Part shown: piece by piece, positions 1 through 18,293 of the stretch | How the letters are laid out: the number at the start of each line of letters is the position of its first letter | Numbering within the stretch: the first letter of the stretch is position 1 | Virus genome (UHGV): UHGV-0114973 | Direction: 5' to 3' (one strand) | DNA length: 18,293 nucleotides | From: a virus | Notes under the pieces: model-generated | The model's database searches: none | What the model was told of the DNA's origin: nothing | Seen by the model: only the letters and a program-made list of their open reading frames with translations | Program-made: the position numbers and the translations under genes

Positions 1-10
1 TGAATACACA

Positions 11-637
11 ATGGAAGCACGTTACAACACGACACCTGTTATTTATGAATACGCGCGTGCTGTAGCTGCAAACCAGATGACAATCAACGCACCATTGACT
101 GAAAAAATGACAATGGATCTGACGTTTGTAGCACAGGATTTATCAGCACCGTCAGAAACAGCGCTACCAGGTTCCGGGTATGTTGAATTCGTGGCTAACG
201 AAGCGTACAACACCGTAACGAACCTGAACCGTGTACGACTGACCGGGATTGATGATAGTGGCCTCAGTACGTTCCTGAAAGACGTTACTGTCACTGTGAA
301 TAACAACGTGTCAGGTGAAAACGTGCTGGGCGTGATGGGTGCTGCATTTACCAACATCGGTAACCTGGAAATCACGATGGAAACTGAAACAGTGATGACG
401 GACGGTGCTGTACTGGCTGCGATCCGTAACAACGCAACAGTCAACTTCGAACTTGCCGGGGTAAACGGTGATGGTGCAATTGTGGTTAACATCCCCGCTA
501 TGACACTGGGTGACGGTTCTAAAAACCTTGCAACGGGCGAAAAAGTGAAAGTCACTGTTAGCGGTAACGCCCACGAAGAAGAGTCGATCGGTTTTATGAT
601 TGGGTTCAGCTTGTTCCCGTACTTGCCTACAGCATGA
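11..637 (+). CDS. major tail (tube) protein; may extend upstream of the window
   Basis: 208-aa ORF directly upstream of the chaperone pair and tape measure gene, the conserved position of the major tail protein. Ser/Thr/Val/Asn-rich beta-type composition. Followed by a hairpin terminator at 658-681. The frame is open to the window edge, so the true start could lie upstream. Confidence 0.6.
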   Translation: MEARYNTTPVIYEYARAVAANQMTINAPLTEKMTMDLTFVAQDLSAPSETALPGSGYVEFVANEAYNTVTNLNRVRLTGIDDSGLSTFLKDVTVTVNNNVSGENVLGVMGAAFTNIGNLEITMETETVMTDGAVLAAIRNNATVNFELAGVNGDGAIVVNIPAMTLGDGSKNLATGEKVKVTVSGNAHEEESIGFMIGFSLFPYLPTA

Positions 638-657
638 CATGGTAGATGGTAGTGGTT

Positions 658-681
658 GCCCGGTTAACGCCGGGCTTTTTT
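658..681 (+). terminator. rho-independent terminator after the major tail gene
   Basis: GCCCGG (658-663), 6-nt loop TTAACG, CCGGGC (670-675), then TTTTTT (676-681). Lies 21 nt after the major tail stop codon (635-637). Confidence 0.5.
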
Positions 682-683
682 GT

Positions 684-947
684 TTATATTTTACCCTCCT
701 GCATCAATCCTTCAGCAACAGTCATTTGGTAACGTGGTGCTTTCCATGCTTGAAGTGCTTTTTCTGCACCTTTTTGTGTTTTATACGGTTTGATACTTGT
801 TAAAATAGCAGTTGTAATACCTGCACCATAACCACGGTCTGTTTCCTGACAAACTCGAAACAAACCATCAATTTGTTTAACTACTAAACGTTTGAACGCA
901 ATATTGCCCGTTTCTTTGTTGATGTAGCGTTGAATTACCCGTTCCAT
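684..947 (-). CDS. small hypothetical protein (87 aa), antisense insertion in the tail operon
   Basis: ATG at 947-945 preceded by GAGGG with an 8-nt spacer. No signal peptide or transmembrane segment. Sits in the 448-bp gap between the major tail gene and the chaperone gene, on the opposite strand. No family recognised by eye. Confidence 0.45.
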   Translation of the reverse strand: MERVIQRYINKETGNIAFKRLVVKQIDGLFRVCQETDRGYGAGITTAILTSIKPYKTQKGAEKALQAWKAPRYQMTVAEGLMQEGKI

Positions 948-979
948 TATTTTAACCCTCAGTTCGTTTCGTTGAGTTA

Positions 980-1008
980 AAGATACCTTAACAGGTGTAA
1001 TTCGTCAA
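980..1008 (-). promoter_or_regulatory. candidate sigma70 promoter for the antisense ORF 684..947
   Basis: On the minus strand: -35 TTGACG (complement of 1003-1008), 17-nt spacer, -10 TATCTT (complement of 980-985). Places the transcription start about 25 nt upstream of the ATG at 947. Confidence 0.35.
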
Positions 1009-1025
1009 GAATTATTTTAAATATC

Positions 1026-1054
1026 TTGCGTAATTTGTACAGAACTATTACTAT
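1026..1054 (+). promoter_or_regulatory. candidate sigma70 promoter ahead of the chaperone and tape measure genes
   Basis: -35 TTGCGT (1026-1031), 17-nt spacer, -10 TACTAT (1049-1054), in an AT-rich region about 30 nt upstream of the ATG at 1086. Confidence 0.3.
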
Positions 1055-1085
1055 CTAATCGTCTACTACATAAAAGGTAAAAACC

Positions 1086-1508
1086 ATGTCAAAGTTTGAC
1101 CATCTGAAAAAAGCACTTTCTCCACTGGTGCTGAAGTCTTCTGCTGAACTGATTTTAAATGAAAATTTCAGTATCACCGTGTTGAACCTGAACACCGCTA
1201 ACCAGGTATATAACGTAACAGTCGCGGACTATGTAAAACAGAACGGTGTGTTGTCTGAAAATTTCTTTAAAAAACTGTGGAATCAGGAATATACACCAGA
1301 AGGTGTTAAGTTCGTGGCTAACGTTCTTATGCTGGACTGGAAACTGATTGGTGAAGATGACAAACCGGAACCATTCAGTGTCGAAGAAGCTATTGAATTG
1401 TTAAGTGATGAACGTTTCGGTCAGGTGATCTACAGCCGTGTTATTCAGTTCGCAATTAATTCCGCATTCTTCCAGGACGAATGGGAAAAACAGATTGAAA
1501 AAAACTGA
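1086..1508 (+). CDS. tail assembly chaperone (lambda gpG-like)
   Basis: 140-aa acidic ORF immediately upstream of the tape measure gene. Ends at a slippery heptamer with a -1 frame extension, the conserved G/GT architecture. AAAGG ribosome-binding site 8 nt upstream. Confidence 0.7.
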   Translation: MSKFDHLKKALSPLVLKSSAELILNENFSITVLNLNTANQVYNVTVADYVKQNGVLSENFFKKLWNQEYTPEGVKFVANVLMLDWKLIGEDDKPEPFSVEEAIELLSDERFGQVIYSRVIQFAINSAFFQDEWEKQIEKN

Positions 1509-1804
1509 TCGACTTCCTCTTGTGGAACGATAAGACAGACGGGGACGACCTGGACTGGGTTACACAAGGGGCGGCTGCACGTGGTATATCTGTTCCGGTT
1601 GTTGTACAGAAACGTCCTGAATTGCGACCTGATGCTATCTTTTACTGGAATGCTTATTTGGACCTGATGGAAGCTGATTGGGTTGCTTGTGAGCGGTATG
1701 CACGGGTGTATAACGTTGATGTACAATTCCTATGGAAATTATTGATAGCATTGCGGTCTGCACGTGTTGCCGAGATGAAGAAAAATAAACATAAGCCCGG
1801 TTAG
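1086..1804 (+). CDS. tail assembly chaperone GT-like fusion made by -1 frameshift at 1499-1505
   Basis: Zero-frame ORF 1086-1508 joined to the -1 frame reading ...KKLIDFLLWNDKTDGDD... through to the TAG at 1802-1804. The position before the tape measure gene is the canonical G/GT location. Confidence 0.55.
1499..1505 (+). other. candidate -1 programmed ribosomal frameshift site (A AAA AAC)
   Basis: Heptamer A_AAA_AAC sits in the zero frame of the chaperone gene, directly before its TGA stop (1506-1508). The -1 frame opens exactly here (preceding -1 frame stop at 1496-1498) and stays open to 1804. Confidence 0.55.
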
Positions 1805-1817
1805 TTCCGGGCTTTTT
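1793..1817 (+). terminator. hairpin plus T-tract after the GT extension
   Basis: AAGCCCGG (1793-1800), loop TTAGTT, CCGGGCTT, followed by TTTTT to 1817. The stop codon of the extension lies in the loop. Confidence 0.45.
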
Positions 1818-1875
1818 CATATATTATGGTTAACATGTTAAACTGTGTACATGCTTCACGAAAAGGTTAATCAAC

Positions 1876-4791
1876 ATGGCACAATATCCTATTGATATTA
1901 AGATTGATACCGGTTTGGCTGACCGCAATCTTAACAATCTTAACAGTCAGTTAGATCAGACTGAAAAATCAACCATAGCTGCTGCACAGGCTGCTAATCA
2001 GTTATCTGTGGTTGAACAGCAGGTTGCAAAAGCAGCACAGCAACTGGCACAACAACAAGCTAATCAGGCTGCTAAAGCTGTTGCTGTAGCTAGGGCTACG
2101 CGTGAAGCAGCACAGGAACAATCACGCCTGTTAGCAACACAGGGTGCTGCTGCTCGTGCGGCTGGTCAGACTGTTAATAATCAACAGAAATTTGCTGAAT
2201 TAGCCAAAATTATCAAACAAGCAACTGCTGATGAAAAGAAAGCAATTGACGATTTGACTAACAGTCTTAAAAAACTTGATAATCAGCAGAATAACACTAA
2301 TCAATCAACACAAAAAACTAAAGGCGCTCTTGAAACACTTGTCACTGGTGCAAAAGCGTTTGTTGGTTTACAGATTGCAGGGTCACTTTACGACTGGGGT
2401 AAAGCGTTTGTAGATACTGCAACGAAAGTTGAACTGCTACAGAGTCGCATTAATCTGTACACATCAACGTCGGTTGAATCACAACAGATTTTTGCGCAAT
2501 TAGTACAACAGGCTAACCGTGCTGGTACAGATATTGACGCGGTGGCAAACAGTTTTCAGCGTTTTGCCGCTGCTGGTAAAGATGCCGGGATTAGTAATCA
2601 GGTTATTTTACAGTTTACCGACAACCTGCAAAAAATGGCCCGTGTATCTGGTGCATCCAGTGCTGAAGCATCTGCTGCTATTTATCAATTATCACAGGCA
2701 TTTGCATCTGGTCGTTTGCAGGGGGATGAATTCCGATCTGTGTCAGAACAATTACCAACTGTTCTTCAGGTGCTGGCTAAACAAATGGGTGTCACCACGG
2801 GGGAACTTAAACAATTAGGTTCTGATGGTGAAATTACCCGTGATAAATTGTTGCTGTTAAACAACGCGACTGATGAAATCAGCGCACAGTTCGATAAACT
2901 TCCTCGTTCTGTAGATCAGTCTGCCACTGCGTTACGTAACAACCTGTCTGTGGCTATTGCTGAACTCGATCAGCAGATTGGCGCATCTAAATTCCTGGCT
3001 AAATTCCTAGACCTGTTAGCAGGTGGTGTATCGGGTACAACAGAGTTAATAAAAGCCGCTGCAGGTGCTGACAAACTGGCACAAGCCACTAACAATCTGA
3101 ACAGTGTTACCGCAAAACGTGAAGCCAATCTGAAAGAAATTGCAGATCTGGAAGCACAAATTCAGCGTGGGTATACAACACAGTCAATTGGTGGGTATAC
3201 AAAATTTGTTGGTGACACCAGCGCTGCACAGAAGAAATTAAACGAACTTAAAAAACTTGATGTTCAGTTAACAAAACAACAAGCAGAAGCACAACGAGGG
3301 GTTGTTCAGGCTACTCCATTGGGTAAGGGTGTTGCTGAAAATCTTGCAAATCAGGCAAGCACTTTACAGGCGAGTATTACGGCTGCTCAGGCTGCCGGAC
3401 GTCCTGATGCCGAATCTGCAAAACAGATTAAAAACCTGAAAGAACAGATTACCTATACCCAGGCGCTTGCTGACGGTAACTATGAACTGGCAGCAAGTCA
3501 GAAACTGGGTAACAAAGCAACAAAGGAACAGATTGCAGACTACGCTGCGTTGTTGAAACAACAGGCAGAATATAAAGAAAATCAAAAAAACCAGAAGAAA
3601 TCAGCGAGTGCTGAAGCATCTGCGGCTAAACGTGCACAGAAAGAACTGGAACGTAATCAGGCTGCTAACCAGAAATACCTGAAAACGCTTCAGGATAAAA
3701 TCAATGCTGGTAATTATGATGTTCAGTTAGCACGCGAACAGGTTCAGATTGCTTTAACACAGGGATCGTCTGTTGAACAACTTACAGCAACGTATCAGAA
3801 AGAATATCAGGTACGTCAACAGTTAACGCTGGCTTCACAACAGGCGGAAGCACAGTCACGACTGAATAAAGACGCGACTGATGCTGAACGTGCCGCTGTT
3901 GATGCACATGTAGCTGCATTGCAACGTCAACAGCAGATAGCACAGTTAAGCGCAGATGTAAAACAAGTTGACATTGATGTGAAAGCACAGTTGAACCCGT
4001 ATCAATCACAAATTGATCAGGTTAATCAACAGGAAGCAACACGTCTTAGTATTATTCAAACTGCCCGTGAACAAGATTTAATCAACGAGCAACAATACCA
4101 GGATATGAAAACGCAGATTCAACAGGCTGGGGAACAAGCCCGTACGAATCTTGCAAATGCTAACTACAGCTTGTTGCTACAATCCAGTGCTGATTTTTTG
4201 GGTCAAATGGCTGCTGGTCTGGCACAATCTAAAGGTGAGCAATCAAACGCGTATAAAGCGATGTTTGCACTGTCTAAAGCCTTTAGTATCGCACAGGCGA
4301 GTATTAACCTGTGGACAGCCGTTAGTCAGGCTATGGCGTTGCCGTTCCCGGCGAATATTCCGTTCATTGCACAGGCTTTATCATACGGGACAAGCGTATT
4401 AGGTAACATTCAGTCTGTGGCTGCAACAGGTTTTGCAACGGGTGGTTATGTTAAAGGTCCGGGTACAGGTCAGAGTGACAGTATAAACGCACGTTTGAGT
4501 AATGGTGAATTTGTCAGTACCAAACAGGCTACGAGTCGTTATCGTAGCACTCTGGAAGCAATGAATCGTGGGACATACACCCCCGGATCTGAAGGTGGTT
4601 CATCACCTAATATTCAGGTTCATAACTACGGTGGTGAACGTGTTCAGGTGAAACAAGGATTAACACGGGATGATGTAGTGCTTATCATAGGTGAAGAATT
4701 CCCACGACAATCAGCGGCACAATGGAATGACCCGTACAGTCAGACGAATAAAGCGTTCAGGTCTAACTATGATGCGAACAGGAAAATATAA
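1876..4791 (+). CDS. tail tape measure protein
   Basis: 971-aa ORF, very Ala/Gln-rich with long coiled-coil-type heptad stretches and a Gly-rich hydrophobic C-terminal region. Follows the chaperone pair. At about 0.15 nm per residue the length implies a tail of roughly 145 nm (inference). Confidence 0.9.
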   Translation: MAQYPIDIKIDTGLADRNLNNLNSQLDQTEKSTIAAAQAANQLSVVEQQVAKAAQQLAQQQANQAAKAVAVARATREAAQEQSRLLATQGAAARAAGQTVNNQQKFAELAKIIKQATADEKKAIDDLTNSLKKLDNQQNNTNQSTQKTKGALETLVTGAKAFVGLQIAGSLYDWGKAFVDTATKVELLQSRINLYTSTSVESQQIFAQLVQQANRAGTDIDAVANSFQRFAAAGKDAGISNQVILQFTDNLQKMARVSGASSAEASAAIYQLSQAFASGRLQGDEFRSVSEQLPTVLQVLAKQMGVTTGELKQLGSDGEITRDKLLLLNNATDEISAQFDKLPRSVDQSATALRNNLSVAIAELDQQIGASKFLAKFLDLLAGGVSGTTELIKAAAGADKLAQATNNLNSVTAKREANLKEIADLEAQIQRGYTTQSIGGYTKFVGDTSAAQKKLNELKKLDVQLTKQQAEAQRGVVQATPLGKGVAENLANQASTLQASITAAQAAGRPDAESAKQIKNLKEQITYTQALADGNYELAASQKLGNKATKEQIADYAALLKQQAEYKENQKNQKKSASAEASAAKRAQKELERNQAANQKYLKTLQDKINAGNYDVQLAREQVQIALTQGSSVEQLTATYQKEYQVRQQLTLASQQAEAQSRLNKDATDAERAAVDAHVAALQRQQQIAQLSADVKQVDIDVKAQLNPYQSQIDQVNQQEATRLSIIQTAREQDLINEQQYQDMKTQIQQAGEQARTNLANANYSLLLQSSADFLGQMAAGLAQSKGEQSNAYKAMFALSKAFSIAQASINLWTAVSQAMALPFPANIPFIAQALSYGTSVLGNIQSVAATGFATGGYVKGPGTGQSDSINARLSNGEFVSTKQATSRYRSTLEAMNRGTYTPGSEGGSSPNIQVHNYGGERVQVKQGLTRDDVVLIIGEEFPRQSAAQWNDPYSQTNKAFRSNYDANRKI

Positions 4792-5294
4792 TGAGCAATA
4801 CAGATGATTTACCACGGCTTGAGTACGGCGCGAAAATGGTGTTACCTGAGCGTGATAATTACAGTTATAGTCCACCGTGGGGTGTAACTAAATCTGATAT
4901 TTCCGGGACGCTATCACGGTTAGGTCGTAGCGCCTTTGGTGGCCCTGCTCAGGTATCGTGTACAATTCAGTTATATAGTCCTGCGATGCTTCAGTGGTGG
5001 GACGACTTTTATAATCTAGAAATCGCTGAAGGTAGTAAGCGGTTTGTGATGCAACTGTTTGTGAACGGTTTGATTCAGGAACACGTTGTTCAGATTGTCA
5101 GTAACCCGTCGTCCTCTGTTGTAGGATGGAAAGGATCTGTCGATCTACAGTTGCAAGCTGTTCCTGTAATCGACCGTTGCGCAATGGCATCACGATTGTT
5201 AATCACTAAATGCCAGGGTGATTACGCTGCTTGTTACCTTAAAGAAATTATTGATACTGGCCTACTCTTAAATAACGCGTGGACACCAGAATGA
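4791..5294 (+). CDS. minor tail protein (gpM-like position)
   Basis: 167-aa ORF whose ATG overlaps the tape measure TAA by 1 nt (TAATG). Called from position and translational coupling only. Confidence 0.5.
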   Translation: MSNTDDLPRLEYGAKMVLPERDNYSYSPPWGVTKSDISGTLSRLGRSAFGGPAQVSCTIQLYSPAMLQWWDDFYNLEIAEGSKRFVMQLFVNGLIQEHVVQIVSNPSSSVVGWKGSVDLQLQAVPVIDRCAMASRLLITKCQGDYAACYLKEIIDTGLLLNNAWTPE

Positions 5295-5797
5295 AAGACG
5301 AACTGCGTGAATTATTAACGGTCGCAACAACTGGTAAAGGTGTTGTTGACGGTGTGAAACTGAATCATAGTTCATGGCCTAATCCGCTATACATCACCAG
5401 TATTTATCCGGGATTTATCGCTGTGCATGAAGACGGTAAGGAATACGAGTATGAGTACGTTCCGATGTCCGTCAAGAAGGCGAATAAACAAAACGATTTA
5501 TCACAGGATTATTCATTCACTATTCAGGATTTGAATGAAGTTGTTGGTGTATATCTGGACTTAATTCCTCTTGACAGTAATGAAAAACCATCTGTTGAGT
5601 TGCGAACGTTTGTTTACCGTGAAGATGGTTCCATGTCTGATATTCAGGATGGACCATATCTTCTGGAATCTGGCGATATTACTACTGAACCACAGGGTTG
5701 TACGTTTACAGCGTCACCACCTATTACGAACTTTGCCGGGACAGGTGAATTATATACGTTTGAACGTTTTCCCACTCTACTGGCGTATGCAACATGA
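5291..5797 (+). CDS. minor tail protein (gpL-like position)
   Basis: ATG at 5291 overlaps the upstream stop (ATGA); the GTG at 5279 given in the ORF track is less likely. 168 aa. Called from position only. Confidence 0.5.
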   Translation: MKDELRELLTVATTGKGVVDGVKLNHSSWPNPLYITSIYPGFIAVHEDGKEYEYEYVPMSVKKANKQNDLSQDYSFTIQDLNEVVGVYLDLIPLDSNEKPSVELRTFVYREDGSMSDIQDGPYLLESGDITTEPQGCTFTASPPITNFAGTGELYTFERFPTLLAYAT

Positions 5798-6153
5798 TCG
5801 GTGATCGCTACGATATTGATAAATGGAATTGTACACACGAGGTTAGTCAGTGGTATCAGGTCCACAACTACCCACACGTATTGAAAACTGTTTCAGGTGA
5901 TGAATGGGATATTGCGTTTGTTCGTTGGATGCGAAAACGTTTTTTACCAATTACCACACCGGAACAAGGTGCACTCGTACTGATGAAGAACAGATATTCA
6001 GGCGGTTTTCATGTCGGCGTGTGGGATTGTGGAATGGTTCATCATTGTTATCAACCACCGGGTGATTCACCGGGACAGACAATCAGATCACCTTTAAGTA
6101 TAATCAAGACAGCACATAAAGAAATCACGTTCTGGAGAATGAAAAGTGTCTAA
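5794..6153 (+). CDS. NlpC/P60-like cysteine peptidase-fold tail assembly/tip protein (gpK-like)
   Basis: 119 aa. Candidate catalytic Cys in WNCTHEV and His in GGFHVGVWD, the spacing typical of NlpC/P60 and CHAP papain-like folds. ATGA overlap with the upstream gene. Position matches lambda K. Confidence 0.55.
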   Translation: MIGDRYDIDKWNCTHEVSQWYQVHNYPHVLKTVSGDEWDIAFVRWMRKRFLPITTPEQGALVLMKNRYSGGFHVGVWDCGMVHHCYQPPGDSPGQTIRSPLSIIKTAHKEITFWRMKSV

Positions 6154-8677
6154 AGTCATCTATCACACTAATCCTGTTGAACACGCTGATAACGTTGACT
6201 TTGGTGAATGGATGCTGAAACGCTGGCCCGTGGGTACAGTTCGTCCGCGTGGGTTACTGATTTATAAAAACGACGAAAACATTACCCAAAAGTGGGTTAC
6301 TGACCCCAGCGTATTGACTGATCCTGATGCTGTTTATCATATTTATGAACTACCAAAAGGTGGAGTGGTTAGTGCAATAACGAAAGTTATTAGCACAATT
6401 TTAAATCCCATTTTAAAATTGTTCATGCCGAATACCAGTGCATCGGCTAATCTTAAGAATTCACGTTCAGCATCGTCTAACAACGCGCTTCAGGGGCGTA
6501 CTAATGCTTCACGACCGGGTGAACGTATTTCTGATATCCGCGGTCGTGTACTGGCATATCCTGACCTGTTAATGGACTACCGAATCTTCATTGACCGAAC
6601 AGAATATGAAGTTCAGTTTCTGTGTCTGGGTGCTGGTGAATACGAAGTCGAAGATGTTCGTGATGGTATTACACCTGCTGTAAATATCAGCGGTGAAAAA
6701 TTAGACTTTTATAAAAAAGGTAATGCACCAGGGTATGGTTCTCCATATATGAATATCGGTGGTGCAATTGATATTAACACTTTTCCGATCATGGTTGCTA
6801 AGTCGTCGAACGAAGCAGACGGATCTGAAGTCAAGCCACCAAACTATGCTGATATCAGCAAAGCGAGTTTTAAAATTTACAGCACTGGTGAAATTGATAC
6901 TACGATTACCAGTGATGATAACACTACGATTGACTGGTCGGAACGTGCACCAATCGGTAGTAAAATTCGTTTATCACAATTTTACAGTTTTACACCTAAT
7001 ACGTTACCGTTAAACACGTATGTACGTAATGACCTGTCCGGTGAATATGATGTTATTTATGCAGGTGAGAATACGTTAATCATTGATACTACTGGTCGTG
7101 AAGGTTGGGATGCTCTGTCTGAAAGTGGTCAGGCTGCATATACACAGGCTTATTTGCGAAACGACGGTTACTGGGAATTTGAAACCACTGAAGGAAGTGG
7201 AAGTATTTTATACAAGTTTTCACCGTCTCTTGACAGTACCACACCGTATATTGTCGGGCCTTATCTGATTGACAGTGCGGATAAGTTGATGATTAATCTT
7301 TATGCACAGAATGGTGTGTATAAAACTGATGGCGACATTTATCCGTTCACCTGTAATTTCCAGGTAGTATTGTCAGACCCGAACGGTGTGAAAGCGAATG
7401 TGACACACTCTATGTCTGTTCGCGGTCGTTATACAGAAGCCGTAGGTAATTCATTAATTGTGGATAACCCTTTTGACGGTCCTGTCAACGTGTCTGTAAG
7501 ACGACTATCAAATACAGATAAAGACTTCGAAGGGTCTGTTGTTGACAACATCAAGTGGCGCGATTTATACGCTATCACGAATGTTTCTCCGCGTTCCTAT
7601 GGTGATGTGACATTGATCCATACAGTGACAAAAGCAACAAACGCTGCACTGAAACAAAAAGAACGTAAATTAAACATGATTGCAACACGTGTGTATAACG
7701 ATGTTGCAAGTAGTAATTTTGCAGACGTTGTAATGTCAATGCACACAGATCCTTTATTTGGTCGTCGCACATTGGACACTATTGATCGCGATGCTTTATA
7801 TGCTGTTCAGGAACAACTTCTTGAATATTTTGGTGACCAACGAGCAATTGAAGTTGGCTATACGTTTGATAATAACAGTACGACGTACGAAGAAGGATTG
7901 GACACTATCTGTAACACGGTGAATGTTAAACCGTATCAGATCGGTAGTGTATTGTATTTCTGGCCTGAATTACCACAGAACCAGTCCGCAATGCAGTTTG
8001 GTCACGCATTTAAGATCCCTGACAGTGATAAACGTACGCGCTCTTTTGCGCCACCTAAAGAATATACTGGTGTTCAGGTTAAATACTTCGATCACGATGA
8101 AAAATCATATTTATACGTAACTAAAGGTGAGGAAACAAACCTCAATAAGATAGATCTTGTCGCATGTCAGTCGCGATATCTTGCAAATATCCGTGCTAAT
8201 CGTGAAATGAATAAGTTACGTTATCAACGTATTACCCACGAGTGTACAGCGCTTAGTATTGGATTACAGGCTACCCCAGGTATGCGAGTGGATATGATTG
8301 ACAATACCCGTATGAAACAACATGAAGGTGTTGTAGTTGACGTTGACGGTTTAACACTTATTCTTAGTGATCCTGTTACGTTCACCACGGGTAATACATA
8401 CAGTATAACATTGACACACCGACTGGGAACACTTGAAAACATTCCTGTAACTGCCGGGGATGATGAGTTTTCCGTGGTGATGGCGTACCAGCCATCTGAA
8501 GAAATTTATACAGGATGGTTGCGTGACCGTACAGCATATGTGATCCGTGCTGATGATGAGCGTAGCAAATTAGCAATGCTTGTTCAGAGTATGGAACCGT
8601 CAGGAAGGGATAATAACTATCAGGTAGGTTTAACGTGCATCAATTACGATGCACGTTATTATCAGGATGATTTATAA
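6146..8677 (+). CDS. tail tip/hub protein (gpJ-like, without a long C-terminal receptor-binding extension)
   Basis: 843-aa ORF starting at a GTG with GGAGA 7 nt upstream, overlapping the previous stop. Large beta-rich protein at the end of the tail assembly operon. Confidence 0.6.
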
Positions 8678-8706
8678 CAAGTTATCTAAGCCGTTGGCTT
8701 GTTTTT

Positions 8707-9096
8707 GTTGCAACATCTGAGCAGTGGAAAGATAAGCAGACAGGAGAAAAGAAAGAGCAGACTGAATGGCATCGCGTGGTCATCTTCGGTAAACTTGCTG
8801 AAGTTGCAGGAGAATATCTTCGTAAAGTCTCGCAGGTGTATATTGAAGGCCAGCTTCGCACTCGTAAATAGACTGACAGCAACGGAGTAGACCGATACAC
8901 TACGGAGATTGTCATTCCACAGATGGGTGGAGTTATGCAGATGCTTGGCGGTAAACGTGATGATTCTGGTCAGCAACCACGCCAGCAACCTAAAGGCGGA
9001 TGGGGAACAAACCCGCAACAGCAGCAACCAAAACAACAAAGACCACAAGGAGGAAATGAGCCTCCGATGGACTTTGTTGACGACATTCCGTTCTGA
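8707..9096 (+). pseudogene. ssb: ssb remnant: 5'-truncated, with an in-frame amber codon at 8869-8871
   Basis: Frame-1 translation reads [81 protein letters not shown]...[16 protein letters not shown]. This is collinear with E. coli and F-plasmid SSB from about residue 37 to the C-terminal DDIPF tip. The conserved Trp codon TGG is replaced by TAG. No start codon and none of the N-terminal OB-fold residues are present. Confidence 0.8.
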
Positions 9097-9106
9097 TGAT
9101 AAATAT

Positions 9107-9126
9107 AACCCCGCCGAAGCGGGGTT
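9107..9126. terminator. bidirectional hairpin terminator between convergent units
   Basis: AACCCCGC, loop CGAA, GCGGGGTT. Flanked by A-rich sequence on the left and TTGTTG on the right, so either strand sees a hairpin followed by a U-rich tract. Sits between the ssb remnant stop (9094-9096) and the tailspike stop (9136). Confidence 0.5.
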
Positions 9127-9135
9127 GTTGAAATA

Positions 9136-11397
9136 TCATGTTATGTTGCCATATGTTGCTGATGATACCTGATTTATCACAGCGGAAGAACCTGAACCTT
9201 TACGTATACCGTTTACATCAGCTGACATTAGTGCCGGTAAGGTTACTTTAGAACTCCCGCCTGCATATCCAAGATTACCCGCTGTTGTACCAGAAGTCCT
9301 AAGGCCAGTTATTAGGAGAGAACCGGCGCTACAAACAAACCCAGAGAAAGGTGCTGCTGGTATACCTTGAATATTAACCAGATCTAAATCTGCAACAGTG
9401 TAATTGCAATTTGAAATTAATGCAGGTATCAAAGACCCATAAACACCTAAACGTAAGCGTACATTAGATGATTGGTTCTTTAGCACCGCAACAGCCGTTT
9501 CAGTGGCGGAAGAGCCTGTCACGTTGTAAACATTGAAATCCAACTTCAGAGGCGCTCCTGGCTTACCCGCAAAACCAGTTGTCGAATCATCAATAAGTCC
9601 GTAATTAACGTTCATTACGTTACCCTGAATTACTCCAGTTGCCCCAGATCCTGGTGAAGCAGGGTTGAACGCAATGGCCCTGTAAGTAACTACGGTAGAT
9701 GATGACTCACCGTTACCTTTAATATTAACATTGGTAATTGAAACTCTGTTATCTATTGTACCAAAGTAAATAGGAGTCGCCGGGCAGGCCTTACTCTCCA
9801 AACCACTAAGGGTTACAAGGTTTATGCCAGTCTGTGTAATCAAAGCGGGCCATGCTGGTATATAATTACCAAATGCTAAATCGGACACCTGGTTAGAGAA
9901 TCCTTTAATAATGGTGCCATTAGACACGCATGAGCTAAAGGCCACTCCGTTCACGCAGTGCTCAACCAATAGATTGCCGAAAAAATGGTCAATAAGTGAC
10001 TCAAACTGGATACCAACACCGCCTCGCCTGACACCATTCGCGTCTGTACGAAGATATTTAAACCCAGCAGACCAAATATCGTATGTATAAACACTATCAG
10101 AGCTGGAGATTAAAAGACCAGCACCAGTGCGTCCCGCCCATCGGGCGTCACCTGTAGCATTAAAATCGTAAAATGTAACTTTAAATCCTTGAAATGTGTG
10201 CATCTCTCCGCTCATGTCACTAAATTCAATCGCGGCATTGCTTTCTTCTGAAGGATTTGTCAGCACAATATAAGACAATCCCATCCCTGCACCAATCATT
10301 CCTCCGCCATTTTTGTTGTAACGAATCGTAGAAGGTGACGTAACGCGATACCATAACTTAAGATGGCTATCTATTCTGTATTTTCCCGGTGAAAGTAGGA
10401 TATATGACTGGAAATACTCGGATTGATAATAGCTGCCAGCAACTACCTCCACGTTAAATTCACCACACGTCGCATGCCATGCTTTATGGAACGCGTCAGT
10501 GCAGTCAATGCTTGAAGCTAACTCATCATAAGTGTTAACTGTTTTTGCTCCGAACCATTCAGGTCTAACAGGTCCCGTTGGAACTTTCACAGATGGTACA
10601 GTTAGATAATTGGCGATAAAATCATCTTCTGTGTCAAATATTTGATAACAACCAGCATCAATTTCTGCATTAAATTTAACGACTGCACCGTTTCTTATTT
10701 TTAATACTGCACCATGAATAAAAGTAACAGGAATATTAAATGTAATGTTTGAATTTATAAGATATGTACCGGGGACAAATACGACAGGATTGCCAGATGA
10801 CGAAAGATTTTCTAGAGCGGCATTTATCCCCGGCGCATCATCAGTGACACCATCACCAGTGACATTAGCCATATCTTTAATTGATATATGCTCAGATAGC
10901 CAATCGTGAACAGTCTTAATTTTAGAACCGTTTATTGGTTGCATGGTTGCTATAAGTGAGTCGCCAAAACCGTCAGCATCTGAACTTAAATTAGCACGCA
11001 ATGAAGCATCACCAACACTAACCCATCCACCAAGACCAATGCCACCAGCAGTTTCCGGAGTTGAACCAGTATCAACTGTTTTAGGAAACTCGCCATCCCA
11101 GCGGTAATATTCACCAGTTGCTTCGTAACGCAATACCTGATTAGGTAATGTAAGTATCGCACCATCTTCGAAGCTATCCATCGTTATATAGCCGACCTGA
11201 GATATAGCCTGATTGTACAGGGTTTCTAAACCATCAAGTGTCTTGTTGGTCACTGATTGACCACGGATCGTATCGGTAACATCCAACGCGTGTTTACCGT
11301 TTTCATCACGACTTTTTGCAACGTGTTCAATATGTAAAATCGCTTGTTTGCCTGTTTTCAAATCATCAGCACTGATATAATCGTTACAGTTAGCCAT
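9136..11397 (-). CDS. tailspike protein, probable polysaccharide depolymerase with a right-handed beta-helix
   Basis: Start taken at the ATG 11397 (MANCNDY...) with GGAGA 7 nt upstream, rather than the TTG at 11424. After an N-terminal module of about 190 aa comes NVTGDGVTDDAPGINAALENLSSSGNPVVFVPGTYLINSNITF, the hallmark start of pectate-lyase-type beta-helix tailspikes. The remainder is Gly/Ser/Asn/Thr-rich. Confidence 0.8.
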   Translation of the reverse strand: MANCNDYISADDLKTGKQAILHIEHVAKSRDENGKHALDVTDTIRGQSVTNKTLDGLETLYNQAISQVGYITMDSFEDGAILTLPNQVLRYEATGEYYRWDGEFPKTVDTGSTPETAGGIGLGGWVSVGDASLRANLSSDADGFGDSLIATMQPINGSKIKTVHDWLSEHISIKDMANVTGDGVTDDAPGINAALENLSSSGNPVVFVPGTYLINSNITFNIPVTFIHGAVLKIRNGAVVKFNAEIDAGCYQIFDTEDDFIANYLTVPSVKVPTGPVRPEWFGAKTVNTYDELASSIDCTDAFHKAWHATCGEFNVEVVAGSYYQSEYFQSYILLSPGKYRIDSHLKLWYRVTSPSTIRYNKNGGGMIGAGMGLSYIVLTNPSEESNAAIEFSDMSGEMHTFQGFKVTFYDFNATGDARWAGRTGAGLLISSSDSVYTYDIWSAGFKYLRTDANGVRRGGVGIQFESLIDHFFGNLLVEHCVNGVAFSSCVSNGTIIKGFSNQVSDLAFGNYIPAWPALITQTGINLVTLSGLESKACPATPIYFGTIDNRVSITNVNIKGNGESSSTVVTYRAIAFNPASPGSGATGVIQGNVMNVNYGLIDDSTTGFAGKPGAPLKLDFNVYNVTGSSATETAVAVLKNQSSNVRLRLGVYGSLIPALISNCNYTVADLDLVNIQGIPAAPFSGFVCSAGSLLITGLRTSGTTAGNLGYAGGSSKVTLPALMSADVNGIRKGSGSSAVINQVSSATYGNIT
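11373..11381 (+). promoter_or_regulatory. candidate extended -10 promoter (TGaTATAAT) for the lysis genes, inside the tailspike 5' coding region
   Basis: TG at 11373-11374 and a perfect TATAAT at 11376-11381, about 40 nt upstream of the ATG at 11424. No good -35 element. The divergent start codons are only 26 bp apart, so a promoter must lie inside a neighbouring gene. Confidence 0.25.
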
Positions 11398-11423
11398 CTT
11401 TAAGTCTCCAGGAGTGTAGAACA

Positions 11424-11702
11424 ATGTCTGATAACCCGGTGTTGAGGTATTGGCCTATAATAGCATTTGTTGCCACGGGGTTGGTAGGTTACGGGGTAAC
11501 TCAAAACCAAATCAATTCTAATGAAAAAGATATTGCAGATGCAAAAACCTATGCGCATGAGGCGCTTAATCTGGCAAAACGAGTGGAATCCCGAGTGGAT
11601 GTTCACGACATCAAAATCGAATATCAGGCCACACAGAACGCTGAAATCCTCACCAGTGTTAAAGAGCTAACACAGTCAACAAATGAAAGCGGAACAACGT
11701 AA
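11424..11702 (+). CDS. small single-pass membrane protein, lysis-associated (holin or antiholin candidate)
   Basis: 92 aa. One N-terminal hydrophobic segment (WPIIAFVATGLVGYGV) followed by a charged helical region. AGGAG 9 nt upstream. Immediately precedes the endolysin gene. Confidence 0.4.
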   Translation: MSDNPVLRYWPIIAFVATGLVGYGVTQNQINSNEKDIADAKTYAHEALNLAKRVESRVDVHDIKIEYQATQNAEILTSVKELTQSTNESGTT

Positions 11703-11717
11703 AACCGGGAGTAAGCA

Positions 11718-12125
11718 ATGAGTAACTTTAAATTCAGTCAGAGAAGTGAAAATAATCTGAAAGGGGTTAACCCGGATCTTGTGAAAATCGTGCGTCGGGC
11801 ACTTCTGTTATCACCCGTTGATTTCGGTATCACAGAAGGTTTACGAACTGTTGAACGACAACGACAACTGGTTGCGGCAGGTAAGAGGCAGACGATGAAC
11901 AGTAGCCATATCACGGGTCATGCTGTTGATGTGTTTGCCTACCCTACATCAGCCGGGTCATGGGAATGGAAATACTACGAACAGATCGCCACTGCATTTA
12001 AACAGGCTGCAAAAGAACTGAATATTCCTGTTGAATGGGGCGGTGACTGGAAAACACTGAAAGATGGTCCACACTTCCAGTTACCATATGCGAAATATCC
12101 GGCGCGAGATAACAATCATGGATAA
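11718..12125 (+). CDS. endolysin, L-alanyl-D-glutamate peptidase (peptidase M15 / VanY-like)
   Basis: 135 aa with SHITGHAVDV and a following Asp/His pattern matching the zinc-binding motifs of T5-type M15 endolysins. GGGAG ribosome-binding site. Followed by holin and spanin genes. Confidence 0.85.
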   Translation: MSNFKFSQRSENNLKGVNPDLVKIVRRALLLSPVDFGITEGLRTVERQRQLVAAGKRQTMNSSHITGHAVDVFAYPTSAGSWEWKYYEQIATAFKQAAKELNIPVEWGGDWKTLKDGPHFQLPYAKYPARDNNHG

Positions 12126-12348
12126 GTTCAGCATTTTACGTAACACAACCGGAGGGATCTCTTTAAGCCGCGCACAAGCGGCTTTAGGCTTCCTCGTGGT
12201 AACAGGGATTCTGATTTATCAGGCCGTGGACCGCACACTTGATGATACAGTGCTGTTAACCTATTTCGGTTTCTGTATAGGTCAGTATGTTGGTGCTAAA
12301 AAAATCGCTGTAGATAAACAACGAGGTACGCCAAATGACAACCCGTAG
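12118..12348 (+). CDS. putative holin (two predicted transmembrane segments)
   Basis: Start taken at the ATG 12118 (MDKFSIL...), which overlaps the endolysin stop (ATGGATAA). 76 aa with hydrophobic segments AALGFLVVTGILIY and LLTYFGFCIGQYVG. Confidence 0.5.
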   Translation: MDKFSILRNTTGGISLSRAQAALGFLVVTGILIYQAVDRTLDDTVLLTYFGFCIGQYVGAKKIAVDKQRGTPNDNP

Positions 12349-12733
12349 TGTGTTAATCACCGTTGTTGCAACTGTTCTGGTATTAGGCGCTGGTGCGTAC
12401 ACGTGTTACCACGCGGGATATAAAGCACGGGCAAATGAAGAACGTCAGGAACGTTTAGAGGATGCACAACGGGAACAACAACGGTTAAAAGCACAACAGG
12501 AATTGGCTGATGATGTACTTCGTGGTTTAGCTGACTGGTCGCAGAATACTAAAATCGTGGAAATACGACATGAAAAGACTAATACTGTTTTTCGTAACGA
12601 GTGTCTTACTTCTGAATATCAACGCTTGTACAACGAACGAGTTACCGAAGCAGAAGCCCGTTTATCAGGCCGCATTAGTTCAGAAGTGTCAGACCGAAAA
12701 CCTTCCACGGCTGAACGGTCTGACAGGAAGTGA
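12335..12733 (+). CDS. i-spanin (Rz-like inner-membrane spanin subunit)
   Basis: 132 aa. N-terminal transmembrane segment (VLITVVATVLVLGAGAY) followed by a charged coiled-coil periplasmic region. Contains an out-of-frame o-spanin ORF. Confidence 0.65.
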   Translation: MTTRSVLITVVATVLVLGAGAYTCYHAGYKARANEERQERLEDAQREQQRLKAQQELADDVLRGLADWSQNTKIVEIRHEKTNTVFRNECLTSEYQRLYNERVTEAEARLSGRISSEVSDRKPSTAERSDRK

Positions 12734-12818
12734 TTCAACAGATGTTAATGACCAGTGGTTAGATATTTATTTCAAATGTGCAACTATTCACAACGCATTA
12801 GTAGACAGTCTTCAGTAA
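12570..12818 (+). CDS. o-spanin (Rz1-like outer-membrane lipoprotein), overlapped arrangement
   Basis: 82 aa starting in the +1 frame inside the i-spanin gene and running 85 nt past its stop. Signal peptide MKRLILFFVTSVLLLNINAC with a lipobox-like Cys, though Asn at position -2 is atypical. Confidence 0.65.
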   Translation: MKRLILFFVTSVLLLNINACTTNELPKQKPVYQAALVQKCQTENLPRLNGLTGSDSTDVNDQWLDIYFKCATIHNALVDSLQ

Positions 12819-13031
12819 ATCTTCAACCGATACTTCAATCCACGATGCGGGAACCGGATATTCAGTCCGGTACATGAACAAGGATGTTCCTATCAACCCG
12901 TGTGGATCTGTTTTAATCCCTCGCATGTTCAACAATGGAAAAAACTGTTCGCGTGTTTGTGGCAATCTTGCAAAGCGTCCTGTCGGGCGTTTAGCAGGAT
13001 CCATAGGGTTGAATTCAACGATTGTGGACAT
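12798..13031 (-). CDS. hypothetical protein (77 aa), last gene of the minus-strand operon
   Basis: ATG at 13031-13029 with AGGAG 8 nt upstream. Overlaps the Dam-like gene's 3' end by 17 nt and the o-spanin 3' end convergently by 21 nt. Confidence 0.4.
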   Translation of the reverse strand: MSTIVEFNPMDPAKRPTGRFARLPQTREQFFPLLNMRGIKTDPHGLIGTSLFMYRTEYPVPASWIEVSVEDLLKTVY

Positions 13032-13536
13032 AACAATAACTCCTGTACGCTTGTCTTTTTATTTTCTGATAGTCGGAAACTTTTACAGATCTTGTTTTAC
13101 ATTCACCAATACGATGTGGGTCGAAAATAAACATCATCTGTGAACGGTCATTTCCTCCTGCTGGTAACCCGGTGTCAGGGTCTACAAACGCTATACGGCC
13201 TTTAAACACCCATAGTTCCGAACAATGTGTCAGTGCTTTGTGAAACCAGTCTGCAGACGTCATAGCGTTCACGAGTAATAACGAACCAGTTCCCTGATGA
13301 ACAGTGGTTATTATTTTATTAACCCAGGGAGACGGATCGCTATACGGTGGGTTGCACCAGACGAACCCACCACCATTACTTTGAACAATCGAATGCCAGT
13401 CTTTATTCAGACTATCAGTGATAAATAACGAACATTTAGCGTTAGAACCATCGGTACACACATCAAGAACAAGTGGGAATTCACGAGAAACGTTATCAAT
13501 AAAATCCCACGGTGTTTCCCAGTTGTCTTTAGCCAT
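13015..13536 (-). CDS. phage Dam-like DNA N6-adenine methyltransferase (orphan)
   Basis: Motifs WETPWDF, LDVCT, the catalytic CNPPYS (the N6-adenine methyltransferase DPPY-type motif) and WFHK. Start taken at the ATG 13536 (MAKDNWETPWDF) rather than the TTG at 13596. No restriction enzyme partner is visible. Confidence 0.8.
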   Translation of the reverse strand: MAKDNWETPWDFIDNVSREFPLVLDVCTDGSNAKCSLFITDSLNKDWHSIVQSNGGGFVWCNPPYSDPSPWVNKIITTVHQGTGSLLLVNAMTSADWFHKALTHCSELWVFKGRIAFVDPDTGLPAGGNDRSQMMFIFDPHRIGECKTRSVKVSDYQKIKRQAYRSYCYVHNR

Positions 13537-13882
13537 GTTCCGGTACGCTCTCCACACTGTAATAAACGGGGATGCCCAGACGTTCAGCTTCTGCAATTTC
13601 TGCTAGCGTACCAGACGAACGACGATAATCAGGAAGCACCAGAACAGCGTCACAGCGGCGCATAATTTCTAACGTACCTGATAGGTAGTATTCAGGTTGT
13701 ATATTGCGTAAACCGCCGTCAAAATCCCACAATTCGGTGTTCTTGTGAGGAATAACCGGGAACCATCCCGGACGTTGTAAAGCCAGTCGTTTACCTGCCT
13801 GTTCAGCGCGTGACACGTTACGGGATGTTTTAAGCGCACAATCAGCACGATAAGGCCCGGCAATGTAACAGAGTTTAATCAT
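13529..13882 (-). CDS. nucleoside 2-deoxyribosyltransferase-like (NDT / DUF1937-type fold) protein
   Basis: Start taken at the ATG 13882 (MIKLCYIAGPY...) with AGGAAA 6 nt upstream. N-terminal YIAGP motif and a later D...SSGTLAEIAEAERLGIPVYY segment match my recollection of the two signature segments of the deoxyribosyltransferase / Rcl-type Rossmann fold. Overlaps both neighbours by 8 nt. Confidence 0.6.
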   Translation of the reverse strand: MIKLCYIAGPYRADCALKTSRNVSRAEQAGKRLALQRPGWFPVIPHKNTELWDFDGGLRNIQPEYYLSGTLEIMRRCDAVLVLPDYRRSSGTLAEIAEAERLGIPVYYSVESVPEHG

Positions 13883-14210
13883 GGTTGTTTTCCTGCATCT
13901 GTAAGAACACAATCATTGCGGCACGGAGTGGGTTAGCGTGAGAACAATAAATTGTAGGTTCGTTAATCATATCCCAACCACATTGATCAAATTCAAAATC
14001 ACCCCAGGCTAACCATTCGTTTTCATTAGTGTCAAACGCAATGCTAATCTTATTTTCAATAATAATCGGCATTGCGTCTGTAGGGTTATTGCAGTAATCA
14101 ACTACTTGATTCACCAGTTCCAGACGATGTTCGTGTGATGGTTCACCGTATAATTTACGACTAACCATTGCGTTGATTGAAATATCACTTAAAACACTGT
14201 AATCAGTCAT
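13875..14210 (-). CDS. small strongly acidic protein (111 aa), DNA-mimic / anti-restriction candidate
   Basis: ATG at 14210-14208 with GAGGGAA upstream, overlapping the previous stop (ATGACTGA). I count about 18 Asp+Glu against 5 Lys+Arg, so the predicted pI is near 4. No recognisable catalytic motif. Confidence 0.5.
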   Translation of the reverse strand: MTDYSVLSDISINAMVSRKLYGEPSHEHRLELVNQVVDYCNNPTDAMPIIIENKISIAFDTNENEWLAWGDFEFDQCGWDMINEPTIYCSHANPLRAAMIVFLQMQENNHD

Positions 14211-14739
14211 GACGATTCATTCCCTCTAACATGTCCCAGATAAGCGCAACACGGCGCGGATCCGTGCTGATAGTGTGTAAAGTTTCACACCCGTAATGCC
14301 ATCCCCAGCGAACGGATAGTTCTGACAACAGGTAACCACGGGAATTAGCCAGCTCAGCCAGTTCACCGGGTTTAAATGTCGTTGTATTAGGTTCTGTAAG
14401 AACACGAGTACCACAGATAGCGTCACTGATGCGCCACGGTTTCATCAGGTCATCAACCTTATACCAGTTACTGATACTGATTTCAGACGTTCCCCAGCGT
14501 GCAGCCAGTTTCAGACGTTCCTGACGGGCCGGGAACATTGGCATCTGTGGTAAACGCAGTTGGATCTGTTCTGCAGGTTCAAACATGTCGTCGTCTGTTA
14601 AACGAAATTCACCACGGTCATCAATATAAAAACCACGGGAACGACCATCACGGGTGAACCCGTCAACACGGTTGTAAATTTTACCGGGAGTAAAGACACC
14701 AATCGGTGAACCAGCTACAAATTTGTGTGAAGTATGCAT
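14203..14739 (-). CDS. hypothetical protein (178 aa)
   Basis: ATG at 14739-14737 with GAGG 8 nt upstream, 39 bp downstream of the PolB stop. Coding-quality ORF translationally coupled to the next gene. No family recognised by eye. Confidence 0.5.
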   Translation of the reverse strand: MHTSHKFVAGSPIGVFTPGKIYNRVDGFTRDGRSRGFYIDDRGEFRLTDDDMFEPAEQIQLRLPQMPMFPARQERLKLAARWGTSEISISNWYKVDDLMKPWRISDAICGTRVLTEPNTTTFKPGELAELANSRGYLLSELSVRWGWHYGCETLHTISTDPRRVALIWDMLEGMNRHD

Positions 14740-14778
14740 TGTTATCGCCTCAATAAGTTTTAAATAATTCTATACGGT

Positions 14779-16635
14779 TTACCGAAGTGGTGCAACGAGT
14801 TTTTCAGCTTCTTTGATGTAAAAATCATAATTGAGCGTTGCCCGGTTAAAACGTTTCATGTCGTTACATTCCGTGGTCAACCAACCTTTGCACACGGACA
14901 TACGGCGCTCAGGCGCGTCAGGGTTCAGTTTCAGTGATTTTGCCAGCGGTGGCATGACTTTTGTCAAAGGTGCACCATCTGTACTGACGTAATAACGGGT
15001 AATGTTCTGAACCTGTTTATCACCCCATAGTAATTTGCTGTTACGTGGTACTTTCGTCACTAACATGAAATCGTGAATATCTTCGTGTGATGTTATAAAA
15101 TCACGAATGTCTTTATTGTGTACCAGTGCTGCTTCAGCCGCTTTTGCGACAACCTGCATACTGTGGTTTTGATGCCAACCCAGATCAACGCTGTGACAAT
15201 AAGCGCCTTTACGTTTAACTTTCTTACCGCCTTCGTAAACAGCGATGTAATTATTTACATCGCGGATAAACATCACGTCATAAATTGCTTCTTCAAGCTG
15301 GAGTCTGGTTAATTTTTCCCACGCGTGACGAACCTGTTCTACTTGTCCGGTAAACACTCGTGGCACGTAAACCGTAAGACCATCTGTGTTAGCCTGGATC
15401 ATGGACAAACCAGGGATTTTCAGAAGTTCTTCAGCCAACATACACAAAAGTAACTGTCCGTTAATCGTAATAGCCATTGTGTAAGCAGGATCGTAGAATG
15501 GACTGTATACGTTATTACTGTCACCATACACACCGTTTAACGCCAGTTTTAACATTGCATTTTCTGGTGTACCTTTCGGGTAACTGGAACGCATGTCGTA
15601 AACATTTTTATAAATGGTGCAAAATTGTTTTCCCAGATGTGCCGGATAAAGTTCATTACTGATCGCAAGGTTCGGATAAAAACTGGCAACGTCCAGATCG
15701 ATGATCACATAATTTTCAGTGGACCTGATAGTTTGAGACTCAATAGACCCGTGGATACCACCCGTACCAAAATCAAACGAGAACCCGTTAATGTCTGCGC
15801 TTAAATCTGTGAATACACCTTTTGTTTCAGTGATAACCTGTTGACGTAACCAGTTAAGAACACGATTAAATTCAGGCTGTTCAAAACGGACATAAGGGAA
15901 AATCACACTGTTCAATGCGATTGATGGTCTGTGCGTCTGTCGTGGTTTTCTGCTACCCGGTTCGAAACATTGAATACCTGATTTTTCAAGTTCCATGATG
16001 AAATATTCTTTACCGATTTTCGTGTCGTTATGGTTCATGAAATTACGACCGTATTTAGCAGAAAGTTCACGACGAAAATCTATCAGCTTTTTACTGTGTT
16101 TATAAAACATCAAAGTCGCTTTCAAATCGTGCATCAGATATTGACGAAGCGTATCAATTTGAGAATCGGTTAAATAAGTCCCTGGCGTAAACGGAAGGTC
16201 TTCAATGTTTTCCATTCTCATATTGAATTCAAGTGTTTTCAGACTTGTTCGTTTTGCCTGATTGTCGAAATGATGAATTTTATACAAATCAAGCTGGGGA
16301 ACTATCCAGTCTTTTTCCCACACCATATGAGCAAAACGATTTTCATCACCAGCGTTAATTATTGAATCACCTTTTTTATAAATGTCTGCGTTGGTGATAT
16401 ACATGATGTTGTTCAAAATAGAATGCTGAACAGGATAGTCGTAACCCAGATTGTTATAACCAATTTCTTCAGCACGATGTTCACGCAAATATTCTGTGAA
16501 CAGGTAAAAAGCCTGACGATCATCGCGACGATGTGAAATCTCAAAAATATAAGGCGTTTCGGTTAACGCGTGAATAGCACCGAACAGAAAAACATTAGGA
16601 TAGTTTTCAATATCGTGAACGTAAGCATCTGACAT
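14779..16635 (-). CDS. compact family-B DNA polymerase with a 3'-5' exonuclease domain
   Basis: 618 aa. Exo I D8-I-E10; Exo II N62-L-G-Y-D66; Exo III Y166-L-M-H-D170 (spacing close to phi29 DNA polymerase); motif A D315-V-A-S-F-Y-P (Dx2SLYP-type); motif B K363-L-A-L-N-G-V-Y-G (Kx3NSxYG-type); motif C N416-T-D418 (an NTD variant of DTD). Motifs are only 48 and 55 aa apart and no TPR-like insertions are evident. Confidence 0.7.
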   Translation of the reverse strand: MSDAYVHDIENYPNVFLFGAIHALTETPYIFEISHRRDDRQAFYLFTEYLREHRAEEIGYNNLGYDYPVQHSILNNIMYITNADIYKKGDSIINAGDENRFAHMVWEKDWIVPQLDLYKIHHFDNQAKRTSLKTLEFNMRMENIEDLPFTPGTYLTDSQIDTLRQYLMHDLKATLMFYKHSKKLIDFRRELSAKYGRNFMNHNDTKIGKEYFIMELEKSGIQCFEPGSRKPRQTHRPSIALNSVIFPYVRFEQPEFNRVLNWLRQQVITETKGVFTDLSADINGFSFDFGTGGIHGSIESQTIRSTENYVIIDLDVASFYPNLAISNELYPAHLGKQFCTIYKNVYDMRSSYPKGTPENAMLKLALNGVYGDSNNVYSPFYDPAYTMAITINGQLLLCMLAEELLKIPGLSMIQANTDGLTVYVPRVFTGQVEQVRHAWEKLTRLQLEEAIYDVMFIRDVNNYIAVYEGGKKVKRKGAYCHSVDLGWHQNHSMQVVAKAAEAALVHNKDIRDFITSHEDIHDFMLVTKVPRNSKLLWGDKQVQNITRYYVSTDGAPLTKVMPPLAKSLKLNPDAPERRMSVCKGWLTTECNDMKRFNRATLNYDFYIKEAEKLVAPLR

Positions 16636-16656
16636 AATAAAACCCTGATAAGTAAA

Positions 16657-16674
16657 TGGGGCACTATGGCCCCA
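16657..16674 (-). other. hairpin between the 273-aa gene and the PolB gene
   Basis: TGGGGC, loop ACTATG, GCCCCA. On the minus strand it is followed by TTTACTTATCAGGGTTTTATT directly before the PolB ATG. May act as an attenuator or processing site. Confidence 0.3.
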
Positions 16675-16715
16675 TGTCTGTTTAAAGCGGTATATCGTCC
16701 CAGTTCCAGTAACTA

Positions 16716-17537
16716 TCAGTAACCGTTACCGTTGAGAAAATTCGGGGCCGGGGTGGTCATTACCATATAACCATTAGCAATCAGTTGTTCATCGTTCCAA
16801 CCTTGCGCAATAAACTGTTCGTAAGTTGCACCACCTGCTTTTTCAGTCATTACTTTTACAGGTGCTGCCGCTGGTGTAGGCGCTGCTACAGGTGCTGCCG
16901 CTGGTGTAGGCGCTGCTACAGGTGCTGCCGCTGGTGTTACGCCGATCGGACGTGCACCTTCAGGCATTGCAGGAGCAGCGCCAAACACAGAGGCAGGAGC
17001 CGGACCGGAAATGATTTCTTCACCCGCATAAAGCAATTGCGCCATTTCCATGTTGATATACACACCAGCCTGGTTACCTGTACGACCGTTTGCAACAGAT
17101 GATCCGCTGATACGGTAGTAATAACCTTTTTTCGCCAGATTTTTATCAATAACTGGCTGGTACGCTGCGTTATAAACCGGACACGCGTCAATAGCCACGT
17201 TGCGTGAGAAACCAATTACCCAGTGACCAGCATAACCAGTTTTACTCGCATGTTTCGGATCATCACCGTTAATAATTTTCCATGCGAAAGTAGGTTGTTG
17301 TGGTTCGCCGTTCACATAGTGTGAGTTCGCCGCTCGCATAATCGCCTGGAATACCGCACCCAGTTCACCTTGTTCTTCCCACCAGTTCGCCGCTGTTTTA
17401 GGAAACGCCAGACCAACCCACCAGTTGTGTTTTTCAGGTGCTAACGGTTTATTTTCGTGGTCATGAGTGTTGATATCGAAAAAAGAACCGCCAACCAGAC
17501 GACCAACCGGAGTTACAAAAGATTCTTTCTGTGCCAT
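16716..17537 (-). CDS. replication-associated protein with a PA-rich repeat linker; possibly an ssDNA-binding protein
   Basis: 273 aa with AGAAGG ribosome-binding site 8 nt upstream. The N-terminus MAQKESFVTPVG loosely resembles the start of T7 gp2.5-type SSBs, which is weak evidence. Three tandem PAAAPVAAPT units form a linker before a short C-terminal domain. Sits directly upstream of PolB in the same operon. Confidence 0.45.
   Translation of the reverse strand: MAQKESFVTPVGRLVGGSFFDINTHDHENKPLAPEKHNWWVGLAFPKTAANWWEEQGELGAVFQAIMRAANSHYVNGEPQQPTFAWKIINGDDPKHASKTGYAGHWVIGFSRNVAIDACPVYNAAYQPVIDKNLAKKGYYYRISGSSVANGRTGNQAGVYINMEMAQLLYAGEEIISGPAPASVFGAAPAMPEGARPIGVTPAAAPVAAPTPAAAPVAAPTPAAAPVKVMTEKAGGATYEQFIAQGWNDEQLIANGYMVMTTPAPNFLNGNGY
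16861..16937. repeat. 30-bp tandem repeat, about 2.6 copies
   Basis: GGTGCTGCCGCTGGTGTAGGCGCTGCTACA occurs at 16861-16890 and 16891-16920, with a partial third copy at 16921-16937. It lies inside the 273-aa gene and encodes the PAAAPVAAPT repeats. Confidence 0.9.
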
Positions 17538-17552
17538 GTTATTAACCTTCTT

Positions 17553-18293
17553 TTAAAGTGGACGTGCGCCAGTCGGCATCGTCACGGGTTTATTAAAAAC
17601 AGATTCTGCCAGTGTGCTGTGACCTTTACGCGGGTCACTGTCAGGTACTAAAACTGGCTGACCTTCTGGTTTTGTCGTACACATGTCAACAAGTGCCGGA
17701 GGCAGTGATTTTTCCAGTGTTGACAATGGTTTTAATTTACGTTCGTACAATGTTTCAGGGTTTACACCAAACATTGGTGCAGCACCGATCAGTTTTCCTT
17801 CGTCCGTAAGCTGACGTCGGGTTTGTTTTGTTGCAAGTTTAAAACCCGGTAAAGCCTTACCCATGCGAACAAAATGTAATCCCTGAGTATGTAACGCTGT
17901 TTTTGCTTCAGAAGAACGCGTATACAGTTCTTCAAGAAGTGCCAGACGACGCGCTACTTCTTCTGGCGTAAGTGATGGTGGTGCGTCAAGAACAGTAGCC
18001 AATTCTAAAACCCTCTCATACATTGCCGGACACATACCACGCGCCGGACAGTAATGACAATGACTACCAACATTTAACGGTGCGTCTGGTTTATGTGCTT
18101 CGTTAAACCCGTGTTTAAATCGTTCAGCCCATTCCATCAATGTTGCCCGGTTAAACTCCCATCGTCTTACAGGTCCGAGTGGGTGATAAGCCCGTGGCTG
18201 AACAATTGTGAACACAACGCGCTTAACGGTGTCGATGCAACGTTGGTCCAGTGCATAATAGACCCCCTGTGAGTTATCAACTGCTTCAACTGC
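17553..18293 (-). CDS. Cas4/RecB-like PD-(D/E)XK nuclease candidate, partial (N-terminus beyond the window)
   Basis: The minus-strand frame stays open to the window edge. Contains the cluster C-H-Y-C-P-A-R-G-M-C (C-x2-C-x5-C), as in Fe-S-bearing RecB-family nucleases, followed by a C-terminal extension of about 150 aa. The nuclease core motifs would lie upstream and were not seen. Confidence 0.45.
   Translation of the reverse strand, partial: AVEAVDNSQGVYYALDQRCIDTVKRVVFTIVQPRAYHPLGPVRRWEFNRATLMEWAERFKHGFNEAHKPDAPLNVGSHCHYCPARGMCPAMYERVLELATVLDAPPSLTPEEVARRLALLEELYTRSSEAKTALHTQGLHFVRMGKALPGFKLATKQTRRQLTDEGKLIGAAPMFGVNPETLYERKLKPLSTLEKSLPPALVDMCTTKPEGQPVLVPDSDPRKGHSTLAESVFNKPVTMPTGARPL

Follow-up and report, generated by a model that had tools for sequence, protein, structure and literature searches.

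The window, an 18,293-nucleotide stretch of viral DNA (UHGV virus genome UHGV-0114973), derives from a mosaic siphophage of the 9NA/Sasha group. Positions 1-2400 share 97% identity with Escherichia phage PDP46 and positions 1-1824 share 98% identity with Bas82 (KarinMuster), identity to Salmonella phage Sasha is approximately 96% over the aligned part, and no one record matches as much as 80% of the window's full length. Positions 11..637 of the plus strand hold the 3' portion of the major tail tube gene (PF18906 Phage_tube_2, 2.8e-17, and phrog_290), whose product is named major tail tube protein in the Sasha, PDP46, and AVIO78A annotations. Farther along the same strand lies the tail assembly chaperone pair (1086..1508 and 1520..1804; phrog_8233 and Phage_TAC_18 [PF23812]), whose extension at 1520..1804 is reached via a -1 frameshift; the records of Sasha, 9NA, and AVIO78A give the joined coding sequence. 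Between the two, on the minus strand, an 87-codon open reading frame (ORF) runs from an ATG at 947 to a stop codon at 684..686, so that the tail tube gene converges on it. It encodes a basic, soluble product, and its counterparts in PDP46, Bas82, and KP13-27 are annotated as "hypothetical protein."

The 87-aa gene (684..947, minus strand) is preceded by a 5' leader at 948..974. The ribosome-binding site within this leader, GAGGG at 960..956, is followed by 8 nt (TTAAAATA) and the start codon, and the 19-mer CAACGAAACGAACTGAGGG covers the leader from 974 to 956. An earlier sequence-only reading of this DNA had described both an antisense ORF of 87 residues between the major tail tube and chaperone genes and a GAGGG ribosome-binding site with an 8-nt spacer, and we find both as described. 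Upstream of the leader is a putative sigma-70-type promoter at 1008..980 (minus strand), composed of the -35 hexamer TTGACG (1008..1003), a 17-nt spacer, and the -10 hexamer TATCTT (985..980). The G+C content over the cassette and its promoter (626..1125) is 0.33 to 0.42, compared with approximately 0.49 in the tail tube gene. No RNA family or tRNA scored over threshold in this region.

The tail tube gene is followed by an intrinsic terminator at 658..681 (plus strand), which consists of a stem-loop at 658..675 and a run of six T residues at 676..681; a terminating hairpin for the major tail gene had been proposed before and is indeed present. The stop codon of the 87-aa gene is 2 nt away from the T-run and 8 nt away from the stem, which makes the previously given distance of 3 nt from the hairpin close but approximate. 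On the minus strand, the hairpin at 658..675 is present without a U-tract; the equivalent hairpin in AVIO78A was labeled bidirectional by its annotators. On the other side of the cassette, the chaperone gene is preceded by a conserved element (1026..1054, plus strand) that fits a weak promoter, TTGCGT-17-TACTAT, in which the -35 matches at 3 of 6 positions and the -10 has the form TAnnAT. This element is present in all relatives, including those that carry nothing between the tail tube and chaperone genes, and diverges from the antisense promoter, with 17 bp between it and the -35 of the latter. In two of the phages with nothing at this site (PJ16 and BDX09P1), the T-run of the terminator directly adjoins the TTGCGT of the chaperone upstream element, giving the order T-run, TTGCGTAATTTGTACAGAACTAT-TAnTAT, and chaperone gene. 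A 10-mer of the element, TGTACAGAAC, recurs upstream of TerL in Bas82. We considered TGTACAGAAC as a shared late-promoter motif, but it is found only upstream of the chaperone gene and TerL, and so few copies support no conclusion.

From this arrangement, we infer that tail transcription would largely stop at 676..681 and restart after 1054, with the element at 1026..1054 as the putative restart point. The 87-aa gene had been placed inside the tail operon by the sequence-only reading, which expected its transcription to collide head-on with that of the tail genes. The cassette in fact sits exactly between the tail terminator and the chaperone upstream element, a position that suggests it is probably insulated from the operon rather than inside it and that would limit head-on collision to terminator read-through. 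Because the minus strand lacks a canonical terminator, some antisense read-through may remain, and minus-strand transcripts may extend into the tail tube gene from its 3' end. The collision argument is weakened accordingly.

The ORF is a genuine gene under purifying selection. Its product matches phrog_27467 (PHROGs v4) over the full length (residues 1-87 against profile positions 1-87, E = 3.3e-41), and homologues, nearly all of 87 codons, were identified by tblastn in 59 phage records. A large protein collection contains 25 homologous protein clusters, while an HMM search of 1.8 billion representatives returned only 11 clusters and nothing beyond the family, indicating that the family is small and compact. 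Using the Nei-Gojobori method, we obtained a dN/dS of 0.098 for the window versus Klebsiella phage KP13-27 (dS, 0.63) and of 0.036 for CAjan versus Mansfield. The values thus lie at approximately 0.04 to 0.10; synonymous sites are saturated in more distant pairs.

Homologues of near-fixed length are found in at least seven unrelated enterobacterial phage lineages. The gene lies in the early operon of Seuratvirus CAjan, after a UvsW-like helicase in Wifcevirus, among small genes near a tRNA in the T4-like Muldoonvirus (Muldoon), near the genome end in Stephanstirmvirinae 05F01, at an operon end converging on lysis genes in Rogunavirinae MM01, after the tail tube gene in BUCT618, and as a lone antisense gene among the head genes of Cornellvirus W5_chr3. 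Across these phage groups, homologues share no conserved neighbor gene. A two-gene cassette was considered and rejected, in that the genes of approximately 200 aa downstream of the Wifcevirus and Muldoon homologues match neither each other nor Sasha gp43. We detected no homologue in 185,579 species-representative bacterial and archaeal genomes (by peptide-pattern scan), in 5,426 complete E. coli genomes (by DNA search only), or in 72,556 plasmids (by protein search), so that all members of the family seen here come from phage records or phage-like contigs. Outside the 9NA type, the carrier groups that can be classified are presumably virulent. The 9NA-type phages are virulent as well (PMC4153490). 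Neither phrog_27467, the peptide EGLMQEGKI, nor the motif AATAATTCTTGAC is mentioned in any paper that our literature search returned.

Close relatives differ in what they carry at this site. We extracted the slot, defined as the interval from the tail tube stop to the chaperone start, from 13 relatives, which makes 14 phages with the window. The 87-aa gene fills it in the window, PDP46, Bas82, and KP13-27, and is frameshifted at an A-run in 536P12. Other occupants are an unrelated 207-aa ORF (phrog_30881) in Sasha and VLCpiS10a, a 55-aa ORF (phrog_20712) in AVIO78A, a 58-aa ORF (phrog_10407) in SP-062, a degraded 58-aa ORF in 9NA, and remnants only in BU9, and the slot is empty, with 98 to 105 nt between the genes, in PJ16, BDX09P1, and phi_KPN_H2. 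In IMG/VR contigs we found another cargo gene as well as a version of the 207-aa gene with a frameshift. Every filled slot has its cargo in antisense orientation. No homology is detectable between the cargo genes, and alignment of the family profile with the 55-, 84-, and 132-aa cargo proteins by hhalign gave probabilities of 2.7% or less.

The replacements are precise. Sister phages carry four or five unrelated ORFs behind this promoter and leader, and the swap extends from just past the ribosome-binding site to just short of the hairpin; in three sister phages, promoter and gene are absent together. Terminator loop variants are common to empty and filled pairs (PJ16 and the window; BDX09P1 and PDP46), which suggests recent gain or loss of the 87-aa gene. 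If the frameshift in 536P12 is real rather than a sequencing error, loss of the gene comes easily. Presence, absence, and replacement between the tail and chaperone genes are thus all seen among relatives. The slot is hyperplastic, and the 87-aa gene is a moron-like accessory gene; since relatives fill the slot otherwise or leave it empty, the gene is dispensable for tail assembly.

We next consider the promoter. Its core agrees with the consensus at 9 of 12 positions, and the earlier description of it as near-consensus was too generous, although the elements TTGACG-17-TATCTT are present as described. Sites of this quality number 8 in the 2.4-kb region, versus 4.5 +/- 2.5 in shuffles, so the core hexamers prove nothing alone. 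The extended motif of this promoter class, AAAATAATTCTTGACGAATTACA (996..1018, minus strand), comprises an A/T-rich upstream block, the -35, and a downstream ATTACA; it occurs once in the window, where zero copies are expected. We aligned the upstream regions of 11 slot-bearing phages and calculated column identities over the 8 that are non-redundant. Mean identity is 0.96 in the 30 nt upstream of the -35, 0.98 in the -35 hexamer, 0.74 in the 17-nt spacer, 0.88 in the -10 hexamer, and 0.93 in the leader, and it is 0.57 past the ATG. Escherichia and Salmonella phages have TATCTT as the -10, and Klebsiella phages have TATAGT. Constant hexamers at a fixed spacing with a drifting spacer are the pattern that a working promoter should leave.

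This promoter recurs elsewhere in the genomes of these phages. The 15-mer AAAATAATTCTTGAC, the core of the motif, has 12 exact copies in Bas82 and, among 47 loci compared, is confined to the 9NA-like ones. In a more permissive form, TAAAATAATTCTTGAC(G/A)(G/A)ATT(A/G)CA, the motif is present in approximately 14 copies on both strands of the complete Bas82 genome, and at 12 of these the first ORF starts 58 to 65 nt downstream. In Bas82 it heads each of the antisense blocks inserted among the structural genes, and it also precedes an antisense superinfection-immunity/endonuclease pair, an operon ending in the DNA polymerase gene (the replication operon) and several small-gene operons. The antisense promoter of the window is, on this evidence, one instance of the phage's standard class. 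The copy at 13740+ of Bas82 precedes a unit running into head genes, so the class need not be strictly early.

Carriers outside the 9NA-like phages also tend to have a promoter at the homologue. We compared 10 distinct genomic contexts, namely, the window plus nine further phages or contigs, and found a sigma-70-like site (at least 9/12) ending 20 to 60 nt before the ATG in 8 of them, versus 0.71 expected from shuffles. In Cornellvirus W5_chr3, this site is TTGACA-17-TAATAT, matches at 10/12 positions, and ends 29 nt before the ATG. Together, these results show a promoter that is conserved and repeated and that is predicted to be active. A literature search returned no transcriptome for any carrier phage.

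The conservation of the promoter raises an alternative, namely, that the promoter itself matters and that the ORF is a passenger, with antisense RNA or transcriptional interference acting on the tail tube or chaperone genes. Such a role would be consistent with the retention of promoter and leader before unrelated and degraded cargo (9NA and BU9) and with a minus strand that has no U-tract, from which transcripts may enter the tail tube gene in antisense. However, the three relatives without the promoter have near-identical tail genes, and the 87-aa ORF itself is under strong purifying selection. Different promoters accompany the ORF in unrelated phages, and 9NA, in which the cargo is degraded, also has a weakened -35 (TTGGCG). 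We consider a passenger ORF highly improbable.

A role for the protein as a non-essential accessory factor of tail or virion assembly is more improbable still. The gene does lie in a structural module in three lineages, namely, Sashavirus and BUCT618 (after the tail tube gene) and Cornellvirus W5_chr3 (among head genes). Against an assembly role, it occupies replication or early regions in Wifcevirus, Seuratvirus, Muldoonvirus, and Stephanstirmvirinae, and sister phages whose tail genes are approximately 96% identical have another gene or nothing at the slot. It is also encoded on the opposite strand, and its promoter class additionally drives replication genes.

The 87-aa protein is small (9.8 kDa) and basic (pI 9.81; 15 Lys plus Arg versus 8 Asp plus Glu). 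It has no hydrophobic or membrane segment by prediction, in line with the cytoplasmic product proposed by the sequence-only reading. That reading also found no recognized family, which holds for sequence searches of Pfam, NCBIfam, PADLOC, and PDB, none of which gave a match, and fails for PHROGs, of which the protein is a full-length member. An AlphaFold model (pLDDT 84.7) shows four beta-strands followed by two helices. Foldseek found nothing significant in PDB (best E, 0.33), and a structure search of BFVD returned only the protein's own family; profile and structure searches are thus alike in having no significant match outside the family. Candidates that we rejected are WGR (PF05406), with no profile match or fold; DUF1508/UPF0339, which is insignificant; and DUF1391/YdfA (PF07151), for which a match of just 18 residues scored 13.7 bits, short of the Pfam gathering cut-off of 27.3, with weak matches in 7 of 23 members.

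The family alignment contains 21 invariant positions, including a C-terminal E-G-L-M-x-x-G-x-I that reads EGLMQEGKI in the 87-aa protein. The conserved C-terminal 18 residues are modeled with lower confidence (pLDDT 66-67). A 61-aa relative, P0034, has a different N terminus and the same C-terminal segment, and other relatives have the beta domain and no such C-terminal tail.

The composition of the protein underlies the main rival to the function that we propose below, which is that it acts as a small basic DNA- or RNA-binding factor in transcription modulation or in DNA protection or marking. In addition to the high pI and the excess of basic residues, the invariant Lys and Tyr residues K19, K53, Y55, K56, and K63 would suit contact with nucleic acid. 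However, every structural score falls under significance, and neither the WGR nor the DUF1508 profile of Pfam matched any of 23 family members at E 10. Moreover, conservation peaks in a short C-terminal helix with no marked basic character. We regard a nucleic acid-binding role as unlikely, though it deserves to be kept in mind.

Many accessory genes in such slots serve to exclude competing phages or otherwise to defend the infected cell, and the 87-aa gene might do the same. The slot between the chaperone and tape-measure genes of Bas82 and PJ16 offers a parallel, since it holds an antisense Imm_superinfect gene (PF14373, 3.9e-17) and a T5orf172 endonuclease gene under the same promoter motif as the 87-aa gene. 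Against this reading, the product is cytoplasmic and without a membrane segment, PADLOC returned no match, and in a virulent phage any benefit would be limited to one infection cycle. Exclusion or defense therefore seems improbable as the function.

The explanation that we favor begins with 684..1022 as a self-contained accessory transcription unit made up of a promoter, a leader, and one ORF. Host sigma-70 RNA polymerase would initiate at this copy of the AAAATAATTCTTGAC promoter, with its 17-nt spacer and TATCTT, at a predicted start near position 973. Transcription of the cassette would then proceed along the minus strand independently of the tail genes; the tail tube terminator would set the unit apart from these genes at one end, and the element upstream of the chaperone gene would do so at the other. 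Its basic, cytoplasmic 9.8-kDa product would be dispensable for virion assembly, and the gene would move horizontally among virulent enterobacterial phages. We hold this core, taken jointly, with moderate confidence.

What the protein does is a more tentative matter. We suggest that it may be an early host-directed effector, serving host takeover or counter-defense by binding a conserved cellular macromolecule, and we offer this as a possibility on which the balance currently leans the other way. That the invariant C-terminal helix (EGLMQEGKI) is the docking element is more tentative again. On the boldest reading, it would be the first noticed member of a family of effectors that only virulent enterobacterial phages carry, nearly always along with a private sigma-70 promoter, and that would neutralize a conserved host factor or immune system. 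The combined proposition, in which a new effector family of virulent enterobacterial phages acts via EGLMQEGKI and the approximately 14 promoter-leader copies are landing pads, is doubtful as a whole.

Small accessory genes with their own promoters in virulent phages are a rich source of host-takeover and anti-defense proteins, and the 87-aa family is a reasonable candidate for functional screening. Because it is compact, highly conserved, and widespread, present in the cultivable BASEL phage Bas82, and missing in the natural relatives PJ16 and BDX09P1, its function lends itself readily to testing. Together, the slot and the recurring motif also map sites of gene gain and loss in 9NA-like phages and genes that are likely co-regulated, which aids annotation and engineering.

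The sequence-only reading had seen in the gene the layout of a moron. Morons, as conceived by Juhala and Hendrix in lambdoid and other temperate phages, are extra genes of deviant composition that carry their own promoter and terminator and are expressed from the prophage. The 87-aa gene resembles them in being present in some close relatives and absent in others, in its position between conserved structural genes, in a G+C content lower than that of its neighbors, and in having an upstream promoter, as judged by sequence and conservation only. It differs in that its phage is virulent and the family is absent from the bacterial genomes searched, leaving no room for lysogenic conversion, and in that the hairpin of the cassette is the terminator of the converging tail gene and is non-canonical for the minus strand. 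Given the virulent phage type and the lack of homologues in the bacterial and plasmid searches, this is not a classical prophage-expressed moron; polymorphism, composition, promoter, and position agree with the earlier reading, and prophage expression does not.

Small interspersed genes have been described in 9NA-like phages (Casjens et al. 2014, PMC4153490), and the 87-aa gene is one of these. It is an ordinary kind of feature that is well documented, and it leaves current concepts unchanged. Neither the shared promoter motif nor cargo replacement at the slot is described in the accessible literature on 9NA-like phages. New relative to the accessible literature are the promoter class, the exchange of cargo, the wide occurrence of the family among virulent phages, mostly accompanied by a promoter of its own, and the C-terminal motif.

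The PeSL elements of T4-type phages are mobile regulatory cassettes in which a sigma-70-like promoter and a stem-loop terminator form a composite (Arbiol et al. 2010, PMC2839356; PMC4122927). As with PeSL, a stereotyped, strong sigma-70-like promoter motif is repeated genome-wide before non-essential small ORFs, and the differences between close relatives are bounded by motifs and stem-loops. In contrast to PeSL, the cassette described here belongs to a siphovirus, an unrelated lineage with another motif sequence, and its promoter and hairpin flank the ORF rather than forming one composite element. Excised mini-circles are a further feature of PeSL. The ORF-precise pattern of replacement suggests recombination at the promoter motif, and by analogy PeSL would be the closest mechanistic counterpart of the slot. 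If so, the promoter-leader modules of 9NA-like phages would be landing pads for ORF-precise cargo exchange, the siphovirus counterpart of T4 PeSL.

The promoter class preceding the 87-aa gene recurs in the relative Bas82, where the motif TAAAATAATTCTTGAC(G/A)(G/A)ATT(A/G)CA is present in approximately 14 copies across the whole genome (L035 and L036), most of them 58 to 65 nt from the first downstream ORF start. In these copies, conservation covers both flanks of the -35 hexamer and extends far past the hexamer itself; possibly, not only RNA polymerase but also a phage or host regulator binds at the motif.

An A/C-rich leader of the form CA(T/A)CGAAACGAA...GAGG follows the -10 element, in the window at 956-974 (minus strand) and in the compared loci L005 (about 2470-2490), L039 (about 2970-2995), L030 to L034, and L047. 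It stands upstream of the 87-aa gene in unrelated phages (Wifcevirus and IMG/VR contigs) and also before unrelated 94-aa ORFs that carry a different promoter motif, AATAGCACTTTTTGTTAAAA. Two readings fit: it is a translational leader held in common, or it travels together with the 87-aa gene. Two IMG/VR contigs from Klebsiella-type relatives (L026 and L029) carry the complete promoter-plus-leader module, including AACGAAACGAACTGAGG, at a second locus with other flanks; there, the module precedes 84-aa and 132-aa ORFs, which it is predicted to drive.

Another variable slot lies between the chaperone and tape-measure genes (window 1805-1875). In the window this slot is empty, with a terminator (1793..1814) followed by the upstream region of the tape-measure gene; in Bas82 (L008 4801-6030) and PJ16 (L011 3054-3980) it is filled by an antisense gene pair encoding Imm_superinfect (PF14373) and a T5orf172/DUF723 endonuclease, under the same AAAATAATTCTTGAC promoter as the 87-aa gene. 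A sub-threshold Rfam match to Trp_leader (window 1711-1820, plus strand; E = 0.012, 25.8 bits where the gathering score is 41) runs over the 3′ end of the chaperone extension and the terminator behind it, and is probably no more than the terminator hairpin.

The 87-aa protein family looks modular. P0034 (61 aa) shares the C-terminal RYxMTLAEGLMLEGKI and has a different, shorter N-terminal half; P0030, P0031, P0033, and P0035 keep the N-terminal beta domain and have unrelated C termini. In the Sashavirus 536P12 (L012 2184-2448, minus strand), the gene is frameshifted at an A-run near codon 59 (ACACAAAAAGGTG to ACACAAAAAAAGCG), giving a 78-aa product; either the gene has recently become a pseudogene, or the homopolymer was misread in sequencing. 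Salmonella phage W5_chr3 contains an unannotated Cys-rich ORF of 70 aa (L007 2761-2973, plus strand). Since this ORF overlaps the homologue's stop codon (ATGA) and has a terminator after it, the antisense unit of this phage seems to comprise two genes.

Upstream of both the chaperone and large terminase genes lies TGTACAGAAC (window 1036-1045; Bas82 21675 and 58477). The entire element, TTGCGTAATTTGTACAGAACTAT, is near-invariant among relatives, including its spacer, and could serve as a late promoter or an activator site.

Directly before the chaperone stop codon is an A-run, GAAAAAAAC (window 1497-1508), and an ORF at 1520..1804 lies in the -1 frame relative to the chaperone. Together, these features are consistent with a programmed -1 frameshift of the kind that the annotations of 9NA, Sasha, and AVIO78A record.

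Follow-up and report, generated by a model that had tools for sequence, protein, structure and literature searches.

A truncated phage ssb gene between the tail operon and the tailspike gene of a 9NA-like siphovirus, probably a scar of tailspike exchange

Two published accounts (Casjens et al. 2014, PMC4153490; the BASEL collection paper, PMC11990801) describe the modular and horizontal exchange of tailspike receptor-binding domains (P22, Det7, 9NA, and others), in which a conserved N-terminal anchor or joint is combined with an exchangeable body, and this exchange occurs across unrelated phage groups. In 9NA, the tailspike gene is inverted and lies downstream of the tail genes (PMC4153490; PMC11990801). 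The locus described here differs from the exchanges already known in that a datable by-product appears to have been left behind, a piece of the donor's neighboring gene, which would tell from which group the donor came and where the cassette begins on the left. In the searched text of PMC4153490 and PMC11990801, no description of such an ssb fossil was found.

The neighboring gene is an ssb of the bacterial type. In SSB, strands β1–β2 close the OB barrel and form the dimer interface, Trp40, Trp54, Phe60, and Trp88 (E. coli numbering) are the aromatics that stack on single-stranded DNA, and the C-terminal acidic tip (D-F-D-D-D-I-P-F) binds partner proteins. The SSBs of E. coli, Salmonella, and plasmids (PDB 1eqq, 7f2n) belong to the same family as the fragment studied here (ssb′), in which Trp40, Trp54, Phe60, a Gly/Gln-rich linker, and a DDDIPF-type tip are recognizable; they differ from it as functional homotetramers with a complete OB fold.

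Closer to the fragment are genes found in Skatevirus-like siphoviruses (Seszw_37 of Salmonella phage Seszw_1, vst472_62, VIP0041 of Vi II-E1, Bas80_0069, Segz_52, and the ssb of DS8 and of HC8A), with 84%–92% nucleotide identity from codon ~33 to the stop codon, the same Q-rich linker and acidic tip, and the same tail-to-tail position with a tailspike gene. The terminator hairpin downstream is also the same, except that it is absent from Vi II-E1 and different in Bas80. These genes are full length (160–163 aa) with an ATG start, whereas the copy studied here lacks codons 1–32 and has an amber codon at Trp88. The phages that carry them, called donor-type below, are siphoviruses of 42–48 kb (Skatevirus Seszw1 and VSt472, HC8A, Deseoctovirus DS8, Segzyvirus Segz1, Macdonaldcampvirus Vi II-E1, and Bas77–80). 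In all seven donor-type genomes examined (Seszw1, VSt472, HC8A, DS8, Segz1, Vi II-E1, Bas80), the full-length ssb closes an exonuclease–recombinase–ssb operon and converges on the tailspike or tail-fiber gene.

An annotated relative is Bas82_0054, the "single strand DNA binding protein" of Escherichia phage KarinMuster (PQ850612.1). It is an orthologous fragment with an identical 5′ breakpoint after the tail-tip gene, but it keeps the TGG codon, one extra base brings a TTG into frame, and its terminator is different. Bas82_0054 is probably over-annotated. In Sashavirus BDX09P1 and 536P12, the equivalent fragments are unannotated and have lesions of other kinds.

The locus and the ssb fragment

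The window, that is, the whole stretch of 18,293 nt analyzed here (UHGV virus genome UHGV-0114973), is a 9NA-like (Sashavirus/Nonanavirus) siphovirus. Its relatives (Salmonella phage Solent, Sashavirus BDX09P1, and the Escherichia phages AVIO78A, PJ16, PDP46, and Bas82) are 94%–96% identical to it across 72%–80% of its length. The genes follow in the order tape measure, minor tail proteins, J-like tail tip gene (plus strand), ssb fragment, tailspike (minus strand), and lysis genes. The features around the junction are the following.

6146–8677, plus strand: J-like tail tip gene, the final gene of the rightward tail operon (843-aa ORF), with its stop codon TAA at 8675–8677 as the left edge of the junction
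8631–8658, plus strand: strong hairpin still inside the J-like gene, at its 3′ end, with UUAUUAU after it (−16.5 kcal/mol, z = −5.4)
8678–8701, plus strand: junction spacer of 24 nt between the J stop codon and the start of the ssb homology, present in the alignments of all seven fragment-bearing genomes
8702–9096, plus strand: very probable ssb pseudogene (ssb′), the 3′ two-thirds of a phage ssb of the bacterial type (donor codons ~33–160), with SSB homology and without an in-frame start
8869–8871, plus strand: amber codon TAG replacing the conserved TGG (Trp88 of SSB), which is TGG in 12 of the 12 other aligned copies
9105–9128, both strands: GC-rich bidirectional terminator hairpin (AACCCCGCCGAAGCGGGGTT), apparently imported with ssb (−18.8 kcal/mol, z = −5.3 on the plus strand; −15.8 kcal/mol, z = −4.6 on the minus strand)
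9136–11007, minus strand: tailspike body or receptor-binding part, a pectate-lyase-like β-helix (Pfam PF12708), exchangeable and different in every related genome
11008–11208, minus strand: tailspike joint domain Tail_spike_N, aa 64–130 (Pfam PF18668, E = 1.2e-16), the right-hand patch shared with donor-type phages
11209–11397, minus strand: 9NA-type N-terminal anchor of the tailspike, aa 1–63, the resident form in every Sashavirus/Nonanavirus phage, not related to that of the donors

The J-like gene has a weak Pfam match to the GpJ FNIII-A domain, under the gathering score, and its counterparts are annotated as tail tip or tail protein in Solent, Bas82, Sasha, and 9NA. The protein ends in …YYQDDL. 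In the annotations of Solent and Sasha, a hairpin identical to that at 8631–8658 figures as a terminator; in the window it is the probable terminator of the tail operon, upstream of the ssb fragment. The small hairpin at 8687–8701 was rejected as a terminator (−5.6 kcal/mol, z = −0.9; not conserved in Bas82).

The relationship of ssb′ to SSB is clear. For a comparison with PDB sequences (phmmer), the internal stop was translated as Trp and the 129 residues beginning at VATS were used; the enterobacterial SSB chain 7f2n_A is matched at E = 6e-46 and 1eqq_A at 1.9e-44, residues 2–129 aligning with SSB residues 36 to the C-terminus. The collinearity with SSB noted in the initial annotation is thus real, and the corrections to its starting point are cosmetic: residue 35/36 instead of about 37, and, for the DNA, ~8702 instead of 8707, where the homology to the full-length genes begins in the alignments at TTT(C/T)TGTTGCAAC. 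The coding part ends at 9093, and the stop codon TGA (9094–9096) is followed by TGA and TAA. The Pfam SSB profile (PF00436; E = 1.5e-23) is matched over positions 30–101 of 104 only, whereas the full-length gene of Seszw1 covers 1–101; with 29 of the 104 positions missing (strands β1–β2, dimer interface), the OB fold is incomplete. In the frame of ssb′ (that of position 8677), no ATG, GTG, or TTG lies between a TGA at 8668–8670 and the fragment. A TTG does occur at 8699, but in another frame, since the window has one base fewer than Bas82 in a T/G run. The window copy has no intact ORF with a start codon and a ribosome-binding site.

Of the four stacking aromatics, Trp40, Trp54, and Phe60 are kept and Trp88 is the stop codon. 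The exact 30-mer containing the amber TAG was not found in IMG/VR. Whether the amber is real or a sequencing error, the verdict is the same, since the window copy has neither a start codon nor an N-terminus. The copy also carries Gly74Val, and its acidic tip reads DFVDDIPF (Asp to Val); the tips of functional donors vary (DFDDDIPF, DFDDSIPF, GFDEDIPF), and the tip change alone is not diagnostic.

Lacking a complete OB fold, a start codon, and Trp88, ssb′ should not be a functional SSB. Clear homology to a functional gene occurs here together with truncation and disabling mutations, as in a pseudogene. The segment is very probably a nonfunctional ssb fragment and an ordinary recombination scar, carried in with the tailspike module. 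The initial annotation had already read it as a nonfunctional remnant, startless, without the N-terminal OB-fold residues, and with an amber at a conserved Trp codon, and had tentatively connected the scar with tailspike module exchange; these points are borne out, the last one by the shared breakpoint, the donor synteny, and the two homology patches described below.

A shared junction with different lesions

The identical junction occurs in seven 9NA-like genomes: the window, Bas82, BDX09P1, 536P12, the IMG/VR contigs L017 and L018, and the metagenome contig L019. It consists of the J stop codon in GATGATTTATAA, the 24-nt spacer, and ssb from codon ~33. The ssb fragment is absent from six other members of the group (Solent, Sasha, PJ16, AVIO78A, 9NA, PDP46), in which the tail-tip gene and the tailspike are separated by 0–92 bp or by one small ORF. 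Since the J gene of Solent ends GATGATTAA, the left breakpoint lies at the J stop codon itself. Such a comparison of the junction in related phages had been proposed in the initial annotation, and the single breakpoint that it reveals indicates one founding event for all fragments. The copies differ as follows.

Window: amber TAG for TGG, Gly74Val, a tip Asp changed to Val, TTG not in frame
536P12: 1 nt deleted after EWH, tip shorter by one residue
BDX09P1: linker interrupted by TAG, four radical replacements, DDLIPF tip
L019: 2 nt deleted within GEKKEQ
Bas82: open frame starting with a TTG that has no Shine–Dalgarno sequence
L017 and L018 (near-identical): open from the same in-frame TTG as Bas82

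There are thus four different disabling lesions in six independent lineages (L017 and L018 counted as one), and three of the seven copies are open. Lesions that are independent and different among orthologous copies are those of a pseudogene.

Of the changes confined to a single sequence, the fragments have 12 nonsynonymous and 7 synonymous, a relaxed pattern next to the 8 and 20 of the donors (Fisher p = 0.03; p = 0.008 in a smaller set). Between pairs of fragments, ω over the OB part is 0.04–0.12, with 13–21 synonymous versus 4–9.5 nonsynonymous differences; in the full-length donor ssb, ω is ~0.03. Simple rotting of the fragments in place is hard to reconcile with these counts because the differences are almost only synonymous, unlike those of a dead sequence that drifts. 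The combination of a low pairwise ω with lesions proper to each copy is attributed to re-import from functional donors; in some lineages, the low ω could in principle reflect selection on a truncated protein. The Bas82 copy is annotated as an SSB gene.

Other comparisons point in the same direction as re-import. Between fragments, dS is 0.31–0.55 versus 0.22–0.28 in the adjacent J gene (536P12 left out of the latter, its indels making the ungapped comparison unreliable), and for the window and Bas82 the excess of the dS of ssb′ over that of J has p = 0.01, from ~56 synonymous sites. The fragments are 87%–90% identical to each other and 84%–92% identical to donor alleles, i.e., they are no closer to one another. 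Particular variants are shared with particular donors: 536P12 has GTGGACAAATACACCACTGAG, as do Segz1 and Vi II-E1, including a two-base codon change (CGA to AAA), where the window is of the Seszw/HC8A type, and the DDSIPF-type tip of Bas80 and Segz1 is found in L019 and BDX09P1. A GGW-type linker is common to the window and L017/L018. Among Sashavirus genomes, the divergence changes abruptly inside the fragment at ~8979–8999 (max-chi-square scan, permutation p ≤ 0.003), a result that is supportive only, since the low-complexity linker and, in Bas82, the different terminator account for part of the breakpoint signal. The donor ssb genes are near saturation at synonymous sites, and part of the variant sharing could be homoplasy. 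On balance, we lean toward repeated re-import from functional donor ssb genes as the process that shaped the fragments.

A static scar, with one ancient capture followed by neutral decay in situ only and with homoplasy behind the likeness to donor alleles, would account for the single 5′ breakpoint common to the copies, and the nucleotide divergence of the OB part between Sashavirus genomes (~9%–11%) indeed exceeds that of the 3′ end of J (~7%–10%) only a little. Neutral decay, however, predicts ω near 1, far from the predominance of synonymous differences in every pair of fragments, and it would have to accommodate linked multi-site blocks shared with particular donors (CGA to AAA among them), significant internal breakpoints, and, to the right, tailspike bodies that have demonstrably been replaced in every lineage. 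A static scar is on these grounds unlikely.

Expression signals and source of the fragment

One can also imagine that the fragment works as an N-terminally truncated SSB or as an SSB-tail decoy, started at the junction TTG (as annotated in Bas82) or at ATG 8923. Its product would present the disordered linker and the acidic tip, and it would titrate host SSB partners or poison host SSB tetramers; the window copy would then be a recent loss-of-function allele or a sequencing error. The open frames of 129–133 aa with an in-frame TTG in Bas82 and in the IMG/VR contigs L017 and L018, the strong amino acid conservation of the OB part (the ω values given above), and the …D(D/S/V)DIPF tip kept in most copies all speak for such a product, to which we nevertheless give little credit. 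The disabling lesions lie at different positions in four of the six lineages, three copies, the window's among them, have the TTG in another frame, no Shine–Dalgarno sequence precedes any candidate start of ssb′, and the frame of ssb′ relative to the J gene varies among copies. The conservation falls on OB residues, which a tail-only decoy would not need, while strands β1–β2 and the dimer interface are missing. Radical replacements are enriched among the lineage-specific changes (G74V, G68R, G107W, R86H, R72S), the tip is mutated in several copies (including EDIPF, one residue short), a strong terminator hairpin precedes the fragment, and six related phages are entirely without it.

The peptide starting at ATG 8923, raised as a speculative decoy in the initial annotation, is not upheld. 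This ATG is the inherited Met106 codon of the donor (ATG in HC8A, DS8, and Vi II-E1, ATT or GTG in other donors, ACG in Bas82), and, besides the mutated tips, sister copies lose either the tip (premature TAG) or the frame (indels). The same annotation had seen no convincing ribosome-binding site there, with which we agree, the nearest GGAG being 17 nt upstream and too distant.

Since ssb′ has no start codon and no first OB-fold strands and lies downstream of the hairpin that probably ends the tail operon, no protein is expected from it. For a promoter of ssb′, only weak matches (9 of 12 positions) were found, five versus 2.2 expected, with no clear excess. The window contains no tRNA, and a phage-encoded amber suppressor was rejected on this basis. 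An antisense ORF of 120 aa (8686–9048) was likewise rejected, its length not being conserved among copies. A reading more speculative than the docking site proposed below is that the open copies starting with TTG (Bas82, L017, L018) might encode an SSB tail protein with a defective OB part, which would disturb host SSB partners or defenses that sense SSB.

As to the source, the initial annotation had pointed to the host or to a plasmid. A remnant taken directly from the ssb of the host chromosome or of a conjugative plasmid would agree with the bacterial family of the SSB, with the ~75%–80% identity of its OB part to the E. coli and Salmonella SSB proteins, and with the presence of ssb on thousands of plasmids. 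In blastn against 72,556 plasmids and 5,426 E. coli genomes, however, the best matches reach only 71%–76% nucleotide identity over ~55% of the segment and leave the linker and the terminator unmatched, versus 84%–88% over ~95% for the ssb of Skatevirus-like siphoviruses, where the match in most cases extends through the terminator hairpin on the 3′ side. A scan of 185,579 species-representative genomes did not find the junction pattern, and the arrangement of ssb and tailspike is already present in the donor phages. A direct bacterial or plasmid origin is therefore very improbable. The sequence comparison suggested in the initial annotation for finding the donor did lead to a donor group, although to another one than it had named. 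Because the phage ssb genes match better and show, as found here to the right of the J-like gene, the same layout of ssb, terminator, and inverted tailspike, the donor is to be sought in another phage and not in a host or plasmid; judged by these alignments, it is a Skatevirus-like small siphovirus. The immediate donor of the window's tailspike body and ssb allele (with the GGW-type linker) was not found in any collection searched, and the transfer is for this reason reconstructed, not observed.

Hardly credible, finally, is a J–SSB′ fusion made by recoding (−1 frameshift at GAU UUA UAA in the window or readthrough of TAA in Bas82) and giving an SSB-derived extension of the tail tip, for, although the ssb′ frame of the window is open back to 8671 as the −1 frame of J and that of Bas82 is in frame with J with only TAA between, the frame relation differs among copies (−1 in the window, 536P12, and L019, 0 in the others), which rules out a conserved fusion, a second in-frame stop is present in BDX09P1, L017, and L018, there is neither a canonical slippery heptamer nor a downstream stimulatory structure (the 8687–8701 hairpin being insignificant by its z score), and the extension in the window would end at the amber after ~65 residues.

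The tailspike cassette and its exchange

The hairpin at 9105–9128 was scored as the minus-strand terminator of the tailspike gene and forms the left edge of the variable tailspike cassette. It is conserved in Seszw1, VSt472, HC8A, DS8, Segz1, BDX09P1, 536P12, L018, and L019, and the homology to all of them ends at ~9129–9130. For the tailspike body that follows, the phage collection gave no match in nucleotides, and the most similar protein, at 70% aa, is that of Enterobacter phage Arya. Homology resumes in the joint, where ~10997–11193 of the window is 74%–82% identical in nucleotides to the tailspike genes of Seszw1, VSt472, DS8, Segz1, and Bas80, and aa 61–135 are 73%–80% identical to donors. 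The anchor is 80%–93% identical in amino acids to those of Bas82, PJ16, AVIO78A, Solent, 9NA, and PDP46 versus 20%–25% to donor tailspikes.

Two patches are thus common to every fragment-bearing genome and every donor, namely, ssb′ with the terminator (84%–90%) and ~190 nt of the tailspike gene, with unrelated bodies between them. The contig L019, for example, follows the window as far as 9129, then carries a different body, and rejoins the window at 10996. Some bodies are shared across the two phage groups, that of Bas82 with Bas80 and that of 9NA with Seszw1/Segz1 (partial matches). The locus has what is expected of an exchange cassette, flanking homology on both sides of a variable body and the same gene order in the donors, so that co-transfer of a neighbor is expected; for the window itself, no donor with the same body beside a full-length ssb was found.

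In the founding exchange, one crossover would have taken place in the conserved N-terminal joint domain of the tailspike, and the other would have been an illegitimate join of ssb codon ~33 to the stop codon of the J-like gene. With these two crossovers, the recipient would have received the 3′ two-thirds of ssb, the terminator, and the tailspike body. We infer the order of events in this exchange; the breakpoint, the donor synteny, and the two homology patches are directly observed. The decay of ssb′ would have followed, with TGG to TAG at Trp88, Gly74Val, and Asp to Val in the tip of the window copy. Later swaps with this donor group probably made passive use of the fragment of ~400 bp and the terminator as the left homology arm. 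Such swaps may have crossed over inside ssb′ and overwritten its 3′ part with functional ssb sequence, after which decay would have resumed.

A further step can be proposed tentatively, and we regard it as possible without favoring it: ssb′ and the terminator may act as a portable homology arm of ~430 bp, a "docking site" for the repeated capture of tailspike bodies from co-infecting Skatevirus-like phages, with the joint domain as the other arm. If this were so, host-range switching would be easier in the fragment-bearing phages.

In practical terms, the annotation of a 130-aa "SSB" in Bas82 and similar records should be corrected, as what it names is very likely a dead fragment. The locus reveals no new mechanism or gene family; the process is known and would not surprise a specialist. 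The cassette boundaries (~9129 and ~10996–11200) and the donor group should be useful for host-range engineering and for reading mosaic junctions in 9NA-like phages. The locus provides a clean example of how an illegitimate join may fossilize a piece of the donor's neighboring gene, which can then give homology for later legitimate exchanges.

The ssb fragment of Bas82 and the antisense frame

In the 9NA-like phage Bas82 (L001), the 130-aa product annotated as "single strand DNA binding protein" represents the 5′-truncated fragment that the window also carries:

Bas82_0054: L001 6100-6492 (PQ850612.1 30145-30537), truncated ssb fragment, called from TTG

There is no Shine–Dalgarno sequence at this TTG start, and Bas82_0054 as an SSB gene is probably an over-annotation. 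The ssb fragment of the window also contains an antisense ORF of 120 aa (8686-9048, minus strand). Since the antisense frame is stop-free over 71 to 149 aa depending on the copy of the fragment, this ORF probably arises as a side effect of the Q-rich codon composition.

The tail-tip junction and other variable spots of the tail operon

The final codons of the J-like gene contain a strong terminator-type hairpin (window 8631-8658), which is conserved in Solent and Sasha and annotated there as a terminator. In PDP46 (L016), also 9NA-like, an additional 87-aa ORF (L016 721-984, minus strand), which may be a fiber chaperone, is found between the tail-tip gene and the tail fiber, the latter being longer (808 aa). 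This arrangement adds a third solution for the tail-tip/tailspike junction.

Farther upstream, Solent (L002) has a 624-bp hypothetical gene (L002 686-1309, minus strand) that separates the major tail gene from the chaperone genes, whereas the counterpart in the window (∼640-1080) is shorter, with only an 87-aa ORF (684-947, minus strand); this is a further indel/mosaic spot in the tail operon. The window ORFs 1086-1508 and 1520-1804, upstream of the tape-measure gene, form a putative tail assembly chaperone pair, and their Solent counterpart is annotated as such a pair with a programmed frameshift.

The tailspike and the exchange of its body

On the minus strand of the window, the mechanically delimited tailspike ORF opens at TTG 11424. 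The start in all relatives is ATG 11397 (MANCNDYISADD...); the AVIO78A annotation uses the longer start. A search of 50,697 phage records found no nucleotide relative for the receptor-binding body (9136-11007, minus strand). At the protein level, it comes nearest to Enterobacter phage Arya (70% aa) and E. coli O157 phage vB_EcoM_JN03 (48%).

One tailspike/tail-fiber body is common to 9NA (L015 648-2669) and to the Skatevirus-like phages Seszw1 (L003 5683-7710) and Segz1 (L010), and another to Bas82 (L001 6630-8573) and the Skatevirus-like Bas80 (L006 2973-4880). The sharing extends even to 9NA, a phage without the ssb fragment. Bodies common to both groups, 9NA included, show that receptor-binding modules are regularly exchanged between 9NA-like and Skatevirus-like phages.

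Follow-up and report, generated by a model that had tools for sequence, protein, structure and literature searches.

Genes that diverge from each other while their promoters point inwards have been described in restriction-modification systems. In Ecl18kI, the arrangement of divergent genes with promoters facing each other has been mapped experimentally (Protsenko et al. 2009, PMC2760811). The R promoter of this system has a TATTAT -10 element without a -35 element, and its transcription begins beyond the intergenic region, across from the start codon of M; the 'sitting duck' model was used to explain how both promoters compete (PMC2760811).

In coliphage 186, the stronger promoter of the pR/pL pair inhibits the weaker one ~5.6-fold, mainly by sitting-duck interference. 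The start sites of this pair, reportedly placed by Callen and colleagues in 2004, are said to lie ~62 bp apart, a distance similar to the ~63 nt predicted for the locus analysed here. Overlapping transcripts have also been found in the excludons of Listeria, and in Staphylococcus they are processed by RNase III.

The locus is the junction between the tailspike gene and the lysis cassette in a viral DNA stretch of 18,293 nucleotides, UHGV virus genome UHGV-0114973, which was analysed over its full length (the window). The window is a 9NA-like siphophage, with Escherichia phage Bas82 as its closest relative. Judging from the sequence, the balance tips towards a compressed control region of two late units, in which the tailspike and lysis promoters would be embedded in each other's codons, facing each other.

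Organisation of the Tailspike-Lysis Junction

An earlier note on this DNA described two start codons placed back to back, and the sequence bears this out. The minus strand carries the tailspike ATG at 11397 (CAT 11395-11397), and the plus strand that of the first lysis gene at 11424 (11424-11426), with 26 non-coding bases between them (11398-11423). The genes and hairpins of the region are as follows:

9136..11397, minus strand: tailspike gene, 753 aa plus stop (ORF list; Pfam Tail_spike_N and pectate-lyase-like domains)
11424..11702, plus strand: first lysis gene, PHROG 24402 'holin' (PHROG match)
11718..12818, plus strand: remaining lysis cassette, comprising an M15 endolysin, a small membrane protein, an i-spanin and an embedded o-spanin
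8687..8701, plus strand: terminator-like hairpin with a T run, immediately after the tail-tip gene
9107..9126, no strand: GC-rich hairpin AACCCCGCCGAAGCGGGGTT, 10 nt past the tailspike stop

The tailspike has a conserved N-terminal adaptor of ~57 aa and a mosaic distal, receptor-binding portion, and the holin is reduced to 92 aa in the window by a 26-bp deletion near the 3' end of its gene. A tailspike start at TTG 11424, called by the ORF finder and annotated in AVIO78A, was rejected because the gap between the two ATGs measures 26, 27 or 28 nt among relatives, differences that are not multiples of 3 and therefore indicate that the gap is not coding, because a GGAG lies 8 nt before ATG 11397, and because the cloned 9NA tailspike gene (JN185344) starts at the homologous ATG.

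Concerning the flanks, phage Sasha has a terminator annotated at the place equivalent to 8687-8701, and the hairpin at 9107-9126, located between an SSB-like remnant and the convergent tailspike gene, is likely a two-way terminator. With these hairpins between the tail operon and the tailspike 3' end, it is less likely that the lysis genes are simply reached by read-through. On the other side of the cassette, the leftward replication unit and the lysis genes overlap tail to tail (12798-12818) without a terminator between them. Transcripts of the replication genes could cross the lysis cassette into the tailspike gene, which counts against an explanation by paired promoters.

Ribosome-Binding Sites

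Each of the two genes is preceded by its own Shine-Dalgarno box within the gap:

11406..11409, minus strand: tailspike Shine-Dalgarno box GGAG, 8 nt before ATG 11397 (sequence)
11411..11414, plus strand: Shine-Dalgarno box GGAG of the first lysis gene, 9 nt before ATG 11424 (sequence)

The succession CTCC (11406-11409), A (11410) and GGAG (11411-11414) was confirmed to the base. It had been interpreted as a palindromic region supplying both genes with a common Shine-Dalgarno sequence, an interpretation that stands only in part. Each half is indeed a well-spaced box; however, the region is not shared, but consists of two adjacent 4-nt boxes that do not overlap and use separate bases, lying 2-3 nt apart in relatives. 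A GGAG-type motif 5-10 nt before the start codon is kept among relatives on both strands, with GAGGG at the tailspike box position and GGAGTGT invariant on the lysis side in the 13 phages compared, and the annotations of phages Sasha and Solent list both boxes as ribosome-binding sites. The Salmonella and Klebsiella clades have a non-palindromic CCCTC-(2-3 nt)-GGGAG at this place, and TG, CT or GT occurs as the spacer in the clades other than that of the window. The palindrome is the automatic outcome of placing two GGAG boxes on opposite strands.

A hairpin masking the ribosome-binding sites was considered and rejected, since neither 5' end is predicted to fold better than shuffled sequence, be it in the window or in 9NA (Z-scores from +0.2 to +1.7 on both strands), and CTCC and GGAG, being 1 nt apart, are unable to pair within one RNA. 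No Rfam family scored above threshold anywhere in the window.

Candidate Promoters on Both Strands

Two promoter candidates, each located inside the coding sequence of the neighbouring gene, were identified around the gap:

11373..11381, plus strand: predicted lysis-cassette promoter, extended -10 TGATATAAT, without a -35 (rank, conservation, 9NA sites)
11388..11389, plus strand: predicted lysis-cassette transcription start, A/G, 7-8 nt past the -10 (usual sigma-70 spacing)
11457..11465, minus strand: predicted tailspike promoter, extended -10 TGCTATTAT, inside holin codons 12-14 (score, conservation, distant relatives)
11450..11451, minus strand: predicted tailspike mRNA start (usual -10-to-start spacing)
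11388..11450: predicted 5'-end overlap of ~63 nt, with both Shine-Dalgarno boxes and both start codons (from the predicted starts)

The plus-strand element, already noticed in the earlier note, consists of TG (11373-11374), A (11375) and TATAAT (11376-11381), and lies within tailspike codons 6-9 (D-Y-I-S). The hexamer matches the consensus at 6/6 positions, the preceding TGA provides the TGn motif, and 42 nt separate the -10 from the lysis ATG, so that the predicted start would leave a 5' UTR of ~36 nt. The proposal of an embedded promoter is credible, as the element ranks first of 36,514 positions by extended -10 score, shows no variation among 25 distinct relatives, three synonymous sites included (the third positions of tailspike codons 6, 7 and 8), and matches in motif and spacing the sites before two other rightward units in 9NA. 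In that phage, three rightward units begin with gp33, gp37 and gp56, and TGATATWAT precedes these genes at distances of 31, 33 and 45 nt.

Counts of TGnTATAAT (TGNTATAAT) reveal no enrichment, with 1 occurrence in the window against 0.95 expected and 3 against ~3.3 in 9NA; one copy somewhere in the window is therefore unremarkable, and only the positions are non-random. When both genes were resampled synonymously, 4.1% of trials yielded an equally good extended -10 within the interval lying 25-80 nt ahead of the holin ATG. A canonical -35 (TTGACA-like, 16-18 nt upstream) is absent on the plus strand, the best matches being CTGTTT or TGTTTT. The invariant tailspike codons K14-T15 (AAA ACA) read TGTTTT on this strand, exactly 17 nt upstream, and a -35 at 11353-11358 was dropped from consideration, since TGTTTT matches TTGACA at only 1/6 positions. 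Extended -10 promoters do not require a -35.

The earlier note overlooked a minus-strand partner at 11465-11457, with which the predicted arrangement becomes face-to-face rather than simply divergent. Its hexamer TATTAT (11462-11457) matches 5/6 positions, the preceding TGC (11465-11463) provides the TGn motif, and the tailspike ATG is found 59 nt further on, the predicted start leaving a 5' UTR of ~53 nt. TGCTATTAT is the best minus-strand extended -10 in 11400-13000, the span of 1.6 kb that precedes the tailspike gene, and ranks 14 in the window. Its score is reached in 10% of synonymous resamplings, and both observed scores together in 0.45% of trials. As on the other strand, a canonical -35 is missing (best candidates, CCAACC or TACCAA), and a scan for consensus -35/-10 pairs returned neither of the embedded sites. 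A second minus-strand candidate, TTGCAT-18-TAGAAT (-10 at 11520-11515), was rejected on the grounds that it is not conserved outside the clade of the window.

Conservation among Relatives

The comparison drew on phage records, IMG/VR and metagenomes, which gave 25 distinct junctions, the scans of the last two sources contributing only about a dozen. These junctions represent about five clades, so that the conservation statistics, which were computed once the motif had already been seen, rest on few independent lineages. Across all 25, CTGATATAATC is unvarying and TG is invariant on both strands, while on the minus strand TGnTATnAT is kept in 25/25, position 4 of the hexamer being the sole variable. 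Where the amino acid is conserved and the codon degenerate (59 codons), only 13 codons are invariant. Among them are tailspike Y7 (TAT), holin I13 (ATA) and tailspike I8, whose ATC contributes the G of the TG motif; for reference, ATA and ATC account for 14% and 29% of isoleucine codons in the window. At tailspike D6 and holin A/T14 the amino acid changes and the third base is kept. Holin I12 is free among ATA, ATT and ATC, a change confined to the position that matters least in the -10 hexamer. The conservation of the holin I-I dipeptide may have protein reasons.

Equivalent elements are present in more distant phages from Proteus, Morganella and bat faeces, whose tailspikes share only 56-58% identity over the first 60 residues and whose holin has no significant similarity (a different PHROG family; pairwise E = 0.046). 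These phages carry TTGCAA-18-TATAAT toward the lysis genes and, toward the tailspike, GTGACA-17-TATAAT or TGATATAAT inside holin codons 6-9, the same relative place as 11465-11457 in the window. GTGACA-17-TATAAT matches the consensus at 11/12 positions; in Proteus phage Isfahan, no full sigma-70 match within 4 kb is better.

The gap between both genes has a length of 26-28 nt in the 9NA-like phages, against 47-50 nt in the Gorganvirus-like and 95-125 nt in the Mulvp2-like ones. In the Mulvp2-like group, it holds TTGTCA-17-TAGAAT or TTGTAC-17-TACACT, with space for a leftward partner. The 9NA genes gp68 and gp69, annotated 12 nt apart, were discarded as a recurrence of the same tight design, since this looks like a start-codon annotation problem; TTGCAA-17-TATGAT and a GGAG-ATG are found ~100 nt further on.

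Proposed Mechanism and Alternatives

The sequence elements, their spacing, the conservation at synonymous sites and the equivalents in distant relatives are demonstrated facts. In the reading towards which we incline, the 26-nt gap would carry only the two ribosome-binding sites, the promoters having been pushed into the neighbouring coding sequences. The host sigma-70 extended -10 TGATATAAT in tailspike codons 6-9 would drive the lysis cassette, and TGCTATTAT in holin codons 12-14 would drive the tailspike gene. Since each promoter would be inside the codons of its neighbour, the genes diverge while the promoters would face each other, and the motif geometry, with starts predicted at ~11388 (+) and ~11450 (-), fits a convergent pair. 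Over these ~63 nt, the 5' ends of both mRNAs would be perfectly complementary. The transcript overlap, which had been regarded as forced, is unavoidable if the lysis promoter fires at ~11388, because any tailspike mRNA must contain 11397-11409.

RNA polymerase would presumably start at both sites, and polymerases leaving one promoter could displace those waiting at the other, by 'sitting duck' interference or by collision, while pairing of the 5' ends could lead to their cleavage or prevent their translation. Either process, interference or 5'-end pairing, would link the expression levels of the tailspike and lysis genes. By analogy with the systems described above, mutual interference between the two units is plausible. 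A more ambitious proposal, in which the junction would be a ratio or timing device, seems doubtful. According to it, polymerases from the stronger lysis promoter would knock out those at the tailspike promoter, and the reverse, while the ~63-bp duplex would be cut by RNase III or would hide both ribosome-binding sites, so that the amounts of holin and endolysin produced would follow that of tailspike mRNA stoichiometrically. This would constitute a checkpoint coupling virion completion to the lysis clock, and the stepwise shrinkage of the gap would reflect selection for coupling and not mere genome economy.

It might be thought that local promoters are absent and that the junction is simply a set of tightly packed translation starts, with TATAAT-like strings as by-products of a conserved N-terminus and A/T-rich codons, the lysis genes being read from the tail operon and the tailspike from leftward transcripts across the lysis cassette. 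The lack of over-representation of TGnTATAAT, the missing -35 elements, the weak T tails of the hairpins at 8687-8701 and 9107-9126, and the absence of a terminator where the leftward replication operon abuts the lysis cassette would all agree with it, as would the unusual DNA conservation that covers tailspike codons 1 to ~57 and extends through the holin, expected of a recombination backbone for tailspike swapping. However, a preference for A/T-rich codons predicts ATT or ATA at tailspike I8, yet an invariant ATC provides the G of TG; fixed and free third positions match the needs of a -10 on both strands; and promoter-like pairs recur at this junction in distant relatives with an unrelated holin, and also in Mulvp2-like relatives with a gap of 95-125 nt. 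We therefore regard this explanation as unlikely. A rather unlikely case is that in which only the lysis promoter is real, the tailspike being transcribed from a promoter further to the right or by read-through, so that the overlap would persist without the face-to-face pair. The plus-strand element is certainly much stronger (a perfect TGnTATAAT of rank 1, against rank 14 and 10% by resampling for its partner), and the clade does offer TTGCAT-18-TAGAAT as another leftward candidate. But the latter, with its -10 at 11520-11515, is not conserved in other clades, whereas the element at 11465-11457 is conserved and has counterparts in unrelated holins, one of which tops the full sigma-70 matches found in 4 kb of phage Isfahan.

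It is highly improbable that CTCCAGGAG is a palindromic operator at which a phage or host regulator would control both genes together. Such a 9-mer is hardly expected by chance (CTCCNGGAG, 0.06 per window), and it is placed exactly between the two starts. Nevertheless, it comprises merely 4+4 bp, the palindrome is lost in other clades while both Shine-Dalgarno motifs stay, and a search of 11250-11600 found no operator-type inverted repeat of at least 8 nt; neither this search nor the 4+4 palindrome, which is not kept as such, points to a regulator or operator biasing the promoter pair.

Relevance of the Junction

If the embedded promoters are real, the junction would be a natural phage case of divergent genes with convergent promoters located wholly within each other's coding sequence, and the three related groups would display successive degrees of compaction. 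It would also show that promoter needs can constrain synonymous codons at the starts of structural and lysis genes, and would offer a simple, repressor-free system for the study of transcriptional interference and 5' antisense pairing. As regards phage engineering, the promoter of the neighbour could be lost unnoticed when tailspikes are swapped or the initial codons of either gene are recoded. E. coli K-12 with restored O-antigen supports the growth of Bas82.

Comparison with Known Systems

With Ecl18kI/SsoII, the window shares divergent genes and face-to-face promoters, which in the window are predicted from its sequence. In those systems, the intergenic region is longer and contains an operator through which the methyltransferase, once bound, switches the balance, whereas in the window neither an operator-like repeat nor a regulator was found, the gap is only 26 nt and both candidate promoters are inside coding sequence.

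Coliphage 186 pR/pL, as well as P2 Pe/Pc, resemble the predicted pair in having close convergent promoters and short overlapping 5' transcripts. However, the pair of phage 186 is the lysis-lysogeny switch of a temperate phage, under the CI repressor, while the window belongs to a virulent phage in which both units encode late functions and no repressor is evident.

Excludons and other pairs with overlapping 5' UTRs have, as predicted here, divergent mRNAs complementary at their 5' ends, where pairing or polymerase traffic can antagonise expression. In excludons, a long antisense RNA extends over whole neighbouring genes, whereas the overlap predicted in the window is symmetrical and covers ~63 nt.

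The Mulvp2-like junctions combine a homologous tailspike N-terminus with a rightward neighbour, each with its own junction promoter, as predicted for the window. Unlike it, they use ordinary back-to-back divergent promoters in a gap of 95-125 nt, roomy enough that the transcripts need not overlap, whereas the 26-nt gap of the window is too small for any promoter. Taken as a whole, the junction seems a tidy predicted example of an already known gene arrangement.

Genomic context of the tailspike-lysis junction

A megablast search with 10900-11900 retrieved 9NA-like siphophages (genera Nonanavirus and Sashavirus), whose biology is barely known, a point stressed by the BASEL collection paper. The closest to the window is Escherichia phage KarinMuster_Bas82 (Bas82), 89% identical over 900 bases and 97% identical at the junction itself. 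Gene order is common to all relatives: rightward tail genes, the last encoding a large tail-tip protein, precede one leftward tailspike or tail-fibre gene and a rightward lysis cassette (holin, endolysin, small membrane protein, i-spanin and o-spanin), after which leftward DNA-metabolism genes are found. The relevant features of the window are:

8687-8701, hairpin with a T run, after the tail-tip gene
9107-9126, strong GC-rich hairpin AACCCCGCCGAAGCGGGGTT, 10 nt past the tailspike stop
ATG 11397, minus strand, tailspike ORF of 753 aa with Tail_spike_N and pectate-lyase-like domains
11424-11702, plus strand, first lysis ORF, matching PHROG 24402 'holin'
11718-12125, plus strand, M15 peptidase ORF

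The hairpin at 9107-9126, common to the tailspike gene and a convergent SSB-like remnant, probably terminates transcription in both directions. In Bas82 its place is taken by another hairpin and additional sequence, and Proteus and bat-faeces phages carry equivalent two-way hairpins between tail-tip and tailspike genes. Together with the hairpin at 8687-8701, these structures fit a lysis cassette that needs a promoter of its own, although some rightward read-through into it may occur, the T tails of both hairpins being weak. At the other end, the cassette closes with the plus-strand o-spanin gene, which stops at 12818, while the first leftward gene, coding for 77 aa, stops at 12798; the tails of the two overlap by 21 bp (12798-12818). 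The cassette and the convergent replication operon are not separated by a terminator, so that leftward transcripts may read through into the tailspike gene.

The SSB-like frame (8700-9096, plus strand, between the tail-tip and tailspike genes) ends in a typical DDIPF tail, appears to lack the N-terminal third of bacterial SSB and has an in-frame TAG (8869-8871) where Bas82 has TGG (Trp); 9NA has no gene at this site, and the frame is apparently an insert undergoing decay. The tailspike gene is mosaic: its similarity to PJ16, AVIO78A, SP062 and SP069 ends at a breakpoint around 11228 (~codon 57), and 10997-11193 is ~82% identical to the tail-fibre genes of Skatevirus phages Bas77-80. Such mosaicism fits an exchange of the receptor-binding part, with the N-terminal adaptor and the junction conserved. 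Near its 3' end (11683-11702; compare L001 3685-3746), the holin gene lacks 26 bp with respect to Bas82, PJ16 and two environmental contigs. This deletion, flanked by short TGA/TGAAAG repeats, changes the final 20 residues (DLKVVIEGLKAEQRKTGSKQ) to ESGTT by frameshift (92 aa versus 107), and the ATGA stop/start overlap with the endolysin gene is lost as well; it may be an error of assembly or else a true variant that alters the timing of lysis.

Start codons and Shine-Dalgarno boxes

On re-reading of the sequence, all the coordinates of the earlier note were correct and its observation is confirmed, its interpretation being partly supported. The tailspike start (CAT, 11395-11397) and the holin start (ATG, 11424-11426) are separated by 26 bases containing CTCC (11406-11409), A (11410) and GGAG (11411-11414), with GGAG-to-ATG distances of 8 nt leftward and 9 nt rightward. 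An alternative tailspike start, TTG 11424, is offered by the ORF finder's extension and is annotated in one relative. It was rejected in favour of ATG 11397, because the gap length differs among relatives (26, 27 or 28 nt), because the Shine-Dalgarno spacing suits the ATG, and because the homologous ATG is where the cloned tailspike gene of 9NA (JN185344) starts. Two relatives have probable start-codon mis-annotations: the AVIO78A tail fibre (L007 1697) starts from a TTG overlapping the holin ATG, and 9NA gp69 (L036 43133) from a GTG 12 nt from gp68, with a promoter-like site and a GGAG-ATG ~100 nt further on.

The earlier note had read CTCC-A-GGAG as a palindromic ribosome-binding region shared by both genes. 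Although CTCCNGGAG has an expected count of only 0.06 per window and thus is not random, the palindrome is trivial, since adjacent GGAG boxes on opposite strands must read CTCC...GGAG. The boxes lie on different bases and nothing is shared; moreover, in the Salmonella, Klebsiella and Carvaje clades, whose gap is longer by 2 nt (CCCTC-TG/CT/GT-GGGAG), the sequence is no palindrome, yet each Shine-Dalgarno motif is retained. Pairing of the two halves in a single RNA is excluded, as it would leave a loop of 1 nt. No longer inverted repeat was found in 11250-11600, the predicted folds of either 5' end were not more stable than shuffled sequence, and an Rfam search of the window gave no match.

Predicted promoters within the coding sequences

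Conservation was assessed in 25 different junctions, taken from phage records, IMG/VR and metagenomes and belonging to about five clades 72-79% identical to one another. In the short metagenome contig CYGL01004108.1 (L026), tailspike codons 1-28 run straight into holin sequence, the order being inverted; as a probable assembly chimera, it was left out of the statistics. Among the first 45 codons of the tailspike gene and 66 of the holin gene, 59 degenerate codons have an unchanging amino acid, and only 13 of these are invariant. Promoters were scanned with a simple position-weight score based on hexamer frequencies of E. coli, and synonymous codons of both genes were redrawn with the window's own codon usage.

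The lysis-side element, TGATATAAT (11373-11381, plus strand), is the only TGnTATAAT in the window, a count that proves nothing, 0.95 being expected by chance. It ranks first as an extended -10 among 36,514 positions, and 28th when a -35 is required, since it has none; an equally good element 25-80 nt upstream of the holin ATG appeared in 4.1% of resamplings. CTGATATAATC is unchanged in all 25 junctions. The third positions of tailspike D6 (GAT), Y7 (TAT) and I8 (ATC) are fixed, whereas those of the neighbouring N3, C4, S9, A10, D11 and D12 vary freely. A preference for A/T-rich codons near starts does not explain the invariant ATC of I8, which provides the G of the TG motif and accounts for only 29% of Ile codons in the window. 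Thus, the promoter that had been proposed within the first tailspike codons is credible as a prediction, given its score, its conservation and these fixed third positions. Tailspike K14-T15 (AAA ACA; plus-strand TGTTTT, 11353-11358) is also invariant in all 25 relatives and lies exactly 17 nt upstream of TATAAT, the place expected for a -35, although it agrees with TTGACA at only one position.

A predicted partner promoter, overlooked in the earlier note, is TGCTATTAT (11465-11457, minus strand), within holin codons 12-14 (I-I-A) and pointing toward the tailspike gene; other clades have TGTTATGAT or TGTTATAAT in this place. Holin I13 is ATA in 25 of 25 junctions (ATA being only 14% of Ile codons in the window), and codon 14 (GCA or ACA) invariably ends in A, from which the T of the TG motif derives. 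Variation in codon 12 (ATA, ATT or ATC) affects only hexamer position 4, among the least conserved. This element is the top minus-strand extended -10 across the 1.6 kb that precede the tailspike gene; taken alone it is unremarkable (rank 14 in the window, matched in 10% of resamplings), and both elements were jointly matched in 0.45%.

Predicted promoters in 9NA and in distant relatives

Of the only three exact TGnTATAAT sites in the 9NA genome, two precede gp33 and the holin gp56, each the first gene of a rightward unit, at distances of 31 and 45 nt. A further rightward unit, which opens with gp37, has TGATATTAT 33 nt before this gene. Most leftward small-gene clusters are preceded by full TTGACG-16/17/18-TATAAT-like promoters, so that 9NA seems to have two styles of promoter.

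L036 (9NA) 13704-13712, 16158-16166 and 34144-34152, TGATATWAT sites without -35, preceding rightward (structural and lysis) units
L036 (9NA) 1424-1429, 3966-3971, 8669-8674, 15844-15849 and 22609-22614 (-35 TTGATA), minus strand, full promoters

The sites before rightward units place the lysis-side element in a recurring -35-less TGATATWAT class, and the two styles might correspond to a division into late and early units.

When the first 60 tailspike residues were used in a protein search, three groups were recovered, of which the first is the 9NA group. The second (Proteus Gorganvirus phages, Morganella phage Henu15 and a bat-faeces phage; 56-58% identity) has the layout of the window with a gap of 47-50 nt, and its first lysis gene belongs to a different holin family (PHROG 198), without significant similarity to the window's holin. 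On its lysis side, TTGCAA-18-TATAAT has the -35 in tailspike codons 3-5 and the -10 in the gap. On the tailspike side, a perfect TATAAT lies within holin codons 6-9, as GTGACA-17-TATAAT in the Proteus phages (11/12, the top match of a 4-kb scan) and as TGATATAAT in Tbat2_2 and Henu15. Hence, two unrelated holin genes each contain a predicted -10 directed at the tailspike gene, 60-66 nt before its ATG; the strongest support for the promoter pair comes from these comparisons. In the third group, Enterobacter phage Mulvp2 and three IMG/VR relatives, the gap (~95-125 nt) has space for a leftward promoter and contains an ordinary one that serves the rightward neighbour (TTGTCA-17-TAGAAT or TTGTAC-17-TACACT). 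The three groups represent a series of rising compaction, from ~95-125 through 47-50 to 26-28 nt.

Proposed geometry and comparison with known systems

Taking the usual ~7-nt spacing after the -10, the lysis transcript would start at ~11388 (A/G; 5' UTR ~36 nt) and the tailspike transcript at ~11450 (A; 5' UTR ~53 nt). The genes diverge and the predicted promoters would face each other, with transcripts overlapping by ~63 nt across both Shine-Dalgarno boxes and both start codons. The forced overlap that had been proposed stands, provided that the lysis promoter fires: any tailspike mRNA must contain 11397-11409, and so overlaps a transcript from 11388 wherever the tailspike promoter lies. The footprint of RNA polymerase typically spans ~-55 to +20. 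With this value, open complexes would cover 11333-11408 and 11430-11505; waiting polymerases would not clash, and each fired polymerase would hit the opposite promoter. Regulatory coupling of the tailspike and lysis units, by interference or RNA pairing, is a plausible hypothesis.

Face-to-face promoters serving divergent genes are an arrangement of an already known kind, not a new mechanism. The proposed situation is the 'sitting duck' described for pR/pL of phage 186, which likewise applies to the Ecl18kI restriction-modification genes (PMC2760811). In the latter, divergent promoters had been predicted and mapping showed face-to-face promoters, one of which has a TATTAT -10 without a -35 and a start opposite the start codon of the other gene (PMC2760811).

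Follow-up and report, generated by a model that had tools for sequence, protein, structure and literature searches.

Evidence for an imported beta-helix module on the tailspike of a 9NA-like siphophage

The gene studied here very probably encodes the tailspike of a 9NA-like siphophage, with an anchor (residues 1-130) that belongs to the phage backbone and an imported beta-helix module (residues 131-753) whose likeliest substrate is O-antigen. By the same reading, the spike would be the sole determinant of host range and its module would be exchanged by recombination between two arms. Tailspikes decide the strain range of phages, and it is this part that is exchanged when phages are engineered for new targets. 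This locus supplies exact natural swap breakpoints in a siphophage, codon ~131 and the terminator, and its flanks keep a clear trace of spike swapping between unrelated phages. As a protein, the spike is a typical representative of a familiar class: it leaves the understanding of tailspikes unchanged, and its architecture has already been described for 9NA-like phages. Positions refer to the window, which is the whole 18,293-nucleotide stretch of virus genome UHGV-0114973 that was analyzed. The features are listed in Table 1.

Table 1. Features of the tailspike locus, in window coordinates
Feature	Positions	Strand	Basis
J-like tail tip/hub, 843 aa, lacking a central fibre or receptor-binding C-terminus	6146..8677	+	NF040662, hhalign, Foldseek
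N-terminally truncated pseudogene of a bacterial-type ssb, with a TAG in frame at 8869-8871	8702..9096	+	Alignment to Skatevirus ssb
Tract of 2041 bp shared at 90.5% identity with E. coli Gamaleyavirus (N4-like) contig L010	9067..11106	-	blastn and alignment
GC-rich terminator hairpin between ssb remnant and tailspike stop codon	9107..9126		Terminator scan
Tailspike gene, 753 aa	9136..11397	-	ORF; Pfam PF18668 and PF12708; PHROG tail fibre/spike families; locus shared with 9NA gp55 and Solent gp63
aa 176-753, right-handed parallel beta-helix; receptor-binding, presumed glycanase body	9136..10872	-	AF2, Foldseek
aa 131-175, linker/neck, moving with the receptor-binding module	10873..11007	-	Breakpoint at 5' edge
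aa 63-130, Tail_spike_N (TSP1/gp66-type) domain	11008..11211	-	PF18668, E 1.2e-16 (aa 64-130)
aa 1-62, lineage-specific N-terminus, presumed virion anchor	11212..11397	-	Conservation in five relatives
RBS, GGAGA, 7 nt upstream of the ATG	11405..11409	-	Read from sequence

Phage lineage and the tailspike gene

Sequence comparison assigned the phage to the 9NA-like (Sashavirus/Nonanavirus) siphophages. Its backbone DNA was 94-96% identical to that of Solent, BDX09P1, AVIO78A and PJ16, and the gene order agreed with 9NA and Solent. The phage is known here from a metagenome contig, and its host is most likely E. coli in the human gut. Placed in inverted orientation between the lysis cassette and the tip gene, at the locus of 9NA gp55, Solent gp63 and their counterparts in Sasha and Bas82 (Bas82_0055), and encoding a homologous N-terminal anchor, the gene qualifies as the orthologue of the 9NA-like tailspikes. 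The original prediction had singled out its convergent encoding relative to the tail operon. This orientation is real but nothing special, as it is the conserved 9NA-like layout, kept in 9NA, Solent, Bas82 and PJ16. A local inversion was rejected as its cause because these phages have the same layout.

The program-made ORF list opens the gene at a TTG (9136-11424, minus strand). We set this start aside and kept the one proposed originally, the ATG at 11397, which is assigned as the true start because GGAGA lies ahead of it and the relatives have the same first residues: MANCNDYISADDLK is the shared protein beginning in all five (Solent, 9NA, Bas82, PJ16 and BDX09P1). Each of the five also carries a GGAG-like purine-rich element at the RBS position, in the form GGAGA in Bas82, PJ16 and BDX09P1 and as a variant in Solent and 9NA. 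The tailspike gene is intact. Its exact 753-residue protein was found on three independent ENA metagenome contigs, two of which match the window at 100% identity across 11.1-11.7 kb.

Architecture of the spike

Against the same five relatives, the first 30 residues were 93-100% identical and residues 31-62 were 74-88% identical. A second role of the DNA in this near-perfectly conserved start, such as promoter activity towards the divergent lysis cassette that lies 26 bp off, was considered and rejected: a six-phage alignment showed that codons 1-30 of Solent and 9NA vary at third positions in the usual synonymous way, so selection on the protein explains the conservation. Residues 1-62 were modelled by AF2 (monomer) with low confidence, and a PDB search with this segment (query to residue 67) returned zero matches at E<=10. 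The Tail_spike_N domain that follows had a pLDDT of 77-85 and lies inside a PDB sequence match to Sf11 gp13 (9occ_G; E 1.6e-40, query residues 53-160, aligned to gp13 residues 46-150). Low pLDDT returned over residues 130-174.

The original prediction had called the protein a beta-helix tailspike from a GDGVTDD...GTYLI signature and had proposed structure prediction with a Foldseek comparison as the check. Both bore it out. The AF2 monomer had a mean pLDDT of 81, with blocks mostly at 83-97 over residues 181-753. The best Foldseek matches of the beta-helix in the PDB were CBA120 TSP1, TSP3 and TSP4, phi29 gp12 and the HK620 and Sf6 tailspikes (probability 1.0), with GH87 and RbmB also reaching probability 1.0, and tailspike beta-helices again ranked first against viral models. 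The signature itself was located at residues 181-187 and 210-214, within an above-cut-off match to PF12708 (residues 178-227, E 4e-8) that corresponds to the N-terminal cap. The protein thus combines the two marks of the pectate-lyase-like tailspike class, a right-handed parallel beta-helix body and a separate N-terminal particle-binding module (residues 1-130; PF18668). By analogy with every solved tailspike, it would be a homotrimer.

The whole model matched CBA120 TSP1 (PDB 4oj5/4oj6) best (E 4e-12), a protein that likewise has Tail_spike_N followed by a beta-helix. It differs in sequence (13-16% identity, with a low whole-chain TM score) and in setting, as it belongs to a myovirus whose four spikes form a branched complex. 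Beyond the cap, residues 231-753 matched no curated family in Pfam (at E<=10) or NCBIfam. They also matched no solved structure by sequence, since PDB matches end at residue 237 and the best one at residue 160. Only about 30 related clusters were found among 1.84 billion representatives. The module represents an uncharacterized beta-helix family, one that probably cleaves E. coli O-antigen and could serve in serotyping or as an enzyme.

The module boundary

Comparison of N-terminal and C-terminal conservation across relatives, another check proposed at the outset, located the boundary of the module. DNA homology with the 9NA-like relatives stops at 10999-11006, identity to relatives after residue 130 is 11-31%, and conservation among proteins with unrelated anchors starts at residue ~131. 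These positions place the exchange boundary at residue ~131 (nucleotide ~11000, between VSVGDA and SLR), right after Tail_spike_N. Residues 1-130 alone go with the phage backbone, while residues 131-175 are part of the imported module. An N-terminal module of about 190 residues had been expected: a separate anchor does exist, but it is shorter, as both the end of DNA homology and the drop in identity show.

9NA gp55, the single receptor-binding protein of its virion, illustrates the break. It is 80% identical over residues 1-135, which is all that tblastn aligns, and only 11-20% identical after residue 130. The receptor-binding bodies of gp55 and its counterparts in Solent, Sasha and Bas82 are unrelated to the one found here, and close relatives by the 9NA-type N-terminus carry the P22-type endorhamnosidase domain PF09251, to which this spike gave no match. 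The Sf11 tailspike gp13 also has a different, Sf6/P22-like body.

Recurrence of the module in unrelated phages

The original prediction that this is an exchangeable module held up well, since the same body occurs behind different anchors and closely similar DNA occurs in an unrelated phage. Residues 131-753 recur behind PF09008 (P22 head-binding), PF03906 (T7-fibre), PF12571 (P2-fibre) and PF18668 anchors. One and the same module thus serves virions of the siphovirus, N4-like, P22-like and T7-like types.

The tract shared with contig L010, whose backbone is 93-96% identical to Gamaleyavirus phages, covers residues ~98-753 and runs on through the terminator into the final ~10 codons of ssb. The L010 tailspike (P0002, gp66/gp63.1-type) also has a Tail_spike_N domain and is 89% identical in amino acids over 92% of the query. 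It differs in its N-terminal anchor (MNELFSQGG...), in its podovirus virion and in being paired with a second spike of 1023 residues. Tailspikes of E. coli P22-like prophages carry the same module at 70-82% amino acid identity (P0006, with 86% identical module DNA; the P0011 cluster, including WP_071974544.1 of FORC_041; and JNE082640, OX21:H19). These differ in having the PF09008 domain in place of residues 1-130 and in belonging to temperate, chromosomally integrated podoviruses. Only two complete E. coli genomes contained a homologue, at 72% nucleotide identity, and one of them is the strain of serotype OX21:H19. At 70% amino acid identity, this strain gives a lead on the O-serotype rather than a specificity call.

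The ssb remnant and the exchange cassette

An ssb remnant beside the tailspike had been read as a recombination scar. The scar is genuine, and we found the remnant to be a real pseudogene that matches a junction in Skatevirus. It lacks the first ~32-36 codons, has neither the intact OB fold nor the open frame of a bacterial-type SSB, and is 85-87% identical in nucleotides to codons ~33-168 of Skatevirus ssb. The in-frame TAG is not a sequencing error, since it was present in all three contigs; Bas82 has TGG at this position. The phage encodes its own gp2.5-like SSB at 16716-17537.

Skatevirus has the order ssb, terminator and convergent tailspike, with both arms homologous to the window, and the terminator found here is homologous both to the one annotated after Skate ssb and to a hairpin after G7C gp63.1. 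Remnants of the ssb tail or the terminator also lie behind the tailspike genes of L010, G7C and SP5M. No ssb remnant was found at this locus in 9NA, Solent or PJ16. Because the remnant matches the Skatevirus ssb-terminator-tailspike junction, it is best read as having hitch-hiked with an earlier cassette, the import of which would have brought that junction from a Skatevirus-like phage and left the ssb pseudogene behind. The module itself would be swapped by homologous recombination, with two conserved stretches serving as arms: the Tail_spike_N coding sequence up to the boundary described above and, downstream of the tailspike stop codon, the terminator plus the 3' tail of ssb.

A broader version of this model can be put forward tentatively, although we lean slightly against it. 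The Tail_spike_N coding sequence (5' arm) and the terminator with the last bacterial-type ssb codons (3' arm) may delimit a portable tailspike cassette by which Skatevirus, 9NA-like siphophages and the N4-like podophages of Gamaleyavirus trade receptor-binding modules, the one here being a rare, uncharacterized glycanase family with an undescribed E. coli O-antigen specificity.

The tail tip protein

The neighboring tip protein was said to be J-like without a receptor-binding extension, and the searches agreed. It scored 295.8 bits against the NCBIfam TipJ family NF040662 (cut-off 140), and hhalign aligned residues 396-784 to lambda J 128-551 with a probability of 98.4%. The best sequence and fold match was Sf11 gp14 (Foldseek E 1e-48), followed by lambda J (E 1e-24 to 1e-28; fold matches 8k35, 8xcg and 8iyk). 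The hub core is thus shared with lambda J, but the alignment stops at J residue 551 (tip residue 784 of 843), and no C-terminal central fibre with a receptor-binding domain was found. Since the tip ends near lambda J residue ~600, the distal FNIII, fibre and LamB-binding parts of J are missing. The N-terminal part also differs, at ~395 residues compared to 128 in J. A length of ~840 residues is usual in close homologues (at least 49% identical), and distant ones are longer. One relative's tip bears an additional SGNH esterase.

The Sf11 tail (a Shigella siphophage; PDB 9occ, with gp13 as tailspike and gp14 as hub) differs in how its spike docks, through a DTP adaptor helix bundled with the N-terminal helices of the spike, for which no counterpart was detected here. 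Spike residues 1-62 had no similarity to the gp13 N-terminal helices or the DTP adaptor, and the 167-residue protein encoded after the tape measure gene (4791-5294) and the next two tail proteins had none to any 9occ chain.

Receptor and mechanism

In the proposed mechanism, residues 1-62 and Tail_spike_N would hold the spike at the tail tip, where it would surround the fibreless J-like hub. The long beta-helix, joined on by a flexible linker, would bind surface polysaccharide along a groove and then cleave it, and cleavage would lower the tip onto the outer membrane. There, LPS alone would trigger DNA ejection as it does for 9NA. If LPS alone is enough and is cleaved by the spike, the spike would be the only host-range determinant. 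It is the only predicted receptor-binding protein. One tailspike with a J-like hub, and O-antigen as the sole receptor, have already been described for the 9NA-like group (PMC11990801).

The spike could instead perform only a primary, reversible step, with the tip protein reading a second receptor. About 270 tip residues (~120-395) have no lambda J counterpart, the tip model gave weak Foldseek matches to CBM6, CBM35 and CBM16 (E ~0.02, probability 0.4-0.9), and the esterase on a relative's tip would also fit such a role. This seems quite unlikely, because protein-free LPS is sufficient for tailspike binding and full DNA ejection in 9NA, and the CBM matches are below significance. Moreover, O16-dependent relatives such as Bas82 appear to have a single receptor-binding protein, and Sf11, with its homologous tip, needs full-length LPS but not OmpA, OmpC or OmpF.

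The preferred reading, a spike that cleaves its receptor, also requires that the beta-helix is an enzyme. Its top structural matches share only 10-16% identity with it, have low whole-chain TM scores and include hydrolases as well as lyases and epimerases, so they do not decide between hydrolase and lyase and their catalytic residues cannot be transferred. [quoted passage not shown] However, those proteins are fibres and not beta-helix spikes, and the close structural matches of this module are all enzymes. In homologues down to 29% identity, E479 is invariant and D255, D258, D259, D434, D452 and D470 are at least 90% conserved, as expected of an active site. An adhesin is thus very unlikely.

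For an enzymatic spike, E. coli O-antigen is the most likely target. The fold does not separate O-antigen from capsule as a substrate, and Klebsiella relatives of this phage group have spikes at the same locus, with capsule-targeting tailspikes noted in Klebsiella siphoviruses classed with Nonanavirus (PMC11990801). A depolymerase for capsule (K antigen) or another exopolysaccharide, as in those phages, is nevertheless unlikely here. The backbone is nearest to Salmonella and E. coli members rather than Klebsiella ones, and the module has its nearest homologues in Gamaleyavirus phages of E. coli and in P22-like prophages of E. coli and Salmonella, which as groups use O-antigen. The prophage homologue in FORC_041 adjoins an acyltransferase gene, which is typical of O-antigen seroconversion.

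Results

The 18.3-kb window was assigned by megablast to the 9NA-like siphophages (Sashavirus/Nonanavirus). It shares 94-96% identity with Salmonella phage Solent, Sashavirus BDX09P1, and two E. coli phages, AVIO78A and PJ16, and ~81% with 9NA; these alignments span 64-80% of its length. The window is itself an ENA metagenome contig. Its tailspike protein is also encoded by two contigs from different samples, one of them labelled human gut, and both match the window at 100% identity, over 11.1 and 11.7 kb. Its gene order is that of annotated relatives. The tailspike gene does run convergently to the tail operon, as originally predicted, but this is not peculiar to the phage, since 9NA, Solent, Bas82, and PJ16 all keep the spike gene in reverse orientation between their tail operon and lysis cassette.

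Features of the window, with coordinates and strand
Feature	Position	Strand
Tail tube, chaperones, tape measure, three small tail proteins, tip protein		+
Variable slot between tail tube and chaperone genes (87-aa ORF)	684-955	-
Tape measure gene	1876-4791	+
Tape measure, variable middle	2039-3420	
Tip protein gene	6146-8677	+
Tip protein aa 1-395	6146-7330	
ssb remnant	8702-9096	+
In-frame TAG in ssb remnant	8869-8871	
Terminator hairpin	9107-9126	
Tailspike, lone gene on this strand there	9136-11397	-
Tail_spike_N coding region homologous to Skatevirus	11000-11193	
Lysis cassette	11424-12818	+
Replication genes	13015-18215	-
Dam-type methyltransferase gene	13015-13548	-
T7 gp2.5-like protein gene	16716-17537	-

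The tailspike ORF is real, and its start codon is the ATG at 11397, as seen from a GGAGA 7 nt upstream and the same MANCNDYISADDLK opening in all five relatives. The tailspike and holin start codons diverge only 26 bp apart (11397-11424), so the promoters of both must sit within adjoining coding sequence; a search there for a sigma-70-like site found none. The GDGVTDD...GTYLI signature was confirmed in an intact ORF at aa 181-187 and 210-214, both within a PF12708 match (aa 178-227). Pfam also places Tail_spike_N (PF18668, E 1.2e-16) at aa 64-130; beyond this domain, the pectate-lyase-like fold is matched only at its cap. All PHROG matches were to tail fibre or spike families and ended by aa ~248.

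An AlphaFold2 model of the tailspike (28-sequence alignment, mean pLDDT 81, pTM 0.74) was confident and nearly all beta over aa ~176-753, with low confidence at aa 1-68 and 130-174. The top Foldseek match in the PDB was CBA120 TSP1 (E 4e-12), followed by TSP3, TSP4, phi29 gp12, GH87 glucanases, RbmB lyase, and the HK620 and Sf6 tailspikes. All are right-handed beta-helices at 10-16% identity, and the viral model library agreed with this picture. These matches thus confirm the originally predicted beta-helix fold, yet one without a close structural relative. The best PDB sequence match was Sf11 gp13 (9occ_G, E 1.6e-40, aa 53-160); nearly all such matches were N-terminal and none extended beyond aa 237. 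When aa 231-753 were searched exhaustively with HMMER against 1.84 billion representative proteins, only 30 related clusters were found. The region has no Pfam cover even at E<=10 and none in NCBIfam, so the receptor-binding body belongs to a small, uncurated family. Among homologues down to 29% identity, E479 is invariant and D255, D258, D259, E280, D434, D452, and D470 are at least 90% conserved, making these eight residues candidates for the active site. As read from the sequence, aa 277-312 (VRPEWFGAK...AFHKAW) look like a second beta-helix cap motif, and the helix may therefore be bipartite.

An N-terminal anchor of about 190 aa had been proposed, with a comparison of N- and C-terminal conservation across relatives as the check. 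This comparison was run, and three independent measures agree on a module boundary at aa ~131 instead. DNA homology to Solent, 9NA, Bas82, and BDX09P1 picks up again at nt 10999-11006, or codon 131-133. At the protein level, five relatives match the tailspike at 93-100% identity over aa 1-30, 74-88% over aa 31-62, and 45-88% over aa 63-130, but at only 11-31% over aa 131-175. Finally, conservation among 28 homologues with unrelated N-termini starts at 'SLRANLSS'. These measures assign aa 1-130 to the phage backbone, while the linker at aa 131-175 moves with the beta-helix. The exception is PJ16, where the break comes earlier, near aa 56.

The aa 131-753 module was found behind several different anchors, as expected of an exchangeable module. 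These are the P22 head-binding domain (P0006, 82% identity, and P0011, 70% identity, the latter standing for 51 clustered E. coli sequences), the T7 tail-fibre N-terminus (P0010, Enterobacter kobei), a P2-type fibre N-terminus (P0027), and other Tail_spike_N anchors (P0002 and P0003). The module is also carried by phage Arya and by JN03, a 158-kb myophage. A contig (L010) whose backbone shares 93-96% identity with the Gamaleyavirus (N4-like) phages of E. coli matches window 9067-11106 at 90.5% nt identity over 2041 bp, and its spike gene adjoins a second, 1023-aa spike. The E. coli P22-like prophage encoding P0006 matches at 86% nt identity over 1.5 kb and has flanks 100% identical to E. coli. 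At the nucleotide level, these tracts are direct evidence that the module passed fairly recently between phages of three kinds: siphovirus, N4-like podovirus, and temperate P22-like. The sequences also point to E. coli as the host of the window phage.

The recombination scar predicted beside the tailspike was also found, and its donor type can be named. The ssb remnant is 85-87% identical to the Skatevirus bacterial-type ssb from ~codon 33 to the stop, and the terminator hairpin extends this homology. An in-frame TAG at the SSB Trp position is common to all three metagenome contigs, where Bas82 has TGG. Phages Skate and Seszw_1 are arranged as ssb(+), terminator, tailspike(-), and tip(-), with the terminator between convergent genes. 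One side of this junction, ssb plus terminator, is homologous to the window, and so is the other, the Tail_spike_N coding region (76-78% nt). The remnant is shared by the window, Bas82, BDX09P1, and 536P12, whose spike bodies differ, and is absent from Solent, 9NA, and PJ16. The simplest history would be that an ancestor of this four-phage sub-lineage acquired a tailspike cassette from a Skatevirus-like donor through one crossover in Tail_spike_N and one illegitimate crossover inside ssb. Since the four share the remnant and differ in spike body, subsequent swaps would have replaced only the segment from the terminator to codon ~131.

In contig L010, the spike gene is likewise followed by the terminator and ~10 ssb codons. 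The published N4-like phages G7C and SP5M also carry short Skatevirus-type ssb-tail/terminator remnants shortly downstream of their tailspike genes. In G7C, the hairpin (61200-61233) directly follows gp63.1, is 97% identical over 34 nt, and coincides with a 16-bp 'repeat_region' annotated by its authors on both sides of that gene. In SP5M, the ssb tail (62141-62190) lies ~130 nt past the spike gene. The flank therefore seems to move together with spike modules. Separately, the window encodes its own T7 gp2.5-like ssDNA-binding/annealing protein (phrog_7011, E 9e-94), so the ssb fragment is redundant and dispensable. A tandem AAPVAAPTPA repeat lies close to the C-terminus of the gp2.5-like protein.

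The description of the 843-aa tip protein as J-like and lacking a receptor-binding extension was correct. It passes the NCBIfam TipJ model (295.8 bits, cut-off 140, aa 377-840), and in a profile comparison its aa 396-784 correspond to aa 128-551 of lambda J (98.4% probability), so that it stops near J residue ~600. In contrast to lambda J, it has no counterpart of the distal fibre or LamB-binding domain. Its AF2 model (pLDDT 84) best matched Sf11 gp14 (E 1e-48), followed by lambda J, T1 tip, and T5 pb3. Close homologues (at least 49% identical) are usually ~840 aa and distant ones longer; a tip of this form is typical of the 9NA-like group.

Within tip aa 1-395, ~270 residues have no lambda J counterpart, and aa 71-117 are a low-confidence segment of the model. 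Weak Foldseek matches to CBM6, CBM35, and CBM16 (E ~0.02) hint that the hub may carry a glycan-binding domain. A tip relative (P0128, 80% identical) has an added C-terminal GDSL/SGNH esterase (aa 850-1033 of 1048), so in some 9NA-like phages the hub bears an enzyme of its own, which may be an O-antigen deacetylase.

Other loci also vary. At 13032-13548, DNA homology to Solent and 9NA is absent; the window has a 173-aa Dam-type methyltransferase (PF05869, phrog_111), whereas they have a ~390-aa COG0863-type methylase. It is a second swapped module. The slot between the tail tube and chaperone genes looks like a moron locus: its ORF belongs to phrog_27467 (unknown function), while Solent has a 207-aa ORF and PJ16 a 'superinfection immunity protein'. 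The tape measure middle is colinear with Solent (96%) and lacks DNA homology to BDX09P1 and PJ16, with flanks 94-97% identical. The PJ16 gene as annotated is correspondingly shorter.

Discussion

The observation is real, and the original prediction was essentially right. The tailspike/J-like-hub architecture is already described for the 9NA-like group; what the present analysis adds is the precise position of the breakpoints, the DNA tract shared between phage families, and where the ssb scar came from.

9NA tailspikes bind O-antigen-bearing LPS, and protein-free LPS suffices for DNA ejection. Total dependence on O16 O-antigen holds for Bas82 and for further small siphoviruses in which a single spike sits beside a J-like hub (PMC11990801). 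Sf11, with a homologous hub and spike neck, requires full-length LPS, and OmpA, OmpC, and OmpF are all dispensable. The Sf11 docking mode, sought in the tailspike N-terminus and tail proteins, was without sequence support here. In the mechanism we propose, tailspike trimers would dock via aa 1-62, and E. coli O-antigen would be bound and cleaved along the beta-helix. Cleavage would let the hub reach the membrane, triggering ejection. O-antigen is favoured over capsule as the predicted target because the nearest homologues come from Gamaleyavirus phages and P22-like prophages of E. coli.

In E. coli FORC_041, an acyltransferase-family gene (L009, 7852-8844) comes straight after the P22-like prophage tailspike homologue, which suggests seroconversion of the O-antigen that spike recognises. 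The other complete genome carrying the prophage-type spike is an OX21:H19 STEC strain.

What the first reader, a model, noticed from the sequence alone, without database searches (positions are those of the whole stretch)
12798..14739. Translationally coupled five-gene cassette: unknown 178 aa, acidic 111 aa, NDT-like, Dam-like methyltransferase, unknown 77 aa
Five small genes on the minus strand overlap one another by 8-17 nt, between PolB and the lysis cassette. Two are recognisable: an orphan Dam-like methyltransferase, and a deoxyribosyltransferase-fold protein (a fold that hydrolyses or exchanges bases on deoxynucleotides and that binds nucleotide signals in some immune effectors). The others are a highly acidic small protein and two unknowns. 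This gene mix fits either a counter-defence island (methylation, DNA mimic, nucleotide-signal sponge) or a nucleotide/DNA modification pathway feeding the adjacent polymerase. Both are hypotheses, and I do not recognise the combination as a described system.
Basis: inference. Interest (0 to 1): 0.7.

Follow-up and report, generated by a model that had tools for sequence, protein, structure and literature searches.

The report
Tail end of phage replication operon
The five overlapping genes are real, but they are the ordinary, already annotated end of the DNA-replication operon of a 9NA/Sasha-type E. coli phage: three lineage-conserved genes frame two swap-prone slots holding an orphan DNA methyltransferase and a NinX protein, and nothing points to a new defence-evasion or DNA-modification system.

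Summary
Five minus-strand genes lie at 12798-14739, overlap by 8/8/8/17 nt, and sit between a family-B polymerase and the lysis genes.

The window comes from a Sashavirus/Nonanavirus (9NA-like) siphophage, 94-98% identical to published E. coli phages. Gene order is Pol, g178, [NinX slot], DUF4406/DUF7768 (NDT fold), [methyltransferase slot], g77. This order holds in all 24 9NA-like records. Without NinX, it also holds in Proteus and Morganella relatives.

- **Frame genes:** g178, DUF4406 and g77 are conserved. DUF4406 is about as conserved as the polymerase.
- **Variable slots:** NinX alleles are mosaic, missing or duplicated. The ancestral PF01555 methylase is replaced here by a PF05869 Dam-type enzyme. 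Two near-identical phages carry an extra Macro-domain gene.
- **DUF4406:** it keeps the invariant Tyr/Asp/Glu triad of NDT enzymes, so it looks like an enzyme, probably a dNMP N-glycosidase, not a signal sponge.
- **NinX:** its fold matches only uncharacterised phage proteins, not DNA mimics.
- **Phenotype:** KarinMuster (Bas82) carries the same gene set, with its own NinX allele, and is reported as markedly sensitive to restriction systems. That argues against DNA hypermodification.

Best reading: distal replication-operon genes plus an accessory-gene hotspot. Interest is low to moderate.

The parts
14203..14739 (-). g178: a lineage-restricted 178-aa protein directly downstream of the polymerase gene. 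It is a frame gene of unknown function, with a possible helix-turn-helix at residues ~66-97 (RLKLAARWGTSEISISNWY).
   Evidence: There is no Pfam, NCBIfam or PADLOC hit, only phrog_19205 of unknown function. Only 7 clusters were found among 1.8 billion representatives. It is present next to Pol in 31 phage records at 29-100% identity. It is under purifying selection. Sub-threshold HTH and homeodomain hits in homologues all fall on one segment. The AF2 model is poor, with pLDDT 52.8.
13875..14210 (-). NinX / DUF2591 family protein, 111 aa, pI 4.3. It occupies a variable accessory slot and its function is unknown.
13529..13882 (-). DUF4406/DUF7768 protein, 117 aa, of the nucleoside 2-deoxyribosyltransferase (NDT) clan. 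It is a frame gene and a probable (deoxy)nucleotide N-glycosidase or transferase.
   Evidence: PF24963 scores 7e-9 and PF14359 scores 4e-7, both above cut-off. PF05014 is below cut-off. phrog_355 also matches. Invariant residues in 47 diverse homologues are Y6, G9, N22, A26, P45, R76, C77, D78, V80, S89, G91, E95 and A99. Y6, D78 and E95 align with the Tyr/Asp/Glu of T. brucei NDT 2A0K, and E95 and S89 align with MilB 4JEN. The same D...SxG..AE motif is present in the characterised phage dAMP hydrolase domain DmtZ of phage Wayne (PMC12884076). Identity is 60-99% across the superclade, against 57-99% for Pol.
13015..13536 (-). Orphan DNA N6-adenine methyltransferase of the phage Dam family, 173 aa, with NPPY at residues 62-65. 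It occupies the exchangeable methyltransferase slot.
   Evidence: PF05869 scores E 8e-32. TIGR01712 scores 93.9 bits, just under its cut-off of 97.05. The best PADLOC hit is 'orphan methyltransferase'. Only 6 phage records share it at >95%; the other 1332 are below 60%, and the best of those listed are <=38%. In 9NA, Sasha, Klebsiella, Proteus and Morganella phages the same slot holds PF01555 enzymes.
12798..13031 (-). g77: a conserved 77-aa protein of unknown function. It is the last gene of the leftward operon, and its 3' end overlaps the 3' end of the convergent o-spanin ORF (12570-12818, +) by 21 nt.
   Evidence: There are no family hits except phrog_25980 of unknown function. It is 86-100% identical in all 24 9NA-like records, with 38-41% homologues in Proteus Isfahan and Morganella Henu15. 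It is under purifying selection. The overlap follows from the coordinates and the o-spanin annotation.
14779..16635 (-). Family-B DNA polymerase, the upstream neighbour. A 39-nt gap to g178 holds no predicted terminator or promoter on the minus strand, so the cassette is probably co-transcribed with it.
   Evidence: phrog_1252 scores 1.7e-215. There are weak PDB hits to archaeal PolB and E. coli Pol II. The literature places Sashavirus/Nonanavirus in a PolB clade (PMC11348598). The promoter/terminator scan is.

Best explanation
The five genes are the promoter-distal end of the leftward early (DNA replication) operon of a 9NA/Sasha-type virulent siphophage. They are not one dedicated system.

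Three genes are lineage-core 'frame' genes:

- **g178:** possibly a helix-turn-helix DNA-binding protein that travels with the polymerase.
- **DUF4406/DUF7768:** an NDT-fold enzyme with an intact Tyr-Asp-Glu catalytic triad and a Ser-x-Gly phosphate-type motif. It most likely hydrolyses, or transfers the sugar-phosphate of, a deoxynucleoside 5'-monophosphate, and so edits the nucleotide pool during replication.
- **g77:** function unknown.

Between these lie two recombination-prone slots that carry exchangeable accessory cargo:

- **A NinX-family protein:** function unknown, with a phage-specific fold.
- **An orphan DNA methyltransferase:** here a Dam-family N6-adenine enzyme that displaced the ancestral PF01555 enzyme. 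It presumably methylates phage DNA to block the subset of restriction enzymes that recognise its target site.

**Shown:** gene structure, family membership, synteny, slot exchange, invariant catalytic residues and the NinX fold class.

**Inferred:** co-transcription, the enzymatic activity and substrate class of DUF4406, the protective role and target site of the methylase, and the HTH in g178.
For: - **Identity of the phage:** the region is 94-98% identical to Escherichia phages PDP46, AVIO78A, KarinMuster_Bas82 and PJ16, and 85% identical to Salmonella 9NA. It lies between the PolB gene and the lysis cassette, downstream of the exonuclease and Gp2.5-like SSB genes on the same strand.
- **Synteny:** g178 occurs in 31 phage records and g77 in 24. 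In all ten fetched loci both lie in the same order next to Pol.
- **Differential conservation:** identity to the window is 57-99% for Pol, 60-99% for DUF4406, 29-100% for g178 and 35-100% for g77 (tblastn; 38-41% in the MAFFT alignment). NinX is 38-71% or absent.
- **Methyltransferase slot:** PF01555 enzymes of 259, 372, 393, 399, 443 and 517 aa occur in relatives, against the PF05869 Dam here.
- **Extra cargo:** a Macro-domain gene sits in the same junction in PJ16 and BDX09P1.
- **Operon structure:** there is no minus-strand promoter inside the cassette and no terminator between Pol and g178.
- **DUF4406 as an enzyme:** its invariant residues align with the NDT catalytic residues. The same motif is present in the biochemically characterised phage enzyme DmtZ (PMC12884076).
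- **DUF4406 context:** homologues sit in replication, recombination or early modules of 9 independent phage lineages. Neighbours include RusA+SSB, RNaseT+PolA, 5'-3' exonuclease+MazG+helicase, RecT and VapE primase, and the homologue in phage Chi is gp41.
- **Orphan status of the methylase:** its best PADLOC model is 'orphan methyltransferase'.
- **Phenotype:** KarinMuster has no broad restriction resistance (PMC11990801).
Against: - No biochemical or genetic data exist for any of the five proteins or their close homologues.
- The substrate of DUF4406 is unknown. A dNMP hydrolase has no obvious benefit in a phage with canonical DNA.
- DUF4406 abuts the methyltransferase gene in every member of this superclade, whatever the methylase family. 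g77 also follows the methylase. A functional link among these three is therefore not excluded.
- The HTH call for g178 rests only on sub-threshold hits, and its structure model failed.
- Co-transcription is inferred from consensus scans only.
- The Dam family member is <=38% identical to the nearest listed enzymes outside its own six-record clade, so a GATC target is an assumption.
Confidence: 0.6

Rival explanations
1. All five genes form a dedicated counter-defence island: protective methylation, NinX as a DNA mimic or inhibitor, the NDT-fold protein as a sponge or degrader of immune nucleotide signals, and g178 and g77 as further inhibitors.
For: The locus does exchange accessory cargo. This includes methylases of two families, mosaic NinX alleles and an inserted Macro-domain gene in PJ16 and BDX09P1. 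NinX is acidic, with pI 4.3. NDT/SLOG-type folds bind nucleotide signals in some immune effectors (general knowledge).
Against: g178, DUF4406 and g77 are stable core genes of a superclade whose polymerases have diverged to ~60% identity, and DUF4406 is about as conserved as Pol. That is unlike fast-evolving inhibitors. DUF4406 keeps an invariant catalytic triad and lies in replication modules elsewhere. NinX shows no structural similarity to known mimics or inhibitors. [quoted passage not shown]
Confidence: 0.12
2. The cassette is a nucleotide or DNA base-modification pathway that supplies the adjacent polymerase with a non-canonical nucleotide. The model is DmtZ, an NDT-like enzyme that makes dZMP in 2-aminoadenine phages.
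For: A phage NDT-superfamily enzyme (DmtZ) was recently shown to hydrolyse dAMP and transfer deoxyribose-5-phosphate to a modified base (PMC12884076). The window protein shares its D...SxG..AE motif and lies two genes from the polymerase. The second NDT-in-dZ-phage report is.
Against: The annotated early regions of the 96%-identical phage PDP46 hold no PurZ/PurA-like, DatZ, MazZ or dUTPase-like gene. KarinMuster has no recognisable modification locus and is RM-sensitive. 9NA DNA is cut by restriction enzymes. DUF4406 homologues occur next to PolA, or in phages with no polymerase nearby.
Confidence: 0.06
3. DUF4406, the methyltransferase and g77 form a functional trio. The N-glycosidase handles a by-product or substrate of methylation, for example by clearing methylated dNMPs released from degraded DNA or by removing S-adenosylhomocysteine. 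g77 modulates the methylase.
For: In all ten loci fetched from this superclade, DUF4406 directly precedes the methylase and overlaps its start in the nine annotated ones. This holds whether the methylase is PF05869 or PF01555. g77 or its homologue follows, except where a Macro gene is inserted. A methylase lies within 4 kb of DUF4406 in 3 of 7 distant metagenomic contexts. In PDP46 a second methylase is directly followed by another small Rossmann-like SLOG (YAcAr) protein. Mammalian DNPH1 clears an epigenetically derived nucleotide (general knowledge).
Against: In 9 independent lineages outside the superclade the methylase is never the immediate neighbour of DUF4406. Adjacency inside one superclade can be inherited synteny alone. 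The C5-methylase/SLOG pairing is absent from 9NA. No enzyme of the NDT fold is known to act on SAH.
Confidence: 0.12

Closest known systems
Genes 60-64 of Salmonella phage 9NA and their counterparts in Sasha, AVIO78A, PDP46, PJ16 and KarinMuster_Bas82 (published, annotated genomes)
   Same: The order, strand and overlapping junctions are the same: Pol, hypothetical 178 aa, NinX, 'nucleoside 2-deoxyribosyltransferase / DUF4406', DNA methyltransferase, hypothetical 77 aa, then a convergent lysis cassette. g178 is 100% identical to Sasha gp61, and g77 is 100% identical in six records.
   Different: The window carries the Dam-type (PF05869) methylase of the E. coli subclade, not the PF01555 enzyme of 9NA and Sasha. 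Its NinX allele is only 71% identical to that of PDP46. It lacks the Macro-domain gene seen in PJ16 and BDX09P1.
The nin region of lambdoid phages (P22 NinX; Dam-family methylase next to NinE in Stx and lambda-like phages)
   Same: It has the same kind of content: small, overlapping, dispensable-looking early genes that include NinX (PF10765) and a PF05869 methylase.
   Different: This phage is virulent with its own PolB replisome. The genes lie at the end of the replication operon, not between replication genes and an antiterminator Q. The other nin genes (NinB, NinE, NinG/RusA and others) are absent here.
NDT superfamily enzymes: nucleoside 2-deoxyribosyltransferases, DNPH1/Rcl, MilB, and the phage enzyme DmtZ
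   Same: The window protein has the Rossmann-like NDT clan signature. The catalytic Tyr/Asp/Glu positions are invariant, and a Ser-x-Gly precedes the catalytic Glu as in the 5'-phosphate-specific members MilB and DmtZ (PMC12884076).
   Different: It falls in the separate Pfam families DUF7768 and DUF4406 and misses the PF05014 cut-off (17.5 against 28.8 bits). It is only 117 aa. No PurZ-type partner genes are present. Its activity and substrate are untested.
Phage orphan Dam methyltransferases (PF05869 / TIGR01712, e.g. those of T1 and Stx phages)
   Same: The family HMM match is strong, the NPPY motif is present, no cognate nuclease is adjacent, and the gene is in an early region.
   Different: It is <=38% identical to the nearest listed member outside its own six-record clade and sits just under the TIGR01712 equivalog cut-off. 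A GATC target therefore cannot be assumed.

Membership tests
Phage Dam DNA N6-adenine methyltransferase (PF05869 / TIGR01712) | Matches the family profile above the curated cut-off | tested here: met
   PF05869 scores 110.7 bits against a cut-off of 28.1, E 8e-32. The stricter TIGR01712 equivalog scores 93.9 against 97.05, just below.
Phage Dam DNA N6-adenine methyltransferase (PF05869 / TIGR01712) | (D/N)PPY catalytic motif of amino-methyltransferases | tested here: met
   NPPY lies at residues 62-65 of the 173-aa product (translation; read directly from the sequence).
Phage Dam DNA N6-adenine methyltransferase (PF05869 / TIGR01712) | Methylates GATC | not testable with these tools
   Identity to the nearest listed members outside its own clade is <=38%. 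GATC is not depleted in the window, with 54 observed against 69 expected. Methylome sequencing or DpnI/MboI digests are needed.
Phage Dam DNA N6-adenine methyltransferase (PF05869 / TIGR01712) | Orphan, with no cognate restriction endonuclease | tested here: met
   The neighbours are DUF4406 and g77. Neither has a nuclease or defence-system hit, and the best PADLOC model is 'orphan methyltransferase'.
NDT superfamily (nucleoside 2-deoxyribosyltransferase / DNPH1 / MilB / DmtZ) | Profile match to an NDT-clan family | tested here: met
   DUF7768 scores 36.3 against 26 and DUF4406 scores 30.8 against 22. The canonical PF05014 is not met, at 17.5 against 28.8. The family profile weakly hits 1T1J (DUF1937) and T. 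brucei NDT 2A0K.
NDT superfamily (nucleoside 2-deoxyribosyltransferase / DNPH1 / MilB / DmtZ) | Catalytic triad Tyr / Asp(Asn) / Glu nucleophile | tested here: met
   Y6, D78 and E95 are invariant in 47 homologues. They align with YIAGP, CDAV and GTAFE of 2A0K and with the catalytic Glu region of MilB. The triad definition comes from PMC12884076.
NDT superfamily (nucleoside 2-deoxyribosyltransferase / DNPH1 / MilB / DmtZ) | 5'-phosphate pocket (small or Ser residue) rather than the Asp/Asn that holds a 5'-OH, which separates dNMP hydrolases from nucleoside transferases | tested here: inconclusive
   The invariant S89-x-G91 aligns with the S-P-G of MilB and the S-W-G of Wayne DmtZ. The alignments are weak (E 0.03-0.3) and no structure model was made.
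NDT superfamily (nucleoside 2-deoxyribosyltransferase / DNPH1 / MilB / DmtZ) | N-glycosidic bond cleavage or transfer activity | not testable with these tools
   This needs purified protein and a (d)NMP/nucleoside panel.
NinX / DUF2591 (PF10765) | Profile match above cut-off | tested here: met
   The score is 35.2 bits against 22.6, covering residues 4-106. 189 homologues were found, almost all annotated PF10765.
DNA-mimic anti-restriction proteins (Ocr, ArdA type) | Fold or sequence similarity to a known mimic, with an elongated, highly acidic surface | tested here: not met
   The confident NinX model (pLDDT 87.9) matches only the uncharacterised phage proteins 1R7L, 4PUP and 4QYB, plus weak dsRBD-like topology hits. 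Net charge is about -13, which is acidic but not diagnostic.
Phage sponges or degraders of immune nucleotide signals (Tad1/Tad2, Acb1/Acb2, Apyc1 type) | Homology to a known sponge or degrader family | tested here: not met
   None of the five proteins has a Pfam, PHROG or NCBIfam hit of that kind. The NDT-fold protein has conserved catalytic residues instead. Binding itself is not testable here.
2-aminoadenine (dZ) biosynthesis module with DmtZ | Co-occurrence with PurZ/PurZ0 and a dATP/dGTP-hydrolysing enzyme (DatZ, MazZ or DutZ) | tested here: not met
   No such genes appear in the annotated 31.4-56.5 kb of the 96%-identical phage PDP46. By contrast, phage Wayne has the PurA-like gene next to DmtZ-DutZ. 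KarinMuster is RM-sensitive.

The most novel reading that the evidence does not exclude
DUF4406/DUF7768 may be an uncharacterised, widespread class of phage nucleotide N-glycosidase or phosphodeoxyribosyltransferase. It occurs in 211 cultured phage records, including the Chi-like phages, and is about as conserved here as the polymerase. Its substrate could be a specific non-canonical or methylated dNMP. In the 9NA/Gorganvirus superclade it would work with the adjacent methyltransferase and g77 as a conserved DNA-methylation support module, either by sanitising the pool of methylated nucleotides from degraded DNA or by removing a methylation by-product.
Probability: 0.15. Interest if true: 0.6.

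Novelty: new member of a known kind. Interest (0 to 1): 0.3.

Why it matters
As it stands, the finding re-describes a gene block that has been in GenBank since the 9NA genome of 2014. It adds one more allele combination.

Two aspects have some value. First, the locus is a clean natural example of in-situ exchange of methyltransferases, NinX alleles and a Macro-domain gene between fixed frame genes. That makes it a convenient place to look for counter-defence cargo in this phage group.

Second, DUF4406/DUF7768 is a small, catalytically intact NDT-fold protein that is highly conserved in many enterobacterial phages and has never been assayed. The first phage NDT-like enzyme, DmtZ, was characterised only in 2026. 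If DUF4406 turned out to have a defined nucleotide substrate, it would add a new step to phage nucleotide metabolism. KarinMuster (Bas82) is publicly available in the BASEL collection, so the genetics is directly testable.

Tried and rejected
- **g178 structure:** AF2 with 8 sequences gave pLDDT 52.8, too poor for a fold search. A full HMM scan of 1.8 billion representatives found only 7 clusters, so no deeper alignment is available.
- **g178 function:** Pfam and PDB profile searches gave only sub-threshold HTH and homeodomain hits. I kept this as a lead, not a result.
- **Literature:** searches for NinX, DUF2591, DUF4406, DUF7768 and DUF1937 found no functional study. The main 9NA-like genomics paper (PMC6819911) is not held.
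- **PADLOC:** only the methylase gave hits.
- **Strict DUF4406-methylase coupling:** rejected as a general rule, because the two are not adjacent in 9 independent lineages.
- **Cassette as a mobile island:** rejected. There are no flanking repeats, integrase or tRNA, and the frame genes are lineage-core.
- **Rfam:** no structured RNA was found in the window.
- **dZ-type pathway:** considered and rejected.


Full report
**1. What is in the sequence**

The ORF list and the reverse-strand sequence show five minus-strand ORFs at exactly the reported limits.

| Gene | Coordinates | Size |
|---|---|---|
| g178 | 14203-14739 | 178 aa |
| NinX | 13875-14210 | 111 aa |
| NDT-fold protein | 13529-13882 | 117 aa |
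| Dam-type methylase | 13015-13536 | 173 aa |
| g77 | 12798-13031 | 77 aa |

The mechanical ORF list starts the third and fourth at upstream TTG codons. The ATG starts give the lengths annotated in near-identical phages.

The junctions overlap by 8, 8, 8 and 17 nt, and each start has a purine-rich Shine-Dalgarno-like run. Comparison with 9NA and Klebsiella relatives shows a strong excess of third-position substitutions in g178, g77 and the NDT-fold gene. The two 'unknowns' are therefore real genes under purifying selection.

Short overlaps are also seen among the plus-strand tail-gene ORFs of the window. They persist at these junctions in relatives that carry different genes in the slots. They indicate tight operon packing, not a special feature of these five genes.

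**2. Where the window comes from**

The 2.1-kb region is 94-98% identical to Escherichia phages PDP46, AVIO78A, KarinMuster_Bas82 and PJ16, and to two 'Sashavirus' assemblies. It is 85% identical to Salmonella phage 9NA.

These are virulent siphophages of about 53-60 kb. In them the block lies at the end of a leftward operon. That operon runs helicase, exonuclease, Gp2.5-like SSB and DNA polymerase, then converges on the lysis cassette.

The polymerase has no Pfam hit. It weakly matches archaeal PolB and E. coli Pol II in the PDB. The literature places the Sashavirus/Nonanavirus clade among PolB phages (PMC11348598).

A consensus scan finds no minus-strand promoter inside the cassette. It also finds no terminator in the 39-nt gap after the polymerase gene. 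Co-transcription is likely but not shown.

**3. Synteny: frame genes and slots**

g178 occurs in 31 phage records and g77 in 24. In all ten loci I fetched, both lie in the same position. tblastn against these ten loci gave the following identities to the window.

| Gene | Identity to window | Note |
|---|---|---|
| Pol | 57-99% | |
| NDT-fold protein | 60-99% | |
| g178 | 29-100% | |
| g77 | 35-100% | |
| NinX | 38-71% | absent in PJ16, Proteus Isfahan and Morganella Henu15; two copies in Klebsiella phage BU9 |

The methyltransferase position is always occupied, but by different enzymes. In 9NA, Carvaje, phi_KPN_H2, BU9, Isfahan and Henu15 it holds PF01555 N6/N4 methylases of 259-517 aa. Only the E. 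coli subclade, including this window, has the PF05869 Dam-family enzyme.

PJ16 and BDX09P1 are otherwise about 97% identical to the window. They carry an extra 146-aa Macro-domain gene (PF01661, E 9e-20) between the Dam gene and g77.

g77 has 38-41% homologues after the methylase in the Proteus and Morganella phages.

The picture is three conserved frame genes (g178, DUF4406, g77). They bracket two positions where accessory genes are exchanged.

**4. The individual proteins**

*Methylase.* PF05869 matches at E 8e-32, and TIGR01712 falls just under its cut-off. An NPPY motif lies at residues 62-65, and the best PADLOC model is 'orphan methyltransferase'. Outside its six-record clade, the nearest listed relatives are <=38% identical. 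The usual GATC assignment is therefore unproven. GATC is not avoided in the window.

*NDT-fold protein.* It belongs to DUF7768 and DUF4406 and misses the canonical PF05014 threshold. An alignment of 47 diverse homologues has these invariant residues: Y6, G9, N22, A26, P45, R76, C77, D78, V80, S89, G91, E95 and A99.

In profile alignments to T. brucei NDT (2A0K) and MilB (4JEN), Y6, D78 and E95 fall on the Tyr, Asp and Glu of the NDT catalytic triad. The triad is as defined in PMC12884076. The S89-x-G91 preceding the Glu matches the arrangement in the 5'-phosphate-specific enzymes. It also matches the DmtZ domain of Arthrobacter phage Wayne (hhalign, weak, E 0.03).

Homologues occur in 211 cultured phage records. 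About 100 of these are Chi-like phages. In nine independent contexts they lie in early, replication or recombination modules. A methylase is nearby in three of these contexts but is never the immediate neighbour.

This pattern fits a conserved enzyme of nucleotide metabolism. The most likely activity is a dNMP N-glycosidase or phosphodeoxyribosyltransferase. It does not fit a signal sponge.

*NinX.* PF10765 matches above its cut-off. The family shows conserved N- and C-terminal helices with a mosaic, indel-rich middle.

Nothing links NinX to known DNA mimics. No functional study was found.

*g178.* This is a lineage-restricted ORFan, with 7 clusters among 1.8 billion representatives. Its model failed. 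Sub-threshold HTH and homeodomain hits in several homologues, and in a PDB profile search, all fall on residues ~66-97. This is a lead for DNA binding, no more.

*g77.* There are no hits beyond its own PHROG.

**5. Published phenotype**

KarinMuster (Bas82) has the same gene set at the same junctions. This includes 98-100% identical g178, DUF4406, Dam and g77, together with its own NinX allele at 42%. The BASEL authors state that no recognisable additional locus for DNA modification exists in this phage and its relatives. [quoted passage not shown]

9NA virion DNA is cleaved by restriction enzymes (PMC4153490). The annotated early regions of PDP46 contain no PurZ-type or dATPase-type genes.

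These points argue against a hypermodification pathway and against broad anti-restriction activity. A methylase that protects only its own target site remains compatible.

**6. Interpretation**

The best-supported reading (confidence ~0.6) is that the five genes are the distal part of the replication operon. Three core genes and two cargo slots make up the block.

- The methylase slot is the clearest counter-defence element.
- NinX and the Macro gene seen in relatives may be further cargo.
- DUF4406 is probably a nucleotide-pool enzyme.
- g178 may be a DNA-binding factor associated with the polymerase.

The rivals are a coherent counter-defence island (~0.12), a base-modification pathway (~0.06) and a DUF4406-methylase-g77 functional trio (~0.12).

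The trio idea draws on the invariant adjacency inside the superclade. It also draws on a second methylase-plus-SLOG pair elsewhere in PDP46. It is weakened by the lack of adjacency in other lineages and by the absence of that second pair in 9NA.

**7. Novelty and score**

The block is annotated in several published genomes, and its recognisable members belong to known families. It is a new member, by allele combination, of a known kind of phage early accessory region. What remains open is the biochemical function of DUF4406, NinX, g178 and g77. Interest is 0.3.

Noticed in passing
L005:1205-1645 (phage PJ16) and L020:453-893 (Sashavirus BDX09P1); the corresponding window junction is 13015-13031: Two phages about 97% identical to the window carry an extra 146-aa Macro-domain gene (PF01661, E 9e-20) inserted between the Dam gene and g77. 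The window has only a 17-nt overlap at that point. Macro domains bind or remove ADP-ribose, so this is a candidate counter-defence insertion (for example against DNA or protein ADP-ribosylation).
   Followed up: partly
L025:7929-9001 and L025:11435-12004 (phage PDP46, outside the window): In the rightward early region of the close relative PDP46, a gene annotated as a cytosine-specific methyltransferase (no Pfam hit at E<=0.01) is directly followed by a 131-aa SLOG-family protein (PF10686 YAcAr, E 1e-19). An HD_4-domain protein annotated as RelA/SpoT-like lies further on. The methylase-SLOG pairing is absent from 9NA.
   Followed up: partly
window 16857-16937: A perfect 30-nt tandem repeat of 2.7 copies (TACAGGTGCTGCCGCTGGTGTAGGCGCTGC) lies inside the Gp2.5-like SSB gene (16716-17537, minus strand). 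The Sasha record annotates a tandem repeat region in the same gene. The protein length varies among relatives (273 aa here, 331 aa in PDP46).
   Followed up: no
window 16656-16675: A 7-bp GC-rich hairpin (ATGGGGC...GCCCCAT) lies in the gap between the SSB and polymerase genes and scores as terminator-like on both strands. It may be an attenuator or an RNA-processing site within the leftward operon.
   Followed up: no
window 12798-12818: The 3' end of g77 (minus strand) and the 3' end of the o-spanin ORF (12570-12818, plus strand, embedded in the i-spanin gene) overlap by 21 nt. The two convergent transcription units therefore meet with no intergenic space.
   Followed up: no
whole window: Several 4-nt palindromes are strongly under-represented against the mononucleotide expectation of about 69: CTAG 5, TCGA 23 and AGCT 28. 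GANTC is 33 against 69. GATC (54) and GTAC (63) are near expectation, and TGCA (102) and ACGT (98) are over-represented.
   Followed up: no
window 13875-14210 and alignment A3: NinX family members are intragenic mosaics. Some homologues share the window's C-terminal two-thirds exactly but have a different N-terminal third, and others show the reverse. This points to frequent recombination inside the gene.
   Followed up: partly
window 11718-12125: By its sequence motifs and the PJ16 annotation, the endolysin here looks like an L-alanyl-D-glutamate peptidase. The 96%-identical phage PDP46 has a glycosyl-hydrolase endolysin at the same position, so the lysis cassette is also mosaic.
   Followed up: no

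What the first reader, a model, noticed from the sequence alone, without database searches (positions are those of the whole stretch)
13529..13882. Deoxyribosyltransferase-fold protein encoded next to an orphan Dam-like methyltransferase
The YIAGP start and the D...SGT..E..G.PV segment are the hallmarks of the NDT / Rcl (dNMP N-glycosidase) fold as I recall them. In a phage this could remodel the dNTP pool, for example removing a canonical dNMP or salvaging bases, or it could bind a nucleotide second messenger. The role depends on whether the catalytic Glu is intact and oriented, which cannot be judged by eye.
Basis: partly seen in the sequence, partly recalled or inferred. Interest (0 to 1): 0.5.

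Follow-up and report, generated by a model that had tools for sequence, protein, structure and literature searches.

The report
Small DNPH1-like phage nucleotide glycosidase
A 117-residue gene in a 9NA-like E. coli/Salmonella phage encodes a miniature protein with the deoxyribosyltransferase/DNPH1 fold and an intact catalytic glutamate; it is real and strongly conserved, but near-identical copies are already annotated this way in public phage genomes and its substrate has never been tested.

Summary

E95 aligns with the catalytic Glu of Rcl, BcmB and T. brucei NDT and is invariant in 260 homologs. So are Y6, G9, S89 and G91, which match the Rcl residues that hold the sugar and the 5'-phosphate. 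The Ser (not Asp) six residues before the Glu and the Tyr on strand 1 point to a 2'-deoxynucleoside 5'-monophosphate N-glycosidase, not a nucleoside transferase. The triad Asp is Thr70, and the C-terminal extension of NDT/Rcl is missing.

Base specificity and biological role are unknown. Dam adjacency is not general. A DNA methyltransferase lies immediately downstream in 5 of 43 viral lineages (post hoc p=0.0016) and in 0 of 17 genomic loci, although the slot always holds some methyltransferase in 9NA-like phages. Near-identical proteins are already annotated as NDT, DNPH1 or DUF4406. This is an ordinary finding of low to moderate interest.

The parts
13529..13882 (-). 117-aa ORF of the DUF7768/DUF4406 family (NDT clan). 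Predicted minimal four-stranded alpha/beta fold: strands 3-8, 40-43, 79-82 and about 105-107; helices 16-36, 63-75 and 90-102.
13598..13600 (-). Codon GAA = Glu95, the predicted covalent nucleophile. It aligns with Glu93 of Rcl and with the Glu of BcmB and T. brucei NDT, and is present in 100% of 260 family members.
13616..13618 (-). Codon TCG = Ser89, six residues before the Glu. It aligns with Ser87 of Rcl (5'-phosphate ligand) and the Ser of BcmB, where the nucleoside transferase TbNDT has Asp. Conserved in 99%.
13865..13867 (-). Codon TAC = Tyr6 on strand 1. It aligns with Tyr13 of Rcl; the CMP glycosidase BcmB has Phe here. Conserved in 99%.
13673..13675 (-). Codon ACG = Thr70. It aligns with the triad Asp69 of Rcl. 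The family has Thr in 87% and Asp in 10%.
13015..13536 (-). 173-aa orphan Dam-type N6-adenine methyltransferase (PF05869, NPPY motif). Its ATG overlaps the stop of the target gene by 8 nt.
13875..14210 (-). NinX (DUF2591) homolog. Its stop overlaps the target's ATG by 8 nt.
14203..14739 (-). 178-aa hypothetical protein (PHROG 19205) in the same operon.
14779..16635 (-). 618-aa DNA polymerase (PHROG 1252), the first gene of the co-directional block.
12798..13031 (-). 77-aa hypothetical protein, the last gene of the block. It is conserved in 9NA, Sasha and Carvaje whichever methyltransferase precedes it.

Best explanation
The gene encodes a small enzyme of the N-(deoxy)ribosyltransferase superfamily (Pfam DUF7768/DUF4406). 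It most likely works like DNPH1/Rcl or the phage enzyme DmtZ. It would bind a 2'-deoxyribonucleoside 5'-monophosphate, or a close analogue, and Glu95 would attack C1' to form a covalent deoxyribosyl-5-phosphate-enzyme intermediate and release the base. The intermediate would then be resolved by water (N-glycosidase) or by another base (phospho-deoxyribosyl transfer). What is shown: the fold, the conservation of the active-site residues, and strong purifying selection. What is inferred: catalysis itself, the deoxy and 5'-phosphate preference (from Tyr6 and from Ser89, Gly91 and Arg12), and any physiological role. The base specificity is unknown. Because these phages carry ordinary, restriction-sensitive DNA and no other nucleotide-metabolism genes, the target is more likely a non-canonical or unwanted dNMP than a bulk canonical one.
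Against: No biochemical data exist for any DUF7768, DUF4406 or DUF1937 member. The triad Asp (Rcl D69, NDT D72) is Thr70 here, so the usual acid/stabiliser is missing. The protein ends 22 residues after the Glu and lacks the C-terminal segment that supplies Ser117'/Met119' (Rcl) or Asn123'/Tyr157' (NDT) to the partner's active site. The hhalign probability to Rcl is only 24% (E 8e-4), and sequence matches to solved NDT-clan chains are weak (E 0.009-0.4). A dNMP-destroying enzyme has no obvious benefit for a phage with canonical DNA.
Confidence: 0.5

Rival explanations
1. It is a genuine nucleoside 2-deoxyribosyltransferase (EC 2.4.2.6), as RefSeq and several GenBank records name it. It would swap bases between deoxynucleosides for salvage.
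Against: PF05014 scores 17.5, below its 28.8 gathering score. The Asp that binds the 5'-OH in NDTs is Ser89, the state seen in the 5'-monophosphate hydrolases. The triad Asp is Thr. The C-terminal segment that completes the NDT active site is absent.
Confidence: 0.1
2. It acts on, or simply sequesters, a nucleotide-derived immune signal or other ribo-nucleotide (an ADP-ribose derivative, NAD-like or cyclic nucleotide). In that case it would be an anti-defence protein and not a pool enzyme.
Against: There is no PADLOC hit. The family is not mentioned among the phage sponges and signal-cleaving enzymes described in the two papers examined. It is closer to NDT/DNPH1 than to TIR. Tyr6 argues for 2'-deoxy substrates. 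An invariant nucleophile fits an enzyme better than a sponge.
Confidence: 0.15
3. It is a functional partner of the phage DNA methyltransferase encoded immediately downstream. For example, it could remove methylated dNMPs (m6dAMP, m4dCMP or m5dCMP) from the pool, as human DNPH1 removes hm5dUMP, or it could cleave the inhibitory by-product S-adenosylhomocysteine.
For: In 9NA-like phages the slot after this gene always holds a methyltransferase. The enzyme has been exchanged (PF05869 173 aa; PF01555 393 aa and 259 aa; a 480-aa methylase), and it overlaps the target's stop codon in the five phages with coordinates in hand: the window and PDP46 by 8 nt, 9NA and Sasha by 11 nt, Carvaje by 8 nt and Flyfo by 14 nt. 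Among 43 non-redundant viral loci a Dam, N6_N4 or C5 methyltransferase sits at +1 with an overlapping start in 5, against 11 of 676 other slots (Fisher p=0.0016). DNPH1 binds N6-substituted adenine nucleotides (PMC3834327).
Against: The statistic is post hoc and rests on crude ORF calls. The pre-specified replication on 17 genomic loci gave 0 of 17 at +1, with one methyltransferase at -1 and one at -2. About 85-90% of lineages have no adjacent methyltransferase, and Chi-like phages have a PAPS-reductase-like gene instead. Short overlaps are common in packed phage operons. Tyr6 argues against a ribo-substrate such as SAH.
Confidence: 0.12

Closest known systems
DNPH1 / Rcl (2'-deoxynucleoside 5'-phosphate N-hydrolase; hm5dUMP hydrolase), PDB 2khz and 4fyh
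   Different: 117 aa against 163 aa, with no C-terminal segment (Ser117'/Met119'). The triad Asp69 is Thr70. Sequence similarity is detectable only by profile (E 8e-4, probability 24%). Activity is untested.
DmtZ of 2-aminoadenine (Z-genome) phages (NAR 2026, PMC12884076)
   Same: A phage-encoded NDT-superfamily enzyme acting on a dNMP. It has a Tyr/(Asn)/Glu triad with a non-acidic residue at the Asp position, and space-saving uncharged residues at the 5'-phosphate site.
   Different: DmtZ is about 145 aa, is linked or fused to a dUTPase-like DutZ, and sits in a PurZ0 Z-DNA cluster. The window's phage group has no PurZ, DatZ or MazZ context and has restriction-sensitive DNA.
DUF1937 (PF09152), structure 1t1j (P. 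aeruginosa hypothetical protein)
   Different: 15% identity. The Pfam score of 15 is below the 23 cut-off. It has Phe, not Tyr, at the strand-1 position. It is also functionally uncharacterised.
MilB / BcmB CMP N-glycosidases
   Different: These act on ribo-CMP and have Phe where this family has Tyr. They are larger (158-176 aa) and belong to antibiotic biosynthesis clusters.
Class I/II nucleoside 2-deoxyribosyltransferases (PF05014; L. leichmannii 1f8x, T. brucei 2a0k)
   Different: They have Asp, not Ser, at the 5' site, an Asp general acid, and a C-terminal tail completing the neighbour's site. The window protein is below the Pfam gathering score.

Membership tests
Pfam DUF7768 (PF24963) / DUF4406 (PF14359) | Score above the curated gathering threshold of the family HMM | tested here: met
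   36.3 bits against 26 and 30.8 bits against 22. The orthologs in 9NA, Sasha and Carvaje also pass.
N-(deoxy)ribosyltransferase superfamily (fold level) | Flavodoxin-like parallel sheet with the active site at the C-terminal strand ends, and top structural neighbours within the clan | tested here: met
N-(deoxy)ribosyltransferase superfamily | Catalytic Glu nucleophile at the N-terminus of the helix after the penultimate strand | tested here: met
   E95 aligns with Rcl E93 and with the Glu of BcmB and TbNDT. It is 100% conserved. Its spatial orientation was not inspected.
N-(deoxy)ribosyltransferase superfamily | Tyr of the catalytic triad on strand 1 | tested here: met
   Y6 aligns with Rcl Y13 and is 99% conserved.
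N-(deoxy)ribosyltransferase superfamily | Asp (or Asn) of the catalytic triad at the start of helix 3 (NDT D72, Rcl D69, DmtZ N77) | tested here: not met
   The aligned residue is Thr70. The family has Thr in 87% and Asp in 10%.
Canonical nucleoside 2-deoxyribosyltransferase (PF05014, EC 2.4.2.6) | Pfam gathering score | tested here: not met
   17.5 bits against a cut-off of 28.8.
Canonical nucleoside 2-deoxyribosyltransferase (PF05014, EC 2.4.2.6) | Asp six residues before the Glu that binds the free 5'-OH (L. leichmannii D92) | tested here: not met
   This position is Ser89. The T. brucei NDT has Asp in the aligned column.
Canonical nucleoside 2-deoxyribosyltransferase (PF05014, EC 2.4.2.6) | C-terminal segment contributing residues to the neighbouring subunit's active site | tested here: not met
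   The protein ends 22 residues after Glu95. NDT and Rcl chains are 135-165 aa. Which C-terminal residues of L. leichmannii NDT contribute is taken from my own knowledge of that enzyme.
DNPH1/Rcl-type dNMP N-glycosidase | Ser and backbone Gly of the S-x-G motif plus the strand-1 loop forming the 5'-phosphate site | tested here: met
   S89/S87, G91/G89, R12/R19 and G9/G16 align. Their roles in Rcl are taken from PMC3834327.
DNPH1/Rcl-type dNMP N-glycosidase | Second phosphate-binding Ser (Ser117') and Met119' supplied by the partner subunit | tested here: not met
   No corresponding C-terminal region exists in the 117-aa protein.
DNPH1/Rcl-type dNMP N-glycosidase | Hydrolysis of dNMP to base plus deoxyribose 5-phosphate | not testable with these tools
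   This needs an enzyme assay.
DUF1937 (PF09152) | Pfam gathering score | tested here: not met
   15.0 bits against a cut-off of 23, although 1t1j is the closest structure.
Known anti-defence or defence protein families (PADLOC) | Match to a PADLOC model | tested here: not met
   No hit at E<=0.1.

The most novel reading that the evidence does not exclude
DUF7768 proteins are dedicated helpers of phage orphan DNA methyltransferases. They would be translationally coupled N-glycosidases that either clear methylated deoxynucleotides, keeping them from being re-incorporated at the wrong sites, or clear the methyltransferase's inhibitory by-product. This would explain why the gene is kept upstream of a methyltransferase slot whose occupant has been exchanged several times and across three unrelated methyltransferase families.
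Probability: 0.1. Interest if true: 0.6.

Novelty: already known. Interest (0 to 1): 0.25.

Why it matters
If the DNPH1-like reading is right, this very large and entirely untested family would be a widespread phage activity that destroys or exchanges the base of specific deoxynucleotides. The family has about 17,700 clusters at 50% identity and homologs in 211 GenBank phage records, including Chi and 9NA. Finding the substrate would show which nucleotide these otherwise 'canonical-DNA' phages need to remove. As it stands, the window adds only one more copy of a gene that databases already label this way.

Tried and rejected
1. A longer TTG start at 13912 was rejected, because the homolog N-termini align with the ATG at 13882.
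2. Domain fusions were sought as functional clues. The ten longest close relatives carry only DUF7768/DUF4406, plus one probable HNH gene fusion. A Cys-rich insertion in some homologs is uninformative.
3. No conserved gene partner exists. No neighbour cluster occurs in more than 7 of 43 non-redundant viral loci. Neighbours are generic replication or early genes such as helicase, primase, SSB, integrase and HTH proteins.
4. Dam adjacency is not a family rule. PF05869 lies within 3 genes in only 2 of 43 loci. The wider '+1 methyltransferase' pattern was suggestive but was not replicated in 17 genomic loci.
5. A role in DNA hypermodification or Z-genome synthesis was rejected. The relative PDP46 has no PurZ, DatZ or deazaguanine genes, and Bas82 is restriction-sensitive.
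7. The literature holds nothing on the function of DUF4406, DUF7768 or DUF1937. The two papers on phage sponges and signal-cleaving proteins that were examined (Sequestin/Lockin/Acb5 by term search, TadIV-1 by abstract and outline) do not mention this fold.
9. The afdb50 fold library was unavailable.
10. Model coordinates are not exposed, so Glu95 geometry and dimer modelling could not be examined.

Full report
**The observation.** The window carries an ORF on the minus strand from 13882 (ATG) to 13529 (end of the stop codon), 117 aa long. It starts MIKLCYIAGPYRAD and contains PDYRRSSGTLAEIAEAERLGIPV. It is the fourth gene of a co-directional, tightly packed block:
- DNA polymerase (14779-16635)
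- a 178-aa hypothetical protein (14203-14739)
- NinX/DUF2591 (13875-14210)
- the target gene
- a 173-aa Dam-type methyltransferase (13015-13536)
- a 77-aa hypothetical protein (12798-13031)

The target's ATG overlaps the NinX stop by 8 nt, and its stop overlaps the Dam ATG by 8 nt. Consensus scans found no promoter or terminator excess inside the block. The only slip is the leading 'D' of the second motif (D85), which is not conserved in the family.

**Origin of the window.** The region is 93-97% identical to Sashavirus/Nonanavirus siphophages of E. coli (PDP46, AVIO78A, Bas82/KarinMuster, PJ16) and about 84% identical to Salmonella phage 9NA. In those GenBank and RefSeq records the same gene is already named 'nucleoside 2-deoxyribosyltransferase', "2'-deoxynucleoside 5'-phosphate N-hydrolase 1" or 'DUF4406 domain-containing protein'. 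The PJ16 protein is 99% identical.

**Family and fold.**
- Pfam places the protein in DUF7768 (36.3 bits, cut-off 26) and DUF4406 (30.8, cut-off 22).
- Canonical NDT (PF05014, 17.5 against 28.8) and DUF1937 (15 against 23) are below threshold.
- PHROG 355, 'nucleoside 2-deoxyribosyltransferase', matches at 5e-26.
- NCBIfam and PADLOC give nothing.
- An AlphaFold2 model built on 70 homologs has mean pLDDT 96.6 and shows a minimal four-stranded alpha/beta unit.
- The family is large. There are 17,665 representatives at 50% identity with E<=1e-3 and homologs in 211 GenBank phage records, mostly Chi-like phages at about 41% identity.

**The catalytic machinery.**
- A profile of the family aligned to rat Rcl pairs Y6/Y13, G9/G16, R12/R19, H46/H45, T70/D69, D78/D77, S89/S87, G91/G89 and E95/E93.
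- Independent HMMER alignments put E95 on the Glu of the CMP glycosidase BcmB (4jen) and of T. brucei NDT (2a0k). They put S89 on a Ser in BcmB but on an Asp in the nucleoside transferase.
- In Rcl crystal structures the phosphate is held by Ser87, by a serine of the partner subunit (Ser117 by my knowledge of the enzyme; the text of PMC3834327 as held prints Ser17') and by the backbone of I18, R19, G20 and G89. The sugar is held by G16, G89, E93 and M119' (PMC3834327).
- Across 260 family members these positions are essentially invariant: Y6 99%, G9 100%, R12 95%, H46 98%, S89 99%, G91 100%, E95 100%.
- The DmtZ paper states that the NDT-superfamily triad is Tyr/Asp(Asn)/Glu, and that the Tyr orients the Glu and excludes ribo-substrates (PMC12884076).

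At sequence level the nucleophile is therefore intact. The sugar and phosphate-binding constellation of the 5'-monophosphate hydrolases is present, and the nucleoside-specific Asp is absent.

Two things differ from every characterised member. The triad Asp is Thr70 (Thr in 87% of the family, Asp in 10%). The protein also lacks the C-terminal segment that completes the neighbouring active site in NDT and Rcl. I could not inspect the geometry of Glu95 or model a dimer, because coordinates are not exposed.

**Is it a working gene?** Yes. Against the orthologs in PDP46, 9NA, Sasha and Carvaje, dN/dS is 0.04-0.08 at dS 0.27-0.8.

**Genomic context.** I fetched 80 viral loci plus several contigs and reduced them to 43 lineages in which the target is less than 80% identical.
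- No neighbour cluster occurs in more than 7 lineages.
- Pfam counts for the three genes on either side show replication and early functions. They include DNA methyltransferases of three unrelated families: PF05869 twice, PF01555 four times and PF00145 three times.
- A sample of 150 more distant genes from the same loci showed none among its top families.
- With HMMs built in the sandbox, a methyltransferase lies immediately downstream with an overlapping start in 5 of 43 lineages, against 11 of 676 other positions (Fisher p=0.0016). This test was post hoc and rests on crude ORF calls.
- I then fixed the hypothesis and tested it on 17 loci from bacterial genomes and MAGs. The result was 0 of 17 at +1, with one PF01555-type enzyme at -1 and one at -2.
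- Within the 9NA-like group the pattern is striking but comes from a single lineage. The gene is always followed by a methyltransferase, yet the enzyme differs: 173-aa Dam here and in PDP46, 393-aa PF01555 in 9NA and Sasha, 259-aa PF01555 in Carvaje, and a 480-aa methylase in Flyfo podovirus.
- In phage Chi the upstream partner is instead a PAPS-reductase/NinC-like gene.

I conclude that the Dam adjacency stressed in the finding's title is a lineage feature, possibly the edge of a methyltransferase swap hot spot. It is not a defining property of the family. A functional link is not excluded but is weakly supported.

**Biological role.** PDP46 shows no other nucleotide-metabolism or base-modification genes in the 30 kb examined. 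The BASEL study reports that Bas82 has no recognisable modification locus and is markedly sensitive to restriction-modification systems (PMC11990801). A role in hypermodified or Z-DNA synthesis is therefore unlikely. This holds even though phage NDT-family enzymes have just been tied to Z-genomes (DmtZ in PMC12884076, and PF05014 NDTs in bioRxiv 2025.10.22.683976). Hints consistent with dNMP catabolism are thin. More distant viral NDT-like proteins are fused to a dATP/dGTP diphosphohydrolase domain, and one homolog lies two genes from a dNMP kinase. No paper in the searchable library addresses DUF4406, DUF7768 or DUF1937.

**Verdict.** The fold assignment and the intact catalytic Glu are supported, while the functional speculations remain untested.
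- The best-supported mechanism is a DNPH1/DmtZ-like covalent N-glycosidase, or phosphodeoxyribosyl transferase, acting on a 2'-deoxynucleoside 5'-monophosphate of unknown base (confidence about 0.5).
- The rivals are a true nucleoside transferase (about 0.1), a hydrolase or binder of signalling nucleotides (about 0.15), and a methyltransferase-coupled function (about 0.12).

Near-identical proteins are already annotated in the same way, and the family is catalogued in Pfam. The finding is therefore already known at the level claimed, and I score its interest as low to moderate (0.25). The residual interest lies in the fact that this very large phage family has never been assayed.

Noticed in passing
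window 13015-13536, with L087:1172-2353, L088:1719-2498, L089:1716-2897 and L108:3323-4765: The gene slot immediately downstream of the DUF7768 gene always holds a DNA methyltransferase in 9NA-like phages, but the occupant has been exchanged. It is a 173-aa PF05869 Dam, a 393-aa or 259-aa PF01555 enzyme, or a 480-aa methylase, while the flanking genes stay conserved. This looks like a methyltransferase swap hot spot.
   Followed up: partly
window 14779-16635 (- strand): The 618-aa DNA polymerase has no Pfam-A hit at E<=0.1, although PHROG 1252 'DNA polymerase' matches at 1.7e-215. It appears to be a polymerase lineage not covered by Pfam models.
   Followed up: no
L001:27394-28466 (Escherichia phage PDP46, outside this window): The close relative PDP46 encodes a YAcAr/SLOG-family protein (PF10686, 1e-19) directly after a gene annotated as cytosine methyltransferase, which has no Pfam hit. 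This is a second pairing in the same genome of a methyltransferase-like gene with a small Rossmannoid protein of a nucleotide-binding superfamily (SLOG).
   Followed up: partly
L107:2566-3923 (Salmonella phage Chi gp42-gp41): In Chi-like phages the 41%-identical homolog (gp41) is preceded, with a 4-nt overlap, by a PAPS-reductase/lambda NinC-like gene. ThyX (gp47) lies about 2.7 kb upstream.
   Followed up: no
L090:4530-6165 (Marinobacter MAG prophage): A deoxynucleotide monophosphate kinase (PF21448, 1e-29) lies two genes downstream of the DUF7768 homolog. This is a single instance of linkage to dNMP metabolism.
   Followed up: no
proteins P0078 and P0087 (homologs, 196-198 aa): These homologs carry a Cys-rich insertion (CCQ...CPDC, zinc-ribbon-like) between helix 1 and strand 2, and have Lys in place of the otherwise 97%-conserved Asp78.
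   Followed up: no
window 12335-12818 (+ strand): The lysis cassette has an o-spanin ORF (12570-12818) embedded out of frame in the i-spanin ORF (12335-12733). It lies downstream of an M15 peptidase endolysin (11718-12125). This is the ordinary Rz/Rz1 arrangement.
   Followed up: no
window 13015-13536 against PHROG 33262: The Dam protein also matches the C-terminal part (profile positions 305-443) of a PHROG annotated as PAPS reductase. This suggests that PAPS-reductase-Dam fusion proteins exist in other phages.
   Followed up: no

What the first reader, a model, noticed from the sequence alone, without database searches (positions are those of the whole stretch)
13875..14210. Strongly acidic 111-aa protein, a candidate DNA mimic
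I count about 18 acidic against 5 basic residues (predicted pI near 4), several aromatics and no catalytic motif. It is translationally coupled within the cassette next to the Dam-like gene. Size and charge resemble known DNA-mimic inhibitors such as Ocr-like and ArdA-like anti-restriction proteins.
Basis: inference. Interest (0 to 1): 0.55.

Follow-up and report, generated by a model that had tools for sequence, protein, structure and literature searches.

The report
Acidic NinX-family phage accessory protein
The acidic 111-residue protein is real, but it belongs to the widespread phage family NinX (DUF2591), whose function is unknown, and not to the Ocr or ArdA families; it sits in a gene slot that related phages keep reshuffling, and DNA mimicry remains an untested possibility.

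Summary
Observation confirmed. ORF 13875-14210 (- strand) encodes 111 aa with 18 D/E, 5 K/R, pI 4.31 and 11 aromatics. It joins both neighbours by 8-nt overlaps. Dam is two genes downstream, not adjacent.

Identity: Pfam PF10765 (P22 NinX/DUF2591) above the gathering score, and phrog_444. Orthologues in Sashavirus records are already annotated NinX. No function is described. The confident AF2 model matches only two uncharacterised PDB structures (BC1872, 1r7l; 4pup). There is no sequence or fold link to Ocr or ArdA.

Main finding: in nine close relatives, flanking genes are mostly 97-100% identical (Ndt-like 89.5% in two), while this slot holds NinX alleles at 42-72% identity. In more distant 9NA-like phages it is 37-43%. 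In others the slot holds an unrelated T4 arn.1-like gene or nothing. Alleles are mosaics: 9 N-terminal by 10 central modules, shuffled at conserved motifs. Central-module charge runs from -8 (this one) to +4 (the commonest). A near-neutral allele folds the same way.

Best reading (inferred): a dispensable, non-enzymatic binding protein with a conserved scaffold and a swappable specificity module, involved in phage-host conflict. DNA mimicry is possible for this acidic allele but is not a family property. Interest is modest.

The parts
13875..14210 (-). NinX-family (PF10765/DUF2591) CDS, 111 aa, pI 4.31, net charge -13
   Evidence: ORF list. Composition. Pfam PF10765 at 35.2 bits against a gathering score of 22.6. 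phrog_444 at 3e-31. 189 homologues, nearly all PF10765.
14222..14226 (-). Shine-Dalgarno-like GAGGG, 11 nt upstream of the NinX ATG, inside the 3' end of the upstream gene
   Evidence: Read from the sequence. The Sergei record annotates an RBS at the equivalent position.
14203..14210 (-). 8-nt overlap ATGACTGA between the stop of the 178-aa upstream gene and the NinX start
   Evidence: Sequence and ORF coordinates.
14079..14210 (-). N-terminal helical module (residues 1-44, type N0, net -3); exchangeable between alleles
   Evidence: Model helices at 8-20 and 25-32 in a numbering that omits the initial Met. Mosaic DNA alignment. Module clustering.
14043..14078 (-). Conserved joint DAMPIIIENKIS (residues 45-56; helix 3 into strand 1). 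It is conserved at DNA level even with E. coli prophage NinX genes and acts as a recombination joint.
   Evidence: Protein alignment. DNA alignment breakpoints. The only segment that matches E. coli genomes is nt 112-170, at 83% identity.
13935..14042 (-). Hypervariable central module (residues 57-92, type C0: IAFDTNENEWLAWGDFEFDQCGWDMINEPTIYCSHA). It has 8 acidic and 0 basic residues plus 3 W and 3 F. It forms strands 1-3 and the long beta2-beta3 loop, and is the proposed target-binding surface.
   Evidence: composition. (strands; the lowest block pLDDT, 75, falls in the loop). (module types, charge -8 to +4).
13878..13934 (-). Conserved C-terminal helix NPLRAAMIVFLQMQENNHD (residues 93-111) containing the family-invariant R96, A97, M99 and L103; it is the second recombination joint
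   Evidence: Invariant columns (that numbering omits the initial Met). DNA alignment.
13875..13882 (-). 8-nt overlap ATGATTAA between the NinX stop and the probable ATG start of the downstream Ndt-like gene
   Evidence: Sequence. The ATG at 13882 is in frame with ORF 13529..13912. Relatives annotate 351-354-nt genes here.
14203..14739 (-). Upstream neighbour, 178 aa, phrog_19205 of unknown function, 98.9-100% identical in close relatives
13529..13882 (-). Downstream neighbour, 117 aa, nucleoside 2-deoxyribosyltransferase / dNMP N-hydrolase-like (DUF7768/DUF4406, phrog_355)
13015..13536 (-). Dam-family N6-adenine methyltransferase (PF05869). The probable start is ATG 13536, giving 173 aa and an 8-nt overlap with the Ndt-like gene.
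   Evidence: Gene lengths in AVIO78A and Bas82.

Best explanation
The gene encodes a member of the NinX (PF10765/DUF2591) family. These are small, stand-alone, cytoplasmic phage accessory proteins.

Shown: the protein has a compact alpha+beta fold of three N-terminal helices followed by an alpha-beta-beta-beta-alpha unit. This fold is shared with two uncharacterised structures, BC1872 (1r7l) and 4pup.

Shown: the family-wide conserved residues are hydrophobic core positions and helix N-cap-like motifs, not a catalytic constellation.

Shown: the segment between the two conserved motifs (strands 1-3 and the beta2-beta3 loop) is a hypervariable cassette, and it recombines independently of the N-terminal module.

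Shown: the whole gene occupies a fixed, translationally coupled slot in the DNA polymerase-to-Dam operon. In related phages this slot carries very different alleles, an unrelated gene, or nothing.

Inferred: the protein is dispensable for core replication. It acts stoichiometrically by binding a host protein, or a protein of a competing element, through the variable module. The conserved helices serve only as a scaffold. The diversity reflects a phage-host conflict such as counter-defence or host takeover.

Inferred: this window's allele (N0+C0) carries the most acidic and aromatic-rich module (net -8 over 36 residues). That module would suit docking onto a basic surface, possibly a nucleic-acid-binding one. 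This is the sense in which a local DNA-mimic-like mode remains possible.
For: Family membership: Pfam PF10765 above the gathering score and phrog_444. 189 homologues are nearly all PF10765. There are 2067 clusters at 50% identity, and the top 150 are all 97-138 aa with a single domain. Orthologues are annotated NinX in Sergei, Solent and AVIO78A.

No enzyme signature: the invariant residues are R, A, M and L, and the near-invariant ones are mostly hydrophobic.

Slot variability: among seven GenBank relatives, pol, orf178 and the SSB-like gene are 94-100% identical, but NinX is 42-72% or absent. Across 15 loci the slot can also be empty (L011) or hold a T4 arn.1-like gene (PJ16).

Intragenic mosaic: DNA breakpoints fall at the conserved motifs. 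There are 9 N-module and 10 central-module types, with 6 four-gamete quartets.

Selection: dN/dS is 0.37, against 0.06 (pol, orf178), 0.08 (Ndt-like) and 0 (orf77).

Scaffold independent of charge: a pI 6.9 allele gives the same architecture at pLDDT 88.9.

No conserved partner gene in unrelated phages.
Against: No experiment or publication assigns any function to NinX; the literature searches found only annotation mentions.

Hypervariability and mosaicism are also typical of functionally neutral or merely dispensable nin-region genes. They do not prove a conflict role.

The dN/dS estimate rests on few substitutions (19 synonymous, 28 non-synonymous, summed over six non-independent pairs).

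No target is identified.

The only hint from the alternative slot occupant, the PHROG name 'anti-restriction nuclease', appears to be a name propagated from T4 arn to its neighbours arn.1/arn.2. It is therefore not evidence.
Confidence: 0.45

Rival explanations
1. One reading: this allele is a true DNA mimic. It presents a phosphate-like array of carboxylates and competitively blocks a DNA-binding defence enzyme (type I R-M, BREX, RecBCD or similar), making it a functional analogue of Ocr, ArdA, Arn or Gp5.9.
For: Net charge per residue is -0.117, a value reached by only 3 of 32 small T7 proteins, two of which are DNA mimics. The charge is concentrated in the surface-variable module (8 acidic, 0 basic in 36 residues). 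Across the family, longer central modules are more acidic (r = -0.68; median central charge -4), and 73% of family representatives have pI below 5. The gene sits in an accessory, fast-evolving slot. DNA mimics have many unrelated folds, so lack of fold similarity does not exclude this (established knowledge).
Against: There is no homology to Ocr or ArdA by sequence or fold. The D+E fraction is 0.16, against 0.29 for Ocr and 0.25 for Gp5.9. Same-slot alleles carry neutral or basic modules: C2 at +4 is the commonest, and 37% of alleles have pI above 5.5. These fold identically, so charge is not what the family conserves. Only D9, D45 and E107 are conserved acidic positions, and two of them lie in helix N-cap-like motifs. 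The spatial arrangement of carboxylates could not be examined.
Confidence: 0.15
2. NinX is an accessory factor of phage DNA replication, recombination or nucleotide metabolism. For example, it could modulate the adjacent DNA polymerase, the Gp2.5-like SSB or the Ndt-like enzyme, perhaps through an SSB-tail-like acidic/aromatic loop.
For: It is operonic and translationally coupled with the DNA polymerase, the Ndt-like gene and Dam. In lambdoid phages it lies in the nin region among NinB, RusA, NinG and Dam. It lies near ribonucleotide reductase genes in Klebsiella phage FBKp34. The acidic/aromatic loop WGDFEFDQCGWDM loosely recalls acidic SSB C-termini (inference from memory, not tested).
Against: The putative partners are 97-100% conserved in close relatives while NinX alleles differ by up to 58%. 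The slot can be empty or hold an unrelated gene with all neighbours intact. The family also occurs inside tail-gene clusters as a moron-like islet and next to a tape-measure gene. No gene co-occurs with it consistently.
Confidence: 0.15
3. NinX is a nucleic-acid-binding protein, since its C-terminal half has dsRBD-like alpha-beta-beta-beta-alpha topology.
Against: These scores reflect topology only. pI is 4.3 with 5 basic residues, and only one Arg is conserved family-wide. The family median pI is 4.66.
Confidence: 0.04
4. NinX is a dispensable passenger gene with no selected function in this phage, and its variability reflects neutral drift and mosaic recombination.
For: The slot can be empty. 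dN/dS is elevated relative to the neighbours. No function is reported anywhere.
Against: ORFs are intact across 2067 clusters at 50% identity. dN/dS is 0.37, still below 1. Invariant motifs are strictly kept and two divergent alleles give confident folds. Synonymous divergence of one allele type is lower than in its flanks (0.047 against 0.11-0.15), which suggests recent horizontal spread rather than decay.
Confidence: 0.08

Closest known systems
Phage P22 NinX family (Pfam PF10765, DUF2591; PHROG 444; NCBI name 'phage protein NinX family protein')
   Same: Full-length match above Pfam's gathering score. Same size, same three conserved motifs (MTDYSxLSDxEIN, DYCNNPxDAWPII, NPLRAAMIVFL), and same stand-alone single-domain architecture. 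Orthologues in the same slot of Sashavirus/Nonanavirus phages are already annotated NinX.
   Different: Nothing that defines the family differs. This allele lies at the acidic extreme: only 12% of representatives have pI <= 4.31 and 7% have net charge <= -13. It is in a lytic 9NA-like phage's replication operon rather than a lambdoid nin region. The family has no known function.
BC1872 from a Bacillus cereus prophage (PDB 1r7l) and an uncharacterised Burkholderia cenocepacia J2315 protein (PDB 4pup/4qyb)
   Different: Only 13-17% identity. A profile of the family does not detect them by sequence. Both are structural-genomics entries without a function, so they add no mechanism.
T7 Ocr (gp0.3) and the ArdA anti-restriction DNA mimics
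   Same: Similar size (117 aa for Ocr), very low K+R content (0.05), acidic pI, no catalytic motif, and an early/accessory phage gene in a variable slot (slot behaviour).
T7 Gp1.2 (dGTPase inhibitor, PDB 7u65 chain G)
   Different: The score is at the level of generic dsRBD-like matches. There is no sequence relationship, and Gp1.2 is not strongly acidic (pI 5.1). This is a lead only.

Membership tests
NinX / DUF2591 (Pfam PF10765) | Full-length match to the family HMM above the curated gathering score | tested here: met
   35.2 bits against a cut-off of 22.6, E 1.6e-8, residues 4-106 on profile positions 2-114 of 114. phrog_444 at E 3.1e-31.
NinX / DUF2591 (Pfam PF10765) | Conserved motifs and a stand-alone single-domain protein of about 100-135 aa | tested here: met
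   Alignment A1 has invariant R, A, M and L in NPLRAAMIVFL, with near-invariant Y, S, D, I, V, A, I, I, I, N. The top 150 of 2067 clusters are all 97-138 aa with one matched stretch.
NinX / DUF2591 (Pfam PF10765) | Phage or prophage origin, in an early/accessory (nin-type) gene neighbourhood | tested here: met
   523 phage records hold a homologue. Contexts are shown. The window is 95.8% identical to Sashavirus 536P12.
Ocr (T7 gp0.3) family | Sequence homology to Ocr | tested here: not met
   Pfam scan at E<=1 returns only PF10765. BLASTP against T7 Ocr finds no alignment at E<=100.
Ocr (T7 gp0.3) family | All-helical elongated dimer fold that mimics bent B-DNA | tested here: not met
Ocr (T7 gp0.3) family | Very high carboxylate density (about 29% D+E, net about -0.24 per residue) | tested here: not met
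   16% D+E and -0.117 per residue, against 29% and -0.239 for Ocr computed from the T7 record.
ArdA family | Sequence homology to ArdA (Pfam ArdA family) and its three-domain elongated fold | tested here: not met
DNA-mimic proteins (a functional class, not a homologous family) | Surface array of carboxylates that reproduces DNA phosphate spacing | not testable with these tools
   Model coordinates are not exposed, so no surface or electrostatic calculation was possible. Only the positions of acidic residues along the secondary structure could be read.
DNA-mimic proteins (a functional class, not a homologous family) | Negative charge conserved among homologues as the selected property | tested here: not met
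   Family pI ranges from 4.05 to 8.6. Same-slot alleles range from 4.10 to 8.62, with 37% above 5.5. Central modules run from -8 to +4. Only three acidic positions are conserved at 95% or more.
DNA-mimic proteins (a functional class, not a homologous family) | Competitive binding to the DNA-binding site of a target protein | not testable with these tools
   This requires biochemistry or genetics.

The most novel reading that the evidence does not exclude
NinX proteins are a very large, unrecognised family of modular phage counter-defence inhibitors. A conserved helical scaffold displays a swappable beta-hairpin/loop cassette that determines which host immune or DNA-binding protein is blocked. 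Phages exchange these cassettes by recombination at two conserved motif-coding joints. The acidic, aromatic-rich C0 cassette in this window would act as a local DNA or nucleotide mimic against a DNA-binding defence component.
Probability: 0.15. Interest if true: 0.7.

Novelty: new member of a known kind. Interest (0 to 1): 0.33.

Why it matters
NinX/DUF2591 is one of the more common phage families of unknown function. It has at least 2067 clusters at 50% identity and homologues in 523 GenBank phage records, across Escherichia, Salmonella, Klebsiella, Vibrio and other hosts.

This analysis does not reveal its function, but it narrows the options. The family looks non-enzymatic and has a conserved scaffold. 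Its central module is shuffled combinatorially and differs sharply in charge between phages that are otherwise nearly identical. That pattern makes it a reasonable candidate for anti-defence or host-takeover screens. It also supplies natural allele series (N0/N1 combined with C0-C3 in isogenic-like backgrounds) for testing specificity.

For the scan itself, the lesson is that acidity alone is a weak predictor of DNA mimicry. Here it is a property of one allele, not of the family.

Tried and rejected
1. Sequence search of the PDB with the single protein and with a family profile found no meaningful hit. The BirA and ABC-transporter matches, at E 0.4-0.7, were judged chance.

2. NCBIfam and PADLOC gave no hits.

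The BFVD search returned only uncharacterised phage proteins.

4. Literature searches for NinX, DUF2591, PF10765, BC1872, 1r7l and 4pup found annotation mentions only, with no functional study. The BC1872 structure paper is not held.

5. The Drc (LUZ7 gp14) paper only cites BC1872 as an example of an ORFan structure and has no structural link to it.

6. The PHROG label 'anti-restriction nuclease' on the gene that replaces NinX in PJ16 was considered as support for an anti-restriction slot. I rejected it as evidence because the T4 homologue lies on arn.1/arn.2, not arn, and there is no Pfam family.

7. Searching for domain fusions that might hint at function found none in the top 150 representatives.

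8. Searching for a conserved neighbour gene across unrelated phages found none.

9. Co-variation of NinX allele type with Dam type showed no link. The same central module (C3) occurs with the 193-aa Dam in BDX09P1 and AVIO78A, and with loci that give no match to that Dam (L009, L010).

10. A DNA search of 5426 E. coli genomes matched only the 59-nt conserved joint.

Full report
WHAT IS THERE. The window is a stretch of a 9NA-like siphophage. Its right-hand 6.9 kb is 95.8% identical to Sashavirus 536P12 and 96% to Escherichia phage PJ16. The finding's coordinates, 13875-14210 on the - strand, are an ATG-started ORF of 111 codons.

The gene lies in a run of - strand genes: DNA polymerase (14779-16635), a 178-aa protein of unknown function (14203-14739), this gene, a 117-aa nucleoside-2-deoxyribosyltransferase/dNMP-N-hydrolase-like gene (13529-13882), a Dam-family methyltransferase (13015-13536), and a 77-aa ORF. 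Three consecutive junctions are 8-nt overlaps of the form CATGnnTrA, at 14203-14210, 13875-13882 and 13529-13536. Translational coupling is therefore a fair reading.

Dam is one gene removed, not adjacent. A terminator-like hairpin lies upstream of the polymerase gene (16656-16675), and there is no convincing sigma-70 promoter inside the run.

IS THE ACIDITY UNUSUAL? Partly. I used the annotated T7 proteome as a yardstick. Only 3 of its 32 proteins of 150 aa or fewer reach a net charge of -0.117 per residue, and two of those are the DNA mimics Ocr and Gp5.9. However, the D+E fraction here (0.16) equals that of many ordinary small phage proteins. The low pI is due mainly to the lack of Lys and Arg, and the charge density is half that of Ocr (-0.239, D+E 0.29).

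WHAT IT IS. The protein matches Pfam PF10765 (Phage_P22_NinX, formerly DUF2591) over its full length, at 35.2 bits against a gathering score of 22.6. It matches phrog_444, of unknown function, at E 3e-31. NCBIfam, PADLOC and a PDB sequence search gave nothing.

A word-indexed search found 189 homologues, almost all PF10765. An exhaustive profile search found 2067 clusters at 50% identity. The top 150 are all single-domain proteins of 97-138 aa, with no fusions. tblastn finds homologues in 523 GenBank phage records covering Vibrio, Escherichia, Salmonella, Klebsiella and other hosts.

The orthologous genes of Sergei, Solent, AVIO78A and 9NA are already annotated 'NinX'. Full-text searches found no functional study of NinX/DUF2591.

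FOLD. AlphaFold2 with an 84-sequence alignment gives a confident model: pLDDT 89.8, pTM 0.84. It has three N-terminal helices followed by an alpha-beta-beta-beta-alpha unit. The least confident part is the long beta2-beta3 loop.

A family profile does not reach 1r7l or 4pup by sequence. BFVD returns only uncharacterised phage proteins. No Ocr, ArdA, Arn, Ugi, Gam or anti-CRISPR mimic appears in the lists. BLASTP against T7 Ocr finds nothing. The protein is therefore not a member of the Ocr or ArdA families.

CONSERVATION PATTERN. The invariant and near-invariant columns are hydrophobic core positions plus three motifs: SDxEIN, NNPxDAWPII and NPLRAAM. I read these as helix N-caps and helix faces. 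No catalytic constellation is evident.

Only three acidic positions (D9, D45, E107) are conserved at 95% or more. The family as a whole leans acidic: median pI is 4.66, and 73% of representatives are below 5. It also includes neutral and basic members, and this protein is in the acidic tail.

THE UNEXPECTED PART: A HYPERVARIABLE, MODULAR SLOT. I first compared the window with seven GenBank relatives. The polymerase is 98.7-99.4% identical, the 178-aa protein 98.9-100%, the SSB-like protein 94-100%, and the Ndt-like protein 97-99% in five phages and 89.5% in Sergei and Solent. The 77-aa protein is 92-100% identical. Dam is 95-96% where present, but Sergei and Solent carry a longer methylase that gives no match. 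NinX, in contrast, is only 42-72% identical, and PJ16 has an unrelated 75-aa gene in its place.

Extending the comparison to 15 loci shows more. Two further close relatives, L009 and L010, carry a NinX about 46-47% identical. In the more distant 9NA-like loci (flanking genes 83-92% identical) NinX is 37-43% identical. The slot is empty in L011, where the 178-aa gene overlaps the Ndt-like gene directly. L016 gives no NinX match and has only an anomalous 78-aa ORF of doubtful coding status. Allele pI ranges from 4.3 to 7.0.

A DNA alignment shows clean mosaics. The window and 536P12 share the N-terminal half but not the centre. 536P12 and BDX09P1 share the centre but not the N-terminal half. Bas82 has the BDX09P1 N-terminal half with yet another centre. 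The breakpoints lie in the DNA that codes for DAMPIIIENKIS and HANPLRAAM. The first of these is the only segment that matches E. coli prophage NinX genes at DNA level.

Among 54 alleles that carry the 9NA-type C-terminal tail, I find 9 N-module and 10 central-module clusters at 60% identity. Six module quartets show all four combinations, which is four-gamete evidence for recombination within the gene.

Central-module net charge runs from -8 (C0, the window's type, n = 12) to +4 (C2, the commonest, n = 15). 37% of these alleles have pI above 5.5. A near-neutral allele (P0059, pI 6.9) is predicted with the same architecture and the same confidence, pLDDT 88.9.

Among four phages that share one allele type, dN/dS is 0.37 for NinX. 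It is 0.06 for the polymerase and the 178-aa gene, 0.08 for the Ndt-like gene and 0 for the 77-aa ORF. NinX synonymous divergence is lower than that of the flanks. The counts are small: 19 synonymous and 28 non-synonymous changes over six non-independent pairs.

CONTEXT ELSEWHERE. In lambdoid phages the gene lies in the nin region, as NinE-NinX-NinI or as Lar-NinX-...-NinB-Dam. In Klebsiella phage KlebP_265 it lies in a short opposite-strand islet inside the tail genes. In FBKp34 it lies near ribonucleotide reductase genes. In Vibrio phage H2 it lies before the tape-measure gene. No partner gene recurs.

INTERPRETATION. The following are shown:
- The protein is a NinX family member.
- It has the BC1872-like fold.
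- There is no enzyme-like conservation.
- The scaffold is conserved and the central cassette is hypervariable and recombining.
- The slot is dispensable and replaceable.

The following is inferred: the protein is a stoichiometric binding protein whose variable cassette determines its target, engaged in phage-host (or phage-phage) conflict. I put this at about 0.45.

In its favour, the charge sits on the probable interaction module, and across the family long cassettes tend to be acidic (r = -0.68 between length and charge). Against it, charge is not what the family or the slot conserves. Carboxylate density is modest. The spatial arrangement of the acidic residues could not be checked because the model coordinates are not exposed.

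Rivals are a replication or nucleotide-metabolism accessory (0.15), a passenger gene (0.08) and a nucleic-acid binder (0.04).

CAVEATS. The PHROG name 'anti-restriction nuclease' for the gene that replaces NinX in PJ16 looked supportive but is not. The T4 homologue is arn.1/arn.2, neighbours of arn, so the name seems to have been propagated. Module clustering used regular expressions for the motif boundaries and a 60% identity threshold, and the sample mixes close and distant sequences. The slot assignment of the 54 alleles is inferred from their shared C-terminal tail, not from their contigs.

VERDICT. It is an already-named family of unknown function and not an Ocr/ArdA relative. DNA mimicry is unproven and is not a family trait. 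The most useful new point is the combinatorial module shuffling, with large charge swings, in an otherwise nearly invariant operon. That makes NinX a sensible candidate for counter-defence screening. Interest is modest, at 0.33.

Noticed in passing
window 13529-13882 (-) and 13015-13536 (-): A nucleoside 2-deoxyribosyltransferase / 2'-deoxynucleoside 5'-phosphate N-hydrolase-like gene (DUF7768/DUF4406, phrog_355) is translationally coupled to a Dam methyltransferase. A recent preprint (PMC12871103), and a study it cites, report bacterial defences that are triggered by Dam-derived m6-dAMP. A phage dNMP N-hydrolase next to its own Dam could conceivably destroy that signal. This is speculation: the preprint does not mention such enzymes.
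   Followed up: partly
L001:5953-6180 (PJ16), equivalent to window 13875-14210: In phage PJ16 the NinX slot holds an unrelated basic 75-aa gene. It is homologous (40-57% identity) to T4-like arn.1/arn.2 genes and is found in 802 phage records. PHROG 4452 calls it 'anti-restriction nuclease', which looks like a name propagated from the neighbouring T4 arn gene rather than a tested function.
   Followed up: yes
window 13015-13596; L003 and L006 (Sergei, Solent); L009, L010: The methyltransferase slot is also variable. Sergei and Solent carry a methylase gene of about 1170-1182 nt in place of the 173-aa Dam, and two IMG/VR relatives give no match to the window's Dam.
   Followed up: partly
window 14203-14210, 13875-13882, 13529-13536: Three successive gene junctions share the same 8-nt overlap architecture, CATGnnTrA. 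The upstream protein ends His-Asp or His-Gly and then stops, with the next gene's ATG embedded in that sequence. The shared junctions may ease cassette exchange, and they constrain the NinX C-terminus to ...NNHD.
   Followed up: partly
window 16716-17537 (-): The 273-aa protein upstream of the polymerase is annotated in Bas82 as a Gp2.5-like ssDNA-binding/annealing protein. It contains a tandem Ala/Pro-rich repeat (TPAAAPVAAP, repeated). Gene length differs between relatives, 822 nt here and in Solent against 852-864 nt in Sergei and PJ16 and 1032 nt in AVIO78A and Bas82. Sergei annotates a direct tandem repeat there.
   Followed up: no
window 14203-14739 (-): The 178-aa protein translationally coupled upstream of NinX (phrog_19205) has no Pfam, NCBIfam or PADLOC match. 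It is 98.9-100% conserved in close relatives and 83-87% in more distant 9NA-like phages, so it is a conserved unknown in the replication operon.
   Followed up: partly
L016:about 3030-3270 (IMGVR_UViG_3300022758_000114): In this 9NA-like contig the NinX slot (a 232-nt gap) contains only an odd 78-aa ORF rich in Tyr, Asn and Phe, with no family match (E > 0.003 in PHROGs). It may be non-coding or a degraded insert.
   Followed up: partly

Follow-up and report, generated by a model that had tools for sequence, protein, structure and literature searches.

The gene at positions 14779 to 16635 of the window (the whole stretch of DNA analysed here, which covers 18.3 kb of a genome of ~58 kb) very probably encodes the replicative, proofreading and primer-dependent family-B DNA polymerase (PolB) of a Sashavirus, a 9NA-like siphophage, and this enzyme belongs to a very large clade of compact phage PolBs (~600-700 aa) that includes the polymerases of the crAss-like phages. 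The family is already known and catalogued, and it is included in published PolB surveys.

Coding frame and conserved motifs

The open reading frame lies on the minus strand, where it runs from an ATG at 16635-16633 to a stop codon at 14781-14779 and specifies 618 amino acids; a plus-strand translation of the same interval contains many stops. An earlier, sequence-only reading of this DNA had reported the 618-aa frame correctly but left its strand unstated. Its observations are confirmed overall, and its interpretation holds in part. In the protein, the approximate domain limits are residues 1-200 for the exonuclease, 200-310 for a linker or N-terminal-like region, 310-480 for the palm with its short fingers and 480-618 for the thumb. 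Each of the motifs listed below was verified by translating its own coordinates, and their conservation was scored across 114 aligned sequences, namely the query and 113 representatives of 41-54% identity.

14779..16635, minus strand: family-B DNA polymerase gene (open reading frame; PHROG 1252; 99% identity to annotated Sashavirus polymerases; AF2 model)
16606..16614, minus strand: ExoI, D8-I-E10 (D and E in 112/114)
16438..16452, minus strand: ExoII, N62-LGY-D66 (D66 invariant; N62 in 105/114)
16126..16140, minus strand: ExoIII, Y166-LMH-D170 (Y and D in 113/114)
15673..15699, minus strand: motif A, D313-L-D315-VASFYP (D315 and Y320 invariant; D313 in 111/114)
15574..15591, minus strand: first, short helix of the fingers, bearing R349 and K354 (R349 invariant; K354 in 109/114)
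15523..15549, minus strand: motif B, K363-LALNGVYG (K363 and G371 invariant; N367 in 113/114)
15379..15390, minus strand: motif C, N416-T417-D418-G419, that is, NTDG for DTD[S/G] (invariant in 114/114)
15247..15255, minus strand: N461-N-Y463, counterpart of the KxY primer-terminus motif with Lys replaced by Asn (N461 in 113/114; Y463 invariant)

The exonuclease residues of the PolB pattern (DxE, Nx2-3[F/Y]D and Yx3D) are all present and are kept in 92% or more of the aligned sequences, DVASFYP and KLALNGVYG correspond to the PolB motifs A (DxxSLYPS) and B (Kx3NSxYG), and a further residue, K474, is invariant. All five of these motifs had been recognised in the sequence-only reading, and translation of their coordinates bears out each of them. 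Their conservation across the alignment indicates that the polymerase and exonuclease motifs are not chance matches. The distance between motifs A and B (D315 to K363) is 48 aa, as had been reported, and that between B and C (K363 to D418) is 55 aa; in the alignment as a whole the corresponding ranges are 48-53 and 53-57 aa. Such short intervals leave no room for TPR-like insertions, whose absence had likewise been remarked upon.

The PolB reference pattern for motif C (YxDTDS) has two aspartates, of which the query has only the second. The loss of the first had been noticed from the sequence alone, but it is a property of the entire clade. NTDG is best taken as a recognised variant of motif C and not as a ground for excluding the protein from PolB, because the active piPolBs and the accepted PolB groups PolB_SITDG and B2 are also without the first Asp. 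In the case of the piPolBs, polymerisation is efficient in spite of this (Redrejo-Rodriguez et al. 2017, PMC5695915; Kazlauskas et al. 2020, PMC7544198).

An additional acidic residue, D313 (15697-15699, minus strand), occurs two positions before the catalytic D315 and, at that separation, should share a face of the strand with it. D313 is kept in crAss-like, JG054 and RcAquaphina polymerases (most of the Gram-negative and crAss members) and is missing from the Enterococcus and Leuconostoc phage enzymes. One might speculate that D313 compensates for N416.

Profile and fold evidence for family B

No Pfam model, PF00136 and PF03104 among those searched, matched the query at E <= 1, and in NCBIfam the Pol II model scored only 13.6 bits, where its cutoff is 570. 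When six diverse members of the clade were compared with PF00136, just two of them touched it (E = 0.0035). This failure is a matter of model coverage and not of fold, and since both collections miss the protein, its assignment to family B rests on profile and fold searches. The match to PHROG 1252 ('DNA polymerase') has E = 1.7e-215. Plain phmmer against PDB sequences gave nothing better than a Thermococcus PolB at E = 0.013. An exhaustive search of representatives of 50%-identity clusters yielded 4858 homologues with E <= 1e-3, and a family profile made from the query and 113 of these was then used against the PDB sequences. Its matches were to archaeal PolBs (E = 9e-8), the RB69 exonuclease domain (E = 1.6e-4), Pol alpha (E = 5e-4) and E. 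coli Pol II (E = 2.5e-3), which supports the family-B relation. Against known PolBs all three polymerase motifs keep their register, and no gap interrupts the segment between B and C: motif A aligns to LDFRSLYPS of KOD and to the motif A region of Pol epsilon, whose DVASMYP it resembles, motif B has an ungapped counterpart in KILANSVYG of KOD, and N461-N-Y463 aligns to the KKY of the same enzyme.

The AF2 model computed from the 114-sequence alignment has a pLDDT of 97.2 and matches PolB structures, with an exonuclease followed by palm, fingers and thumb; the fingers consist of helices 337-351 and 357-372. There is consequently good support for the PolB fold, and structure prediction, which had also been suggested at the outset, agrees with the profiles. 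The comparison figures against individual PolBs are 15.4 for Pol delta, 14.7 for Pol alpha, 14.4 for both Pyrobaculum PolB and Pol epsilon, 14.2 for Pol II, 14.1 for RB69 and 12.1 for phi29. The enzyme is thus roughly equidistant from all characterised PolBs and has no special closeness to phi29; the phi29-like character once attributed to it does not survive a comparison in which phi29 scores lowest. In phi29 the fingers are also short, and its long A-to-B distance is due to TPR1. For this reason the contrast between the two enzymes in this interval mostly reflects the missing TPR1.

Differences from the larger PolBs are substantial. Relative to KOD/Tgo PolB, Pol delta, Pol alpha, Pol epsilon, E. 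coli Pol II and RB69 gp43, the query is without the N-terminal domain that precedes ExoI. KOD has ~35 more residues between motifs A and B, its residues 432-481 being replaced by 345-359 in the query. With respect to the archaeal and eukaryotic primer-dependent PolBs, Pol II and RB69 gp43, the protein is ~150-500 aa smaller, shares only 10-16% identity, and has NTD for DTD and NxY for KxY.

Relatives and the compact phage clade

Of 50,697 phage records searched by tblastn, 969 gave a match, and in 720 it spanned the full length. The best matches (98.7-99.4% identity) are in Sashavirus/Nonanavirus siphophages (Sashavirus 536P12, PDP46, AVIO78A, PJ16, Sasha, Sergei, Solent and KarinMuster), and these genes are nearly all annotated 'DNA polymerase'. 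By its own terms, the sequence-only reading's claim of novelty was to fail if close homologues already carried this annotation, and it does fail. The polymerases of Sasha (gp62), Sergei and Solent are 98.9% identical to the query and that of 9NA 57%; there is essentially no difference between the query and these Sashavirus/Nonanavirus enzymes, and it is the neighbouring cargo, a methyltransferase and a tailspike, that differs. Sashavirus, Nonanavirus and Gorganvirus have been described as a clade with PolB basal polymerases (Yutin et al. 2024, PMC11348598).

The same features recur in much more distant relatives. When the query was aligned with the enzymes of Crassvirales cr1_1, Pseudomonas phage JG054 (Queuovirinae), Enterococcus phage AL3, Leuconostoc phage phiLNTR3 and Rhodobacter phage RcAquaphina, both NTD and N-x-Y were invariant. 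Being kept here as well as in the 114-sequence alignment, the NTD, the missing Lys of KxY, the short fingers and the absence of a domain before ExoI are signatures of a very large clade of phage PolBs and are not specific to this gene. The closest predicted folds in BFVD are compact phage PolBs, crAss-like polymerases among them, and the predicted fold of crAss-like cr3_1 has a TM of 0.67 to the query. The cr1_1 enzyme is 29% identical to it over 90% of its length (tblastn E = 9e-49), and the crAss-like polymerases have in common with it the compact layout that starts at ExoI, the NTD motif C and N-x-Y for KxY. The query phage itself is an Enterobacteria siphovirus and not a crassvirus. The marks of the crAss-like group, namely a motif C and KxY that diverge from those of other EpsilonN-like PolBs and homology to the crAssphage PolB, are all found in the query. 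Our own comparisons would consequently place it in that group, within the EpsilonN-like clade described by Kazlauskas et al. 2020 (PMC7544198); this survey lists the 9NA polymerase (UniRef50_A0A060D1M7) in its 'PolBmain' cluster.

Several peculiarities of individual members can be mentioned. The cr1_1 PolB (5974-7890) has the C-terminal sequence KQLNLFNFDEY, similar to QLxLF, the motif for beta-clamp binding in bacteria; this QLNLF tail is missing from the Sashavirus enzyme. In Pseudomonas phage JG054 (2802-5986) the PolB homologue directly follows a phage gene for a DNA polymerase III beta-clamp. In Klebsiella phage BUCT791, Flavobacterium phages Fpv20/Fpv2 and another relative, the polymerase gene is annotated as two pieces around an HNH/homing endonuclease gene, which suggests introns, inteins or split genes in the clade.

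A search of the open-access literature found no enzymology and no solved structure for any member of this clade; activity with an NTD active site is accordingly inferred from the conservation and from the precedent of the piPolBs. By analogy with known PolB structures, D315 of motif A and D418, the second Asp of motif C, would be the metal ligands of the palm and Y320 the steric gate, while R349, K354, K363 and N367 on the minimal two-helix fingers would bind the incoming dNTP, R349 and K354 being the presumed triphosphate-binding residues. The N-terminal DEDD domain (D8, E10, D66, Y166 and D170) would excise misincorporated nucleotides. The fixed Asn in the first position of motif C and the fixed Asn in place of the KxY Lys, both clade-wide, appear compatible with activity, and the enzyme is presumably processive; no processivity factor was identified for Sashavirus.

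Three other readings of the enzyme, as inactivated, primer-independent or protein-primed, were considered and rejected. It is very unlikely that the lost Asp of motif C cripples synthesis and that the protein is a catalytically impaired or specialised (e.g., translesion) polymerase, as was once proposed for the archaeal PolB2. The NTD in place of DTD speaks for such a reading, and the PolB2 enzymes, which have one motif C Asp only, are weak translesion polymerases (PMC7544198). Unlike in PolB2, none of the three exonuclease motifs and none of the other polymerase motifs varies more than slightly among thousands of homologues, the strict conservation of NTDG argues for a working active site, and the genomes of these lytic phages show no polymerase gene but this one, which is located within the replication module.

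Gene neighbourhood and the source of primers

Two genes of probable replicative function and a terminator-like element lie upstream of the polymerase on the same strand:

16656..16675, minus strand: terminator-like GC-rich hairpin followed by a T-rich tail, TTTACTTAT, ~20 nt before the start codon of the polymerase gene
16716..17537, minus strand: Enc34 / T7 gp2.5-like single-stranded DNA-binding protein (SSB), 273 aa (PF10991, E = 5.8e-6; the annotation of Sasha gp63 agrees)
17553..18293, minus strand: DUF2800 / PD-(D/E)XK Cas4-like nuclease whose N-terminal part is beyond the window (PF10926, E = 3.3e-33; PF12705, E = 8.7e-4)

The full-length Sasha homologue of the nuclease, gp64, matches DUF2800 with E = 9.3e-58, and the gene order of nuclease, SSB, polymerase, hypothetical gene and NinX is shared between Sasha and the window. 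The hairpin is situated between the SSB stop and the polymerase start, at a site that is annotated as a terminator in Sasha, and it may reduce transcriptional read-through to the polymerase. The sequence-only reading had placed the polymerase in an operon with the SSB and the Cas4-like nuclease; the neighbours and their common strand stand, but, because the hairpin separates the SSB and polymerase genes, a single operon for the three is plausible and not certain. The adjacent SSB and nuclease would serve replication and recombination.

In the SSB gene, a 30-nt unit is repeated perfectly in tandem, 2.7 times over (16857-16937), and encodes a Pro/Ala linker, PAAAPVAAPT. Its copy number varies, since the protein has 273 aa in the window and 303 aa in Sasha, where the repeat region is annotated. 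Elsewhere in the window, a Dam-type methyltransferase of 193 aa (13015-13596, minus strand) occupies a position equivalent to that of a 393-aa methyltransferase in Sasha, and a 762-aa tailspike with a Tail_spike_N domain and a pectate-lyase fold (9136-11424, minus strand) stands against a 683-aa tail fibre there. These differences look like host-range and anti-restriction module swaps.

The sequence-only reading had also recommended a search for helicase and primase genes, and such genes are present in the complete genome of the relative Sasha. A divergent neighbouring module encodes an SF2 helicase, a DEDDh exonuclease and gp70 (5272-7626, 784 aa, annotated 'DNA primase'), which has NrS-1-type PrimPol helix-bundle, D5_N and DUF5906 SF3-helicase domains. 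Together with the PolB, gp70 constitutes an archaeo-eukaryotic-style replisome in an enterobacterial siphophage. The primers most likely come from this PrimPol/D5-type SF3 helicase protein, whose gene is outside the window.

It is still less probable that the loss of the first motif C Asp, together with the changed KxY, permits de novo chain initiation by an enzyme of the primer-independent type. The query clade does have NTD and NxY, and the piPolBs, similarly without the first motif C Asp and a canonical KxY, are efficient polymerases (PMC5695915 and PMC7544198). Those enzymes are also distinguished by TPR1, TPR2, the motif KH-X8-KTRG (PMC5695915) and residence in pipolins; the query has neither TPR, reads VNNY...KRKG with the KxY Tyr retained as the invariant Y463, and resides in a lytic siphophage. 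In the Kazlauskas et al. 2020 survey (PMC7544198), moreover, the enzyme falls outside the pPolB/piPolB cluster, and a phage type with its own PrimPol-helicase, as seen in Sasha, has no need of self-priming.

TPR1, inserted in the A-to-B interval, and TPR2, inserted in the B-to-C interval, are equally the signature of the protein-primed polymerases, or pPolBs (PMC5695915). The least probable reading, and one already largely refuted, is that the phi29-like placement of the exonuclease motifs reflects shared ancestry and that a terminal protein at the ends of the genome initiates replication, for the query is without both TPRs, its B-to-C stretch being ungapped against archaeal PolB, has NTD and not the DTD of phi29, lies outside the pPolB cluster of the survey, and comes from a phage type that encodes a primase-helicase, with no terminal protein annotated in the Sasha region examined. 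The absence of room for TPR1 and TPR2 and the presence of a PrimPol-helicase gene point instead to a proofreading PolB that replicates DNA from primers in the ordinary way.

As a discovery the significance of this gene is small, since it is routinely annotated as DNA polymerase. Some value remains in its very large clade, which numbers thousands of 50%-identity clusters, includes the polymerases of the crAss-like gut phages and is missed by Pfam and NCBIfam; phage annotation would gain from a profile HMM built for it. Enzymologists and developers of tools could be drawn to a small proofreading PolB that consists of a single chain and has NTD in its active site. We regard it as unlikely, if worth entertaining, that N416, N461, D313 and the minimal fingers together represent a different active-site solution within family B, for example a relocated metal coordination or an altered handling of the primer terminus or primer type. 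If true, this solution would extend to a highly abundant clade of phage polymerases, those of the crAss-like, Queuovirinae and Sashavirus phages.

Follow-up and report, generated by a model that had tools for sequence, protein, structure and literature searches.

A Sashavirus single-stranded DNA-binding protein of the T7 type with a non-acidic, modular tail that may serve as a docking element

The window analysed here is a stretch of 18,293 nt of viral DNA and represents a segment of a Sashavirus (9NA-like siphovirus). Its bases 14700-18293 share 97.9% identity with Salmonella phage Solent. A preliminary description of this DNA had listed a 273-aa ORF at 16716-17537 leaving its strand unstated. 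ORF list and translation place it on the minus strand with an ATG start, and the plus-strand reading of the same interval is full of stops. The gene can be considered real, since its product is 100% identical to the Solent protein AXY86242.1 and has hundreds of homologs. The start codon is likewise well supported because the motif AAGAAGG precedes the ATG by 8 nt and only 15 nt separate this ATG from the stop codon of the exonuclease gene upstream. In Sasha and Solent a ribosome-binding site is annotated at the matching place. The features of the locus are compiled in Table 1.

Table 1. Features at the SSB locus. Positions refer to the window; residues are those of the 273-aa protein.
Feature	Position	Strand	Evidence
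T7-type SSB, most likely also ssDNA-annealing protein, complete CDS (273 aa + stop)	16716..17537	-	ORF, Solent identity, PHROG 7011, PF10991
OB-fold ssDNA-binding domain, T7 gp2.5 / Enc34 ORF6 type, residues 1-187	16977..17537	-	AF2, Foldseek, family profile
Pro/Ala-rich disordered linker, residues 188-224	16866..16976	-	pLDDT <50 for residues 201-222
Variable-number tandem repeat encoding PAAAPVAAPT units, 30 bp x 2.7 copies, 100% identity	16857..16937	.	TRF score 162
Beta-alpha-alpha-beta mini-domain (VKVMTEKAGGATYEQFIAQGWNDEQLIANGYMVM), residues 225-262	16752..16865	-	AF2 models
C-terminal tip TTPAPNFLNGNGY, short hydrophobic motif with aromatic end, residues 263-273	16719..16751	-	disordered in models
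Ribosome-binding site AAGAAGG, 8 nt before ATG	17546..17552	-	sequence read directly
DUF2800 PD-(D/E)XK exonuclease gene, 3' part, cut by window end	17553..18293	-	Pfam DUF2800
Family B DNA polymerase, 618 aa, downstream of the SSB gene	14779..16635	-	PHROG 1252, E=2e-215
GC-rich hairpin, 7 bp stem, 6 nt loop, then TTTACTTAT; between SSB and polymerase genes	16656..16675	-	pattern scan, fold

The identity of the protein, regarded as unclear in the preliminary description, follows from family searches. PHROG 7011 ('Gp2.5-like ssDNA binding protein and ssDNA annealing protein') matches residues 2-260 with E=9e-94, and the Sasha ortholog bears the very same name in RefSeq. The Solent protein is entered as 'hypothetical' in GenBank. 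The Pfam family PF10991 (Enc34_ssDNA-bd, formerly DUF2815) is matched marginally with 26.5 bits, which is 0.5 bit over the cutoff of 26. NCBIfam gave no match for the SSB, the polymerase or the exonuclease fragment.

The structure of the SSB was predicted with AlphaFold2 based on an alignment of 71 homologs. The model has a mean pLDDT of 87.6, whereby residues 1-187 exceed 93, and contains a long helix at residues 57-73. A Foldseek search against the PDB returned T7-type SSBs as the best nine matches throughout (E=2e-8 to 2e-6, probability 1.00), namely the DUF2815 structures 4jg2 and 4klk, T7 gp2.5 (1je5) and Enc34 ORF6 with and without ssDNA (5odj/k/l). The matches that follow are about five orders of magnitude worse, and classical SSBs appear at E>0.05 only. 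The family profile also finds the DUF2815 structure 4jg2 in the PDB with E=1e-11. A profile is needed for this match as the single sequence retrieves 4jg2 at E=0.16 only. Thus the loose resemblance of the N-terminus to T7 gp2.5-type SSBs noticed before is borne out, and the OB fold, for which structure prediction had been proposed as a check, is present. A classical bacterial-type SSB was considered and rejected: there is no match of the protein to the Pfam SSB family, the Foldseek values are those given above and the C-terminal tip is uncharged.

Residues of the DNA-binding surface point in the same direction. In the profile alignment Tyr140 and Ser144 fall on Tyr136 and Ser140 of the B. cereus protein. 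T7-type SSBs possess a base-stacking aromatic residue at the start of strand beta4 (Trp150 in Enc34, Tyr158 in T7) and, four positions after the stacking aromatic, a polar residue at the DNA kink (Asn154 in Enc34, Asn161 in T7) (PMC5686142). By alignment Tyr140 is the equivalent of the former and Ser144 of the latter, and both are conserved; the counterpart of Enc34 Lys46, unlike these two, is not fixed by the alignment. Enc34 ORF6 (5odj/5odk/5odl) belongs to the same Pfam family PF10991, has the T7-type OB fold (Foldseek E about 1e-7) and is likewise part of a phage replication module. It carries Trp150 and Asn154 where the window SSB has Tyr140 and Ser144, and sequence identity between the two amounts to about 14%. 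With T7 gp2.5 (1je5) the protein shares the OB fold with an extra long helix, the expected dual role as SSB and annealing protein, an aromatic C-terminal residue (Phe in T7, Tyr here) and the lack of a separate ssb gene.

Sequence, an OB barrel with T7-type elaborations as well as the aromatic and polar residues hence place the protein in the PF10991 domain family. It does not have the long acidic C-terminal tail of T7-type SSBs, but this does not touch its membership since the acidic stretch is a feature of the tail and not of the family-defining domain. Taken together, the gene product is very likely the replicative SSB of the Sashavirus, belonging to the T7 gp2.5 / Enc34 ORF6 (DUF2815) family, and most likely anneals ssDNA as well. 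The family of the SSB domain is already known and annotated. Orthologs of Solent, Klebsiella and 9NA still labelled 'hypothetical' can accordingly be named gp2.5-like SSB/annealase.

Upstream of the SSB gene the window contains part of a DUF2800 exonuclease gene. Pfam DUF2800 is matched with E=7e-30 by this fragment and with 9e-58 by the full Solent protein (381 aa). We analysed related loci from IMG/VR (n=80). The exonuclease gene lies upstream of the SSB gene and on the same strand in 75/75 loci with enough flank; the other 5 of the 80 end <600 bp upstream of the SSB gene and were left out of this count. The gene downstream had been called PolB, which is right: a profile built from the window protein and 28 homologs (29 sequences) matches only family B structures in the PDB (Sulfolobus PolB1 1s5j with E=7e-10, archaeal PolBs, Pol alpha and E. 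coli Pol II) and the polymerase motifs A, B and C align. A single-sequence search yielded weak matches only. The SSB gene is directly upstream of this polymerase gene, as had been stated.

A duf2800-gp2.5-polA module is known from Firmicutes and Gram-negative phages (PMC8093625). The locus described here exhibits the same gene order, exonuclease (DUF2800), SSB, polymerase, without a separate ssb gene, but with PolB in the usual place of polA. No second SSB is annotated in the Solent genome. T7 in turn combines a family A polymerase with the gp6 exonuclease, whereas this phage has PolB and a DUF2800 PD-(D/E)XK nuclease. Gp2.5-family proteins anneal in vivo (PMC2896510), an activity demonstrated for the T7 and phi12 members of the family only. 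We assume that the SSB would coat ssDNA on the lagging strand and ssDNA left by resection, and that it would act with the 5'-3' PD-(D/E)XK exonuclease to promote single-strand annealing, which in turn would feed the concatemer formation required by headful packaging.

The position upstream of a polymerase gene had also raised the options of a processivity factor and of a terminal protein. A clamp-like processivity factor is excluded by the T7-type SSB fold. A terminal protein, priming replication and being covalently attached to the genome ends, would fit the position upstream of a family B polymerase and nothing else. Solent encodes TerS, TerL, an SF2 helicase and a primase with NrS-1 HBD, D5_N and DUF5906 domains. 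Phage 9NA shows a circular assembly and a pac fragment, indicating pac-site headful packaging (PMC4153490). Owing to these genes and this mode of packaging the terminal protein is practically excluded. Moreover, the polymerase profile matches primer-dependent PolBs, there are no phi29-type enzymes among its PDB matches, and the T7-type SSB fold speaks against a terminal protein as well.

A gap of about 80 nt separates the SSB gene from the polymerase gene and harbours the GC-rich hairpin listed in Table 1; the Sasha annotation treats it as a terminator. Behind the SSB gene of widely divergent loci and of Agrobacterium phage 7-7-1 there are hairpins as well, unrelated in sequence and in many cases with canonical T-runs, so the element is conserved in position. 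The hairpin found here has a poor T-tail. It is probably a weak terminator or an attenuator. Partial termination after the SSB stop codon would lower read-through into the polymerase gene, leading to SSB in stoichiometric and polymerase in catalytic amounts. This suggestion is a modest one because the gap as a whole, taken as 83 nt, does not exceed shuffled sequence in stability (z=-0.56). Co-transcription of both genes, claimed earlier, has to be qualified in view of the intervening hairpin; the tight coupling is that with the exonuclease gene upstream.

The acidic tail of other T7-type SSBs contacts partners and occludes the protein's own DNA cleft. In reviews and structural papers an acidic C-terminus is presented as universal among bacterial and phage SSBs. 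The window SSB deviates from this, as had already been noticed: its last 30 residues contain only 2 D/E, and residues 188-273 add up to a net charge of -2. An acidic tail is present in each of the four T7-type SSBs with a solved structure (PMC5686142). The tail of Enc34 ORF6 is unstructured and acidic with 16 D/E in the last 29 residues (PMC5686142), compared to the net charge of -2 here. Without its tail Enc34 ORF6 discriminates differently between ssDNA and dsDNA. The acidic tail of T7 gp2.5 mimics DNA and binds gp5 and gp4, whereas that of the window SSB is neither acidic nor polymerase-specific. Instead it is composed of three parts, a linker, a small folded domain and a short tip.

The linker is rich in Pro and Ala. 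The tandem PAAAPVAAPT units described before are confirmed by the translation, which reads two full units followed by PAAAPV. The underlying perfect 30-bp repeat is far beyond chance according to its TRF score. Linkers of close relatives measure 29, 32, 33, 35, 36, 41 (window SSB), 52, 63, 65, 73 and 99 aa, the annotated repeat region of Sasha comprises 171 bp, the copy number of the repeat differs among relatives, and in other lineages it is different units that were amplified. The repeat therefore represents a genuine variable-number tract.

The linker is followed by a mini-domain of ~35 aa. Its pLDDT is about 93, both in the full-length model and in isolation, and its consensus is MTxKAxGATYEQxIAxGWTDxxLxxxGxM; a P-x-(N/D)-F-L-x-(G/P) motif is usually found along with it. 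The short separate C-terminal domain that had been suspected behind the repeat linker therefore exists as a confidently folding unit, conserved in relatives. It has no match in Pfam or the PDB. Searching Pfam with the isolated tail hit only 'Decapeptide' below threshold (14.8 bits, cutoff 45); this assignment was dropped as no relevant literature was found. The residues conserved in the mini-domain (W, Y, G and a T/S-D helix cap), among them the invariant Trp250, seem to serve its structure, and no obvious binding surface emerges from them.

The translated protein terminates in TTPAPNFLNGNGY followed by the stop codon, i.e. with the NFLNGNGY ending reported before. Relatives show variants of this tip (PAPNFLxGNGY, PAPNFAQGGGY, PNPAFLAGP, PAPDFLNPP, PAYPAILNPP) located before or after the mini-domain. 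In phage 7-7-1, without mini-domain, and in a Vibrio phage the motif forms the extreme C-terminus. Intramolecular binding of the tip to the mini-domain was considered and discarded, as the tip is of low confidence in the full-length as well as in the isolated models.

The overall layout recalls E. coli SSB, which combines an OB core with a Pro-rich low-complexity tether, likewise variable in length, and ends in a docking element with an aromatic last residue. However, the tip of E. coli SSB is acidic (...DDDIPF) while that of the window SSB is uncharged, and here a folded domain is inserted in the tether. Besides, E. coli SSB differs in OB subtype and oligomeric state.

We searched with a profile of the mini-domain and obtained 1,114 representatives (clusters at 50% identity), located at the C-terminal ends of SSB-sized proteins in nearly all cases. 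One to four copies are present per protein. The N-terminal domains they are fused to are DUF2815, phrog_112, DUF669 and phrog_862/27714, and some carriers keep tips of the type ...DDLPF, ...GDIPF / ...DIPF or ...DDIPY. The idea that the mini-domain is exclusive to DUF2815 SSBs is contradicted by this exhaustive search. A subset of the DUF669 / N4-type phage SSBs shares the tail of linker plus mini-domain (protein P0204 with PF05037, E=3e-16), but these have an unrelated or highly diverged N-terminal domain and Sak4 as partner in place of DUF2800. Typically the DUF669 / N4-type SSBs are described with acidic tails (PMC4889955). The mini-domain is also found on the non-SSB protein gp29 of 9NA (together with DUF6378) and on P0167-like proteins. 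Two carriers in one locus or genome occur as gene pairs (loci L092 and L093) and with 9NA gp29. Solent and Sasha have a single carrier with a single copy, and there is no second mini-domain or tip motif in the window or in the whole Solent genome.

The C-terminal domain had been proposed to be a protein-interaction module directed at the polymerase or helicase. A module aimed specifically at the adjacent PolB, as polymerase tether or processivity aid, would agree with the position of the SSB gene directly upstream of the polymerase gene and with the T7 gp2.5 tail, which binds T7 polymerase (PMC5686142). We compared 68 distinct complete SSBs. The neighbouring polymerase is of family A (Pfam DNA_pol_A) for 34 of them and of the PolB type for 31. 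In the first set 28/34 have the mini-domain and 25/34 the tip motif, in the second 28/31 and 19/31, respectively. Being equally common beside PolA and PolB, the mini-domain is not specific to PolB. It also sits on unrelated SSB families in loci without a nearby polymerase, and the N-terminal fold is that of an SSB and not of a clamp or a thioredoxin-like factor. A PolB-specific tether is hence very improbable. The more general part of the proposal, a C-terminal module for protein interaction, remains the best reading and is inferred from distribution. SF2 helicases recur near carriers but come from distinct subfamilies that match each other weakly or not at all, which is why we do not name any of them as partner. 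No phage-encoded partner is shared by all carriers, since they differ in polymerase type, DUF2800, Sak4 and primase.

A different emphasis would see in the SSB above all an annealase for recombination that cooperates with the DUF2800 exonuclease, as Red-beta does with lambda Exo, and in the mini-domain an exonuclease-binding domain that loads the annealase on resected DNA. There is a likeness to lambda, as in both cases exonuclease and annealase genes are adjacent and tightly coupled (the upstream exonuclease gene in all 75 loci, the 15-nt gap here) and a small C-terminal domain sits on a flexible linker. The C-terminal domain of Red-beta is reported to bind Exo (PMC6393309), and in vivo annealing by Gp2.5-like proteins fits too. 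However, the fold of Red-beta is Rad52-like and its C-terminal domain a helical bundle, unrelated to the OB-fold protein described here. Unlike in the Red-beta/Exo pairing, the mini-domain also occurs where no DUF2800-type exonuclease is encoded. DUF669 and other SSB-like proteins carry it in loci lacking DUF2800, one of them beside Sak4, others beside ResIII/DnaB-like genes or PolA, and it is found on the non-SSB protein 9NA gp29. DUF2815 proteins generally pair with DUF2800, yet the characterised members are acidic-tailed (PMC8093625). Moreover, the phage encodes no other SSB and so still needs this one for replication. We therefore consider a primarily recombinational function with the mini-domain as exonuclease-binding domain rather unlikely.

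The mini-domain could alternatively be a self-association module, with homotypic contacts resulting in cooperative SSB filaments or fork condensates and co-recruiting other carriers. Up to four copies per protein, two carriers per locus or genome (L092, L093, 9NA gp29) and the lack of a single phage-encoded partner conserved across contexts would be in line with this, and tails of T7-type SSBs mediate protein-protein contacts in crystals (PMC5686142). On the other hand, in Solent and Sasha, with one carrier and one copy, multivalency could arise only through SSB molecules lined up on DNA. Self-association is possible, though we regard it as doubtful.

We rather infer from the distribution that mini-domain and tip act as a tethered, mobile docking cassette that is not polymerase-specific. 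Docking or assembly is suggested because one small element recurs on several proteins that take part in a common process, in the manner of clamp-binding motifs or SSB tips. The flexible Pro/Ala tether, the mini-domain and the hydrophobic tip would stand in for the acidic tail and would connect the SSB either with a common hub or with further carriers of the mini-domain. Tentatively, and with alternatives as discussed above, we propose that the mini-domain and the P-x-(N/D)-F-L-x-(G/P) motif on a Pro/Ala tether form a hitherto undescribed mobile docking cassette of phage replisomes. In no fewer than three ssDNA-binding families unrelated to one another it may replace or supplement the acidic SSB tip, and it may mark other replication-associated proteins (9NA gp29, P0167-like) for one hub or for each other. 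If true, this would represent a new and widespread SSB-centred interaction network in which the tether length is tuned by a fast-evolving tandem repeat.

While the T7-type SSB core is ordinary, the non-acidic modular tail is new; we found no description of such an SSB tail in the searchable literature. In a large group of proteins (>1,100 clusters at 50% identity) the acidic C-terminus gives way to a folded mini-domain on a Pro/Ala tether, and this mini-domain has been passed among unrelated SSB families and on to proteins that are not SSBs. This modular tail is widespread enough to merit experimental follow-up. The partner of the mini-domain would reveal how widespread phage replication modules hold together and would also help to interpret how SSB-sensing defence systems view such phages. 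On the practical side, the perfect 30-bp repeat breaks short-read assemblies of Sashavirus-type genomes.

In the window a GC-rich hairpin lies between the SSB gene and that of the polymerase. Hairpins are likewise found closely behind the SSB stop codon in eleven of the related loci (L008, L009, L011, L021, L030, L050, L053, L065, L072, L075 and L076), whereby the position is conserved and the sequences are unrelated across lineages. A canonical T-run often accompanies the hairpin, and in Sasha and Agrobacterium phage 7-7-1 the structure is annotated as a terminator. This suggests that the ratio of SSB to polymerase is set via attenuation at the hairpin.

Features in the window and in related genomes.
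Feature	Location	Strand	Remark
Polymerase, 618 aa	window 14779-16635	minus	family B by profile search and motifs
GC-rich hairpin	window 16656-16675	minus	between SSB and polymerase genes
Perfect 30-bp repeat	window 16857-16937		breakpoint in short-read assemblies
Solent stretch	L002 43718-45624		GenBank labels seemingly outdated
Solent primase	L086 67-2421		outside the window
9NA gp29, 268 aa	L094 (NC_025443.1) 12381-13187		mini-domain and DUF6378
Neighbouring gene pairs	L092 3365-5182; L093 9067-11050		mini-domain in both members

The polymerase yields no Pfam or NCBIfam match at all and is a member of a divergent, compact PolB clade. Compact PolB and PolA swap at one position within an otherwise conserved module.

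Three IMG/VR contigs (L003, L006, L007) end inside the 30-bp repeat, the contigs of FSL SP-062 and SP069 (GenBank KC139634/KC139632) are broken at it, and two Klebsiella phage records (ON602746, OP617744) appear to begin or terminate at or near it. These 'genome ends' are likely artefacts.

The beta-alpha-alpha-beta mini-domain of the SSB tail recurs in other proteins. In a sister genus, 9NA gp29 is a second carrier, its internal copy covering residues 96-124 (E=3e-12); C-terminal to this copy lies a DUF6378 domain, which bears the putative PHROG label 'phosphofructokinase'. A second carrier of this type is absent in Solent. Of the paired neighbouring genes in L092 and L093, one encodes a Cys-rich, phrog_27714-type protein with the mini-domain, the other a protein without family assignment combining two to three copies with a W-rich '...KGIFKKRRG' motif. 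Some carriers possess bacterial-SSB-like tips (...KDDIPY, ...PVEIPF, ...DDLPF, ...GDIPF and ...GDLPF); DUF669-type carriers end in ...PPWAR or ...PPWL. The examples are the SSB C-termini of loci L013 and L058 and the carriers P0138, P0142, P0146 and P0187. The tips suggest interchangeable terminal docking peptides which are combined with the mini-domain.

The GenBank annotations of the Solent stretch seem out of date: 'hypothetical' stands for the exonuclease, which Pfam assigns to DUF2800 at E=9e-58, and 'putative TonB receptor protein' for a 253-aa gene upstream of the exonuclease gene. The product of this 253-aa gene has no Pfam match, and a homolog occurs in 25 of the 80 related loci. The Solent primase combines an NrS-1 polymerase helix-bundle, D5_N and DUF5906, which points to an initiator of the primase-polymerase type in this phage group.

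Follow-up and report, generated by a model that had tools for sequence, protein, structure and literature searches.

A Sashavirus DUF2800-family exonuclease whose C-terminal tail resembles that of its Gp2.5-like neighbour

The minus strand of the virus genome UHGV-0114973 carries, at positions 17553 to 18293 of the 18,293-nucleotide stretch analysed here (the window), the 3′ two thirds of a Sashavirus DUF2800 exonuclease gene. It belongs to a family of phage exonucleases that is known and catalogued, and we place very high confidence in its assignment to DUF2800 and to the PD-(D/E)XK nucleases of the Cas4/AdnA/RecB type. The locus itself adds little, being a textbook family member with near-identical copies in GenBank that are annotated as exonuclease. 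The family matters more widely, as it is common and central to a replication and recombination module of phages. The C-terminal domain and the tail make up a third of the protein to which no role has been assigned, and the question that they raise concerns the whole family, not this locus in particular.

The explanation that we favour, and consider reasonably probable when taken as a whole, combines the DUF2800 exonuclease identity with an inferred role in DNA end resection and annealing, a domain that grips DNA and a tail that serves for docking. The protein consists of an N-terminal PD-(D/E)XK core of the Cas4/AdnA/RecB type, a folded, net-basic domain of ~135 residues that is constant in the family, and a flexible tail of ~20 residues with a conserved Phe motif. 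The nuclease would resect DNA ends to give ssDNA, and the Gp2.5-like ssDNA-binding/annealing protein (SSAP) encoded next to it would coat and anneal this ssDNA for recombination-dependent replication and repair, the two proteins acting as a two-component recombinase of the Red/RecET type. The basic C-terminal domain would hold the DNA, and tails containing a Phe residue may bring nuclease and SSAP to one surface, whether on the polymerase, on the helicase or in the SSAP's own OB cleft. Clustering of RecE-like exonuclease genes with genes for Gp2.5-like recombinases has been reported, the latter being active in annealing in vivo, and the exonucleases have been proposed to supply ssDNA to these recombinases (PMC2896510).

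The gene and its family

Translation of positions 17553 to 18293 on the minus strand gives a single open frame of 246 codons plus a stop (TAA at 17553-17555), and the remaining two minus-strand frames of this region are full of stops. The open frame runs past the window end, and its 5′ 135 codons, counted in relatives, lie beyond the window. Full-length homologues in the relatives' genomes, including that of phage Solent (98% DNA identity), have 381 codons and encode 381 amino acids. The 741 nt were assigned as the 3′ part of a DUF2800-family exonuclease gene using the open frame, the matches to PF10926 and PHROG 69 and the comparison with Solent. At the DNA level the window matches Sashavirus (9NA-like phage) genomes with 96-98% identity, those matched being the Salmonella phages Solent, Sasha and Sergei and the Escherichia phages PJ16 and Bas82, and the region is ~80% identical to the DNA of Klebsiella phage Carvaje. 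The encoded protein is 98-99% identical to annotated Sashavirus proteins (99% for gp0068 of Bas82, a phage of E. coli K-12), and in GenBank the gene is labelled in different relatives as hypothetical protein, DUF2800 protein or exonuclease.

The fragment matched the Pfam family DUF2800 (PF10926) with 115.8 bits, for a cutoff of 21 (E=3.3e-33), and covered profile positions 145-368 of 368. The full-length homologue P0001 matched the same family with 194.8 bits, with model positions 1-368 corresponding to residues 4-358. P0001 also scored above the cutoff of 22 for PDDEXK_1 (PF12705) at 29.3 bits; the fragment alone, at 19.7 bits, fell below it. The PHROG search returned PHROG 69, 'exonuclease', at E=8e-90, and a search of NCBIfam with the three proteins of the module (nuclease, SSAP and polymerase) gave nothing.

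The AF2 model of the full-length homologue had a mean pLDDT of 89.4 and a pTM of 0.77. Its best fold matches in the PDB were AdnA (6ppu), Cas4 (8d3l), RecE, lambda Exo, MGME1, Exo5 and Dna2, with Foldseek TM-scores that are modest (0.30-0.39) and are normalised by the two-domain query. A profile search against solved structures gave weak matches (E ~0.02) that placed the DxK, QxxxY and CxxCx5C motifs in register with AdnA and 9iab. Profile searches and structure prediction were the checks that an earlier, sequence-only reading of this DNA had proposed, and both came out in favour of its Cas4/AddB-type assignment, the motifs aligning with AdnA, Cas4 and RecE and the AF2 fold matching AdnA and Cas4. 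A single-sequence search of the PDB with the full-length protein returned one match, to a ribosomal protein, which was rejected as chance.

Set beside the other DUF2800/PHROG 69 exonucleases (those of Sasha and Solent, gp0068 of Bas82, and Bas14_0045, also named B14T), the protein has the same model match, the same motifs and the same gene order. No difference was seen at the protein level; at the level of the module, Sashavirus has a family-B polymerase and a non-acidic tail motif. According to a 2026 preprint, immunity by retron type IX is set off by the homologue Bas14_0045 through its nuclease activity, an effect for which its catalytic residues are needed in vivo (bioRxiv 10.64898/2026.07.14.737667). 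Our literature search found no solved structure and no published enzymology for any DUF2800 member, and nothing relevant in the way of 9NA-specific work on the nuclease gene. DUF2800 is also absent from the main text of the 2012 survey of PD-(D/E)XK nucleases.

The nuclease core and its cysteine cluster

The sequence-only reading drew attention to the stretch CHYCPARGMC, and translation of positions 18030 to 18059 (minus strand; residues 79-88 of the fragment) confirmed its presence. The stretch would supply three of four predicted Fe-S ligands, C214, C217 and C223 in the full-length numbering, which we took from the 381-residue relatives. The spacing C-x2-C-x5-C alone is no evidence for such a site, because translating the window in six frames yields nine instances of it, most of them in frames that are non-coding. 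We consider the cluster real because all three cysteines are invariant in an alignment of 32 homologues (25-81% identity), down to the most distant at 25%. The conservation that the sequence-only reading had made a test of its proposal was therefore found in the homologues, with one variation in spacing: three of the 32 have C-x4-C-x5-C in place of C-x2-C-x5-C.

Invariant in the same alignment are D114, K131, Q144 and Y148, and C18, H45 and D129 are conserved in at least 90% of the homologues. Q144 and Y148 form the QxxxY motif (QGVYY, positions 18255 to 18269, minus strand), which aligns with the corresponding motif of AdnA and 9iab. C18, the N-terminal fourth ligand, lies outside the window, as do D114, D129 and K131, and the latter three were taken from the relatives with 98-99% identity. 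It had been suggested that the upstream sequence be obtained to look for the N-terminal nuclease motifs; the relatives supply C18, H45, D114, D129-x-K131 and Q144-xxx-Y148, and the PD-(D/E)XK motifs are present. Together with the cysteine triplet these make up the complete motif set known from RecB/AddB/Cas4-type nucleases. In the profile search CHYCPARGMC aligns with CANCPVRSSC of AdnA. The proposal that the cysteine triplet has the ligand spacing of Cas4- and AddB-type Fe-S nucleases is thus supported by the conserved motifs and by the profile and fold matches to AdnA, Cas4 and RecE. Judged by these alignments, the predicted four-cysteine cluster would staple the nuclease fold and most likely holds a [4Fe-4S] centre.

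It is also conceivable that the cysteines bind zinc or merely stabilise the fold, with no [4Fe-4S] centre at all, since C-x2-C motifs often bind Zn. We think this improbable, as both the full pattern C...C-x2-C-x5-C and its placement relative to the DxK and QxxxY motifs match AdnA and Cas4. AdnA and Cas4 are Fe-S proteins.

The order of the PD-(D/E)XK, QxxxY and C...C-x2-C-x5-C motifs is the same as in the nuclease domains of AdnA, AddB and RecB (PDB 6ppu). Those domains form the C-terminal part of subunits that combine helicase and nuclease, and the chain stops shortly past the cluster, whereas the protein described here stands alone at 381 residues, continues for ~158 residues after the cluster and has no helicase domain. 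CRISPR-associated Cas4 (PDB 8d3l) is likewise a small nuclease that stands alone; it belongs to the same superfamily and has a four-cysteine cluster and a matching fold, but the present protein is almost twice as large through its C-terminal domain. Lambda Exo and RecE, unlike the DUF2800 nuclease with its predicted cluster, lack an Fe-S cluster and form toroids.

The likeness to Cas4 raises the idea that the protein is a viral Cas4 and either disturbs CRISPR adaptation in the host or makes use of it. Superfamily and four-cysteine cluster are shared, the fold search ranked Cas4 from a type I-C adaptation complex second, and some relatives carry the label 'Cas4 family exonuclease'. We nevertheless find the idea very hard to credit. 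P0001 had no match to the Cas4 Pfam family (PF01930) at E-values up to 10, its only matches being DUF2800 and PDDEXK_1; the gene context is one of replication and recombination, with no cas genes; and the DUF2800 protein has an extra C-terminal domain. The gene is moreover linked to an SSAP gene in a wider sample, with 77 of 80 IMG/VR loci encoding a Gp2.5-like SSAP together with a DUF2800 protein that is complete. Because there is neither a Cas4 Pfam match nor a cas context, the nuclease is filed here as Cas4-like and not as Cas4.

The C-terminal extension

After the last cysteine of the cluster we counted 158 residues, in agreement with the 'about 150' of the sequence-only reading. That reading had also held that such a cluster normally lies near the C-terminus. 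This is true of the AdnA structure 6ppu and of 9iab, in which the cluster is 3-6 residues from the chain end, but not of DUF2800 proteins: all 32 homologues are extended, by 142-171 residues after the last cysteine. The further suggestion, that the extension is unusual and represents an appended domain, did not survive the comparison, as the Pfam DUF2800 model spans the extension and 32 of 32 homologues possess it.

Stated in full, this suggestion would have a domain added in the present phage lineage to a nuclease of Cas4 size. The contrast between 158 residues here and 3-6 in the AdnA and 9iab chains speaks for it, and so does the observation that the Cas4-like proteins of phages Bcep43, Bakoly and RHEph19 match residues 1-240 of the query only. 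The Pfam model and the homologues tell against it, however, and so do three further results. The last 158 residues alone matched positions 234-368 of the 368 in PF10926 (E=2.7e-14). A profile built from the extension only found 17,380 cluster-representative proteins at E ≤0.001; among the best 150 of these, most are 360-434 residues long, carry the domain C-terminally and so have the same architecture, and the shorter ones also have it at their C-terminus and are consistent with fragments. Finally, 1,021 of 50,697 phage records matched the full-length protein, and 840 of the 1,021 covered at least 80% of the query. Homologue lengths, Pfam model coverage and the domain-only profile together refute a lineage-specific addition, to which we give next to no credence. 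By these comparisons the extension is integral to the DUF2800 family and not an appendage of this locus.

Most of the extension is a family-specific C-terminal domain, residues 224-360 (positions 17619 to 18029, minus strand). In the full-length AF2 model this region is folded confidently, with block-mean pLDDT values of 87-95; it begins with one helix and a second of 34 residues, which are followed by a beta-hairpin, a number of short helices and a strand (LVPDxDxR). Three stretches are conserved: G280-x3-P-G-[FWY]-K-L-V-x-K-x3-R-x-W-x-D, which is carried by the hairpin, P-x-Q-x-E-K, and L-x-P-x2-D-x-R. The net charge of residues 279-359 is between +1 and +8 in 32 of 32 homologues, and that of the nuclease core is negative. 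Charge and conservation together suggest that the basic C-terminal domain binds nucleic acid.

Searches for a relative of this domain outside the family were made in several ways. Foldseek found no significant match for the C-terminal model in the PDB (best E=1.2). When the C-terminal domains of 26 members were searched against Pfam and PHROG at relaxed E-values, only DUF2800 and phrog_69 recurred; kinship with Siphovirus Gp157-like proteins was considered and dropped, no such match appearing in this search. When a profile of the C-terminal alignment was run against the PDB, it returned helical matches only, at E ≥0.01, and these were rejected as chance. A Foldseek search of BFVD gave DUF2800 proteins and, weakly, stand-alone phage proteins of 130-175 residues, which makes a stand-alone form of the domain possible. 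Modelled alone, the domain reached a pTM of 0.54. It may therefore not be an independent unit, and because of this value we think that the nuclease core probably supports its fold.

The nuclease-SSAP-polymerase module and the shared tail

The sequence-only reading placed the nuclease gene at the head of an operon with a putative SSB and PolB. Both neighbours were borne out; the leading position was not. In Solent, Bas82 and Carvaje one more co-directional gene, encoding 253-262 residues, lies immediately upstream of the nuclease gene with overlapping stop and start, and a divergent helicase gene is found beyond it. The upstream gene belongs to phrog_27827, which has no function assigned in PHROG.

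Downstream, the SSAP gene (positions 16716 to 17537, minus strand; 273 residues) begins 15 nt after the nuclease stop, and the spacer contains a ribosome-binding site, AAGAAGG. Its product was identified as Gp2.5-like by matches to Pfam PF10991 (Enc34_ssDNA-bd; 26.5 bits, cutoff 26) and to phrog_7011 (E=9e-94). The third gene of the module encodes a family-B DNA polymerase of 618 residues (positions 14779 to 16635, minus strand), which matched phrog_1252, 'DNA polymerase', at E=1.7e-215. A Pfam search of the polymerase gave no match, and its sequence matches in the PDB were weak and only to family-B enzymes (archaeal PolB and E. coli Pol II). The polymerase motifs were read from the translation as DIE (ExoI), DVASFYPN (A), KLALNGVYG (B) and NTDG (C).

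The gene neighbours of the nuclease comprise the SSAP, polymerase, helicase, methylase and NinX, and the order nuclease / Gp2.5-like SSAP / polymerase is conserved. A duf2800-gp2.5-polA module has been described earlier (PMC8093625); here nuclease and SSAP are likewise adjacent, but in Sashavirus a family-B polymerase takes the place of the family-A enzyme PolA. An exonuclease gene beside an SSAP gene is also the arrangement of lambda Exo/Red-beta, RecE/RecT and T7 gp6/gp2.5.

The nuclease ends in a low-confidence C-terminal tail (residues 361-381; positions 17556 to 17618, minus strand), with block-mean pLDDT values of 49-64 in the model, that carries F368. This Phe is conserved in 97% of homologues, usually in an acidic setting (DDF or DEF). 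The tail is probably disordered, going by the model. In the Bas14 preprint the wording is "C-terminal disordered region"; in our AF2 model disorder-like values are confined to the final tail.

The last 16 residues of the nuclease, SVFNKPVTMPTGARPL (positions 17556 to 17603, minus strand), have a counterpart in the SSAP, SVFGAAPAMPEGARPI (positions 16944 to 16991, minus strand), which lies directly after the OB fold. Nine of the 16 residues are identical, with identical spacing, and both follow the pattern SVF-x5-MP-x-GARP-[LI]. A search of the six-frame translation of the window for 'GARP' or 'MP.GA' matched only the nuclease tail and the SSAP. A recent duplication of the motif at the DNA level was considered and rejected, on the grounds that the two stretches agree at 26 of 48 nucleotides and that synonymous differences occur at four of the nine identical residues.

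Comparable pairs of tails were seen in unrelated phages as well. With the nuclease given first and the SSAP second, the pair in the window phage is VFNKPVTMPTGARPL / VFGAAPAMPEGARPI, and another cognate pair is DEFSVVDASEI / DEFSVVDTAEM. The tails in Staphylococcus phage P240 are SAEDDFDKL and SAAEDDFDEL, with the cores EDDFDKL and EDDFDEL; those in Achromobacter phage Axy16 are ASDFAEV and ASDFAGM; those in a Coprococcus phage are AEADFKED and AKDEFEAV; and those in Proteus phage Isfahan are AVFGEY and QVFGSF. Pairs without specific tail likeness also exist, for example at loci L050 and L069 and in Vibrio phage K389.

The tails were compared systematically at the 80 IMG/VR loci, 77 of which had both proteins; these were reduced to 29 pairs whose nucleases share less than 60% identity. 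Every nuclease was scored by its last 30 residues against the post-OB tail of each SSAP, and with relatedness among loci crudely controlled the mean score was 22.6 for cognate and 18.2 for non-cognate combinations. None of 20,000 permutations of the pairing reached the observed mean for the 29 pairs, and with the identity cut-off lowered to 45% (22 pairs) one of 20,000 did so. The effect is visible in the mean more than in single cases: the cognate SSAP ranked first for 6 of the 29 nucleases, and the median cognate rank was ~8 of 29. Control tails gave no significant result, the observed value being reached in 3,352 of 20,000 permutations with reversed tails and in 6,375 of 20,000 with shuffled tails. 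We therefore reject the explanation that acidic composition alone makes the tails alike; because the reversed and shuffled controls were not significant, the effect lies in the order of the motif and not in its composition.

These comparisons suggest that the Phe tail is a docking peptide common to nuclease and SSAP. There is a model for this in phage T7, where the helicase-primase gp4 bears an acidic, Phe-ending tail similar to that of gp2.5 and both tails dock on the polymerase. As in T7, two replisome proteins would have similar Phe-containing tails, but here the second carrier is the nuclease and not the helicase-primase, and the Sashavirus motif is non-acidic. Targets documented for the acidic tail of T7 gp2.5 are polymerase, helicase and the DNA-binding cleft of gp2.5 itself (PMC10359462, PMC5686142). 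In the lambda system the coupling is of another kind, lambda Exo binding the C-terminal domain of Red-beta (PDB 6m9k), whereas the link suggested here is a tail motif present in both proteins. Nuclease and SSAP might then compete for one partner surface, or be handed over on it. The more specific proposal, that the nuclease tail mimics and co-evolves with the tail of its cognate SSAP as a docking motif and that the basic domain is a DNA-binding fold with no solved counterpart, is one that we advance tentatively, as a serious candidate to which we give slightly less than even odds. Our literature search found no paper that describes a relationship between the tails of the nuclease and Gp2.5.

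A shared docking tail would also suit a replication-fork nuclease, that is, an enzyme that removes RNA primers or 5′ flaps in the manner of T7 gp6 or Dna2 and is recruited to the replisome by its tail. The gene sits within a nuclease-SSB-polymerase module, the PolB of the window has 3′-5′ exonuclease motifs and no 5′-3′ exonuclease domain was found in it, and the flap and ssDNA-end processors Dna2, MGME1 and Exo5 are among the fold matches; a tail in common with the SSB fits recruitment of the T7 kind (PMC10359462). Against this, the best fold and profile matches are the end-resection and recombination nucleases AdnA, RecE and lambda Exo, and the SSAP belongs to a family that anneals ssDNA in vivo (PMC2896510). 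On balance we regard a primary role at the fork as unlikely, though it is the strongest of the alternatives, and the fork and recombination roles are compatible with the same data and not mutually exclusive. T7 gp6 does both jobs.

Returning to the resection and annealing account, mimicry between the tails would, if true, mean a physical coupling of resection, annealing and synthesis in a module present in at least 1,000 sequenced phages. For a module so common in phages this would be new insight of moderate weight, and the pattern offers a cheap and testable handle on how the proteins of the module hold together. The distribution of tail types bears on which partner might be involved. A PolA-type polymerase is encoded in 60 of the loci, and the tails inspected among them are acidic and DDF-like. 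The PolB-linked loci (Sashavirus, Carvajevirus and Vibrio phage K389) have non-acidic VF or RF tails. This correspondence between tail class and polymerase type, seen in only two or three independent lineages, is a hint that the polymerase may be the partner of the tail.

Polymerase type and downstream genes

The nuclease and the adjoining gene for the Gp2.5-like ssDNA-binding/annealing protein (SSAP) belong to a module that also encodes a divergent family-B polymerase (14779-16635, minus strand), in which the B-family motifs are readable although the protein had no match in Pfam or NCBIfam. The published duf2800-gp2.5 module carries PolA instead. Among the fetched loci, PolA was present in 60, and the PolB type was confined to Sashavirus/Carvajevirus and Vibrio phage K389. 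Directly downstream of the polymerase are a 178-aa protein (phrog_19205) and then a homologue of P22 NinX (13875-14210, minus strand).

Repeat linker and C-terminal module of the SSAP

The SSAP contains a Pro/Ala-rich tandem repeat with the unit AAAPVAAPTP (16872-16931, minus strand), a region annotated as a 'direct tandem repeat region' in the Sasha and Sergei records. Two copies of the unit are present in the window and in Solent (273 aa) and nine in Bas82 (343 aa), so the length of the linker is hypervariable between near-identical phages. In the Carvaje SSAP the array is longer and built from a related unit.

In Gp2.5-like proteins the acidic tail is typically terminal, whereas here that place is taken by an extra C-terminal module of approximately 50 aa, KVMTEKAGGATYEQFIAQGWNDEQLIANGYMVMTTPAPNFLNGNGY, encoded 3' of the repeat linker (16716-16870, minus strand). 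A similar module, YTYEQLIASNYSEQQMIDSGYAEPNFLNPA, was found in another fetched locus (L080), and Vibrio phage K389 showed a looser likeness.

The DUF2800 C-terminal domain and possible retron sensing

According to a preprint, retron type IX (Sen3) is triggered by a DUF2800 nuclease that phage Bas14 encodes, and the C-terminus of this nuclease was described as disordered (bioRxiv 10.64898/2026.07.14.737667). In contrast to that description, residues 224-360 of the Sashavirus nuclease were predicted to fold with confidence in our model. Since Sashaviruses encode the same family as Bas14, they may likewise be sensed by this retron.

Matches to the modelled domain in BFVD included A0A411BJY5, A0A6J5Q1X5, A0A6J5NIM1 and R4TLL4. 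These lookalikes are stand-alone proteins of 130-175 aa from phages and archaeal viruses, and the likeness is weak (probability 0.93-1.0, TM 0.33-0.46). They may be the products of split genes, or the domain may also exist in a free-standing form.

Upstream gene and tailspike

In Solent, the gene upstream of the nuclease, outside the window, encodes a 253-aa protein (phrog_27827; L001, the Solent locus, 6195-6956, minus strand) that is conserved in Bas82 and Carvaje, and this is the first gene of the nuclease operon. Its label in the Solent record, 'putative TonB receptor protein', seems to read too much into a Pro/Ala-rich linker.

Elsewhere in the window, the presumed host-range determinant is a tailspike of 762 aa (9136-11424, minus strand), which combines a Tail_spike_N domain with one that is pectate-lyase-like.
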